DNA of 64,000 bases. Source: Dimorphilus gyrociliatus. Taxonomy: Eukaryota; Animalia; Annelida. The DNA lies in the NCBI GenBank assembly GCA_904063045.1, contig CAJFCJ010000014.1, forward strand, positions 979,376 through 1,043,375, given 5' to 3'. The position numbers and the translations under genes were made by a program. The first letter of the stretch is position 1, and each line of letters begins with the position of its first letter. Under the pieces are notes generated by a model. The model was not told where the DNA came from, made no database searches, and worked only from the letters and a program-made list of their open reading frames with translations. Shown in pieces: positions 1 through 64,000 of the stretch.

Positions 1-88
1 TTCTCCCGCCATTCTGAAAAAGCAACTGAATCGTCCGCCGGGATTCGGAATACTGCAAAAAGTCTGCTTGGCAGACGTGCAACCAAGG

Positions 89-1376
89 CTATGAATTCTC
101 CAATGGCAAGTCGGGAAAAAATTCTTGGAGTACTCCGTACTCGTTTTCTATTTCCTCTGCATTCTCTTCGTTAACAATTTGTTCTGTAATATTTATTGTA
201 GAAGTTGCTACTATCCCAGAAGAAGATATTGAAGAAGTCGATGACACCTCCGACCCCCTCCTTCTGGATTTGGGCGGTATCTTTTGATTCTTATACGTCG
301 TCGCTGAGGTGGACATTGTCTGTTTACGGTTCTTAGCTCTAGCATTTTGAAACCATACTTGTAATACTCGTTTACTGAGGCCTATTTCCTGTGACAACTG
401 CTTTAAGTCCTTGGAGTCGGGATTCTGGTTCGAGTTAAAGTAGTCCTTGAGAGCGTTCAACTGATCGGGTTTGAAGGAAGTTCTCACGCGTTTCTGTCGC
501 GGTGCGTAGGAAGGGTAGGGATCACTTTCGTAGGTTTCTGAGAAAAGTAAGAGTAAAATAATAGTAAGGGAAAAGAGAACGAAATATGGTATAAATGTCA
601 GAAAAAGAGAGTATTGGTTACAAAGCGTCGAAAATGTCATATTCGAAAAGGGGTGTTACAGGAACACGTCATCTACGCCCATGTTCTCCGTAGCCAACGC
701 CCCACGTTGATCACAAAGGAACTTGCTTTGCATGTTAGACATTTTCTACATTTATACATTTATAACAGTCTTTGACAAATCACGTACACCATCCCTTTTC
801 AACAGTCGAGCTTTTGCGCTACAAACAACATTCCGTTCTCATAAAGTTCGGTCGGCAAACTTTTAAAGGCGTTCATTAAAGCAGCTTTGATTATAGCGCC
901 TATTGGCGTGCGGTTGAATGATGCGTGAAGTCGATTGCGTAAGAATTCGGTTCGATTGATGACGTAACACAAGGAGCCGGTACATAGATACGACTCCTTT
1001 TATAAGAATACTGTATTGGCGACTACGTTCACAGGGATACTGTATACTTTGAGTACTATAAACAGCATTGGGCTACTAGAATAGTAGTAGGTATATTGTA
1101 AACGTATCTATAAAGTATATATATATTTCAAAACCGTTTTCTAATCGTTTCACAAAGACGTAGGCGTGGCAAAACGGATCAAACAAATCTGCTCCCGCGA
1201 GGATAATCATAGAAGATGGACGGTTCGTGATTACGGATTAGCGGCGTCATTAATTCCAAGCGCGGCGCCGTTTTTTCTTCGATTTTCCCCCACGTCCTTC
1301 CAACTACCTACTTTTCTTTCTTTCCTGCTGCCTATGTCTGACTCCCTCCCGCTCTCTATTTCGCTCTTTCGCTCTC

Positions 1377-1430
<54 letters not shown>

Positions 1431-3910
1431 TCTTTCTACTTGACAGCCTGTCTATCAGCCTGTCTGTGAATATATTTCTTTTTTTTTTTACTGTCTCAGT
1501 CTCTCTGCATACATCTATGTCTTTCTCTTTCATTCTCATTTCTATAACCCGCCCAGTTCTTTTTTTCTTTCCCTTTTATCGCCTTTTTTTCCCAACCAAT
1601 TAAAATCAATCCTACGTCCCTATGCTTATGTAAAAAAATTCAAATATTTAGTCTATATTAACCCCTCTAAAAGGACCTCACCGCCGCCTAATTGCAGTTG
1701 ACTGGCCGCGTTCGAGCATGCAAAATTTCCCAGTTTCGCACGTCGTTGGTTCAACACAACCGCATTAACTGCACTTCACCGCTGGCTTTTTTGCGCAATT
1801 TTCCAGTAGTCTGGCGCCATTCAGAAGCGCCGCAAGCGGCTTAAGCCGACGGGTCACACCGCCTGCTTTTCAACAGAAATAAACAGATAAACAATAGACG
1901 CCTGCCGTGACCGAAACAAAGCTGGACAATACGGTTGACGTAAGCTCATTAGTTAACTTCCTAATCACGTCGACCGTCTCTTTGATGGGATACCGCTGGG
2001 CGTCACTTGAGCACGACGTTAATAAAATGTTCAATTCTCCTCCCACAATTCTATTATTCGTCGCCCAGTCATCACAAATACGGTTTTCTTTTTAGAAGAG
2101 GAGGGTCGGACTATGTTTATGCAGCAGCGGGAGAGGAAGATACCGGATCTTCTTCTTGGGTAGCGCGTGTGTGTCTGCACACATGTGTTTCTGACCTATT
2201 TCCACTTTCGAAAGTGAAGAGCGTTGTAACGCCCCCCTCTTATCTATTTTTGAGATAAGATTTTACTAGGTACTTTTCAACACCGTCGTATTTACCCACA
2301 ACACAGCCCTTACGTCATGGGGAAAAAACGGAAGCTACAACGTTCAACCAGCTTTGATCAACTGACGTCGAAAAAGTGGAACGAGTAGGATTTTGAGTGG
2401 AAGAGCGAGTTCGCTAACGAGCTCTCTCAAGGTCGGCGACGCTGCGTGCGTTTTCCTTCTTTTTTCTTTCACTCTCGCCTCGGACGCTTGCGCAATACGG
2501 CCATGGGCGCTGTCACGGACCTACACCTGCGCCCGGCGTCACTCTGGGAACGGAACATACGCAGCCGGCCGGCGCGCGTACGTGGAATATTTTCGCAAAT
2601 GTCAATAATAATTAGTCCTTACCGAATTCCACGTCCAGTAGTGGATTCCTACGTTTCCGTGGTCGCCCTTTGTTAGTTAAGCCGACGCCGTTAAAGAAAG
2701 GTAGAGCGGCAGTTTCGGCTTTTGGCTTCATCTCTTCTTCGTAGTGCTCCCTTTGAAAAGAGAAAGCAATGATTATACAAGTTTTTTTCTCATAGGAAAA
2801 GAAAAGAAAAGGGAAGGAAGAGGAGGGGGGCAAATAGAAATAAAAGGAGAAGAAATTAGCGCCGATTAGCGATGACGAGAAAATTTGACAGCATCGCGAC
2901 GTGTTTCCAAATACCTGCAAAATACTTTCGCTCCGAACATGCCAAATTGCTGTCCGGTCTGCAGTGTTCGGTTACAAGTTTCACACGAGAAACATGTTAC
3001 ATGGTAAACTTCTTCCGCAGCGAAGAAGACAGGTTCGCTGGATCTAATGGCAATTTCACATCTAGAACACGACCTTTTCTTAAAGATTCTGGAATAAATA
3101 GAGAAAGTATAGTAGAAGATACTTCATTCTTTGGATAAAAAAAGGGGAGAGAAATTGATACAAAAAGAAAAAAAATTGAAAGATTATATTGTTAAAGGAA
3201 AAAAATGGGTGGAACTGTGTGGGAGGACAGAAAGGGTAAAACCGAGCCGTAAAAATGACCGTTTTATAACTAAAACGAATCGGAGCGTGAAGAAGAAGCG
3301 GCTATTACGCTGTGAGACGCAACTAAAGTCAGTAGGAAAACTACCCGGCAACCGGCGTTTATTTCGGAGGGGGGCGATGCCTGCGAGACAATGAACCCTT
3401 CTGGCGTCTTGCCCGCGCAAAACAACGCTCCTAATAGGACGTCCCGTCGATAGACAGCTTCGCTTTTTATTGTTATCTCCATATATATACTCGTCACTCT
3501 ACTACAATATACTAAATATATATATCTATACTGTGTACAACTCTCTTGAAACTCGAGGGGATCTGCCGTTCAACCCATTCTGAATGGAACCCTTTCGTGC
3601 GCTGTCAATCAAACTTAAGGTTCTCGACACGAAATAAAACTTACGACCGATAATCCTCCTTACAGTAAATCCTACCGTCCATCGAATAGCATGACTCCTG
3701 GAATTCTAGGCAGGTTTGACAATGACTACACCGCAAACAGGACGCGTGCCACCAAGAAAAATCGCATTGGAGAATCCATTTATCAGTAATTTTCTCCCCA
3801 CATTCTTTGCAGATACGAGACGATAAGGAGTTATCGTTATCGAACGCCGTTAACTCGTTAAGGGGAAATTCCGATCCAAAATCTAAGAAATTCAGAACCG
3901 AATCAGACAT
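89..3910 (-). CDS. Lhx2/9: LIM-homeobox transcription factor, Lhx2/9 (apterous) family, 4 exons, 338 aa
   Basis: Exons 3910-3645 (LIM1 CKECGEKITDKW..H..CLRC..C...CKEDY), 3088-2915 (LIM2 CSRCEIAI..YHVTCFSCETC...FC; absent from the ORF track), 2750-2623 (FFNGVGLTNKGRPRKRR, the Lhx2/9-type motif) and 537-89 (homeodomain KRVRTSFKPDQL...NPDSKDLKQLSQEIGLSKRVLQVWFQNARAK). All introns are GT-AG with consistent phases; total 1017 nt. Confidence 0.93.
1381..1424. repeat. (TC)22 microsatellite in Lhx2/9 intron 3
   Basis: Perfect dinucleotide run read directly. Confidence 0.95.
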
Positions 3911-5369
3911 GATATATGCATTTCTCTCTTGTAAGAAGGAATAGACAAAAAATGAGAGAATCGAATAAACAAATGAGAGTAGTTATTCTTTCTCCACGAA
4001 CCACAGCTTTCTAGTTTTTCCCATTTCTTTTTAGAATTTCTTTTATTTATATCGTACAGATATATATACGTCATATATAACGGTTGATAGTGGCAACCGT
4101 CGTAAACTAGGGCGTCTCAAATTTTTATACTTTTTTGTATTTGAATCACCAACCTTAGGTTTTCGAAATTTGATATTTAGCACGGAGAAAATTGAACGAG
4201 CACTTAAAAACGTGTTTATCAATTGTTGTAGAACATTTGCCTTTTATATACGAATTTTTCGCATCGGTTACGTCAAGAATGGGCAAGAAGTGGGTGATAA
4301 AAAAAGTTGACAAATTTACATTCAATTCCGGGTCTATAATTAAGGGAAAGAGAGGGAAAGAAGAAGAAGAAGAAGAGAGAGATATCTGTTTTTTTGATGT
4401 AAAGTTCAGAAACTAGTCTAACAGTAAAAGCCGAGTTGAAAAAATATCGCGTAAAACTTTTTTCCCTTTTTTCTCTTCTCTTCCCTTTAATTCAGCTACA
4501 CCGTGAGAGGGCACCACGCGTATGGGCGGTGACATGTCCGTAGGGCTATGCAGTTTTCCTGCCGATTACAGTCTAAACTGCAAAAGCGTACGTTTTAATG
4601 AAACGTTTACGTATACTCGTTAATAATCGGAAAAAGAGGAGGGAGAGATGTCGCTAATCTCCTTTCATAGAGTGAATTAGAGGGTAAAAGGAATGTAAAA
4701 ACATATACTTTTTTATTTCATTCAACAAACACTTAATATCTGCTTTAAAAGGTCTATAAATAAACATTCTACTTAAACCGTACAGGCTTAGGCAGTATTT
4801 TTTGCCATATATATAAATATATAATATATATATATATTACAAAAATTAAGAACAATATTTGTAAGGCCTATTCCGTCGTCTCCAGCAACAAGCAAGCCGA
4901 TATGCAAATAACGCAACGTGTACACATCGATAACGCGGATCGACGCTTCATTTGAAGCAAGAAGGGTGGATAGGTGCAGATGAGACTGAAGACAGAAGGA
5001 AAAAAAAGTGAGATAAAAGAGAACAGCTAAGGGACAAGTGAACGAGAAAAAAGAAGTTTGGAGTGGAGAAAGACGGCGTGATAGACGGAAGAAAAGAAGG
5101 GAGAAAAAAAGAAAGTAAACGGAGAGAGAGAGAGAGCGAAGGAGAAAAAAGAAAGAGAGAGAGAGAAACGGACCATAAACAAGGCAGGGCAGATGTTTTC
5201 TATAGAAGGAAATCTGAATAAATTCTCTCCGGTCGCACGCTGAGATTTTTTTCTCAACCGCCGTCGGCGTACGGAGCTGACCTTTCCGCGTCTCGGACCT
5301 TTGAAAATATTTCTTCCTCTACCCTCCTTTTTATCATATTTTATCATACAGAGCTTTGATATAGAAATA

Positions 5370-5787
5370 ATGAATGACACAAATTGCACTTTGATTCCAC
5401 TGAATCGGAACGATTCAAAGTACGATTACGACGGTGCGTTATGTTACGTCATTGCAGTTTTGCTCTTCTACTCCCTGTCAATCTTTCTAATAATCGCCTC
5501 ACTAGCGAGGAGATCAAGAGCTCAAGATGCCGTATTGGATTATATAAGGGAGGTCAGAGCTAATAGACGCCTGGAGTTAAAGGAACAAAATGATCAGGTT
5601 CGACGAGCCCTTAGAGAAAAATGGCGTTCAGCTGCTCATAGGGCAGTAAGCTCAAAAAAATTGTCCAATTTAATAAGTATGTCTGTTAATAAGAAACGAG
5701 TCCCCGAGAAAACAATAGTAGATATTGAACAAGATTTTAGAGTATGCATGTCGACTGATGTATCTGTAAATTCACTAATTACAATAC
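5370..5787 (+). CDS. Single-pass membrane protein, KCNE/MinK-like; 3' end lost in the gap
   Basis: ATG at 5370. Short N-terminus with three N-glycosylation sequons (NDT, NCT, NDS), one TM helix (ALCYVIAVLLFYSLSIFLIIASL), then basic RRSR and D-x4-YI. Frame is open for 139 codons up to the N run. Confidence 0.6.
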
Positions 5788-6189
5788 NNNNNNNNNNNNN
5801 NNNNNNNNNNNNNNNNNNNNNNNNNNNNNNNNNNNNNNNNNNNNNNNNNNNNNNNNNNNNNNNNNNNNNNNNNNNNNNNNNNNNNNNNNNNNNNNNNNNN
5901 NNNNNNNNNNNNNNNNNNNNNNNNNNNNNNNNNNNNNNNNNNNNNNNNNNNNNNNNNNNNNNNNNNNNNNNNNNNNNNNNNNNNNNNNNNNNNNNNNNNN
6001 NNNNNNNNNNNNNNNNNNNNNNNNNNNNNNNNNNNNNNNNNNNNNNNNNNNNNNNNNNNNNNNNNNNNNNNNNNNNNNNNNNNNNNNNNNNNNNNNNNNN
6101 NNNNNNNNNNNNNNNNNNNNNNNNNNNNNNNNNNNNNNNNNNNNNNNNNNNNNNNNNNNNNNNNNNNNNNNNNNNNNNNNNNNNNNNNN
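5788..6189. other. Assembly gap (402 N) hiding the convergent 3' ends of the KCNE-like ORF and RMDN
   Basis: Run of N; open frames enter it from both sides on opposite strands. Confidence 0.99.
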
Positions 6190-9117
6190 CCTTGAGGAAT
6201 TCCTCCAAAGCTTCATCAATTGTAGCTTCCGGTAATGTGCCGATCGCACTGGCGGCTTTACGTTGGAACCAGGACAGTTGGGAAAGCTCGTACCTAAAAC
6301 GTCCGATAAGATGATGGGGCAATGGGTCATCGGGAGACAGCTCGATTGCTTTTTCGATATGCTCTTTATATATGATACCTCCTCTCAGACGATCTATAGG
6401 ATTCTCAAAATCTCCCATCTTGCCAATAGAGAGAGCATACCAGATGTGACTCTTCGGATTAGTGTTGTCCAATGTCAATGATTTTTGGGCGATTTCCTTA
6501 GCTTTAAGAATGAACGCTTTTTCGGCATCTTGGTTTCCTCGAGATTCTTCCAACAAGGCCATTTGCATGTGAGCTTGGGAGAGTCGCCATAAAAATTCGC
6601 TCTCTTTGTCGAACTACGTATCGTCAATATCGAATTGGCAAACAACAATGAATCAACAGTCCAAAGTCGAAAAGTTAGACTTACCTTGTTTTTATGGGAT
6701 TCCAATAATCTATATGCCTCGATTTTGTCGTCGTCACTACCTTTTAATAGCGTATCGACCTGTTTAGAAAGTTCTGGCAAGGAGGAATATGTCCGGATTT
6801 GATTCGACGCCTCCTTACCTAACAGCAGGGAGGTAAGCTGGCTCTCGCTGTTTAGAGAAAAAACACAAACACGTTCGTTTTATACAAAGTTCCCTTCAAC
6901 CTTCCGCTACCCGCATATACCTAATTAAAGCGAAGACAAAAAGGAAAATTTGCAATCGTCCGTTCATAATCACAAAGGCAACAGTTCACTAATAAAAGCT
7001 AATAACTTTCCAAAAGCGCCATCTATCTAATCAGGGACAAATCATCAATTTTTTTAACTACCGATAAAAAGACAAGAGGACATCTGAAAATATTTAGCGA
7101 TAAAAAAAGCCGATCATCGCCTTATCGATATATCGATAGCAATTCATCGGCTGATCGCTAGTGGCTCTTCTACTGAGGTCGACTAGTGTAGTTATTATAT
7201 ATTATGTAATCTTGTTCAAGGGTAATTTTTATTTTTTGTTTTTGTTTATTCTCTACTTCTATAAATCATTGTAAACAAGAAAATTAAATTTACATTCTTT
7301 AATAGACATTTAATACATTACTAAAGTGATATTTCTCTATAATCGAACCTTTTTGTTTTATCTTTCCCACGAAATAGAGGAATCGAGAATCTGGAAAATA
7401 GCTGAACAGAACACAATATAAAGATGTTTAATATGAAAACGATAGCAGCAATTTTCTTTTTCCTCTCCGCATTCATGCTGTCTACTAAAATGTTGGTTTA
7501 AAATAAAAGAGTTAACTTTCGTGTCAACACCTTGTCGTCTATAGAAATGCTGTTTTTTTTTTCTATTGCTATTCTAAATCGGTCAAATCGACCTCGTTTA
7601 AAGAATTCTTATCAATTGATAAGATTTCTGAATCTAGATTTCAACGAGGTCGAACGTTCAGACGCACTCTTAGAGGGAAAATCGTTACAGTTCAGTTATC
7701 ACATATTTCGGCAAGTTTTTAGACGGGTTTCATTATAAATTCCTGGTGAGGTTATATCTATTCTCGACTTTCACTTTAACACTTATTATTTATATTAGTA
7801 GCAAGAACGATTAATAATTAATATCGTTTTTCATTCAGATAAAAAGACGACACGGTCATCTTATACCCTTTATCGATATAAGACACGAACGCACAACTAT
7901 TAACGGTATATGTAATTGTAATTAGAGTAAATGTATGATTCGTTAATTAGGGAATCTCAGGGTGCAAAATGATCATATGGCGCACTCGAGTAAATTAATT
8001 AAATTCGTCTGTAGATTCTAAGACGATTAAGAGAGATTAACGTTCCCAATACCGTAGAGAGAAGTCAAAGATGACGACTAAAAAACGCCAAATACTATTT
8101 AGTACTGACCTTTCATCCAGAAATCTTTAAAGATTTATTATTTTATGAAAAGAAAAGGAAATGAACATTTTTATAAAAATGTCTACAAAATAATAATAGT
8201 AATAAATTAAGATAAGAAGTAATACTAATGATATTACTATATAATAATATAAACTAATATAATTCGATATAAACTAATTAATAAGTAATAAAGATTATTT
8301 AACAGGATGTAACAAATGTAATAAAATTATTAAAATGGAAAATAGTTATCAAATGCAAAAAATCATTACATCTATATCAGTTTATCTCCAATATGTTGTA
8401 TATATAGAATATTTAATCTGTTACTCTTTTATAAAGGGGGAGCTTAACCGCAAAAAAAAAATAATTAAATCAAATAAAATTAAATAGAAAAGGCTTGGGA
8501 AAAATAGATTACACGTATAAAGAATATTACGTAATGACATCAAAGTTAGTGCTGGTATGTAAGTGTACTTTATCATGAGTAGTTACGATGAAATGGTGGT
8601 AATTTAATTACAAGATTTCAACCCTCATAGATTTACACCACTCTTCCTATTCCATCCTATTTCGTGTGGTGTAATTGATCTATTCTTTTTCTAAATCGTT
8701 CTATTATATCCGATTTGTTTGTTCCATTTAAATTCCTTTTCTAACAACAAAGAATCTTGAGAACAGAGATAGAAAAAAAAGGAAAAATATAACGAAAAGA
8801 GAAATTTTAAAGAACAGAAAATTTCCTTTTTTCCCTTTAACTTTAGAGAAAAATGAATGCAACGATTAGGAGATAAAAAAAAGAATACAAAGAAAAGAGC
8901 TTCTTAAAACATGCTATTTTAATAGATCTTATACGTAGTTTATGATAGTGATAGCAGCGTTAATAGTAATAGTAGTAATATTAATAATAATTAAATTTAC
9001 CTTAACTTTTGTTGATTTTGTTTGAACATAAGATGAATTTAAGTTTTTTTCTTTATTTAAATATCATTCAAAGCGAGAAAAGGGAAAAAAAAGAGCGAGA
9101 TAGAGAAAGATAGGAAA

Positions 9118-9148
<31 letters not shown>

Positions 9149-9684
9149 AGTTTTTGAGAATTTTTCAGCCAAAACCTTTTTTCTTTTCAATAGTTTAAGA
9201 CGTAAATTATTTATCTTTTTACACATAAAATTAAAGCTATAAGCCAAAAACAAATAATGAAATTATAATAAAAATGAAAAAGAAACGGTTATGAAAATTT
9301 TTTTGCCAGAAAACTAGCGAATACTCTGCATTAAGTAATATGTAGAAAAGATTTTAAGCATAAATACATTGGATCATATAGAGTTACTGAACACACACGT
9401 GTCTGGACTAGAAAAAAGAACATTCGATAAACTCACTCTAGAGCTTCTTCGAATTCTTCACTCTCATCCTCGCTATCCTTGCTATCGACTCTTGCATTTT
9501 GCTGATTCTTCTTTAATGTCTTTATCTCACTAATTAAAACTTCCAATCTAGTTCGTACGATCCTCAATTCATATATTAATTTTTGAAGATAATTCTGAAA
9601 ATAGATGCAACTTCCTGCTCCAATGATCAAACCACTGGCAAAAACGGCTATTGAATAAGCCTTATTCTTCAAAACTACACTCAT
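6190..9684 (-). CDS. RMDN2/3: Regulator of microtubule dynamics (RMDN/FAM82) family TPR protein with N-terminal TM anchor and coiled coil (RMDN2/3 type); C-terminus in gap
   Basis: Exons 9684-9437 (TM IAVFASGLIIGAGSCIYF, coiled coil, acidic tract), 6847-6819, 6773-6685 (VDTLLKGSDDDKIEAYRLL) and 6613-6190 (EFLWRLSQA...HIWYALSIG...YKEHIEKAIELSPDDPLPHHLIGRFRYELSQLSWFQRKAASAI). Phases are consistent. Confidence 0.88.
7433..8021 (+). CDS. Candidate small secreted protein (116 aa, 5 exons) nested antisense in RMDN intron 1
   Basis: Hand-built model 7433-7491, 7545-7648, 7696-7745, 7839-7905, 7951-8021. GT-AG introns of 53, 47, 93 and 45 nt; 351 nt in one frame ending TAA; signal-peptide-like N-terminus MKTIAAIFFFLSAFMLSTKINA. 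No family recognised. Confidence 0.45.
9124..9148. repeat. (AG)n microsatellite in RMDN intron 1
   Basis: Direct reading. Confidence 0.9.
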
Positions 9685-10063
9685 TCTGTATCTTATAGTC
9701 TTTTTATTACGTAACTGACACTAAAATAACTATTATATTAAACAAATCTGCAATAATGGCAAATATTGATGAAAAAAAAATAGTCGTCCTTGACCTTGAT
9801 CAGCTGTTTTATGGTGTGACAGTTCGGCAGAGATTTTTTCACCCTCCCGCTGGCTGTACGGAAATTTTGCAGTGAGTCTAGTTAATTAAGAAAATCCCTG
9901 TAGTATTCATAAGGTTAGTCCTTCAAGATCACGTGATGTTATTATATTGGAAAAATATATCTCAGATTTCGCACAGGGAGCCTTAGAGTAAGCACAGAGA
10001 TAAGAATCGTTAATTGAACGTTCTGAAATCTTTCAACGAAAGTTAGTTAAATTAGTTAAAGAC
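9685..10063. promoter_or_regulatory. Divergent promoter region between RMDN (-) and GCHFR copy 1 (+), with palindromic E-box TCACGTGA at 9929-9936
   Basis: Head-to-head ATGs about 380 bp apart; E-box read directly. Confidence 0.5.
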
Positions 10064-10482
10064 ATGCCCTATGTTGTAATTAGCACCAAAGTGCGGCTGG
10101 TTTGTATGCATATTGTTTCAATACAAGTTTGTTTAGGAATCTATCATATTTCTTGTTTGTTTAGGAATCAGGGCCCTGCACTGTAGGAGACGCTGATAGC
10201 GATAAAGAACTTATGGAATATCTAGATGCAACTTTAACAAAAAAAAGCGGTAATAATTTGTAAGTATATTGTTTGCAATAGTGAAATTATGTACATAAAA
10301 GAAACCTTAGCATCTCCCACCATTGCTATACTTTGAACTCTTTCTGCATATTTTACAGTTACGAGTACGAAACTAGATATGTGCCTCGAATGGTTCTGAA
10401 TATGTTAGAACAGCGAGGTTATTATGTTGTAGCAATGACCGGGGTTGGTCAAACATGCATGTGGACACTTCATAAAAAATAA
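10064..10482 (+). CDS. GCHFR: GTP cyclohydrolase I feedback regulatory protein (GFRP), copy 1, canonical, 84 aa
   Basis: Exons 10064-10099, 10165-10259, 10359-10482: MPYVVISTKVRL-ESGPCTVGDADSDKELMEYLDA...GNNF-YEYETRYVPRMVLNMLEQRGYYVVAMTGVGQTCMWTLHKK. Collinear with vertebrate GFRP (MPYLLISTQIRMEVGPTMVGDE..SDPELM..L...GNNFYEY....PR.VLDKLE.RGF.V..MTGVGQT.VW.LHKE). Confidence 0.95.
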
Positions 10483-10982
10483 GAAATCCAATTTTCAGAA
10501 CCGGAAGTATAGATGACGCTATCTTTCAAGCGTCCTTGACTATCATATAATATATATATATATACTAATATATACAAGTCTATAAGAAAAACACCAACGA
10601 CATCTATTGTATATTGATTTAGTACAAAAGGAAAATAAATTGTTTTTTTTAAAGATATCATATTATTCTGTTTATTTAATACAAAGATGAAAAAACGGCC
10701 TATAGTTACATAATTATTATATTTGGAAACTAAAAATCTATCATAAGCAAACAAAATAAGCACTTGAAAATATGGACTTTGTTTTGAAGACCCACCATTG
10801 AAATGGAGATTACGAAAAAACAATACACAAATTATAAATTACATTCTACAACTTCTCACTTTGTAATTCAACCTTTAACAAATAGTTTGTCATGTGTTAT
10901 CGTATGATATTTTATGGGTCATGTGACAATGAAAAAGGCTAGGGTTGAACATTTTACTTGTAAACTTGTACATGAGTAGGAT

Positions 10983-11429
10983 ATGCCCTACATAACCATA
11001 AGTGTGAAGGAAGTTCCGGTAATATTTAATTCTAGACTTTGTACTTTAGTCATTGAACACCTTTGGAAAATTTTAAACATTTCAGGTAGCGAGGGATTTC
11101 CGTTGTATTGTAGGCGACGAAAGTAGCGATAGTAACATGATGGGTTATTTAGACGCCGAACTGGTGTTAATTCCCGTTGAGGGCGGAAGGTATTAAGAAA
11201 CGTTATGTAATTTTAATTTAAAGCATTTAACTGGTATTCTGTTTTTAGATCGAGGAGATTGTACTTGACAAGAGATTCCCCTTGCCAAATTATGAATAAG
11301 TTAGAAAGGCGTAATTATCATGTAATAGCGGCTACCGGATATGGTCAAACATGTACTTGGACACTGTACTCAAACTGTGACAAAATAGTACCTAATGGAC
11401 ACTTTCGTGTTTTCCAATCTTATTGTTAA
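10983..11429 (+). CDS. GCHFR: GFRP paralog, copy 2, divergent, 106 aa
   Basis: Exons 10983-11018, 11086-11189, 11249-11429: MPYITISVKEVP-VARDFRCIVGDESSDSNMMGYLDAEL...-SPCQIMNKLERRNYHVIAATGYGQTCTWTLY plus a C-terminal extension. Same intron positions and phases (0, 2) as copy 1. Confidence 0.85.
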
Positions 11430-11818
11430 TCATATTCTTTTAATGTCTACAAAATAAAAGTATCATATGCTACATTGCTATATATAATATAGATAAATAA
11501 GGAAAAGCGTAATCCTTCCATACTAAAGTCTATTTTTGATTATGTTCTGAATATTTATATTATAAAGAAATCTATTCTAAGAAATTCCCCAACACTAGTA
11601 ACAAATAGAAACTTTGAAAGCCTATTTTTTACCCAATAAAAGCATCAAGTAAGAGCAATATCTCAAAATAAGGATGAATACTATTGAATATTCATAACTG
11701 CTTTTTATAGTGTTTATAAAAAATTAGAATCAGACCAACACAACAAAATAGAAAAATAACAATAAAATAACATGTACGTACCTAAAATTAGCCTATTAAG
11801 AAAATGATAGAGAAACAC

Positions 11819-11840
11819 AGAGAGAGAGAGAGAGAGAGAG
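11819..11840. repeat. (AG)n microsatellite
   Basis: Direct reading. Confidence 0.9.
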
Positions 11841-13475
11841 CGACCGAAAGAAAGAGAGGAGGGGGTAGGGAGAAATGGAAGAAAAGGGAGAATTATTTTC
11901 ATAGATAAGATAGTTATTTAAAAAGATTTCTTCTGGTCGATATGGAAGAAAAAATGTTGGCAATTGATAAAAGATTAGATAAGATTGAATAAAGAAAAAA
12001 CGCGATTGAATAAAATGAAGTTAACATGTCAATTAAAAAGTTGTCAACATATTATATAATCGATTTAAAAGAGAAAGAGAAAAGAGAGAGAGAGAGAGAA
12101 AAGTATACTATGTTGATTATATGAAAAAGCAATCTATCGCTAACTGATAAGAGATTGTTGTTATGTAGTTTAACTTAAAAACTATGATTTGGTAATATCA
12201 AGTAGAAACACAAAGCTATAATATTATAAATGTAGAACTGTATAAATAAGGGATATTTTCCGTGTCAATAAGAATAACATTTGAAAATCCTTATCTCCTT
12301 GATAAAAATCTTTACCTCTTCCTCTTTCGATAGATATTTAAGCAAGAGTTTCCTGTTTGGATATACTTTTCAGGGATTGTTTATACACCTTTTATTACTT
12401 TTAACATTAATTTATAATTAATTTAGTAATGATTTTATCATTATATCTTTGTCATTCCAAATTAGAAAACTATGTAATGGAAGACATTAAGAAATGATAA
12501 ATCTAATTGATCGTTTTCTCTGATATTTAAATATAAAGATCATCTATGTATTCAGTATAAATTGATATATATATATATAGTATATACTGTAAACGTTGTG
12601 AATATAACATCATTATATGAATAAAGCAGGAAATCGGTTAGAAGAGGAAGAAGGAACCAGCGGGTTTCTCTAATTATAACTCTGCCAGCTCCTTCCTAAA
12701 ATCGTTACATTTTCTTTATAATGAACTCGAGGTTCATGAACGGTTTATTTTTTGTGTTCTAATCGATAAATATTTTCAAAATATATCTATTTTTAAACAT
12801 TTATACAATGTCATATGTAAATATTAAAATATCACCCCACTTATGAATATTCATAATAAAAGATCTTTCTATGTTATTGATTTTAATTTCTTTATATGAA
12901 TTTTAAAAGCTTCTATAAGAACATGTCATATGTATTTGTATGCATATATATATATATGTCATAGAACGTAGTAGCCCTTATTTAACGACGTTATTAATAC
13001 TTTCTCGATACTATATACAAAAGTGTCAATTAGAACAAAGATAATGAAGTCTTATCAGTCAAGACTGTCATTTTTAATATAGTAAAGGAGGAAATTTACT
13101 TACTTTTTTCCCTATAAAGCTAAAATAATACCTCTAGTTGTTTTTTTATATAAAAAAACGAAAATAGAATATTAAAAAGTTATTTTCCTTTTTCTGATAC
13201 TTTTATACGAATAATCTAGCCAGGTTTAATTACAGTTATTGTTATAGAACATATCAATTTACATTATTATTTCTACATAATTGAATAAAGGTTAGTCGAG
13301 GAGACTGTTGTTGTATAGGATATCAATACAATAAAGTTTTCCCCCTTTCTCTTTTATCTATAAGCTTGAAAAAAAGACGAGAAAAAGAAAAAAGAAAAAA
13401 ATGAAAGAAAGGAAGATAGAGAACGGTGACGACAGAATAAGGTTGATTATGGGAAAATTTTCTATCGTACAAAAG

Positions 13476-13488
<13 letters not shown>

Positions 13489-13522
<34 letters not shown>

Positions 13523-13550
13523 GAACGAGAGAACAACAACAACAACAACA
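13489..13550. repeat. Compound (GA)n + (CAA)n microsatellite
   Basis: Direct reading. Confidence 0.85.
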
Positions 13551-15386
13551 ACGAGCGAACAGTTTACAACACTTTTTACTATCGCACTTAAATAGAAAAA
13601 AAAAAGTAAATAAGAAATGTTGCAATTTATTTTTCACTTGAAAAAAAGTCGATTTATTTTCTTTATAAAAAAAAAAAATACATTTTTTTTAAGAGACGGA
13701 AAACAAAATGAAGAGAAGGAGGAAGCCGGTTTTGAATACTATTTAAAATAATTAATTAAATATTTTCAAAACTATTCAAAAATTGTTTTTAACACTTTTT
13801 GTGAATATAGTTTTTTTTTATTTGTTGATTGTTAAATGTATATAGAAACATCAAGGACTAGAAAAATAAATAAATAATAAACTATGTTGGTTAATGATGT
13901 TACTTTATGCCTTTTCTTCTTCTTTTTCCTTTACGTTAAACCTATATTAGTAATATTTATCTCTTGTTGTAATTTAATATAGGCTTTATCAACGAGTACC
14001 AATAAGACTAGAAAACTTATTTTGATTGCTTTTTCTTCTCTCTCTCGCTCTCTCTCTTTGCTTATTTCTAAAAATAAAATGTAGCTGTACATGAAAACTA
14101 CTAAAAATAAAAATATCTTAAGTCTTTCGTTGTAAATGTCCATTGAAACTATTTACGAATCGCAATAGATACTAAATACTTAAATCTACAAGAAACAAGT
14201 GAAGAAATACTACCAAACAAGTTAGGCCATCTAGTGGTTATTAATAGAAATAGTTGCGAATCTATCACTGCTGTTATTACCTATATTCAATACATTCCCT
14301 TATAGATAGGATCTTTTAAAGAAGAGAGGGATAAATTGTTGAAAGGATAATTAATATTCTTATCAATATTGAAAAAACTCTCTATTCTTTACTTGATTTT
14401 TATTTAGCTTCAACGTATACTGTTTGTAATTGGAATACTATATAATTATTCAAAATTTTAAAGTAATTAGCCCAGCTGGAGACGATCTCGTGTGGCTTTC
14501 ACTTTTAATTTTTATCAAAGATTAGTGATTATATTCTCTTTTAATATAGAAGAAAACTCTATTATAGAAGAAGAAAGAAGAAGAAGATTAATTCCCCACT
14601 CTCCAAGTATTTTTGATATTACCCTTAGGTATAAAACGAAGCTTAGCAGACCTAATAAAATAAATAATAAAGAAAATATGAAACCAAACTGTCATATCGA
14701 ATTGTATAGAGATAAAAATCTTTGGCTCTCTATTGAACAGTATGGGTTGATTATTGAATAGAATAAAAAAGGCTTGATCAGATATCTATCTGAACGTAAA
14801 GAGAATTTAAAAGTTCATTATTTTTCTATTTGACATTAATGCATTTATCATTTACTCCACTGTTATTTATTACTTGTCAATAGCAAAAAGGTCTTTTTCT
14901 TCCTTAAAATCAACAAATCACAAAGAAATATGCGTAACAAAAATATACGAATTACTTTTTTGATTAATGACTTTAATACTTGTTTTACGTTTTATATCAA
15001 TATTATTTATTTATTTCAGATATATTAATAAAATATTTATACATTTTCGCATAAATTCTTTATCAAATTGAAAATAAACAAGCAAGATGTATAACCTTTC
15101 CATTTTATTCATTGGTTAGGACGCCATCTATCGGCTTACGAACGTAGTTTTACAAGATGAATAAATGTTTGAAATTCTTTAGTTCCTTTTATTTTTTATG
15201 AAATTGTAAATATTAAGCTATTTCCTCTTTATCTTATTTCATTGTTTTTTATCGTCGTTCCAACGCGTTACTTATTTATAGATAATCATTTTATGACGGC
15301 AATAAAAGAGAGAGCTGTACTATTTGTTAACTTCACCTTAACGGTTTGCTAACATTTAATTAACGTGTTTCTTTTATCTATCTACA

Positions 15387-15749
15387 ATGCCATATATAAA
15401 TGTTCGTACATTCGATTGGGTAAGTTTCTAAGCTATTTCTTATATTTTGGTACAAAAAGAAAATTTGTCATGTTGATGATGAAATGAGTAACAGAAACGT
15501 AATGAACTATTTGGATGAAACGCTAAATAAGTTTGTTAATATAGAATTGTATTTTATTCTATTAAGCATTTAATCTATTTTCTCTAGCATCTTTATTGTT
15601 TAGGAAAGGATCTTTCATCTGTAGACATTCTCCAACAGAAGTTATGAATAGAGTTGGAAGATATTGGCTATCGTGTAGCAACTATGGCGTCTACCAAAGA
15701 TTCTGTTATTTGGACACTTCATGGTCAACATTACGAAAAATACAGATAA
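15387..15749 (+). pseudogene. GCHFR: GFRP paralog, copy 3, with a +1 frameshift in exon 3 (pseudogene or consensus error)
   Basis: Exons 15387-15419 (MPYINVRTFDW), 15460-15548 (ICHVDDEMSNRNVMNYLDETL) and 15604-15749. Homology runs SPTEVMN in one frame and resumes ELEDIGYRVATMASTKDSVIWTLHGQ in the next, with one extra base near 15650 (total 268 nt = 3n+1). The first acceptor is weak (aaaaag). Confidence 0.75.
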
Positions 15750-18700
15750 AACTCAAAACTATATAGTGTATATATACACTGTAGTTTAATATTGTAGCCA
15801 ATCGAATACAATCTGTTCAATTTTGCAATTCAAAGCCAAGAATCACATTGCTACTATTCTTTTTTTTTTAATTCAAAGTGACTATTCAGATTGAATTTAG
15901 TTTTTATTTTTAAATATTTGACACATAAAATCATTTTTTTCTCTTCTTTTCTTCTCTTTTCCATTCTTAATACGCTTGTTTCTTTAAAGCAACACTATGG
16001 AAAAGTAACAAAACTGGCGTACTCCTCTTTCTAATTGATCTTCTTATTCAGCCCACTATATATACCTTCTTCTTTATTGCGTTCTTGACTGTAACACAAC
16101 AATCTTAGTTTATAAAGTATTTACAACATTTTCGGAATAAAACAACAAGAAAACCGGCAATTAACATAATTTCTACGTAGTTCTATTAGAACGTTTTTTT
16201 AAACTCTTGAATTTAATTAATTTTTTAACAAGTTCAATAGTTTGTTTTTCTCTTTTATTCAACTTTAATTAGTTAAAGAATTAATTAAGAAAAAGACAAC
16301 GGTACAAACATATACACTTCATATACAACAAAATGCCTACGTGTACAAACACATATGGTTTATATTGTCTTAATTAGCGATGTTTTCTTATAGAAATAGT
16401 GAAATATAACAAAATAATCAGAATTTTTAAATATTAAATTATTCAAAAAAAAGTACTAAAATCATGTTCATACTTTCGATTATTATGATATGCAAGTTTC
16501 ATTAGTTAATCTATTAAGTAGCCATTTTAAAATATCCTTATTTTCAAACTTAGTAACACCTCTGTAAATGGTACAATGTCACGTGATTTTTTCTCAGAGG
16601 CTGATTAGTCGAAAAGTTTCGTCTGGCGGGGTGTCTTGTTACAGATGCTTTTCTAGATGTAATATTTACGCTTGTTTTCCGTTTTAGGCGGTTATTTAAC
16701 GGCTTTATGCAGCCAGTTTTCGTGACAAACTATTGTGTCTGCAGTAATATATTAAAGGTAGAGATATATTTTCTTTTTAAAATACTTATTATATAAGAAA
16801 AAATAGTTAGAAAGTCAAAATATCAAATATATATAAACTGTATATAAATGTATGATACATATAACTAATGTTTTATATTCAATATACCTGTTGTAGGGTG
16901 TTGTTTTCCATATGCAAATATCATTGAAATTTAAAACCCGATAATACTCCAAACAAGCTTTAAAACTATTCACATTTCAACTATTTTATTCCTTTTGCAT
17001 TCCATATTTTTTCCTTTTTATATAGATTTTGTTATATTTTTTTGTTTTTTTTTTTAAAAAAAAAGTTTAACAACTTTTTTTATAATTATAAGAAAACGCT
17101 ATTGTACGCTTACGTTTTTAAACATAGATCGATTTCTAATTAGTATTATAATTTTCTTAATTTATTCATTCATTTAATTATTTAATTAAAAATTTTTCTC
17201 ATTGTTTCATTTCTATCAAAGAGTATAAATTTTACTTTGGGAATTTTAAATAGTAGAAATCGTTTTACTTTGGTATTAACCTACAAAAATTTTAAGGCTT
17301 AGCAACAGGCATGCTTCTAAGTAAAGCCCCTGGATGAATCAGGACTATAAATATTACCTAGGCATCGTTTCCTATGTAATTTTAACCTTATTGTCTAGTT
17401 TCCTTTAAAATTTCCATGTTAATTTGCAGTATTAAGAAATATATCTACTTGAACAAGAAGATAAAGACAATTTCAAAGTGAAATAATAAAGCAAAATCTT
17501 GATTTTATTCGAATGGAAAGAAGAAAGAAATTTGTGAAATCTACAAGAAAGTGCAACGAATCGGACGTAGGTTTATTCGCATATTTTTCACACGCAGCAT
17601 TCTTCATATATTTGTACAGCAAATATCTACAAACGCAGTTACAAACCAGACATAGAGAGAGAAAGGAAAACAAGTGGTGCAGAAAAAAACCACAGCTAAT
17701 ACGACCATATTTTTTCTATTACTGGTCGTTAAATTTCAAATTTTAATTAGGATTTTGTCATTTCGTAAAGCTATCTCCAACTGCAAAGTTTTCCTAAAGG
17801 GCTTTGTGGGAGGGCAGCAAAGATTTTTTGTTTATTTAATTGATGATCAGGGATAGTAGGGTAGATATTTTCGATTAGAGGCATTGTTTGCGCATATGTT
17901 TGGTGCTGAGCACTGGTGAAATGCGATACGTATACGGCGAGTTCACGACCCATGGTTGCACCTGACACGTGATAAGGTTAGGGTTAGTTTGTTTTTTTCC
18001 TAAAGGGAAAAAATCTCTTTTTTTAGTTAAAGATATCCCAAAACACGGATTTTTCGTAAGTGGGGTATAGTATTTTCAACGTAAAGAATCACTCACTCCT
18101 CGCCACCCTCTTTTACCTCTCCTCTAGGCTCTTTATTCTTTTTATACCACTTTCTTTCTGATTCAGATTTCTTATCATTATCTATCTAAGGGTTCGTTGA
18201 GAGAGTTTTCACAACGTAATTAATCACAGTGTCGGCTTATTGGTTATCTATGCGTTCTTTTTCTTTCTTCCGTCCGTCCCTTTTATAATTCAAAGTTGTA
18301 TAAAAATTAGACTTTTATTGTAAAAATTTGATCTAAGAAAGTAACAAAAAATTTTTCCAACAGTCTTTAAGAAGACAAATGACAGGAGAAAGGTCGTTAA
18401 ATATCTCTAAAAACAGATTCAGAAAGAGAGAGAGGGAGATAGATAGATAGAGAAGTTAAGAGAAAGGCTTGTCCCCAATTTTTCATATTGATTGTAGCCT
18501 AACTTTGAAGTTGATCCAGTAAAAATATTTTCTCTTTATATTCGCTTAGGGTAAAATTCAGGTGTTATATTAAATCTAACATTTCTGGTACGTTTTCCCC
18601 TTTAAAAATTCTTTAATCAGTTATATAAAGGTGCTGTTTATTTCTCTACAGCATTTTTTGGGCTCATAACACAATGATTATCTAGCCCAGGTTTCTAACA

Positions 18701-18817
18701 TCTGCCAAAAATATTATACAAACCATAAATAAAGCCTATAGACCTTGAAATTGTTTACGTATTCTAAGTCCTTATTTCTATACGTTTATTTAAAAAAGAG
18801 AAGATGAATTAGAAGCA

Positions 18818-18820
<3 letters not shown>

Positions 18821-18862
<42 letters not shown>
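18821..18862. repeat. (GA)21 microsatellite
   Basis: Direct reading. Confidence 0.95.
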
Positions 18863-18868
<6 letters not shown>

Positions 18869-19642
18869 AGGAAGTAGATTTCGATTTGTAAAGGTTGGAT
18901 AACTTTGAAAAATTGTTTCGCAAGTTTTCCCCCGCTGTCTATAGATAATTTATAATAAAAAAAATGAATAATAATCACATATATTTAACAAAAGAAAGAG
19001 AAAATAAGTATTATAAATCTGTCTAAAGTATAGTATGTGATAGGTAAATATAAGTAAGGATTAGTTTAATCATTTTTGCCAGAAATTTAATATATCGTAC
19101 ATATTTGGAATGTAGAAAAAGAAAACCTTCAACATATTTTTAACCTATTTATTAAATTTTTAAGCTTTTAAAGGAAGGAGAGATAAAACACGACATTCTT
19201 TTTTTTCTATTGATTATTATTAATTACTCTTGAATATTCAAGAGATGGGAACAAAAACAATAGAAATGATCACACATAGATAGGTATATTAAGTAAACTA
19301 CTACGTTTATATACAGTAACTTTTTTTTCGATCCATTATAAAAGCAAAAAAGAAAATAAAAAGTTTTTGTAAAACATATAGCATCAGTTCAACTTGGAAA
19401 TATTTTCACTTTTGATCACGTGATGTTTTAACATAGCTCACAGAGTATTATTTCTAAAACAGGGAAAATATTCATAAAAACCGAGTCAATACTCTTCTTT
19501 TTTTTTCTTTTTCTTTTTTTTTTTTTTTACAATACTACTTGTATCTTTATTTGAACGTCAAATCTATCAGCGAGTTAATACTTTTTAATGAGTGTTGAAA
19601 CGGAAATGCTTGTTACTTAAAACTTTTAAATTTTCTATCCAG

Positions 19643-20102
19643 TTTCTGGACCAAATTGACTTTGAGGATAAACGAGACTCTACTAAATTAAGTGAGTATA
19701 TGTATATTACCTATATTTTAATGTCTTAAATTAATATTTAACTGGACAAGGTTTAAAAAACAGTTGTTCTATTCAGTCAAAAAAAAAACATTGCTTAAAC
19801 AAAGAACTCGACTTTGAACGTGTAAACAGGTCTTTCGAAACGAGTATATAATTGGAATAGTAAACATTTCTATCCCGATACATCTTCCTCCGAACATCTT
19901 TCCGAACATTTATCCTTTTATGAAGAGGACCAGATGAGTTCAGACTTATGTGACGAGGGTAAATCCCTTACACCTTCTCCGCATTCGTCGAATTATCGTA
20001 AGTATTTAACTGTTTCTGCTTTTTCTTTAGTTTTTTATTTGTCAAACAGCTTATTTTTACTTTTTGGCTACATTATAAAGCTTATAGAGGCACTTAAAGA
20101 AA

Positions 20103-20140
<38 letters not shown>

Positions 20141-21982
20141 TTTCTATCATTTACCGCATTTAAAAATACTGCTGGTTTCGTTCACTATACAGTAGATCTT
20201 ATCTCAATCTCTCTCTTTTAAAAGCGCTCTCTTCGACCTTTTTTATCCGTTTTGGAATAAATTATATCTTCCGAGTAGGGCGGACAGGATAAAACTATTC
20301 AAAAGTAAATAACAAGAAAATTTATTCATCGGATAATAAATAAGAATATTAATAAAAAAGAAAGATATAGTAGGGGGAGAAAAGCAATAAGAAGGAAAAG
20401 AGAGAGAAAGAGGAATGATAACATATGCGTAAGGCTATTTTAATTATTTTCACTCCACCTGTCGGCTATTAATCTTAATATTTTTACTTGGTTAATTTTT
20501 AGTAATAGTCTTGTTAAAGGATTAGTTTTAGGATTCAGAAGTCTGCTTTCTATTATCAATGTTTTAGTGTTAGCCGTCTTTTTAGTAGTAGTTAATATGT
20601 TTATTTTCCGAGTCTTTTATCGGATGAGTAACTTGTTCATTATAGTTTTCAATATCTTTTTTATTATGACAGATTTTTCAACAGATGATAGGGATAATTC
20701 AATTCCTTATGCCGATGGAAGAGGCTCTGTTACTACTGATGAAGAATTGGAAAATAACAGAATTAACGAATATTCACAAAGTCAAATTGAAAATGACGAA
20801 AGTAAAGAGAGAGAAGTAGAGATTTTTATTGATAGTAGGATGAGCAATAAGCGAATGGAAAAGAAAAAACAGAATGGAAAAGAGGAGGTGGAGGTGGAAG
20901 AGAAGAATGGATATGAAGATGCAAAGGACAAAGAAAGAGATAAGGAAGATAAGAATGAATGCAACAAAGATAAGCCATCTCCTGAATATAAATCCCGGTG
21001 TCAAATAATCATTCCTGTTCAAAGGACTGTTGTTATGAATTCTCCAAATTTATATAGGAGATTGGAAGATTATCCTGACCTTTTGGGGAAGAAAATGACA
21101 GAAAACTCTGATATTCCGCCCGACAATTACGAGTATTTATTAAAAAGGATTATTAAAAAAAAGAAACCATCACTTCCCGTTTGGTTGACTGAGAACATTT
21201 CAGATGTCGAAAGGGATGACACTATAGAAAAAAGAACAGATGATAAACGTTCTTCATCCGAAAATGAGATGTTTGTTGATGATGACGAAGTCGTTGAAAG
21301 GTCAAGAAAACCTCCCGAAAAAGAGAAAATAGTAGTGGAAGTCGAAAAAGCCCTAAACAACGTTCTAAGAGATGATAATAAACCAGAAAGAGTAGATCGT
21401 TTCGAAGAAGAATTTATCGAAAATGGAAAAAAAGTCCACAGAGTCGTTGAGGTTCATAGAGAAGAGGATAAACCGGGAGCGGAAGAAGTTGAAGTTGAAA
21501 GGTTTTCTTTCGATGAAATTAGGTCACGTTTCGAATCAACAAGAGTTCATCATCCGGTTCCCATACCATTTTTTCGAACATCCCCCCACATGCCGCGCAG
21601 AACGCCACCTAGTATTAAACCAGAAAGAAGATTCGCCATCGTGTCCAAACCTTTACCTCAAATGAAAAGTTCCAATTCGAGCTACTATAGCCATTTAGGC
21701 TTCGATATAAAGCCTAGGTGTGAAAAATTTGTAGAATTTAAGAAAACGATTAACCTAGATGATGGAAAGGATGGTAACGAAGTAAGTTGAAACTTAGTCA
21801 TCCTTCTTTTTATAACCTAGAAACAGCATAGAGAGAAAATATTCTCTATTCCAAAAGGGAAGAGAAAGATAAATAGTTGTTATATAGTGTATGAAAAAAA
21901 AAATTATTGGGCAAAGAAAAGTTTGTGGGTGGTAACCAACTGGGTCATTTATTTTCATCTAACTAAAGGAAGAAAGAGTGCG

Positions 21983-22026
<44 letters not shown>

Positions 22027-23437
22027 AGAGAAACAGGTGTTTTAAATAAGATCTAGCAAATTTTATTCTTTTACAGTTTATCTGCCCTTTTTAACCATTC
22101 ATTTTCAACTTCTTTTTTTCTTTCTATGCCTCTTAACCTCTTTCTATCATCTTTTCTATCTGGCCAGAAGAAAAAAGTAAAAACCAACTCAAAAAAAAGC
22201 TTACATAAACTTATAAAGTATATACTGTATATATAATTGTTATATATACAATATAGCGACTGTTTATACATTATTGTAAACTATTAAGAAATTTCGTACT
22301 GTAATTGAAACTCCAAAAAGGATATATGACCACTTTAAAATAGGTCTATAACATTTATAAAGAGTCGATGCTATATACGCATTTTATTTCGGCCTAGAAA
22401 TTGTACAAAGTATTTAAAAAACAGTTGTAATTACAACAGTACAAAAAAGTTGTTGAATTGAATAAGGCCATTTAACTCGCTACTGTAGATCCTTGGTATA
22501 ATGGTAATTATTCTTTGTTAAATAGATTATCAATATATATACAAGTCAAAATTACTGAAAAGAGGACTTTTATTTATTTGTCCCCCTTTAAGATATCCTC
22601 TAATAAATTGAACAAAAAATTGAAGTACAAGCAGGCGTCTATTCATACTACAACAGATTTCTATAACAATTCTCTACGCTATTCAAATTTCCCACGATCT
22701 TTTAATTTCGTTTATTTATATTTTATATAATACTTTATATATTTTCAAGCAATACGAACTAATGCTCTACTTCCCTTGCTTTCTTTTGCCCTCTCCCCTT
22801 ATTCCCAATTTATAGAGAAGGTTTTAATCCTATTCCAACCTAAATTACTATTATTTATAATATACAAATGAATTGCACTCCAAAACTACTTGACTGCCAC
22901 TTAAAAGCATACTGTAATAAGTATGAATCTAAGTCAAGATAGTAGATTTTTTTTTTGCCATATAGACAGTAAATATATATATATAGTATAGATATATATG
23001 CTTACATTCTTTAACTTGCTACTAGTTAGTTAAATTTCCTATCTACGAAACGATACAAAGAATAGACATGTAAAAGTAAAAAAAAAAATAGAGGAGCGAG
23101 GAAAGAGGGAAGTAGGGAGAAAATATAAAAATAAAGATAAAGAGGAAGAGGGAGAGAGTGTTCCGTAATAAAATTACAGAGTAACAACATTTCACGAATA
23201 ATATAATGTTTCAAAACTTTTATTTATTATTTATTATACTTTATGTTTATACTAACTAGGTTAAGTTGGAGAAAGTTTATATCTTATAAAAATAATTTTT
23301 CATTTAATATGCATAATAAGTTAAATTTTTCTTTTACACCTCTTTTTTTTTATAAAAAAAAAGTATCTAGGAATTCGCACTTTTTATTTAATTTGTTAAC
23401 TTATCAAGAAAAATGAGAGAGAGAGAGAAAGAGGGAA

Positions 23438-23468
<31 letters not shown>

Positions 23469-25784
23469 TACAAGAAATACAAAGAAGAAAGCTTTTATTA
23501 TTATTTATTGCTATTATTTTATAGGTTCTTTCTGACGGTATCTTTGATAATTATCCGATAAGAAAAGAATCGACTCCTAAATGTTATAATTATGGTGCGA
23601 AAGCTAACTCTATTGATTGGACTACCACCTCACTTCCTAGGCCTACTGAACGAATTGTACCACCGCCAAAACCTGCTAGGAAGGCCCATGTTATACCTTA
23701 CCAAAAGACCAATCACGGCCAAGCTAGGAGCTCAAGAAATCAATACCCGTCAACCGAGAACCACATCGAAACGATGAGAATAAAAAGATCGAAGTTGATT
23801 GGCTACAGGCCTGTGTTCAATGGCGTTGATAAGATAAGTGATAAAGAGCGTAAACGTCGCAAATGGCCTAAGAAAATGCTGTCGGATATGCCTAGCAGTG
23901 GATTGGATTTTAATAGAGCGGCGGATAGCGACAGTGCTTATCAAAGTGATTGCAGATTGGAAAAAGAACAATTGGATATAAAATATAGAGAGGATCGCCT
24001 TTCCATACCTGAAATACGATTACAGTTATACGGCGCTGGCAAAGCTGAATCAAAGAGAATATCTACGTTGAATACTGAATTAAAGAAATCGTGGCAGGAC
24101 ACAAATTCTGATGTGTCGAAGATCTTTCGAAGGGTAAACTTTCACTCTTTTTCTTTCTTTTCCTTTTAAAAATTTTGCCCTACTTTATTGTGTGTTCGAT
24201 CGAACGGTTCTAGGCCTAGCGAAAGGTTGCTTACGAGAGGGGTTACCGCCCAATAGAAAAAAGCAAAGAAATTCGGCTTTTATTCTGTTATGACAATAGT
24301 CAACTCTTTACACATGAACATTTTTATTTATAGGCATTTGATAAAATATATTGATTGTTTTAGGTGGATGAAGCATTTGAGAAGAACGATTTCGATAGGG
24401 AAGGAAAACATCGTAGAAAGGATCCACTAACCGAATTGGAGAATGTCTATGCAGACGCTTTGAAAAGGGATGACGATACCGAATGGTTTATGTACGAAAA
24501 ATGGAGACCTCAGGTTAAGAGGTTATCAATTGAGAACGTAAAGAAGTTGGAGGAAATCTCCAGAAGGTATTTTCGCTTTTATCTACACCTTCGCCCCCTT
24601 TTCACTCTCTTATCGTAACCGATAAACCGGTTGCTATGCTGATGGTTGCAAAAGTTCACAGGTTAAAGTAATGAAATTTCACGCTTATTACATAATAAAC
24701 AATACCCGTTTTCTTATCTGTAAAAATACTTGCACAGTTGCACATTCGACGTTAGAGAGATTATTTTTTTATTCCAATAATTACAGATGTCGCCACTGTA
24801 AACTAATTGACAAATATATGAATAAATGATAAAAAAATAATTATTCCCTCTTCTAGATATGACTCTGGCGGTGATTATTCAAGATTATGGTTATCGAGAT
24901 ATAAGAAAGATCCAAAGTATACTTATGAAAGATTTGAGGATGACGGATGTCAACATAGACTTGAAGACGATATGGCCAGGAGGAGAATGTCGTCGTCAAA
25001 TGATAGGAAAAAATCGTTAACCTCGGAAAGTTCACGAGACTCTTCGTCAATGAGAAATAGGCTAAGGTCAAGATCGTTATCTAACGCCGTTGCAGTAATG
25101 GTTAATAAGTTTGAATGTGAAGATGAGAACCACGAGGAGGAGCTACGAAATGGAACTGTGTTTAGTAGTTGTTACGACAATGACAGTGGTGAGAAACGCT
25201 ACTTGGATTCGTCAAGTTTCGATGAAATAGATTCTGTTAGAAGACGCCATAATAATCGAGTGAAAACTTTGTCAACTGAATCATCTAGTCAGGATGAATC
25301 GCGATCTTGGTCACTTTCCGAAGGAGAACGGGGTAGGCCAAGAAGACCAAAAAAAGAAAGTTCCGGTATTCTTTTGGGAACAATACCTGCCGAGTCGTCA
25401 AGTCACGACGAACTCGAAAGGATAATGACCGTTCCTCATAAACCTTGGTATCCTCCTAAAACTGAACAGCCTGTAGCAAATAAAAATTGGACTGACATAC
25501 TAATAAAACAAGAAGAAGATGCGATGACAGAAGCCTCGCTCGGCGATTTAGTTAAACGTCAGCCAGTATCACCAATTTCGGATTTAACAGTTGAAGCCGA
25601 ACAGAATGATGAGCAATTCTTAAAAAGAAAAAGCGCTTTTAAATTAGTTAGCCCTAAAAAAGAAAATTCATTGCAAGAACTTGTAAAATCTTTCGAAAAA
25701 ACAGCGCCACCTTTCTTAAAGTTGCCAAACGAGAATAAAAATGGGCTAAATAACGAAAGAAGAAGAAGTAGCTGCGTTTCTTAA
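19643..25784 (+). CDS. Large (>1020 aa) charged, Ser-rich, probably intrinsically disordered protein of unknown family; first exon not resolved
   Basis: Phase-consistent GT-AG exon chain 19643-19691, 19830-19997, 20673-21781, 23525-24133, 24364-24566, 24857-25784 (3066 nt, ends TAA). The long internal ORFs are E/K/D/S/R-rich with no recognisable globular domain. Confidence 0.75.
20107..20134. repeat. (TC)n microsatellite, intronic
   Basis: Direct reading. Confidence 0.9.
21986..22019. repeat. (GA)n microsatellite, intronic
   Basis: Direct reading. Confidence 0.9.
23415..23462. repeat. Interrupted (GA)n microsatellite, intronic
   Basis: Direct reading. Confidence 0.85.
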
Positions 25785-26399
25785 ACATATAGAGATTTAC
25801 AGCTTGGTATTTGCTTGGCTTATTTTCCCGATATTCTCTTTTACTTTCTTTTCATTCTTTCTGTTCCTGTGTCCCTCCTTTCATCATCATTGTCATCGTC
25901 AAGCTATTATTTAGCTCTCTCTATCTCTCTGTCCGCCCGCTTTTCTACCATCTATCATATTCATTAGATCCGTTTAGCAACATTATATATATTTTCTTTC
26001 AACCTTGAATGAACAGTATTTTTATTTTATTCTCTTTTTGTTTATTTTGTCAGCCTATGAATTTGTTTTTTTTTGCACATATAATAAATGATGTATAAAT
26101 GTATTATATACATTGAATACAAAAGATAAAACTATACATACAATATTATACATACAGTGTACAGTAGATCAATGTATGCAGTATACTTGTTATTACCATT
26201 ATAGAGTTGTTTTTAATAATTACTCTTATTGGGTTTCAATTATTAATATTTAGTTTAAACTATATTAAAAAATATATGATTTACTTCTGTTATATAATAC
26301 AGAAATATACTATAGAATGAAGAAAGAAATGAAGAGCTCAAAGGCCTAGAATTAGAAAAAGCTTTGGTAGTTGGGAATTGTTTTTCTTCTAAACACGGT

Positions 26400-26842
26400 A
26401 TGCCGTACTTTATAGTTTGTAGCAACATTGACCAGGTAACGTTTTCTCTACTGATGTGTTTGTAGTACGATTACGTAATGTAGTAAATTGTTTGCAGAAT
26501 GGTAAAACCAGTTCCTGTACAGTAGGTGACCGAAAAACGGATAAAGAAATCCTTCAGTATTTAGATGCTTATAAATCAAAGTCATTATAAATATTTTTTC
26601 ATGTATTTTAAAAGAATACGAGTGTTTTATTGTCTAGAGTCTATAATATACAATTCTCTTACAGAAGTGAATCATTTACAACGGATCTTCTCCCAATAGA
26701 AGTTTTAAATAGGTTAGAAAAAATAGGTTTTAATCTCGTATCAACAACAGGAGTTGGTCAAGTTTGTATTTGGACTTTATATACCAAAATAATTAATAAA
26801 TGTCTCATTAGATCTTATCTACAACCTCCACAAAATAAATAG
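26400..26842 (+). CDS. GCHFR: GFRP paralog, copy 4, 98 aa
   Basis: Exons 26400-26435 (MPYFIVCSNIDQ), 26498-26580 (NGKTSSCTVGDRKTDKEILQYLDAYKS; weak donor gtcatt) and 26665-26842 (LPIEVLNRLEKIGFNLVSTTGVGQVCIWTLYTK...). Same phase 0/2 introns; 297 nt in frame. Confidence 0.85.
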
Positions 26843-28927
26843 CAAATCAATATTAATGTAAAATACACGTTTATGTGTATTTCATTTAAATGAAAACGTT
26901 TCTAATATACTTTTTCTCTATCTTTATAGTTTTATTCATATGTTCAATCTGCTTAGCATGTAGTCTATGTATGACTGAATAGTCAATGGTACGTTGTTTA
27001 TTTTAAAATGTAATCATTTGTATTTCATGTATACAGGCCTACCGCTGTGAAAAATTGAGCGTAAAGAGATTATAAAAGACAAATTTGTAATCTAACGCCT
27101 GTTTTGATTGTTCATGATATTTTGAGTAAGTCTATGATACAAATAAAGAAATAAATATATAAATAAATATATGTACAAAGGAAAGTATCAACTGTAGTAG
27201 TGACATCTATTTGATAAAGACAAAAGATTAGTTTTTTAATCTGTCTAATTAGGCAAATAGTATTTAGTAGGTTATATTAATAAATTTTACATTAAGTTCA
27301 TTGCAGTGCATTGTTCTAATTCGTTTTAAAAATTAAATTTTCTGTCAGGAATATAGTATATATGTCTATATTTTCTATTTAATTTACAAATGGTATAGGC
27401 ACAATAGGAATAATAGTGAGATTATATAGTACATTCGACCATTTATATACTGTATATATACTGTATATACTGTATACATATATAATCATAGATGCATGTT
27501 CTCAACATTCTAAACATCTCAAAACTCATAGAAAAATATAAAAAGGAGGCTTGGTCATTTAACTAAAATAACGATTATTATAAATAATAACTCTTTTAAC
27601 TCAAGCAATATTACAGGTTTATCAAAAGACTAGTTTATGGATTATTTCTGCCGTATTACCTATAAAATAAAAAATACAAAAAATGGTAAAGATTTTACTC
27701 CTATTTGAAATATAAAGTGGTAACTGTTGAAGTAGTCAGTATATCCTATATTATAGAATATACTATATATTTTTATTAATTTGATTTTTAATGAATTTTT
27801 TACGGATTAGGCCTATTTTGTTTATATTTATTTTATTCTCTTCTCAAATGCATCTATATCCCTCATAATCTATTTATCTATTATACGAACTATAATAATC
27901 TACTTGTACGTATTTTATTACATGTTCCTAGGATTAGAATGGAAAGATTCAGAGTTGATTTGCTCTTGTAGCAGGCGACGTCAATATAATGTAAGCTAGG
28001 AGCGTTACTAGGAGTGTTATAGCTTATTTTCAAATAGAAATAGAATTAAGGAAAGTTGTAGAGAAAACTCAAAATATTTATTATACATGTTTATGATTAA
28101 AATTGATTGATATACTGTAATTATAAACTGTGCAAACAACTATAGAAAGGAATACTGTAAATAAAATCCCTATTAAAAACCGATCACGCATAATAATTAA
28201 CTTAGTACTATTAGAAATACACGTGGAATTGACCAAAAGAATATCTTTAGATATTATAGATATTATTATATAGATATTTATTAATTTAAAAAGGAAAGGT
28301 TGAAAAGCGGCATTAAAGTTCTCGATATATTTATTGATAACAATATAAAGTATTCGCTAATACTAAAGAAATACTTAAATATCAATTTATTCCATTGTAA
28401 TAAATTTGATTCGCAACGCTAATTTTATAATTATTACGTTTTTTTAATATAAATCATAAAGAATGAGAAGGAAAAGCAAGTCCATTCATTAAAAAGTCAT
28501 TTTTAGCTGGAACTTCTTCGAACAGCAAATCAATTATTAGTCTAACCAAAGTTTTCCCAGATAAAGATGCTTGCAAAATTTAGAAGAAGTTATAATGAAA
28601 GATTCAATAATTTCCTTTCAGTTTAATTAATTTCTAGGAGAATCTTTAAAATTCATGTTTTTTTAATAGGAAAAAATCTCATATCCCTCAACAATTTAGT
28701 AAAAGAATCTTAATTAATCAAATATTAATATGCGGAACTAAAAATAGATAAGTACAATAAATCCAAGAATAATATATAAATTGATGAAAAATTTGTGTAA
28801 ATTCTACAATACGAAATAAATTATTGAGGAAAGAGAAAACTATTGTTGAAAAACAGAATAGATTTTCTTTTTTAAGCAAAAAGTTGAGTGTAAACTTGTG
28901 TATTTATTTAGTAAGAGAAATTTTTAT

Positions 28928-31900
28928 TCAAGAGCAAGTTGGAGGATGAACTTGAGCAAAGATATTCAACTCGTAAAGGCTAGCAATTATAATGTAAGTA
29001 ACGTACAAACATAACAGGGAAAATCCTAACTTCTTGTTCAACTTCCAGCCATTTAGATGGACAGACCCGATCAATAGCACGACAGTTGTTAGCAGCGTTA
29101 TAGATGAATAAGTTAAACCTGTAAAATGAAAAAAAAAATTAATAATAAATTATGGGTAATCAATAGGTTTTAGGAATAATTTTTCTCATATTGATTACTA
29201 TTACCTCTACTATACACAATGACTGGATCCCAATTTTTTGAAATGCATATCTTAAGGGTCCAAGGTAAACCAAGGCACAATAATATATCGAACACATTAC
29301 TTCCAACTGCATTTGAAACAGCCATATCTCCAAGTCCTTTTAGAATAATACATCGAATAAAGAAAACGATTTTTAAAGAAAATTAATTCCAGAATAAGGA
29401 ATTAATCTTTTACGTACATGGTCTCTATATATACTGTATATACTAATGTATATACGTATATGTGTATATTCTATCAATTATTCATCTAATCGGTTTGAGG
29501 TTTATACAATATGAATTAAGGCAGTTTTTTTTATCTTATTAAACATATGTACTAAATATATCCTTGCTAGATATTATTGTTAGACATTTTTAGTATTGCT
29601 ATTCCATATTTAGGTCGAAATGTATATATATAAAATATATAGCTGTTATCAATTGAAGGGTAGATCAAAACGTTTATATACAATTTTCTATCATATCTTT
29701 TTACTCTCTATTGCTACTAGGAAACCTTAGAAAATCCTTATATAAATACAAACCATTTTTTACAACGATCCAACTAGCTATGGCATCTGGCATACTAACA
29801 CCAAAAGCTAAGAAAATAATCGCCATAATTGTATCAGGAATATGGAATGTATATCCAATCACTGTTATCATCCACATCAATAAATATGAATAGATCCCTA
29901 TCCAAACAACGGACATAATAAATGTTACAGTAAAGCACTTTTTCCACCTCTTTTTACGGCAATCAGGCACTACAAAAAGTCAAAGATAATAATAAATAGA
30001 ACAAGTGAATGAATTTAAAGTACCAGTGATGTAAAGTAAACAGCTTATTGGGACTGTTAATATCCACCAACATAATTTCAGTTTATGATTAGGGGGTGCT
30101 AATATATGCTTATCATCATCTTCGCTGTCTTTATCGGCTTCTATAATTTAGAAAAATAGGGATAACTAATAAGAATTGAACAAAATGATAGTTGAACAAA
30201 ACAAAACAAAAAACAATGTACATTTTATAATTTATCAATAAATTATATAAGAAAGCATTAAAATTCACAATTATTCTACTATTTGAAGAAATAATATAAA
30301 TTATAGTAAAGAAAAAAGGTAATTGATTATTATTAACAGGCAGAGTATTTTTCCTTGTTTTGTTACTTTATGAATAATTGCTGATGTACATAAAATGTGT
30401 AAATTTATATAATAGAATAACCAACTTATATGCAAATATTTACATATATGTATATATACAGTATATGTATATGCATGTACATATCTTTATAATAAAAAAA
30501 AAGCTATTTCTTAGAAACATGTTTGAAATACTTTGTATTACTTTTTGACTCTTTTTTATATACTAACATTTATATAAAGGAAGATGTATCGCACTTTTCT
30601 ATATATATATATATATAGTAAACACCTTGTTAATAGATATATCTATATATAAAGTATATTGTTTAGAATGTGTATAAGAATGTATATACAGACTTATGAA
30701 AAATAAGAATATTATTGTGATAAACAACAGAGAACTCAATTATTACACTTCGCTGTTATAATTTAAAATTGTCTGCTATTACAATATGTTCTTTAATAAC
30801 TTACCTATATCGTCTTTACCAGGCACAAGTAATATATCTGTTTCTTCCGTATCCTCTTCTTCGTCTCCAATATTTATTTCCTCTAGCAGCTTCTCCTTTC
30901 TGCTCTTTCGATTTAACCAACTATTTATCGTTTCGTTCCAATACATTATGAAGATATATACCAAGTATAGGCATAATAGTAACACAGACTCGTACCAGTA
31001 GACTCTACCGTCATAAATAACAGCTACTAAAACTCCTATACTAACGGTATAAAAGGAACAATCTCTGAACAATGGCCACTTCTCTAAATAAACTATAGTT
31101 CCGGCACCAACAGCACAAAATCCAATCACAAATAACAAGTTGAAAACTGCAGAACCAACTACGGCGGCTAAACCAACATCATCTTTTGCGATAAAAACTC
31201 CTATAATTGTAGCAGCAAGTTCAGGAGCCGAAGTTCCCGCAGCCATAAAGGTAGCTCCAGCAACATCTGATCTATAATTGATAATATTATTATACTAAAA
31301 AGGAAAGAAGATTACATATATCTTATCTAAAAAATGTAAATATTACCACCTAAATAATTGTAACCAAAATTATTTAAATACTTAATTTATACTATTACAT
31401 TTTTACATATTCATAAAAAGATTAAACTATACAAAAACCTTAAATGCAGTGCCTCAGATATCGATTCCAAAGATGGTACAAAATAATCGTCACAAACTAA
31501 TGACAAACCGATAAAAGAGTAAAGGCAGGCAAAAATATGTAATAGAATTGCGCCATATTTTCGTTGTTCAATTGTAAACAAATCATCTGGAAACTGGTCG
31601 ATTGAAGCCGGTGTACAATTCGTTATTCTTTCACTTAGCAGATTTCTAGAGTAATGCTTTTCAATTTCGACATCTGAACAAAAGAGATAAAGTTAAAAAT
31701 TCAATTTTTCATTCCCTTGAACTCTTCTTCTTTATTCATCTATCTCCATCTTACGTATATTTCTTTAAAATATAGTTGATTTATATATTTAATATACACG
31801 AAAACTGCTAGTATTATTAGAGTATTAAAATAGGACAGTTTTTCTTTATATTGGTATTTCATTCAAGTTGCGTGACTATTATAAAGTGTTTTCCTTTTTA

Positions 31901-32180
31901 TATGTTTGATATATATATACTCTATACTTGTCGAATGTATTAACAAACAAATAAATACCTCTATATTTATACTGTGTATAAATATATATAATATACATTT
32001 ACGTTTCATAAACTCTATATATTCTATGTTCTTTTGTCTATTAAACATGTTTCACATACCTGCATATTGATTTATGTTGGTGAATTCTTCTGAATATTTA
32101 AAGAATTGAGCTTGAGTTGAGAAGATGAAAATGATTAGAAAAACTAGAAAAATAATCCTAAATTTTAGTTTTCTATGCAT
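28928..32180 (-). CDS. SLC24: K+-dependent Na+/Ca2+ exchanger (SLC24/NCKX), 7 exons, 492 aa
   Basis: Exons 32180-32060, 31673-31439, 31271-30805, 30140-30024, 29969-29754, 29336-29205, 29118-28928 (1479 nt). Alpha-1 repeat [11 protein letters not shown]...[18 protein letters not shown]...[10 protein letters not shown]; alpha-2 repeat [11 protein letters not shown]...[26 protein letters not shown]; C-terminus [14 protein letters not shown]. Confidence 0.93.
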
Positions 32181-34475
32181 TTTCGCCTATTTTTCCATTA
32201 TTCCAGTTCACCGTTCTGGTCATTCGTTCATTTTTGCTTGATAGCTACTCACTGCTGCATGTATATGCCTAATTTATTGAAGCATGTATTCTATACTTTG
32301 CTTATATCGAGCATAAATTGATCGTGTCGCATGTAAAGTAAAGTCGATTTTTATTCTTATTTTAGGGGTGTCGGTTCCAGCTGGGGGAAAATTGTTTGAT
32401 TCAATTATTACATAATTATTATCATTATCATTCTGTACGATCACTATCATTTAATAAGATCGTCGAGCTGATTTTTGTATAGTATATTTCTATTACAATA
32501 ATAAATCTAATCCTTGTAACGACGTCGTTTATACCTTTGAAGAGTTAATATTTTTCACTCTCTCCAAACATTCAAACTCTAGTCTGGATTAATCCCATTT
32601 TACTATGTAAAACATTCTCTATTAACTTTTTTATACATTTACATCAAGTAGATTAAAATAATAAAACTCCCACACAAATGTAAAATAATACAAAAAATGA
32701 CGTGTATTTACAGTTTTAAACAAATGTTATACATATTACTTTTATGATATATCATTTTTTTAATTCGATATTATTAATTATTTATACTCTCTTCCACAGA
32801 TAGATGGAGCAGTTGTCGAATCACAATAATTTTCTATTATTTTTTTATATACAGTGAAATTTTGCGAATTATAAAAAAAATGACACTGAAGCGACACCTA
32901 GTAGATATAATTTATTAATTGAAAAATTGAAGACATTGACGTAAAAAGAGAAATGAAATAAAAAAAATCCATGGCAGGTGTTAATGCCCTTTATTACTAA
33001 TGTAAAGAAGTAATATGAAAGAATAAAAAGCAGCAACTATCCCTTTCTTTTTTATATTCCTTCAACATTCATAATCTGATTTTGAATTTCGCTAATACCT
33101 CTTAACACCTTACTTAGATAATATAAAATCTTAACAAAAGATTATATTTTTGTAAACATGATAGGTTTTTCTTCTCATTCATATTTCTATCTGCAATTTT
33201 CTCTATTCATAAAAAATGACAAGAAAAAGCTACAATCACTTCCGTTCAAACAGAAGTACACCCCATATGACACTATTTTTTTTCTCCCCTTCAGAAAGAT
33301 ATATATATATATTAGTATATATAAGCAAAGAGTAGATAATGATAGTAATAAACAAGTAGGAAATCTTACAAAAACAAATATTGAAGTCTCTAAAAAAGAA
33401 AACTGCTCTTTGAAAAATGAAGGTATTAAAAAAAAAAAGGTTAACAAAACAAATGTTATCGAAATTGTAAACAATCAACTCGATAAGAATTTTTATTTTT
33501 TAAATAGCCCTACTTTCGTATAAAGTTTTTAAAAATAAGGCTTTAATATAAGATATATTGATAGTGTTTAATGATTTTTTTCTCTTCTAAAAATAATACA
33601 ATGGCCCTTGTACATATAATCTGTTGGGATAATAATAAAATATCTTTTTGGATTTATGGGACAATAGTTAAGGAATATGAGTGACCTTTATAAATTCGAT
33701 TCTACTGACCATTAAATTAAATAGAGCTTAATTAATAAATTAATACACATACGTTTAAACACGCTTTTTTTTAAATGCGAAAGTTATGATTTATTATATA
33801 ATGAACACTATTCATATATAAAAAAACATATATATATATTTTCATTTATTTACAAATATACTAGACAATAAAATATTAATGGCATTCGCGGAGAATAAAC
33901 TCATTTCTATTTTGAATATATTATTGGCAATCATCCAATTACTGTTCGGCTCGGTTTGCGACTGGCTCAGGTAAATGACAGTTGCAACAGCACGAAATAT
34001 TCAACCAAAGTCAAATATTTAACGCCAATCGCCTTAGAAGGATTCACTGTGTGTTCTGTTGAATATAATATATACCGTATAAAGTATACTATACATATAC
34101 TGTATATATATATATATATATATATAGTATATATGTATATATATATATAAATATACTGCTATATATTTAGAAAGGACTATAATAAAAGAAAATTATTATA
34201 TTGCAACCTCTCGACGACGGCAAGTATATGTGCTTAGATATTACAAATATGTAATTATACATGGCACGTTAAATAATTACTACCAACGGTAATCTGATAA
34301 TTCTCTAATTATTTTCGTATAGATAAAAAAAGAAATCATTCCATTATAACAAATTCCTTCCTATTTATTTTAACCCTTTTTTTCTCTCATAAATTATATT
34401 CTGAATGAAACCATTTATGGCTTATAGGCCTATCGTTATTATCTTTTAGGCTACTTTATTTGCCTCCGTTCAAAT

Positions 34476-36060
34476 ATGACCCAAATGGAAAAAGATACTT
34501 CAACAGAGATTGAACAAAATGAAACTGTTTATAGAAAGGTTATGCTTCAAATATCTGTATTGGAAACTTTGAGAATTTATTTAGATCCTTCCCCCGAACT
34601 ATTGAAGGATTTATGGAATAACAATATTCTTACCGAAGATGAATTGAACGTTCTCCAGGTTAGTAATCAATGTTCTATACGTAATTCAATATACTACTGT
34701 TTATATACATACTTTTTAACTATTAAACACGTTTACACAGAAATTACCATGGCCTACAAACAGGAATCAACTACTTCATACTCTTATTAAAAAATCATGG
34801 AAAGAAAAGGAATTTACAGCATTCTGTAATGTTTTAAATAAAACCGAAAAATTTGAAAAATTAAGCGAAATGCTACAATCAAAAGTAACAAAGATTGTTG
34901 AACAGTCGGAGACTTACGAAAGTAATAGGAATCGTCCTTTAAGTAGAGAATACGAAAGTCTCGTTTCCGGTCCTCTGCGAAAAATAAATCCGCAAGAGAG
35001 AACTGATATTCTAAGACAATTAAAAGAGAAGGACGATGAAATAAGGATCCTTAAAACCGAAAACGAAACTCTTAGAGAAGAATTAAAGCATACTACGACT
35101 AAATTACATAACACTGCACACAAGTTAAAAGTTCTTGAAGAGTCTGTCTCACATACGTTAGCTCATACTGATTTAGATGATCATTCTCTCGAGGAAGGTG
35201 TCAATTCCTTACAAATACGACTAACCGATGCTAATAAGGAATTGAATAAGGTCAAAGCCGAATTACATCAATCCCATAAAGAGAAAGACAAGTTTAAAGC
35301 TGAAGCTAAGCAATTCGAAGAAGATTTAAAGAGTACAAAGCGGCTACTTATGCAAACTGAAGATACTATGAAAGATTCCCATTATAAACTACAAAATAGA
35401 ACATTTCAACTACAAACTAAGGTTGATCACCAAAAGGAGACGATTAATATTCTTCAAAATAAACTAGAAGAAAGCGAAAGGACAAAGGCCTTAACTAAAA
35501 CAGCTTTAGAGCAAGACGCTAGAGATCTTCGCGACAAATTAAATGCCGTAATTTCCTCGCTAACTGACACGGAGAGGGAAAGAGATTCTATGAAAACTGA
35601 ATTAGAAGATGTCCAAGATAAAACGAGAAAATTACTGACAACTTTAAATATAAGGGGAAAGCACACCAGCAATATAAGCTTAGCAGTTGATCACGCCAGA
35701 AACCTCTCCTACGCAAAAGGTAGAAGAGGTAGTTTGATACCTATGGATAGTAATCAAAGTTCAAGGAGAGGTAGCACTCCCTGCGCTAATTCCGATCCCC
35801 TTCCCTCCACTCCCGATAGTTTAGCTACCGACAAATCGGCAGCTGGGTTGATTATTCAAAAGTTACAGAAGGTCGATAGGTCGTCATGCGCCCGTTGTGG
35901 TAAACAATACGACGAAAATAGCAACTTTGAAGGGGCATGTTTAAAGCACGAGGAGGGTGCCACGCTAATAAACGAAGGTACTTCCTTAGCCGTGTGGTCA
36001 TGTTGCAAATCTGTTACTACTATGAAAGGTTGCATAAAAGGTAAACACAGTTGCGAATAA
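34476..36060 (+). CDS. CARD-like death-fold + long coiled coil + C-terminal CHORD-like Cys/His Zn-binding domain, 2 exons, 500 aa
   Basis: Exons 34476-34658 and 34741-36060 (phase 0). N-terminus LRIYLDPSPELLKDLWNNNILTEDELNVLQKLPWPTNRNQLLHTLIKK..FTAFCNVL fits the CARD pattern; heptad-rich central region; C-terminus CARC-x13-C-x2-H...WSCC...GCIKGKH. Confidence 0.85.
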
Positions 36061-36988
36061 ACTGCGTTTTTCTTCAATATTTACTTATCAGCCTCGATTT
36101 TCGAATGGTGAGAAGATTTTCAGCTTTGTATTTGTCATGCACCGGTAAAGTGTAAATTGACTAAAATATCGACGTAACTTACTATGCAAACATATTCAAT
36201 ATATCGCTTGTTGAACGTAATATATATATCTACATAAGTATATATATATAAGACCCCATAAATTATTATTCTATAGAAAATTTGACGTACGCTGTGTTTA
36301 TTTTCGGTAAAAAGGAGTGGAACAGTTTTACTACAAATTAAATATCTAGTCTTTCCTTAATATTATTGATTTAAAGGTTATAGAGAAAAAATTATAATAA
36401 TTATTCATAAATAAAGAGAAATATAATAACAAAAATAAAATTTGTAGTAAAATGGCGGCCATTCTTTTTCAAAAATAGAACGTTCCTTTTTCTTTAAAAG
36501 AATATTCTTAATCTACCTTTCCTTTATCAATAATAGAGAAACGTGGCATAATCAAAAATGTTTTTTTTTTTGAATAAACTTGATTTTCTCAAAGAAAAGA
36601 AGAAATTAAAACCAAATAAACTGTAAAAATGTAACTGTTTATTTGTTTTAAGGAATATATATATTTTTATATCAAAAGGCGGGAAAAAGTAGCAAATATC
36701 CGATTGTAAACATAATATATAATTTAATAAAGAGACTAAAAAGTAAAAGTGAAAAAAAAGCCCATCTTTATTGTTTTATTTAAATATTACAAAATTATCA
36801 ACTTGTGTGGCCATTTTGGAAGAAAAAAAATTTTTTTGTTGAATACTGAAAAATTGTTTGAAGCGAGTTTTAAATTACTTTTAGTATACAATCAATGAGT
36901 AATCTAGACAACTTGGAAAATAATGTATGTTTTGTTTATACATCTGCTTCCAGTATTCCGAATATAGCCAGTGTCAATTTCTCCCTCT

Positions 36989-36999
<11 letters not shown>

Positions 37000-37046
<47 letters not shown>

Positions 37047-37058
37047 CTCTCTCTCTCT
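37000..37058. repeat. (TC)n microsatellite just upstream of the unknown secreted-protein gene
   Basis: Direct reading; one interruption. Confidence 0.9.
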
Positions 37059-37124
37059 TTCTTCCTTTTTTTTCACACCAAGTTCCTGTAGCGCCATTTA
37101 CCAAATCGACTTCAACTGGCAAAC

Positions 37125-38720
37125 ATGCTCTGCAAACTAGTTTTTAACGTATACGTAATTTCTTTAGTTTGGTCACAACCTCTAACAGGTAAGTGATTTT
37201 ACATGGTCAGCTAATTAATGTACTAATTAACTTATGATTTTTTAATCAATATTTAATTATTATAAATGTAAAAGAGAAAGGTGAAAAGTGTGAAAAAGCT
37301 GCCAACATCTTAATGAATTTCATTAAAACTAAGGAAGCAGTCATTCCATACACGAATACGCTAATTCGCAATGATTATAGTTACTTTCTCACAAACTACG
37401 GAATTGATCTGCAAAATGAAGATGAAATACGAAAATTAGTTTGTACCTTATCAGGTAGTATAAAAAAGAATTTAGTTCTTTTTAACGACTAGTGATCAAT
37501 GAACTTGTTTTATAATATAGAGGAAAATTTTGATATTGAAAAAACAAGTCAACAACTAAACTTAGAAAGTTCAACAAAAAATCTATTGGAATTGCTAAAT
37601 GATACTGTTTTGTCAGAACAAAAATTCTCTAATAGTAAACGTCTTGTGAATTATTTAAGACGGTTTAGTACGGAATGTTATATTGGTGATTGGAAGTTTG
37701 ACAATGGTTATTACTATAGGGCGGCAAAGTTGTTCTTTGCTATTATTCATATATATGGAAATAACTGGTGCGATAAATACGGTAGCCATATTATCACAAA
37801 ATGCAATATACTGCCTCAACGCCGTCAGCATATTCCTTGGTTTTTCAGACCATTTATTGGTAAGATACTTTTGTACCTTTTATACAAGTGTATAGAAGTG
37901 AAATTTAAACTATTCTTTTGTTCTACTACTTCCATCATTCGTACCTTTGTAATTATCCGTTTAACAGCATCCCACAACACCGACGAAATGGTATACCTAT
38001 TAAAATCAACGGTCCCTGATGACAACAAAATGGTATCAAATTTTCAATGCAGGCTTCTGTCGTTAAATTTAAAAGACAATCAAATTTAAGTGTGAAAAAT
38101 CACAGAGGAAGTACTTCATTTATCAAGTGTCTATTAAACTTATTCTTAAGATAGCTATTCAAATCAAAGCTTAAACTTATAATGTCCCCGAGCTTTCTCG
38201 ACCTAAATTTCGAATAAGTCCAATTAATTCACTAATCTCATATCCAATTTATTTTGGCCTATTTCAATTCTTAAATTTCTTATCAGTCATGGATTATTTT
38301 AAGAAGAAGCAGAAAGCTGTAAGGACATTTAAAGTGCTCTAATAAGTATATAAATCCTTTTTTGGAGTCTTAAATCTGCCAGAAACATAGATGATAACGT
38401 TTATTGTATAGTATAGGTCAGATTGCCAGAACACCCTCCTCCAGATGCTATATGTCAATGATAGTTTACAACTTATTTGTGTATAGAATTCAAATTTTAG
38501 TTCAAAAAGAGAAAAATTCATAGAATTCTGCATTGAAAATTAAAAGATAAAAAGCTACGTTGATCAAATTACTGAAATTGATGTTCACACCACTCTTGTC
38601 CAGTTGAAATTACTAAGGGAAACATTAGAGTTTTTCAATCAGGATTTTATAAATATGTTCAATGACATAAACCAATTGGGAATTTTGCCCAATACGGCTT
38701 TTAAACTCACTCCCGATTAA
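37125..38720 (+). CDS. Uncharacterised secreted, probably helical protein; 5' exons clear, 3' part unresolved or possibly disrupted
   Basis: Exons 37125-37188 (MLCKLVFNVYVISLVWSQPLT, signal-peptide-like), 37275-37454, 37521-37859 and 37968-about 38032, all phase 1 and in frame. Coding-looking segments further on (38291-38322; 38547-38720 ending ...LGILPNTAFKLTPD*) could not be joined without in-frame TAA. Confidence 0.55.
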
Positions 38721-39045
38721 AAATGGATGGAAGAAAACTCGTATTCTAGCTATCTCGTTTTTTCTCTCCTTTGCCCTCTACCTCTAGGTGCTAGACAGCG
38801 AAGCTTGATATATTTTAACACTAGAATTTATATGGACAATAGATAATATTTCTAATACTGATATATACACAATTTTTCAAGTGATGACATAATATAAAAA
38901 ACTTTATTAGAAAACTTAATATATAAATCAGAAAATAAAGAAATATAAGGAAAGCAAAGCTTAACAGAACTTCATATTTTTGTGAAATGATACTAAAAGA
39001 AAAAATGTTTAAACTGCAAAATCAAAAAAGAAAAGATAGACGTAG

Positions 39046-40845
39046 TTAAGATTTTTTAGGTAATTTCTTACTTTTAGCATCTGTTGCTTTCTTTGGTGAA
39101 GGCTTAGTCTTTTTGTCGGATTGTTTTTTAATAGGTGTGTCTTTCTTAAACACCTTAGTTGGTACACCTAACTCTTTCTGTTAATGAAAAAAAAGAATAA
39201 TAATGCATATAGATTGAATATAACATTCCAATCATTATTCTACCTCCCATCCTAGGCGTTGGGCCAATTCTATGCATCCGTCATCAGCTTTACCTTTCCA
39301 AAAGACATCCCTAAAATAATTTACATAAATTACATACTAATTATCAATATGTACATTTGACCTATAACTGACCTGTAATTATTCGCTTGCCCAAATCTAA
39401 AATTACATCCACCTCCGAAAAAAAGAGCCTCCCAAGAATCCTGTCCCTAAGTAAGTAAAAAGAAAACTATTGAATAACAAGCTTGAATTCTTATTAAATG
39501 AAGTATTACATTAGATGGTGGAGGTTCCATATTGATATATAATCTAGGGGTTGTTTCCGGAACTCTATTGAAAGCACGAATAAAACGTTAGTTGGACAGA
39601 AGCCATTCGTTATTTAAATATACTTATTTATCAAAGAAGCAAATGGTTGGACAACTAAAGAAGTTCCGATAACAATCAGAAGATCACACTGCGGGAAATC
39701 CTGAATATGAAAGTTAAATATATTATATTTCTGTCAGAGAGCAAAAAGGTTATCGTACTGATTTTAGTCTTTCGTGAAATAAAGATGGCAAGGCCTCTCC
39801 GAAAAATACGATATCTGCAAAGATATGGGTATTGTCTTTGTTTATTATCTGTGATTTGTACTCTTATTAACAATTATACCTGGTTTAATTAGCCCGGAGC
39901 AATCTTCAGTTTTTTCGCAACGGGGTATCTCTTCTTTAAACACTTTTTCTATAGAAAGAAAACAATATAAAGAATTCAATTACCTTTCTGATAAACTCTT
40001 AAAATTACTATATTTTGTTACCTTTTACCCAATCCTGGCTGTACTCAGCTTTACAATTAAGACAATGCGCCTTACTAAAAGTACCATGAGCTTCAACAAG
40101 CATTTCATCAGTTAATCCAGCCTCTCTCTCAAGCATGTCAATATTCTATTCAACAAAGGTAAATTAATTAGGCGTTAGCAGGAAAATTTAAGAAACTACC
40201 TGAGTATAATGACGAAGAAGTAGTCCTTTATCCCATAGTATTTTAATAAATTTATGGCAAGGAGTTGGCTGGAAAAGGATTATTAAGATAAACAAACTAT
40301 ACTACTTTTAGTAAATGGAATTTAAACGTTATATCATACTTGAAATTTTCCAGGCCAAAGTTCACGAGCAAGATCATAGAAAGGATTCGGATTTTCCTTG
40401 AAAAAATCAATCGAAAACATTGCAGTTGGAGTTGGTAAGTTGTATTTTTGTAAATTATCGTATAGACCGGATCCCGGAGTTCTGAAATCAGGAATTCCTG
40501 CAGCTGAAAAGGATTGCATACCAAAATGATTTCTTTTTGTGCTAGATCGATAAGTAAAACTTACATGTTGAAATTCCGGCTCCGGCCATGGTTATAACTT
40601 TCTTGCATTTGTTTGATTTTATATATTCAGCTACTCCAGCAAAAGTTAATTCGGGTAGTACTTGCTCTGGAAGTGTCTCTTCTTCTTCATTTGCTATTTT
40701 CGCTTTTTCGTTTAACAACTTGCTTAATGCTTCTAATCCTCCATCTCCATGGAAGCGTAACAAATTAAGAAATAATCAGGCTTGTTGCATAATTTTACTT
40801 ACCCAGGGTATTTTTAGTAGATTCTTCAGTTGGTTTTTCTGCCAT
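39046..40845 (-). CDS. SIRT2: NAD+-dependent deacetylase sirtuin-2, 12 exons, 369 aa
   Basis: Exons 40845-40803, 40744-40565, 40503-40340, 40268-40200, 40145-40022, 39948-39880, 39814-39759, 39700-39624, 39564-39510, 39446-39373, 39310-39244, 39177-39046 (1110 nt). Motifs [67 protein letters not shown]. Confidence 0.95.
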
Positions 40846-41108
40846 AGTTTGCTTAATCTTCCGAAATTTTATTTGACAAGAGAAATCAAAATTTAAAGTA
40901 TCTAAATCCCCTTTAAAACCCGTTGATTAGACTATTAATCTAGAAGGAGGTTATTAATCTAAACTAGAATCAAAATTTCTGCTAATTTTGATTGATATTG
41001 GTGAAAACTGTTAGATAATGGAAGATTTTACTTTGATGAAAGCGACACCTATGGCGGGACGTTACATTTAACCGTTTGTATGTAACATTGAATCAGGCGA
41101 AATATAGC
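40846..41108. promoter_or_regulatory. Compact bidirectional promoter shared by SIRT2 and the RAD51D-like gene; CTCF-like element GCGACACCTATGG at 41042-41054
   Basis: Head-to-head ATGs 264 bp apart; motif read directly, and its assignment to CTCF is inference. Confidence 0.5.
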
Positions 41109-41945
41109 ATGAGCATACCATCATTAAACGATATTATTTCAAATAAAGAACATATAAAAAAACTCAGAGCATTCGGCGTGTACAATATATGTCAATTAAT
41201 CAAAGAATGGCCAAATATCGCAAAAACTGTCGAGATGAACGATAAAAGAGTATGTCTTGCTTCGAAACAAGCGCTAGATATATGCTCGGAAATTGTAGAA
41301 TCAGAAATGCAGAATGGAATGGACGTTTATAATAGAGAAATAAGTGATAAATTTCCAAAAACAATTACAATTATGAAAGAACAACTGCATCCAGCTGATA
41401 TGGTTGAGATATGGGGTTCTGCGGATGGTAGATTATCAACTATCTGCTTGGAAGCTTGCTGTAAAATATCTTACAATCTAAAAGATTGTGTTGTAATGTA
41501 TGTTCATTCGAATTCCCCAGTCTTACCGATGCAAATTGGAAGTATTTGTAAAGAATTTATACCAGAAAGTGATTTGAAAGATGCTTCTCGAGCTCTGATT
41601 AAGAACATCCTATTGAGTCACGTTAATGATATTTACCAACTTCTCGATCTTGTCTATTGTATAGCCAATGGAGGATATGACAAACTAAAGTTTATCTTTA
41701 TCGATTGTATCTATCAATTTATTGCGGGATATTTTACTGTGGAAAGTGAACGATATATAGAAATCGTTCAAACTGTAATAGACGCGTTGAGAACTCTGAC
41801 AGCTTCTCGACGTATAACTATCATTTATACAAACCACTTAGTTAGAGACGAAATTAGTGATTCGGTAAAACCGGCATTAGGAAAATTATGGGCTACACTG
41901 CCCACTAAAAGGATATATATATCACCACCAGACGGCGTATGTTAA
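41109..41945 (+). CDS. RAD51D: RAD51 paralog, RAD51D-like (RecA fold), essentially intronless, with degenerate Walker A
   Basis: N-terminal helical domain, EIWGSADGRLSTIC at the P-loop position, VMYVHS strand, Walker B KFIFIDCI, then IIYTNHLV and KPALGKLWATLPTKRIYI (RAD51D: KPALGRSWSFVPSTRILL). A possible donor at 41937 may add a very short last exon. Confidence 0.75.
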   Translation: MSIPSLNDIISNKEHIKKLRAFGVYNICQLIKEWPNIAKTVEMNDKRVCLASKQALDICSEIVESEMQNGMDVYNREISDKFPKTITIMKEQLHPADMVEIWGSADGRLSTICLEACCKISYNLKDCVVMYVHSNSPVLPMQIGSICKEFIPESDLKDASRALIKNILLSHVNDIYQLLDLVYCIANGGYDKLKFIFIDCIYQFIAGYFTVESERYIEIVQTVIDALRTLTASRRITIIYTNHLVRDEISDSVKPALGKLWATLPTKRIYISPPDGVC

Positions 41946-42291
41946 CGTTTAAAAAATGTTCTTTCTGTACCTTTACAGCATAAATATTAAAATTGCACTA
42001 GGTAATATTTAGTACTGAAGAAATCTAAGAGAATCATTCATATAATAAGTTAAGGAAGACATTATCAAATTGGCATTATTGGTATTAATAAAACATTGGA
42101 AAAGGAGGAAATATTAAAAAGCATATATAAATTTATATATATATATATATGTATTTACATATTAAAAGAACATTGGCTAGTATTGGAAGAATAATTGCTT
42201 ATCTTCGGCAAGTCTCTTATATTACATGCGATTAGTTGATCGATGTGAAACGAGAAACTACCAGTCTGTTATTTCTGTACAACATTTAGAC

Positions 42292-42591
42292 ATGATTTTA
42301 CTTATGAAGAAGAAGAAACGAAAAAAATTTGCTTTATTACTATTTATTCTCTTTATGTTTATTATACAAGTGACATTAAACTATAAAAAGCCTGATTTGG
42401 AAAATTTCAACATGGTAGAAAGTCGACATACTGTTAAGAAACTTCGTAACTTTATAACTCCATTCTACTCACGTCGTAGGAGAATTGGTAGAGTTGGACG
42501 TCGTAAACCTCGACATCGAATTGAGCCTACAAACGCAATGCAGTTGGTTACCTTAAGTGCATTCGTTAATTCGCTAGAAAAGCCCGTATAG
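42292..42591 (+). CDS. Hypothetical small type II membrane or signal-anchored basic protein
   Basis: MILLMKKKKRKK followed by hydrophobic FALLLFILFMFIIQVTL and an Arg-rich ectodomain. A strong donor (gaag|gtgagt, 42643) and an acceptor near 43159 suggest a transcribed unit, but the frame join is uncertain. Confidence 0.35.
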   Translation: MILLMKKKKRKKFALLLFILFMFIIQVTLNYKKPDLENFNMVESRHTVKKLRNFITPFYSRRRRIGRVGRRKPRHRIEPTNAMQLVTLSAFVNSLEKPV

Positions 42592-43710
42592 TGGAATGGT
42601 CGATGCAGAAAAAAAGGATCGTAAAGTTCGTTTAACAGAAGGTGAGTACTTTCTTTAATCAAACAATACTGGTAGGAGGAAAACCTTTAATGTTGCTTTT
42701 TATAAAGATTAAAATACACATTAGCACATTTATATGCAGTTTACAATAAACCATAGAATTTGTATTAGTATATCCTATTTATATTAATATATAAATAAAA
42801 ACATATATATATCTATATACAATATATATAGAATATGCATTTTTACAGCGTGTTTTATGTAAAGTATATCAAAATTTGGACTAATCTCTACTATTGTATT
42901 CGTTAATTTTAGTTTTCTATATGCCTTTCGAAAAACAAGCAGATTTCAATTTTCCAATTTCAATAGGCCTATTATTGCTGTTCTTTTAACGCAAAAATAA
43001 ATATATTCTACCTCCATTAAATTTTCTGCACGCTAAATTCAAATTATTACTAAAATAATAATAATAAAAAAAATGATTTATATTTTCTTTATTATAATAA
43101 AAACAGGAATTATTTATATATTCATTTTAATATAATTGTTGTTTTTCTATTTATTGCAGTGGAAAAAGAATCTCGTTCAACTAGATGACGCTGCGAATCA
43201 TTTACTTTTTATTTTTGGTAATAGAATATCTAACGCTTATGACGCCTTTGTGAAAATTTTTCTTGGATTTTAAGTTTCTTTATTTAATAAACTTTTAAAA
43301 AACATATAATTAAAAAAGTTATTAATAAGTTTTCTTGTATTTTAAATATCTTTATCATTTGTTTTCTGTATTTTGAAAATTCTAGATATCTATCTCCTCT
43401 GTACATAGTCTAATTAAAAGTTCGTACAAATAGGCACGTAATAAGATGATATATAGTTATTTTATGCCATGCATGGAACACGCATAGTTCGTCGTGTGCA
43501 TATGCTTTGACAGCAGCGGATGTTTTTCCTGTACCATTTACCATTATTTCTTATCTGTACAAAAAATGGACGTTGCATAGACGCTAGCGAAAGTATAGCA
43601 CCACAATCAAAAGAAAAGTCAAAAAAAGCAAAAAAAAAAGAGGAACAACACGACGTTTTTCTGTTTCTTTTTTCCAGAGAAGGTTTTTTTTAATATTTTC
43701 AAGCAATTTT

Positions 43711-46700
43711 TTAAACGGAACTTTCAGCACCTATGAACTTTCGTTGACGGTTTGTCGATTGAACAGTAGTGACTGGAGGAGAACCGGAAGTATCAAAAAC
43801 TGTCACCACCATTATTCTAGATTTGCATGCGGCTACGCGTTTTTCCAAAATTGTGGTTTCGTTCTCTAGTGCCTGAACGTAGTGAGGATCGTCTCTGTCC
43901 ATTTGTTCTGCCACGTACAAATCGTAGCTCCATGTCGACGGATCAATCATTAAGGCTTCCTTAGCTGACCGTAGCTCGTCCTTGAGCGTGGCTTGTTTAT
44001 TGAGAAGACGTCTTATCCTCGCCCTTCTCGCTCGAACGCCATCGTCTTTAATCGCTCTGCATTGTAGACGTTCAACGTCCTTGGAATTATAGGCTTTCAA
44101 TTCAAAACCAGCTGTTACACCTCCAGCAGAACTTTCACTTGTCGAATCTGCATGAGCTGAGGAAGAAGATGTATTTGTACTATCTCTTAGCATACTCTCG
44201 TATCCTGATGACATGTCAGTTTTCGAGTGACGTTGAGCGTTAACTGTGGGTTCTGTAACTGTGGCGTATGGGGATGCTATGGACGGTCCGCTTAGCTTCT
44301 TTTCTTTTTTAACAGGAGAAGGCGATTTGGAGCAACTCCTAGTAGATTTACTGGAAGTTGATGAAGAGGCACTCTTCGTAGGGGAATTATTCTTTTTCGG
44401 TGAGACTGTTGGTAGTTTGGACGCCTTCTTAGATGGTGTAGGTGTTGACGTAGTTGAAGAAGATTTTTTTGATGATATAAAGGCTCCAAATCGACTTTTA
44501 GCAGATAATTTTGGCGAAGGTGATGCTACGGATTTTGATTCTTTTTCTTTTTTGCTTTTATCCTTCTTTGATGTTGGCAATTTAGATTGCCGATTTGGCG
44601 TCTTTTTATCAATGTCATCCGTAGCGTCTTTCGTTACTTCGACATTATCTCGAACCATCTCATCTGCATGCATATGTAAATTAGGATTCGACGCCCCGTC
44701 AGGCCGTCGTAGGCACATGGGCCGAACAACCGCCTTGTCATCTCCATCGGTCGGCACATGGAATGAAGAATTATGTGACGTACAGTTTATGCGCCAGGTG
44801 GCGTTCTCTTGAACACATTCCAGTCGTTCATCGGCGTCAGCCTCATAGACACTTTCTCTAGTCGTCGTTGGTTCGGATGATTCTGTCGTTGTATTCAATG
44901 ATTCATCCAGCTTAACGTCGGTAGTTGTCAATTTAGAGACGCCTCTGGGAGGTGGTGCAGGTTTTGTAGGCCTAGTTATACGTGGACTCTCTGACCTTGT
45001 TCGATTAGAGGTCGGCGGTACAGCCACTTCTGCAGAAGTGGGGGGTCGCCTCTCTGATTGGCTTCTAGAAGGCAACATTTCTGTCCACATCCTCGATGGA
45101 CGGGCAGCACTTTTTTGATTACCAACACAAAATTCAGTAGGTCCGTCGACCCATAGTTCATTTGGCTTTTTATCGTGGGAAGTGTCAAGATAGCGACCAA
45201 TTGGGGGAGGAACATATGTTCCCTGAGGAGGATCAGGGTAAGAGATGTAGTGATGGGGAGAATAGGCAGTCGGAACTGGTAACGGCTGTAAACATGGGGG
45301 TCCGTCAACCCAACATTCTTTAGACGTTGGATTAGAAGAAACGTTTGCTTTTCTCATTGCGTTACGACAAGCAGCCTTTAAGGCGCTTTTCCTCGGTGAG
45401 TTTTTTACACCCATAGAAGGAGGAGGTGGAGGTGGTTTTCTAATTTCGTCGACTGTTTCAGTTAACAGACATCGACTCATTGGCGGTGGTATTGTTAATC
45501 CTAACTTTTCCGGTGTATCTGTATCAGTTGTACTCTCGCTGAGTGATTGACTCCTCCTTCCGACGTAAATTACAGTATCGCAGGATTGCTCAGAACTTGA
45601 CGAATAATCATGACCGGAATCGCTCGAGTATCGAACGCCCATTCTAACGCCCATTCTTAACCTTCGTCTCCCAACGCTCTCATCGCAAGAAGACCCCGAT
45701 TCCGAGCTATTTGTCATCTGTTATGTAACAAATAGAAAAACATCCCCTATAATATTACTGTACAATAAATAAAAAGCGACCTTTGCCCGCTATCAATTAT
45801 GGACAAATAGGACGCTCTTATTACGAAACGATTGCCGGAGCGCATTTGGCGTCTGGCCGACTAATTCGATTGACGAACCTTCGTTTTTCGCCTCTTCATC
45901 CGATGAATTCTAGACGCCAATTGTATAACTTGAAGCGTCTCATTGTAGGCGTGTATGGACGGTGAAACGTGGGTTACTAAGCAAGCCCTGCACGACAAAC
46001 TGCCCAGGGCTTCTCTTAATAGTTGCGTCAACTTGCTATCCCTATGCGGTACGTGGCGTTGGCCATTTAACAGGGCCAATATGACGTTGCCGAGGGAGGA
46101 TAAGCTGAGGGCGGCACCATCCTTACTCTTCCCGCAACTTCCTAGGTCGATTAAATGAAGTCGGCTTCTGCCTCCGGCAACTGTCAGCAGAGGGCGTTTA
46201 GTAAAAATTTCAAATTTATGGAAACGATATATTAGATATTCTTCCTATGGAAGTTATCAATAACTTACCTCCACTGCCCGCTTGCCCAGGTTTTTCGGCT
46301 GCTTTATCTAGCCTGTACTGATAAACGTGCAGGGTAAATAATAAATGAGAATTTCTAGCGTCCTCCTCTGCTTCCGGTACAGTTCTAGCAGCAATTGCAG
46401 CGTCTAAATAATAAGCTGCCCGATGAGCCGATGGTGCCCTTAGTTCACTTTGATTCTCCAACTGAGTACCCATCACTGGATGTTCTCTTAAATAAACTCC
46501 TGGTGCAGTTGAACCGCCTGACTCTTGAGCATTAGCGGCCTCCGCTAATAAATCCTTAAGTGTCTCCTGCTTGCCCATCACTTCAACAGCCGATACACGA
46601 ACTGAGAAACGTGCTCCCGTTCTCTCTTTCTCTTCGTGTATTAAGCGGAATAACCAAGATATTGCACAAGGTATAATACCCAAATTTTGAGGATTATCAT

Positions 46701-49700
46701 CAACACCAATCATCGAATAAGTCTTGCCTGTTTGGAATAGTTTAAAATTGGACCATAAACATAAACATATACTACACTTGAGTATGGCTACTCGAAATCG
46801 GTCGTAAATTTCGCTGAAATCTGACAGGCGAAGAAATGTCAGACAGGCGCCGAATAAAAGGAAAAAAAGAGAGAGAGAGAGATACAGATTGATAGAGAGG
46901 GAGAAGGTGAAAAAGAGATGGAAGTTAGAAAGTGTGAAAAACATAAAGAATTTTCGTGGTTGGCTAGCGGAGAATTTTCTCTTCCTTCCTGACTTATTCC
47001 ACTCCCACCCCCTACCACCCCCACACTATTTTTCCCTCGACTGCAAATAGAATGTTGCTGACTATTTGCGCCCTTCCCCAGTCACAATCAACGAAATCTA
47101 ATAATCTGCCGAGGCCTAGATCGTGAGAGCGTTTCTTCCTTTCGTCGCGCGTCTTATAATTCGATTGTCGAACGCCGACCAGAGACGAGTGACGAAAATT
47201 TTCTATCTATCATCTATTTTGCCACCCCTTCTCTCTACTATTTCTTTCAATCTTTCTACAATCTTTTCTCCCATTTTCCCCTTTCCTATTTCTTTCGCCT
47301 ATTAATCTATATTCGCTCTCTTTTCTCTATTTATTTTATAGAAAACACGGAAATGGAAAGTCCATCGGGCGTTTAGTAGACGCTAAGCTTCTTATACAGA
47401 ATCGAACGTACCCAATCTGGCGTGACCATAGCAGAATAGACAACCATCGGCACCGTTAACTACCGACTGGATAATTTCTACAAGGCAGGTCGAATTCATC
47501 TCAGAGAGCATTGCATCCTGACCAAAGATAGCATCAAATGAAAAAGTTTTAGGAGGTGCAGGAGCCATATTCCTTCTATGAGCGGATGTAGGATAGCCAG
47601 TAACAGAGGGGTCAAAGACGGTGACTTGCTTCGCCCTTGTATCAACTGATAAGTAGGATTGTGATGCATTGTTTGAATGTTCAACTGGACATATTCTAAG
47701 CATAACTCGGACCTGTATAATAAACAAATCAATCTTTAATACCATCGTTTTCAAAAATGACAAATGATTAATAAGAAGATATAAAAACAGACTATGATAG
47801 AAATAGGAAAAGTCGACCAAAATTGGACGGTCGATTATGCAAATCGCTACGACAAACTTAATATATCCGCCTATATAGGCTAGGGCTTGAGAGCTAGCCT
47901 TTAATATAACAAGCGCAATAAACGTTACTCGTATAATATTGTCAAGAACAGCTGCGTACGACTTGAGGCAAAGGATGGTCGAATAGAAAAAGAGAATGGA
48001 GTTGAAGAAAAATATTACAACAAGAAACAGGAGAATGCGGGAAAAAATGATAAAAAAATAAACCGTAAAAACTATATGCAATTATGTAAATATACAAATA
48101 TATAGTATATTTCTATATATATGTATATAAATACAGTAAATGTATATATATATTTATATATACAGTGTATACAGTATACTGTATAAAGGAATTCGTCTCA
48201 GGAAGGAAACATAGTCACCTAAAACGACTATCGAACGTTTTTTTTATCTCTCTCCTTCTTTTCCCTCCAGTTTTTCTTTCTTTCTCTATTTCTCTACCAT
48301 TACAATTCTATCTATTTATTACACTTTAGACATAAGCTCATGATAGTTTGTATATATAACTTATAACTACTATGTATAATCGCATTTTTCACGTCTTTAT
48401 ATAAATATATAATACAGAGATCTATATGCGCATTTCTTAGTCTTTATTATCTCTTTCTTTTCAATGAATAGGCCTGTATTGGAGCTATACACAACGAACG
48501 TTGCGTGTTGCAAAACCCTGTCACACAACCGTTATCTTCGTCTAAGAAAAAAATCACCTGACGACTTGCCAAACTATTCCACTTTTCTCCATCTAAATAG
48601 AATCCTTGAGGCGAAATAGAGAAATTTACGTCTTGTAAAAAAAAAAGAAACAGGAAAGAGGAAGAAAGAAAGTGGTAGGTCGAAGTTTTTAAAAGAGGCA
48701 TAACGGAAGATAGGGAAAAAAGTAACGAAACGGACTGGGATGGAGGATATTGGAGGAAAAACTGTACAGGAGGGACAGAAAAAAAATAACATAAAGACGT
48801 CTTTTGGCTGTCAGGGCCGATTTACTCCCTTCAATATATTTATATCGGAAAAATCGATCGGTCGAGAATATCAACAATCTGACCACAAGACGTCCAGCGA
48901 GACGCCTAAGCAAATTCATCGATTTGCACCACGTTGGTCCAGCTGCTCTTGACGTCTTGATAAATAGACGCCGACGTCTACTATATACATTCTATTCGTT
49001 GGTAATATATATGTGTGTTTTATATATACTGTATATATATAGTTTATTACTGTATACACACTATATATAAATAGTATATATTATATGTATTATACTGAAT
49101 ATACAGAAATTACAGAAAAGTATATAGAATAAACATATACGTGGTCAGCTCTTTCGATCGACTTCGATGCTAGGCCTACACCGAATACGTTATAAGCGTC
49201 TAGAGCCCACTCGAGAACTACTGCGTATCTACTTAACAATACGACGCTATCTTATTGCAGTTGGTCTACTGCATAATTACGAAGCGCAGCTGCATATAAA
49301 ACGAACTCGTCGCAGTCAGCGACGTCCATCTCTTGGAAACAAACTCATCCAATTATAACAATTGATCAAAGCCGCTCATCAATCAACTAAAACTACCGCA
49401 ATCACACTAGCCTTCTACTTACTGCAATAAACAAGTAAATCTAGCTACTATGGCACGGTCTCTTTTTATTTCATTACTCCTTCTCGTATATACACGCATT
49501 CGCTTAATCTCGTTTCTATTTGATACAAATTCGGCGGTATCCGACATAGTTGCCTTGGAAACGCTACTGTCATACAATATAAAATGCTTTTTAAAACGAC
49601 TAAGCTAAACTGTAAAACAAAAAGAACAAAAAAAAAATGGAAAACAAAAATCCGTCACGAAATATTCTAATCACAATCCCAGCCCCGCTCGCGTCTAATT

Positions 49701-52700
49701 GGCGTCGAACGAAACAAGCTATATCCGAATTATGCGAAATATCGGTAGATGCGTCTTATCGGGCGCAATTCACGTCCCATGGGCGTCATTTAGAACGTCC
49801 GCTTTCGATACGCAGTAGCGGAATGTACATATACATGCACACCGATCGTATACGATTCTTATTGATGAATATACAATCTACACTTGAGTAGAGTAGAACG
49901 TCAGGTGCTTTTAGTACAATCCAATTAGTCTTACGCTCAGGTATATAGGCGTCTAACGGCGTTTAGAATATAGAGGTTAAATAGCGTCGAAATGAGTAGA
50001 TAGTCCTAATTAGAATGAAAGAAAATAAAAGAAAATTTTTACCTTTCCAGATCCAGGACTTCCGTTCGTCCTGACACCATTCCGAAGAAGACATGGAGGT
50101 GCAGAAGGAGGATTAGCTCTTATAATCTCTCCAAAATTAGTAGGGAAAGACGTAGGGGTAGATGGTTGTTGTTGACGTTTCTTTTTACGTTGCGAGGTTG
50201 TGAGTTTTTGTGCAGCCCTAATCGTAAAATTAAAAGAAATTGCAATGATTACATGGTAAAAAATAACAATAAATAAGGATGTAATAAAATTTTATAGCGT
50301 TTATACGTATATTTTATCAATTTATCTATAAATATGTCTTATATATGTGTATACGTATATATCGATATAGATTTATATCTTATATTTATAAATTTATATA
50401 TGAGAGAGATAAATAGCGAGGGAACGGGGAGTAGACAAAGCAATACATATAGACAGCTTATAGATGAGGCAAAGACGTACGCGTAGGAATAAATATTAGA
50501 TGACAACCGGTGGCAATAATACTAAAAAGGTTGACACTCGTTCGATTCTCCGGAGAGGATTGTGTAGGCTCAATTAGTCACCTGCGCAAATTAGCCATAC
50601 CACCTCTCCAAAGCCGCAAGAATTGTGACCTCTAGATAACTGAATAACCTCTTTTTTAGCAACTTCCACCCGTTCCCTTAATATCTGTGCATCGTCACAA
50701 TCATTCCCCTCCGTCCTCCAGCCAATCTTCCCGCCCATAAGCACGTAATAACAATAGCAATAATAGTAATAATCCCAAAGAAAAAATTGCTACGTTAGTG
50801 TATGGGCAATAAAGATCAGGACGGTTGGGGGAAAAAAATGGGAATTAACGAACAGAGTCTGCTTTATTTCTTTTTTTTCTGTTGAAAAGGGAGCGTTATC
50901 GTCCCAACCATTAGAAAAACGAGACCAATGGGAGAAATAATAAAATAAAAGGGCGCTGACGGAAAAAACTTGGCTTATGTATTGTCCTTTTTTTTAATAA
51001 AAAAAAACACGCAGCATTGATAATGCAGGAGTAAAGAACGCGAGCCGCATTGCAGATATTCGGTCAAGCGAGAATATGTCGGCACGTGTTTAAGGGGGAG
51101 AAAGAAGGGTGTTTGACGATGGAAAAAAATTGAGAAAATAACACAAGGTATAGCAGATTTAGTCAACAATATCGTATACAGACCCGACCGATAAGCGCAC
51201 ATGACGGCGTTCAATTGGGCATACATTCTAACGTGACGCCGACAATAAGATTCGCTGAGTATAGACGGCGTACGGTACGCAAACATTCCCTCTTTTCCCT
51301 CTTCTCCTAATACAAACAACTGCAATTTTTTTTCTCTCACCACCTCTTGTCAAATGTCATCAGCGTAAATAGAATGGTCCTAGTCCGACCGTCATTAGAC
51401 CGTCTCTCAACACCTGCCAACCGCATTATGTATAGGGCTAATTATATATAGGCGCCATGTGCTAGGTTCAGATGATATACGGTCCATTAGATAGCCGCAA
51501 TAACGCCTGTAGATAAAAACGAATTTTGGACAGATGCTTCGTCGGGGCTTTTTCGGCTCCCGCGAGATGGTGCGAGAAAAGAGCGAGAATTGGTAGGGAG
51601 AACTCGTTGCGTAACTGGCCTATGGGAGTCGTTTTTGTCAGTGCTAGTTGTACATGAGCTAATACAGGCAACGTTCGATTTCTCTTAAACTGATTACTAG
51701 TACTTGTATAGGCCGTAATCGAGTTTTGTCGCGGGACTAAAAAAAGAGAAAGGGGGAGGGAAAGAAGGAGGTTTAGAAAGGCGTACGTATACTACGCTAC
51801 GCGTAATTTATCATTAGTATACACTTAACACCATTCGTACAACAACCCAGGCATAATGTAGTATATTATGGAATATGTATCTTCTGCTGTTATTCGTTTT
51901 TTTTTCTTTGCCTTTCACTCTTTCTCTCTCTTTTTTTCCAACGTGATTCTTTTCTGCAGTAGCCTCGTATATATTTGCAGAGCTAACGCGTTCGCTGCAA
52001 CAAATCTCCTCCACTAGCGCACGTGTAAACAAGCGGCTCGATAAGACTATAAACACTGATAAATATCGCTAACAATGTTTCCAAGAGCTCGTTGATACGG
52101 TCACCTGGCATCCACTCTTTTCCAGTATTCCAGACTCGTCGTCTAATTTTTTTTTATCTGACTAAAATACGCTTAATCTAATCGGCTGTAAGCCCCTGAC
52201 CGTTACAAGACCGTCTATTACGTAGTAAAGGAGAGAAAAGTTGGAATATAACTACTCTAAATAAATTACTGTTAGAGAGTTGAACATTTTTATTAAAATA
52301 AAGTTATAAAGTATGGTCATTCGAATATATAGAAGTGTAAATAAGAATGGATAAGGGGAAAAATTGATTATTACTTTTCCATTTATAAATATATCAATAA
52401 TTTTTTTTATCCCTGGTTTTTTTTTTAAAAAAAACTATCTAAAATTTGCTTTAGTTGGAATTCTACACCAGTTAAAATTAAAGAACAAGCTTAATATTGT
52501 TAATTAACTGTAAGGAGTACGAGTATTGTTTTATAGGGCGTGGTTTAAGGTTGGTACAAGGCGTTAGGTCTTTCTTTCATTATTTAAAAATATAACAAAA
52601 AGTAGGAGTTATAAAGAAAAAGAACTTAAAATATAGGTGAGACATATAGACATAGAATATAAGAAAGAGTAGTATATGGGTGAGAACCTTCTTAAATCTT

Positions 52701-53867
52701 TTTTTTAAGAAAAAAAAGGGCATAGTTACGAATAAGTAAGAAAAACATGAAAAGGAAAAATCCCTTACCTCCTAGGGGGAATCGTCATAAACCAATTGGC
52801 GTCGTCGGCCGAAGAGTCGGTTTCGGAACGAACGCCGTCGAACTCTTTGTAATGACCGAACGATGAATTCATTTCATGATCCTCGTTTTTTATTGAACAA
52901 GCAGGGCACGAAGTAAAAGATACAAACGAAAGGGTCCGTAGCCTCAGCACAGTTCGTATAAAAGAATAATCATAAAAGAAACTAAAACTCTCACTCTCTA
53001 TATCGCTCCCGCGACTTGCGGCGAAAACTACTGCAATAGGCCAACTGCAACGGCGCCGTTGACCAATTGAGTTTGGTTGAGGCGCCCTCTGGCGGAACAC
53101 GTCGCCAATAAAGAAACACGTCGAGTAAAGAGAGCCGCTCGGTGCCCCTCTGTACACAAGCTGGGCAGAGAATCGGGGCGTTCGGCATCGCTGGTTCGCG
53201 TCCAATTAAGCCTAGAATCCATTAGAAGCCGTCGCCACCGACGGAAGTTGGACGAAGATGGATTTCGAAAGGGGGATTTGCATATTATAGAGTAGTGTTT
53301 TATTTTTTTTCCCGTACATGTGTGCGCATTGATCATAGGCATCTGGTGGCTGGGAATTGATCTATAAAAACTACTAAACTTGGTAAATGGGCCCTAAAAT
53401 ATTCTCCTCTCGTATAATTAAAAGAAAAGTCCGACAGAAGGTGAAAGAGAAGGCTGGGGCGTCTTGGCAATCTAGAGAGCAATGATGCCTCTCCTCCTCT
53501 TGGGAATTCCTTTCGTAGGCCGCGACTGCAAGCATGCATGTTTGATCGGCACCAATCTAAACTGTTGATTCTCAACTGCATCACGTTTCTCTTTCGTACG
53601 CGTTTATTAGATTTGCATGCAAACTTTTTTCCTTCTCTTTCCCTTTTTTTTTACTTCTTACTAGGCCTACATATTTTTGACGATCAATATATTAAGTAAC
53701 AGAGTAACCGTAGTATATAGTTGTATATAAATATATGGATCGATCCGAAAAAAAGCCCGGCTTTATTTTATCCATTAGGTATTATATAGTAGTATATTAA
53801 TGGTATCTACGTTAAAAAGTAGGCTTTCGTACAGTAAATATATATATAAATACTTTTATCTATACAT

Positions 53868-53917
<50 letters not shown>

Positions 53918-55049
53918 AGGTGATATCGTGAGAATATAAAGAAAGTCTAATTAAATCAATTATAGGTAAATAATAAGTTGTTTTTTAAAAATAAGTATAC
54001 GTATGTTTGAATTCCACCTATAAATCGATTAGTTCATGGTGCAAAGTTTATAATTAGTGGAGAATTGAGACTTATGAATATTAATTTCGTTTGTTTAAGC
54101 CGCTTGTTTAACAAAGCCGCACGTGCAGTATGCATAGTTTTTCCCTTCCAATGCAGTTGGTAAATAGAATTTTTTCGCACTGCAATGGAACTATGGAAAT
54201 AATGAAAAAAACAAAAGAAAACTAAAGGGATAAGTTGAAATGAGAATGAGAGGGCTAAGGGGCGGGGGTTAAGGGTTGGTATTTTTTTTATGTTTGTAAT
54301 AGGTGGGAGAAGGGGTGAAGGGTGGACGATGATGTAATAGTATACATATTGCAGAATTGGAAACGTAAAGGGGGGCTCTTTGCAAATGTTCATTTGCATA
54401 ATGGCATAAGTCAATTCGATCGCCCCGGTTTAGCGGAATTTGTGGAACGCCTTTTTTCTCGAAATATTCAAATAGAGACTTCAAAGCCACTTGCCACACG
54501 GCTCCCTTAATTGAAAAAACGAACATCACGTGCCCAACAGAACGAGGATGGGGCTACCATATTAAAAGGGAAAGGGTAGGAAGTTTGATATTTTCATCGA
54601 AGCCGAAGGGCTTCTGAAACTGGGTTTTAGAATGGTTCAACCGGAAAATCGTCTATTGAATAGCCACCTTTAAAGCACCCTACCACCACTTTAATTACTT
54701 AATTAGGAACTTAAAATACCCACCTGGCGAAGAACGATGCAGCGGCAACAGCTGACGAAGAACCGCTACTTGAAGTAGGTGATAAAGGACGGTCGTAGTT
54801 GGAGTTTAAGGCAAGCATGTTAGGCCGAACCGGCTGCGGTAGCCTTGAAGAATTATTGGCTAAGGCTTGTTGTTGTTGCTGGACAGTAGAGGAACGATGA
54901 AGAAGAAGCGGAAGAAGTAAAAAAAGGACAGATTATTCATCATTATTTTAATATGTTTACAAATTATTGAATAGGCATTCGATTAGCTGTCGACACCTGT
55001 CATTCGCCTTCGATTTGCCTCTGTTCTTTTTTATGTTTGATTTTTTCTT

Positions 55050-55099
<50 letters not shown>

Positions 55100-58000
55100 T
55101 CTTTCATTCTTACTCTGCTAGTATTCCCTCGCCGAAAAGCTCTATATCTACCTAACCTTCCTACACCCCTACACATATATATTTCTCTATCCCTTCACAC
55201 TCAATTAGTGTCATCACCAAAATGATGCGATTAAGTCATCGAAGCGCAAACAACGCGTCCTTCTCGGATTTCAAAAGTTCTAACGGCGTTAATCCGCAGT
55301 CAACAATACAGTTTCCGACTGATTTGCATACATAAATAACGAATTCGTTCCTAATTGAGCAATCATCGATCTTCTATACTTCTTCGTAATTAAAACGCTC
55401 TTTTCTCATGCTATCCGACAATATTCTAATATTGACTCTCAGACGGTCTTTGACGATATTTAGTAATCTGCTGTTTGTTTAACGGGATTAGATCGGATTA
55501 AATTACCCTAGTATTCATAATATCGCAGCGTCCCCTCCCCCCCACTACCCTCTTTTTCCCTGTATTTCTACAAGGTATTTACTTAATACTATTTCCTTAA
55601 TAATAATAAATAATAAACACAGCCAACCCTACAAAATATATGCGACCACCACCAACAGATTATATTGTGTAATTAATTAAAAGTAAGAGAAGCAAAGAGG
55701 CGTCGAAGCGTAAAGAACGCTTTAACGGCGTCAAAAAAAAGTTGACGAATGACGCCGGACGATCGTTCAACCGGAAACAATGCCCTAGAGACAATCGGTG
55801 ACGGGGCGTTCCTCGCGCTAATTGCTCAACATATAAAGTAATAGAATAAAATAAATAAGTTTAAATTGAATTAATATATCCAATAAGTGGTATATTAATT
55901 AAAGTAATAATAAATTAAATAGATTAATTAAGTACATACTTGCATTTTCTTTGACGCCCAAGCGTATTTTTGTTGAAGTTCATGATTGGAAGACTTAAGG
56001 GAATGATACCTTGATGATCTGTTTTAAAGAAATTTAAATGATTAAACAAAAGAAACTTTTAATAAATAAGGAAATAAAGAAAAAAAAACCGTTTGAAATT
56101 CTATTCTAATCAACCTATGTAATTACATACGTAGTTTGTTTATGAATTTTTCGCTTGATTAATTCTATAAAGAATTGCCTGTCTAATTACTAAACATTCG
56201 TTCGAAGTAGTAATACAAAGACTATTACAATCGTTCATTGTTCTCTTCCCTTTTACAAAATTCTTTTTTTTCTCTTTTTTTTCTTCTTCTTCTTTCTATA
56301 TACAGTATACATAATATACATCTATTTGAACGGTGTTCATCTATTATATATAGGCCTATGTAAATATCTAGACGAAAGAAAGAAAAGTGCAATCTCTAAT
56401 AGAATAACACGGGTCTGAATAAGAATAATATTTGTCTATTTCTTTTACGACACTAGTTTTTACGTCCTACGTCAATATTTTAATAGTTTATTATATATTA
56501 TTTCTAGACCTATACATACTACCGCAAGAAGGGAAAAGAGAAAACCGCAAAAATGAGACAAGCTTATATCCACTCATATAGATCCGATCGACTGAAGAAG
56601 AGAGAAATAAAAAAAAACTATAGGAAAAAAGAACTTATTCGACGGTTGGGGGCGTAAAAGAGTTAATATATATATATATACTATATGAGACACAATGTAC
56701 CAATATTATTTATATATATATCGTTATGATGTATATTTATATAGTTGGTTGTATAGGCTACATACAATTATATATATATACAGTATATATAAATACAAAT
56801 GATTATAAACAAACTTATTCATTTATGTATACATTGCATAAGTATGTATACGATTCCTCTCTCATTCACTCTCAATCTCTCGTTATCCTATACACTACAA
56901 ACCTAAAACTACAAAGGCCTATACATAATTGATACGGGTTAATTAATCGCGTGATAAACGTTAATAACGGCGACATTCTTGGTGGCACTAGAAAAATTTA
57001 CATATATTCCTCATTCCACCGCCCTGACGATGATTATTCGTATTACAGTCGCGTTTTCGCCCGTCAAACGCAATGTTGCTTTTTTCCTTTCCGCTTTCTT
57101 TCCATCTCAATTCCCTTCCTTACCCGAAATGGACCCTTCCTCCTCTCTATTACTATCTAACTCATTCTCATTCCTTTCGTATCGCATTCTCTTTCTCTCT
57201 TTTTTTTTTCTTTATCAATCCTATTTTTGAGTTTTATTTCTTTTTTTAGTCTATTAGCTTGACGATCGAATTTGCCAAACCTAGGCCTATTTAGAGAGTC
57301 ATAAATAGAATAACGTGTCCGCTTTTAGGCGATCGATAACGACTACGTTCAAATTGCACGTGCTACGGTTTAAGCCGCTATTAAAAACGCGTTAAAGCGG
57401 GCGTTAAAGAATTGAGATATAGAGAGATTACTATTTCAAACGATAGAGGGGAAGAGTTGAACAATAAGTAATTAAAAAGAAAAAAGTAACATAAATTCAG
57501 GGTATTACTATGCTAATATATTAGAAAACAGCGTAAAAAGGCGGCCGATTGATAAACGAGCGCGACTATCAGTCCGAATCTAAGTAGTAGCTTATCGGTA
57601 GACGGCGAAGGAAGGCCGAAGGGACGCCTTTATGCATGATGCATAACGCCATTTCGGGCGCGGACGACCGGAACCACGCCGGGCGTTTCTCTTTTCTTCT
57701 ACTTGTTTTTTTTATTACCCTTTTAATCATACAATTTTCAATTATTTTTACACGCTCTTATTTGTTTTTTCCTCTTCTCTTCCCCCTCCCACTCTCCCCC
57801 TTTCTTCCTTTCTTCCTTATTTAAAAGTGAAAGGTAAGAAGTTTGAGAAAAAAAACAAAATTAAACTTAAAACAGTCTTAGAAAGGGAATGACTAAGAAG
57901 AATAAATAGATATTTTGAGGAAGTGGTGGGAGGAAAGGGGGAGCCAGGGGAGAGGCGATCCCCTTTCTTTCTTTCTTTCTTTCTATCATAGTATTTTTTT

Positions 58001-60955
58001 CAAATAAACAAAATTTATAAATGTAAATTTGAAAAATAATCGAAAAAAAACGGCAAAGAAAACGAGGGCGGTCTAGTTTCTATTTGCATAGTTTTAATAT
58101 AAGAATACGTCCAAATCTCGGTATTCTTTAGCCTATAATAGTAAAGTAAAAAAAAGAAGGGGGAAGGTTAGCAAAATGTAAACATTACCGCTTGTTATTC
58201 GGGCCTAGCGCATTTTCTCACGAAATGGAAATTGTTCAACGCAGCCCCGCCTTATTACGTCACTTCTAGGATTATACAGGAACCCGAATTCGACGTTTCA
58301 TACGTGCAACGCATTTTCGCAGCGTGCAGTTGAAAGGTCAGCGGGTAAAGTGGCTGATTAGATAAGGAATGCATCTATATAATATACTTGTAACATGTAT
58401 ACCTCTTAAGACAGGATTTTCTTTTGGGTTTATACTTCTACTAAAAGTTAACGAAGTATTTTCGGTTCTTTTAACATAAAATCTCTGGTTGAGAATGCAA
58501 ATGAGGAAGACAAAAGCCAGCAGACTATGAGAATTAAGTAAATGAAAGGGCGTCTATTTTGAACGTCAACTTCCGTCTTATCCGATTGCTGTCGAGCTGG
58601 CGCGTTTTTTTCCACAATGGGTTAAGGAAGCGAGAACGCCCGATACGGTCACGTGATTTTTCCACTGGCCAATAGTCGCCGTGTGTCAAAGGTCGCATTA
58701 GTGAGAGTATCAATGAATGACTTGTTTACAACAAATCTACATAGGCGCTAATCTAACTAATAAAGTAGGATAGGAATTGCTTTATAGTGTTTACGCTATT
58801 CCGTTTCTTAATTAGAACACGGGCTCATTAGCGTACGAACTGCACGAAAAGATGTACGATGAGCATGTGTTTCGGCCAACAGCCTAACATATGGAGCCGG
58901 TTTAGAAACCGTTGCGAATAAAGTTTGAAGGGTACTTGAAACAGGATGACGTCACCAGATGCCGTACGGTTATATGACCGTAGTAATAAACTTTTTTTTG
59001 ACGGTTTAACGGCTGGGTATTGGGGATTATCGTATTGAAGTCGCCGCCCCTGCTAAGTCGAAGAGGCGTCAGTCGATAGTCATTCAGAGTCATACGACTG
59101 TTTTTACGATAGGCAATAGATTGATGGGACGATTTAATTAAGCGGGACAAAAAGTCGGTATGATTCATCGATTGTATCGGGCTCGCCACTTTGTTTGTAT
59201 AATGTTTACCAGGCGCAGTATACGTAGCGTCAAGAAGAAGACGCCCGTCGCAATCGCTTATGTCTACAATAACATTCTTCGCGTCAATTTCCTTTGAGCG
59301 TGCGACGTCTCTATAGCTATGCCTTTTTTTTTACACGTCTCCCTCAATTATTCATCGACCGTCTCTTCTTAATATCTTACATAACTCTTAATTAAAGTCT
59401 CGGTCTGGCTAAAAGTGCCATATTTCTCCCAAAACCCTTTACTTTAATGGCACCGTATGGCAATTCTATTGCTTTTATTACATTTTGGAAATTAAAAAAA
59501 TAACAACATGAAGGCCTCAGATGAACTTTTTTACACCCAATATTTTCTGACTCCCTTAACCCACTTGTACCCCCAGCCCGAGAAGCGACGCCATCTGGTG
59601 CGTAATGCATATTCTTATCTTACGCCTGGCTCCCCCTAGTTATTACGGATGAGTGTGGGTATTTTATTGGGTGACATCTGCCGTTCTTTCACAGATAGGG
59701 CGTAAAGTAACGCCCATTTCCAGATTTCACTTGCGTAATCGGAGAAGGACAGCGGAAGCTAATTGAACGATTGTTTGAACTCAATCGGCCGAACAAACGA
59801 GATAAACGGATTATGTCGGAAAATTCGCCGCACACGTAATTAAAGGAGCGTTTCCCCTACTTGTCTAAGCAGAAAATGAGAAAAAAGCGTCACGTAGAAC
59901 TGAATATCGTAAGCAGATCAAAAGCCTATTTGCCTAATCATACGAATGTCACCTGAGGCGTGAGAATGCGTTGTTCCAACCCTCCAACGTACATACTATA
60001 TGGAATAACTAGAAATATCTATACACTGGAAGTATACACTCTCTACATATAGTTTGTAGTATACACATACTAGCAGTCTCTTCCAATTAGGGACGAGTAG
60101 CCATTAGCCTGTAGAAGAAAGCCCTTATGCAACTACTAAATTCATCCGACTTAATGCAATTTGTAAAGGAAACGCTGAATGAATCATTCTTTTCGCTAAC
60201 ACACTTATTTACGCCTATTTTTTTAAAATCCAATTAGGATAGAGACGGTAAGGAAAAAACAGAATTTATATTTATATATATAAATAGAATCATACATTCG
60301 ATGATCCGAAACTATAGCTGATTATTGGACATTAATTATTCAAACTAATTACACTTAACGGCGGGAGGTGGTGCGAACAAGAGCGTTAGAAAGGAGACAA
60401 AATATCGATAAACGAATTATTACAGGTGAACGAGAATAGCCGGCAGAGAGTAAATGTACCAGATGTAATAAATCAAAAGCAATTAAACAGTAATAGATAT
60501 TCAACTCTGCCGTTTCTAACCCGATAGAAACTAGGGCCCTGATTCTACTAAACAACGTTGAAATTCCGCCTTGAGATAATATTATTCTACGCCCCAGGAA
60601 CATTTCCGAAGCGTCCATTACGGACTAGGCTTTCCTTTTTTTTTTTTTAGACGATACAAAATATTATTACTTTTAATGCTCTATTAAGACTTAGATCTAT
60701 ATGAATAAATTAAGATGCTTACCTTGCGTGAGGTGTTGTTCGAGGCATTTGCGTAGGCCTACCAATTCCACCAGGTCTGTACACTGGAATACCACTGACG
60801 GATGGTGGTGGTGTGTCGACGCGGTCGACTGTTTGAACCATGTTGTCTATCACTTGCCTCCTGAGGCGTCTAAAAGACGAGTGGCAAGACGGACATTTCT
60901 TCTCATCAACTTCCGGCGTTAGATAAAGTTGGAGTTGCTCTTTCACTTGTTTTCC
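43711..60955 (-). CDS. KIF26: Kinesin-11 family KIF26/vab-8-like protein; at least 8 exons, about 1245 aa recovered, first exon further upstream and unresolved
   Basis: Exons 60955-60723 ([16 protein letters not shown]), 59097-58992, 54878-54724 (ends AAASFFAR), 50217-50043 (AAQKL...[10 protein letters not shown]...GSGK), 47712-47412 (VRVMLRIC...FSFDAIF...[15 protein letters not shown]), 46727-46269 (KTYSMIG...[12 protein letters not shown]), 46180-45879 ([10 protein letters not shown]...[19 protein letters not shown]) and 45717-43711 (Ser/Pro tail, [16 protein letters not shown]). Phases are consistent (3738 nt). The 59097-58992 exon is inferred from phase fit only. Confidence 0.92.
52769..52872 (-). 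CDS. KIF26: Putative alternative first coding exon of KIF26 ([35 protein letters not shown])
   Basis: ATG at 52872 and a strong donor AG|gtaagg in phase 2, matching the phase-2 acceptor of exon 50217; lies just downstream of a GC-rich promoter-like block (52950-53250). Confidence 0.55.
53872..53914. repeat. (TA)n microsatellite in KIF26 intron
   Basis: Direct reading. Confidence 0.9.
55054..55095. repeat. (TC)21 microsatellite in KIF26 intron
   Basis: Direct reading. Confidence 0.9.
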
Positions 60956-63900
60956 CTGTCGAACAAAAAATCAAATATAAGAACGATTTCAACCGAATTT
61001 CGCATTACGATTGAATAGGCGCTAGTTAACCGCAATCAACGTTCCATTAGCGAGCGAGCGTCGATGAGAAGTTACCCAACAACTAACGCCCAGAGACGTC
61101 CGGCTTAACTCCGTTGGACGTCTAAAATTGCTTAAGCTTCTACTAGATTTTTTAACAAACGTATAAGGGCGTCAAACTGGTCACCATAGCTACGGGATTT
61201 CGGATTACGGCGGGAGGCGCTTTTTGGGGCCATAAAACTATTGGGGGACGTATAAAATTATATACTGTGTAAGCTTAGCTCACGTACTGGAAAAATATTC
61301 AGAGGGAAAGGGGCGGGGGTTATAGGGGAGGGAGCCAAGAGAAAAAACACAGTAAATCGACATTACATAGAGTTGATTAGCATAAAATAGAATTCCGACG
61401 ACGCCATCGTCTATCTTCCATCAATCATTTGGCGCCACGATGAACGAGAAAACAATGTAAATGTTCTTTTTTTTTTGTCGTCTCGTCGCTGACGGCTGTA
61501 TATACGAAATTCTAATATTTCCACCCCTTCAATTTTCCCCTTTTCTCTCTTTTTTTTGTTTTCCCCAACCTCATATATTTCAACGTACTACAATCAATTT
61601 TTATATATTTACTATTCTCGACTATTTGTTTTTATATTGCGTAATCCGACAGGTTAAAAGGCATTAAACGTAGCGAAAGTTTGTTTACTAAAGCGACGGA
61701 GTAGAAAACGACTTTTCAGGTTGTGGGAGGAGTTTGCCAAAAGCTGTTGGACCTCGTCTTTAAACAATTTCTGTTTAATTTAGGGAAAGCTAAGAAAAAA
61801 CAAGAGTATAAATCTCGCGTGTTCGCCCTTCGCTAATGAAGGGATAACCTAGTAACGATCGAGTGTCTTTGTACTCGTTCATTCCTTTCTTTCTCTCTTT
61901 CTCTCTCTCTCTCGCTCTCTCTCTCTCGTTCTGGCTCGTTCCCTCTCTTGCTTACTGTATCTCTCATTTGCTCTCTATCTTCTCTCTAATTGTAATTTTT
62001 TTCCTCCTTCTTTCACTCATTCTCTCATTTCATTTCCTAACAAGTTGCGGAGCATGCGGTGCACTCCTCGAAAAACAAAGATCGGCTCGTTGGCAATTAC
62101 GTAATCCGCAATGTGGGATATGCTCTTCCTTCCTTTTGCCTTAACTAGCTGCATTTATCTATCAACGAGACACGTTCCATAGAACGGGCGGGCACGGTTT
62201 ATCTAAAAATACCGCCCTTCCCCACCTCCCCTTGGCCCCCGAATGACACCCGACGATTTTAATGCAGAAATAGCAGGGGTCTCAAACAGAACGTATAGTC
62301 GGAATAAACGACGCCGTGTCGAATAACTAATTCGGTTTACCTTTATGCAGGTGTCGTAGCCTGCATACCCCACTTTAAATACATATATACATGTATACAT
62401 TGTACACAGCATAAAAACTGCATGAACCGTATAAAGCCTATATGCATAAAATTCTACTGTTTTTACGATTTGTCAGTTCATTTACATAATAATAAACTTT
62501 ATGGCAGCGTCAGCTTTTTAGTCAATCGACGGGTCAGACTCTGGCAACTGATAAAGATTTATTCAGCCGTATGAGTTCCGATCGTCTAATCTGCCTATCG
62601 AGACGCCTCTCTATTCGCAGGAGGCGTTGAAACAAAAGTGACGCTCGCCCTCACACCATCTGCCATAGAGAAAGCGAACAGTGTGATATCAGGGCAAAAG
62701 AGTACTTGCTATAAAAAAATACTGAAGCTTGAGAGTGTGTGTGTGTCTGTATGTGTGTGAGGAGCGAAAGAGTAATAGAGGAGAAGGGAAGAGATCCTGT
62801 GAGAAAAATCTCCACACCATGCGCATTTTTTTACCTACCGCCGCAACCCAAAAACTTCAAACGAATATCGAATATCCAAACAAACGTTCAAGTGCCTTAT
62901 CGTGACCGCTATCGGCGCTAATTAGAACTTGTATAGGCCTTTCTTCTTTTCAAAATATAATATATCCGATTATAAACTTTTGTCAGAAGCAAAAGAAGAA
63001 AATTATCGTAGAGAGATGTATGAATAACTTGAAGAATACTTCTTTACGATTGAATAAAGAAGAGAGCACCCGTAGTTTAACTTCTTTTCATAAATAGATA
63101 AATTTCCTTAATATATGACGATATACAAACGAAGGAAGAAGAATCAGATTATAATGATAATATTGAGGAGAGGACGTAGTTGAGATTGAGCACCGTGGAA
63201 GGAAGAAGAGTACGTGTAGGGTAAGATTATAGGTACAATCCAGTAAAAATAATTCGTCCCTTGGTGTATAAATAGTTAAATGACGATAGAAAAAATCTTT
63301 GTCCTTTCGCTCGCCGCGCCGAATCCTTTTCATCTGCCAAAACGCGTATACAGTCGGAAATTTTTCACCTGCGCGCCGTCTAGTGGTGGGTTCCGATACT
63401 ATTGCCGGTTATTTTACTTAATTAAGACGATTTAGGAACGCAACGACGAATTGTATAGTAACAGAAGGGTAGGTGGTTGATTGCCTTCTGCTGAGGAAAT
63501 TCGACGCTCCGTAACCTTCTAGTTTGCCCTCGTAACTGTTGTAGGGCGTTGAAGACTTTTAAAAAGCGTTCCTTTTTCGCTAAACGCTCATGCACCTGCT
63601 TAGCGTACACTTTCTATTTATTCTTCGATCGGGCGAAAATATATTTATATATATATACATGTAAAAAAAGCGTTACGGGTCGATATAGGAAGAAGCCGGC
63701 TCTATTGTTATTCGCTAATGGACGCCTCTCTCCGAACGTCAGCCGTTCAAGCGTAACGGCGTTTCCAACTAATCCGTTCTGTCTACAATTTTTCTACTAT
63801 TTACCTTACAACGTTACCCAGGTAACGTTGTTCAAGAGCGAAAAATAACACGACGTCACAAAGCTTTGAAGAAGTTTTATAATGAGGCACCCCACGAAAA

Positions 63901-64000
63901 TTTTTTTCCTTTCTTTTTCTTCTGTTTTCATCCCCTTGTCGCTCTCTAGCTCGCTCACTCACTCTCGCCCTCTCCCTTTCTCTTTCTATGTATTTATATA

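Follow-up and report, generated by a model that had tools for sequence, protein, structure and literature searches.

Introduction

GFRP, the product of GCHFR, forms a pentamer that caps the decamer of GTP cyclohydrolase I (GCH1) and mediates inhibition of the enzyme by BH4 and its stimulation by phenylalanine. The rate-limiting step of BH4 synthesis is regarded as being under the control of this single, highly uniform protein, and BH4 in turn feeds monoamine, NO, and pterin production. Mammals carry a single GFRP gene.

Among invertebrates, Caenorhabditis elegans has a single gene, gfrp-1, which is expressed in the epidermis and for which no paralogues have been described (PMC4423366). Our literature search found no GFRP duplicates apart from a salmonid pair derived from whole-genome duplication (PMC1890551), and we counted 191 GFRP cluster representatives among 1.84 billion proteins. 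On both grounds GFRP is normally single-copy, as the first-pass annotation of the DNA analyzed here had assumed. A GFRP-like fold is also found in the H1 domains of KCTD8/12/16 and the C-terminal domain of KCTD1, where it serves partners other than GCH1 (PMC7618933).

Results

Four GFRP loci lie on one strand of the window

The window is a 64,000-nt stretch of contig CAJFCJ010000014.1 from the annelid Dimorphilus gyrociliatus, and all coordinates refer to it. It holds four loci of the GFRP family (PF06399), all on the plus strand, starting at 10064, 10983, 15387, and 26400. When every exon was searched by tblastn against the whole window, exactly these four places matched and a fifth GFRP locus was not found. 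The features of the region are as follows.

5636-9684, minus strand: RMD1-3 (regulator of microtubule dynamics) gene; PF21033 at 81.7 bits, 6191-6568
10064-10482, plus strand: copy 1, canonical GFRP, 84 aa; exons 10064-10099, 10165-10259, 10359-10482
10983-11429, plus strand: copy 2, diverged intact paralogue, ~106 aa; exons 10983-11018, 11086-11189, 11249-11429
15387-15749, plus strand: copy 3, probable pseudogene; exons 15387-15419, 15460-15548, 15604-15749
20567-25784, plus strand: unrelated coding DNA between copies 3 and 4, with long ORFs (407 and 270 aa) that are acidic or rich in serine
26400-26842, plus strand: copy 4, diverged intact paralogue, ~98 aa; exons 26400-26435, 26498-26580, 26665-26842

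A three-exon structure with the same intron phases is common to all four copies. Read from the sequence, intron 1 is in phase 0 after codon 12 (after codon 11 in copy 3), and intron 2 is in phase 2 in 4/4 copies, ahead of a conserved Y/F-E-Y. The earlier description of four same-strand GFRP genes with identical exon phases was thus borne out, starts included, by PF06399 matches, tblastn, and exon reading. A GFRP gene of another invertebrate has identical exon limits, which marks the three-exon structure as ancestral. As DNA, only about 75 nt of exon 3 can be aligned between copies (72-74% identity); the introns and flanks of the four copies are not alignable to one another. PF06399 matches were judged against the curated cut-off of 25 bits, and exons were scored singly, so that whole-protein scores are underestimated.

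The first exon ORF of the RMD1-3 gene (9433-9684) lies on the opposite strand, 380 nt upstream of the copy 1 ATG, in a head-to-head arrangement. This neighbour identifies copy 1 as the one in the ancestral position. The RMD1-3 gene also contains a 402-N assembly gap. The 407- and 270-aa ORFs between copies 3 and 4 gave no match to a Pfam family and no similarity to GFRP in tblastn.

Copy 1 is conserved, and its public gene model is fused to copy 2

Judged by its sequence, copy 1 is the conserved GCHFR orthologue. Its exons 2 and 3 score 28.9 and 54.8 bits against PF06399, both above the cut-off, and align gaplessly with residues 13-43 and 45-84 of human GFRP. Compared with the GFRPs of other animals, its exon 3 shows 65-76% identity, whereas copies 2 and 4 reach at most 58% and 65%, respectively. 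Copy 1 has an S-T-K-V-R-L strand that fits the N-terminal pattern M-P-Y-x-L-[IV]-S-T-Q-[IV]-R-[LM] (K9 also occurs in 3/29 relatives), an 18-residue loop with GNN, and, including GVGQT, the full C-terminal motif T-G-[VI]-G-Q-T-x-x-W-x-L. This agrees with its previous characterization as a canonical 84-aa protein with T-K-V-R and GVGQT. By homology, copy 1 would form the pentamer that caps the GCH1 decamer and would mediate BH4 inhibition and phenylalanine stimulation.

The public annotation joins copies 1 and 2 into a 166-aa chimera, CAD5121369.1 (DgyrCDS9891), and omits copies 3 and 4. The first 72 residues of copy 1 are identical to this protein; the join (10441 to 11086) then uses a cryptic donor, GGG/GTTGGT, inside exon 3 of copy 1. 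A single gene encoding a two-domain GFRP-GFRP protein, as DgyrCDS9891 implies, would find a parallel in a similar two-domain model from the centipede Strigamia maritima (T1J688). However, the fused model drops the last strand of copy 1, including the family-invariant GQT...WTL and the conserved stop, and bypasses the intact MPY exon 1 of copy 2 together with its good donor. Moreover, the two units of the Strigamia model are joined at another site, as would be the case if gene prediction had wrongly bridged tandem genes. We therefore hold a two-domain gene to be very improbable; from its splice sites, the public model reads as an annotation artefact. The public annotation of this locus is wrong, since it offers a single chimeric model and lacks two of the loci; as a result, orthology tables list one GFRP gene in place of three or four.

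Copies 2 and 4 are intact but altered at positions that the family keeps

Q9, I/V10, and R11 are kept in 20-26/29 full-length relatives, and G-x-G-Q-T is present in 140/153 library proteins. Residues 9-11 and 75-76 may line the phenylalanine pocket, as the first-pass annotation proposed. The loop between helix 1 and the conserved Pro has 18 residues in 45/50 relatives and carries GN or GQ in 43/50. In human GFRP, L40 of this loop contacts GCH1 R235 and is reported to be essential for complex formation (PMC7750480).

Copies 2 and 4 diverge at residues 8-12 and in the L40 loop, positions otherwise kept by the family, which upholds the earlier proposal of a GCHFR expansion with one canonical and several diverged members; the expansion is old and in tandem. 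The first strands, V8-K-E-V-P12 (SVKEVP) in copy 2 and S8-N-I-D-Q12 (CSNIDQ) in copy 4, are both off the N-terminal pattern. The copy 2 motif is GYGQT, with a Y that occupies the V/I position in 0/157 motif instances, and in GVGQV of copy 4, Q-V replaces Q-T. GN is lost from both loops, which measure 21 residues in copy 2 (+3 versus 18) and 13 in copy 4 (-5). For copy 2, the first-pass annotation had correctly listed V-K-E-V, GYGQT, and a C-terminal extension. For copy 4, GVGQV and the extension were likewise right, but N-I-D-Q occupies positions 9-12 rather than 8-11. The extensions measure 18 aa in copy 2 and 17 aa in copy 4; C-terminal tails are common among invertebrate GFRPs, and those of copies 2 and 4 are therefore not special.

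Both copies keep their start codons, phase-correct splice sites, 13 invariant exon 3 residues, the fold core, both helices, and the G-x-G-Q...W-T-L end. Against PF06399, copy 2 scores 16.9 bits in exon 2 and, above the cut-off, 45.9 bits in exon 3; exon 3 of copy 4 is also above it at 40.4 bits. The exon 2-3 junction of copy 2 is the one used in residues 73-166 of CAD5121369.1. The exon 2 donor of copy 4, GTCATT, is weak; it is the sole GT ahead of the in-frame stop, and it gives the phase-2 junction of the family. One sequencing run of unknown kind holds 0.51 of the sampled copy 4 words, close to the 0.55 expected of an exon-only transcript, with partial DNA cover an equally possible source.

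Copy 2 was the sole copy modelled. The AlphaFold2 model of its exons 2 and 3 (CAD5121369.1 residues 73-166) has a pLDDT of 82, and GFRP structures account for all 12 of its best PDB matches, with TM values of 0.57-0.74 against the mammalian structures (rat 1JG5, 1IS7, 1WPL; human 6Z80, 7ACC, 7ALA, 7ALC). Copy 2 is thus confidently predicted to fold as GFRP.

The retained core fold and G-x-G-Q of copies 2 and 4, and the location of their divergence on surface elements rather than in the core, would suit the conjecture that the paralogues form mixed pentamers with copy 1, or cap GCH1 with altered ligand specificity, and so add a new regulatory layer to BH4 synthesis. However, the L40 loop has gained 3 residues in copy 2 and lost 5 in copy 4, which argues against canonical docking, and we consider this conjecture quite unlikely. 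Dominant-negative action of the paralogues is likewise conjectural.

Copy 3 is a probable pseudogene

A surplus base near 15653 (GTT-G-GAA) breaks the reading frame within exon 3 of copy 3, so that the exon is read as KGSFICRHSPTEVMNR in one frame and as EDIGYRVATMASTKDSVIWTLH in the next. Only the last 23 residues of this exon match PF06399, at 18.4 bits and thus below the 25-bit cut-off. STKDS stands in place of GxGQT, and the first strand, VRTFDW, is off the family pattern. Exon 1 comprises 11 codons and is followed by a 40-nt intron 1 with a weak, A-rich acceptor. No protein of the copy 3 type was found in the public library of 1.84 billion proteins. As assembled, copy 3 is unable to make a full GFRP, and the 1-nt frameshift together with the loss of G-x-G-Q-T makes it a probable pseudogene; the frameshift itself could be an assembly error. 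The loss of GQT to STKDS had been noted before, and it stands; the frame break had been overlooked. The set thus consists of three intact genes and one probable pseudogene.

Copies 2 and 4 are old and appear to have been constrained

Between copies, pS is 0.64-0.78 (saturated) and pN is 0.34-0.47. The saturation of synonymous sites indicates that the duplications that gave rise to copies 2 and 4 are old. At the local base composition, stops have a frequency of 0.083 per codon, so that a frame would stay open by chance with a probability of ~1e-4 over the 106 codons of copy 2 and 2e-4 over the 98 codons of copy 4. Taken together, the saturated synonymous sites, the pN values, and the improbably open frames suggest that selection has long kept both copies. 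This constraint is read from the open frames and from pN<pS between saturated paralogues and would be compatible with a recent loss of function. In the tree, the terminal branches of copies 2 and 4 are long (0.76 and 0.61, respectively, versus a median of 0.085), and orthologues of either copy were not found in any other species. Of the annelids, D. gyrociliatus has on average the smallest gene families (PMC7854359), and against this background the retained extra GFRP copies stand out.

These data also bear on the view that copy 1 alone matters and that the other three are silent remnants of duplication, either not expressed or inactivated in recent times. Copy 3 is indeed frame-broken and without its motif, the donor of copy 4 is weak, and neither copy 2 nor copy 4 retains the GCH1-contact loop. 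In addition, an annotation in which transcripts carried a weight of 10 did not call copies 3 and 4, the copy 4 protein was not found in the 1.84-billion-protein library, and transcript-derived protein of copies 2 or 4 was not found in protein collections. The latter absence carries little weight because transcript-derived copy 1 protein is missing from the collections as well, and the annotation drew on transcriptomes of embryos and females, so that genes restricted to males or to certain cell types could have escaped it. Relics would also hardly be expected to retain open frames in the face of saturated synonymous sites, pN well below pS, intact starts and splice sites, the invariant exon 3 residues, and, in copy 2, a confidently predicted GFRP fold. 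We regard silence of all three copies as unlikely.

Discussion

The reading that we favor, and consider reasonably probable, is an old, lineage-specific tandem expansion of GCHFR in which copy 1 stayed conserved, copies 2 and 4 were kept and altered, and copy 3 is dead or dying. Local duplication long ago would have produced copies 2 and 4, and selection would have kept both coding while two elements were rebuilt, namely the first beta-strand (residues 8-12) and the L40-G-N-N loop, which normally has 18 residues. We infer from these changes that copies 2 and 4 are sub- or neo-functionalized GFRP-fold proteins whose binding to GCH1, response to effectors, or both may be unlike those of copy 1, and that their use is probably confined to a particular stage, tissue, or sex. 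Copy 3 would be another old duplicate, one in which the invariant motif has been lost and the reading frame is now broken.

On this reading, two additional GFRP-fold genes have been kept for a very long time in the genome with the smallest annelid gene families, and their changes lie on the strand and the loop that face GCH1. If expressed, copies 2 and 4 would be natural experiments on how an allosteric cap recognizes its enzyme and effectors. More specifically, they might be expressed in restricted cells or stages or in the dwarf male and act there as alternative caps or decoys for GTP cyclohydrolase I, with the paralogue present setting BH4 synthesis. This is a long shot; if true, it would be a combinatorial regulator system of a kind not known for the BH4 pathway.

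Comparison with known systems

Mammalian GFRP and copy 1 are both 84 aa long and share the N-terminal strand, the GNN loop, and the GVGQT...WTLHK end. In contrast, copies 2 and 4 differ from mammalian GFRP in residues 8-12, in the length and content of the L40 loop, in near-invariant motif positions (Y in copy 2, V in copy 4), and in their 17-18-aa tails. The invertebrate orthologue C. elegans gfrp-1 resembles copy 1 (PMC4423366). The salmonid gchfr duplicates likewise provide more than one GFRP gene per genome but, unlike the Dimorphilus copies, they are recent, similar to each other, and not in tandem (PMC1890551). The KCTD GFRP-like domains appeared as weak structural matches of the copy 2 model and as a neighbour in a feature search; they have no sequence relationship to copies 2-4, which clearly belong to PF06399.

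The first-pass annotation had raised the question of multi-copy arrays in other animals. Such loci do occur in a centipede and a coral. In S. maritima T1J688, two adjacent GFRP units are merged in one public model, as are copies 1 and 2; this animal belongs to another phylum, both of its units keep G-x-G-Q-T, and the comparison was made with the protein model. Its second unit groups with copies 2 and 4 at a support of 0.76 in a weak 40-site tree, likely through long-branch attraction. The coral Oculina patagonica (KAL9952882.1) has at least six same-strand GFRP-like units within 24 kb, most of them without G-x-G-Q-T. These units are apparently intronless and far more diverged, and their relation to the Dimorphilus copies is at the family level; the array is a second, independent, and undescribed expansion of the GFRP family. 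The Dimorphilus copies show that the family has undescribed divergent branches, which occur in the coral and the centipede too. That arrays arose independently in those two animals is a hint that GFRP has diversified in this way more than once.

Four GFRP loci with a common exon structure

The first-pass annotation had claimed four same-strand GFRP (GCHFR) loci with matching exon phases, and the PF06399 scan, tblastn and gene models confirm this arrangement. The gene models were read from the sequence, and the exons were scored separately with Pfam against a PF06399 cut-off of 25 bits.

Gene models of the four GFRP loci and PF06399 scores by exon
Copy 1: exons 10064-10099, 10165-10259 and 10359-10482, + strand; 84 aa; exon 2, 28.9 bits; exon 3, 54.8 bits
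Copy 2: exons 10983-11018, 11086-11189 and 11249-11429, + strand; about 106 aa; exon 2, 16.9 bits; exon 3, 45.9 bits
Copy 3: exons 15387-15419, 15460-15548 and 15604-15749, + strand; frame-broken; exon 2, no match; exon 3, 18.4 bits, tail only, below cut-off
Copy 4: exons 26400-26435, 26498-26580 and 26665-26842, + strand; about 98 aa; exon 2, no match; exon 3, 40.4 bits

Using every exon as a tblastn query, we detected these four places only and no fifth GFRP locus in the whole 64-kb window. In all four copies intron 1 is in phase 0 and intron 2 in phase 2, and the introns are 40-99 nt long, which fits the median intron of 66 nt in D. gyrociliatus (PMC7854359). Another invertebrate's GFRP gene (L002/L003) shares its exon limits with the Dimorphilus copies, and the three-exon structure is therefore ancestral. 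A pair of PF06399 ORFs in L003 was considered as a tandem duplication and rejected; the two ORFs belong to a single gene, as its exons 2 and 3. The 12-nt acceptor motif tgtttaggaatc is present at two sites, 28 nt from each other, in intron 1 of copy 1 (window 10130-10169), and splicing at the upstream motif would shift the frame.

Representation of the copies in public annotation

Exon 3 sequences from copies 1, 2, and 4 served as queries in an exhaustive profile search of 1.84 billion proteins, which returned only 191 cluster representatives (E ≤ 0.001). The top match was P0001, the public D. gyrociliatus protein CAD5121369.1 (DgyrCDS9891; contig CAJFCJ010000014.1, GCA_904063045.1); coordinates in the contig record equal window coordinates plus 979,375. 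P0001 (166 aa; window 10064-11429) is a chimera, in which residues 1-72 derive from copy 1 (to ...AMTG) and residues 73-166 from copy 2, exon 2 through stop. A cryptic GT donor within copy 1 exon 3, at about 10441, makes the join, which drops the invariant last strand of copy 1 and bypasses copy 2's own MPY exon. We take this fusion for a prediction artefact. The junction between exons 2 and 3 of copy 2 is independently confirmed by P0001.

Copy 3 or copy 4 sequence was present in no protein of the 1.84-billion-protein library, and both loci are therefore unannotated. A word-index protein search with exon 3 of copy 4, exon 3 of copy 1 and exons 2+3 of copy 2 gave no hits, a result of little weight, as sequences this short and diverged do not reach the three 5-mers that a match must share. 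In the genome paper, the annotation weighted transcript assemblies at 10 and the material consisted of embryos and females; that copies 3 and 4 are missing from it therefore weakly suggests low or restricted expression. The supplements of the genome paper do not mention GFRP. One sequencing run of unknown kind contained 0.51 of the copy 4 words; an exon-only transcript would give 0.55, and partial cover of the DNA fits equally well.

Copy 1 in its genomic surroundings

Features neighbouring the GFRP loci
89-640, - strand: homeodomain exon (74 bits), flanking the region
5636-9684, - strand: RMD1-3 (regulator of microtubule dynamics) gene, head-to-head with copy 1, with a 402-N assembly gap inside
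20567-25784, + strand, in the stretch that separates copy 3 from copy 4: long ORFs of 407 and 270 aa, acidic or rich in serine, neither matching a Pfam family
30779-31246, - strand: Na/Ca-exchanger exon (68.9 bits), flanking the region

Only 380 nt separate the first coding ORF of the RMD1-3 gene from the ATG of copy 1. Human GCHFR adjoins RMDN3 on 15q15. The RMD1-3 gene next to copy 1 therefore lends support to the view that copy 1 holds the ancestral position, and the GCHFR/RMD1-3 neighbourhood may represent conserved microsynteny.

Exon 3 of copy 1 shares 65-76% identity with foreign GFRPs; the corresponding values are at most 58% for copy 2 and at most 65% for copy 4, no better than the family background. 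Orthologues of copy 2 or copy 4 were not found in the searched collections, which may lack other dinophilids. In a FastTree analysis of 40 exon 3 sites (supports <0.87), which is informative only for the branch length of copies 2 and 4, copy 1 falls with the canonical sequences, and copies 2 and 4, both long-branched, group with each other and with further fast-evolving sequences.

Divergence of copies 2 and 4

The first-pass annotation described diverged residues in the N-terminal strand and the conserved motif of copies 2 and 4, and the comparison with 29 relatives and 157 motif instances bears this out. The first strand of GFRP follows the consensus M-P-Y-x-L-[IV]-S-T-Q-[IV]-R-[LM], with Q9 in 22, I/V10 in 26, and R11 in 20 of the 29 full-length relatives. 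At this place copy 1 reads STKVRL, copy 2 SVKEVP, and copy 4 CSNIDQ. Within the G-x-G-Q-T motif, copy 2 has Y at the position that holds V, I or L in 150 of the 157 instances, and in copy 4 V replaces the threonine. No phenylalanine-pocket residues of GFRP, Gln75 included, were found in the literature consulted. The C-terminal extensions, by comparison, did not hold up as a distinguishing mark and were rejected as a special feature of the copies, given that tails are common among invertebrate GFRPs (Haliotis, Elysia, and others).

Helix 1 is followed, before the conserved proline, by a loop whose length is exactly 18 residues in 45 of 50 relatives, and 43 of the 50 carry GN or GQ in it. This loop comprises 18 residues with GNN in copy 1, 21 in copy 2, and 13 in copy 4, the latter two without GN. 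Because the alignment of copy 1 with residues 13-43 of human GFRP is free of gaps, we placed this loop around L40, whose carbonyl is hydrogen-bonded by GCH1 R235 in a contact that is apparently essential for complex formation (Ebenhoch et al., PMC7750480). As judged from sequence, the altered L40 loop makes it less likely that copies 2 and 4 dock on GCH1 in the canonical way. The AlphaFold2 model of copy 2 exons 2 and 3 (P0001:73-166) has a mean pLDDT of 82, with about 51 in the tail, and GFRP structures take all of the first twelve places among its PDB matches; for the two exons that it covers, the model predicts that the GFRP core is kept.

Age and constraint of the copies

Amino-acid identity among the copies is 30-48%, and at the DNA level only about 75 nt in exon 3 can be aligned. 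Synonymous differences reach a proportion of 0.64-0.78 and non-synonymous differences 0.34-0.47; as dS is saturated, dN/dS of the paralogues is meaningful only in the sense that pN<pS. With a random-codon stop probability of 0.083 at the local base composition, the chance of an open frame is about 1e-4 for the 106 codons of copy 2 and 2e-4 for the 98 codons of copy 4. These open frames, together with the retained start codons and phase-correct splice sites and the 13 invariant residues of exon 3, show that purifying selection acted on copies 2 and 4 through most of their history, present-day constraint being beyond these data. Of all annelids compared, D. gyrociliatus has gene families of the smallest mean size (PMC7854359), so the extra GFRP copies have been retained somewhat against the genomic trend.

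Copy 3 still shows the three-exon layout. In its exon 3, one frame encodes ...SPTEVMNR(V) and the next frame EDIGYRVATMASTKDSVIWTLH..., the two being separated by one extra G near 15653, and the G-x-G-Q-T motif, found in 140 of 153 library proteins, is gone. Intron 1 is 40 nt long and has a poor acceptor. Copy 3 is most likely a pseudogene. Except for the single extra base the frame is open, so that the break must have arisen recently or else reflect an assembly error.

The proposed expansion with one canonical and several diverged members stands for the orthologue and for two diverged, long-kept paralogues; copy 3 is frame-broken as assembled and probably a pseudogene. The evolutionary reading, with an orthologue, two diverged paralogues retained over a long time and a copy in decay, is well supported. 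The functional reading, altered control of BH4 synthesis by the paralogues, is conjecture.

Comparison with other GFRP systems

In the literature, the only duplicated GFRP genes that we found are the salmonid gchfr pair, which stems from whole-genome duplication (PMC1890551); C. elegans gfrp-1 is single-copy (PMC4423366). The Strigamia maritima protein T1J688 (P0002) is a 182-aa merged model with two GFRP units, like P0001 of Dimorphilus, and most likely represents two tandem genes joined by prediction, as in Dimorphilus. The coral Oculina patagonica (L006, CM126647.1, 10,945,839-10,969,959) carries at least six tandem, same-strand, divergent GFRP-like units in 24 kb, which are apparently intronless and mostly lack G-x-G-Q-T; with this array the family has expanded independently in a coral, an expansion that is undescribed. 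Tandem GFRP expansion is rare and undescribed, yet, given the Strigamia two-unit model and the Oculina array, it is not unique to Dimorphilus.
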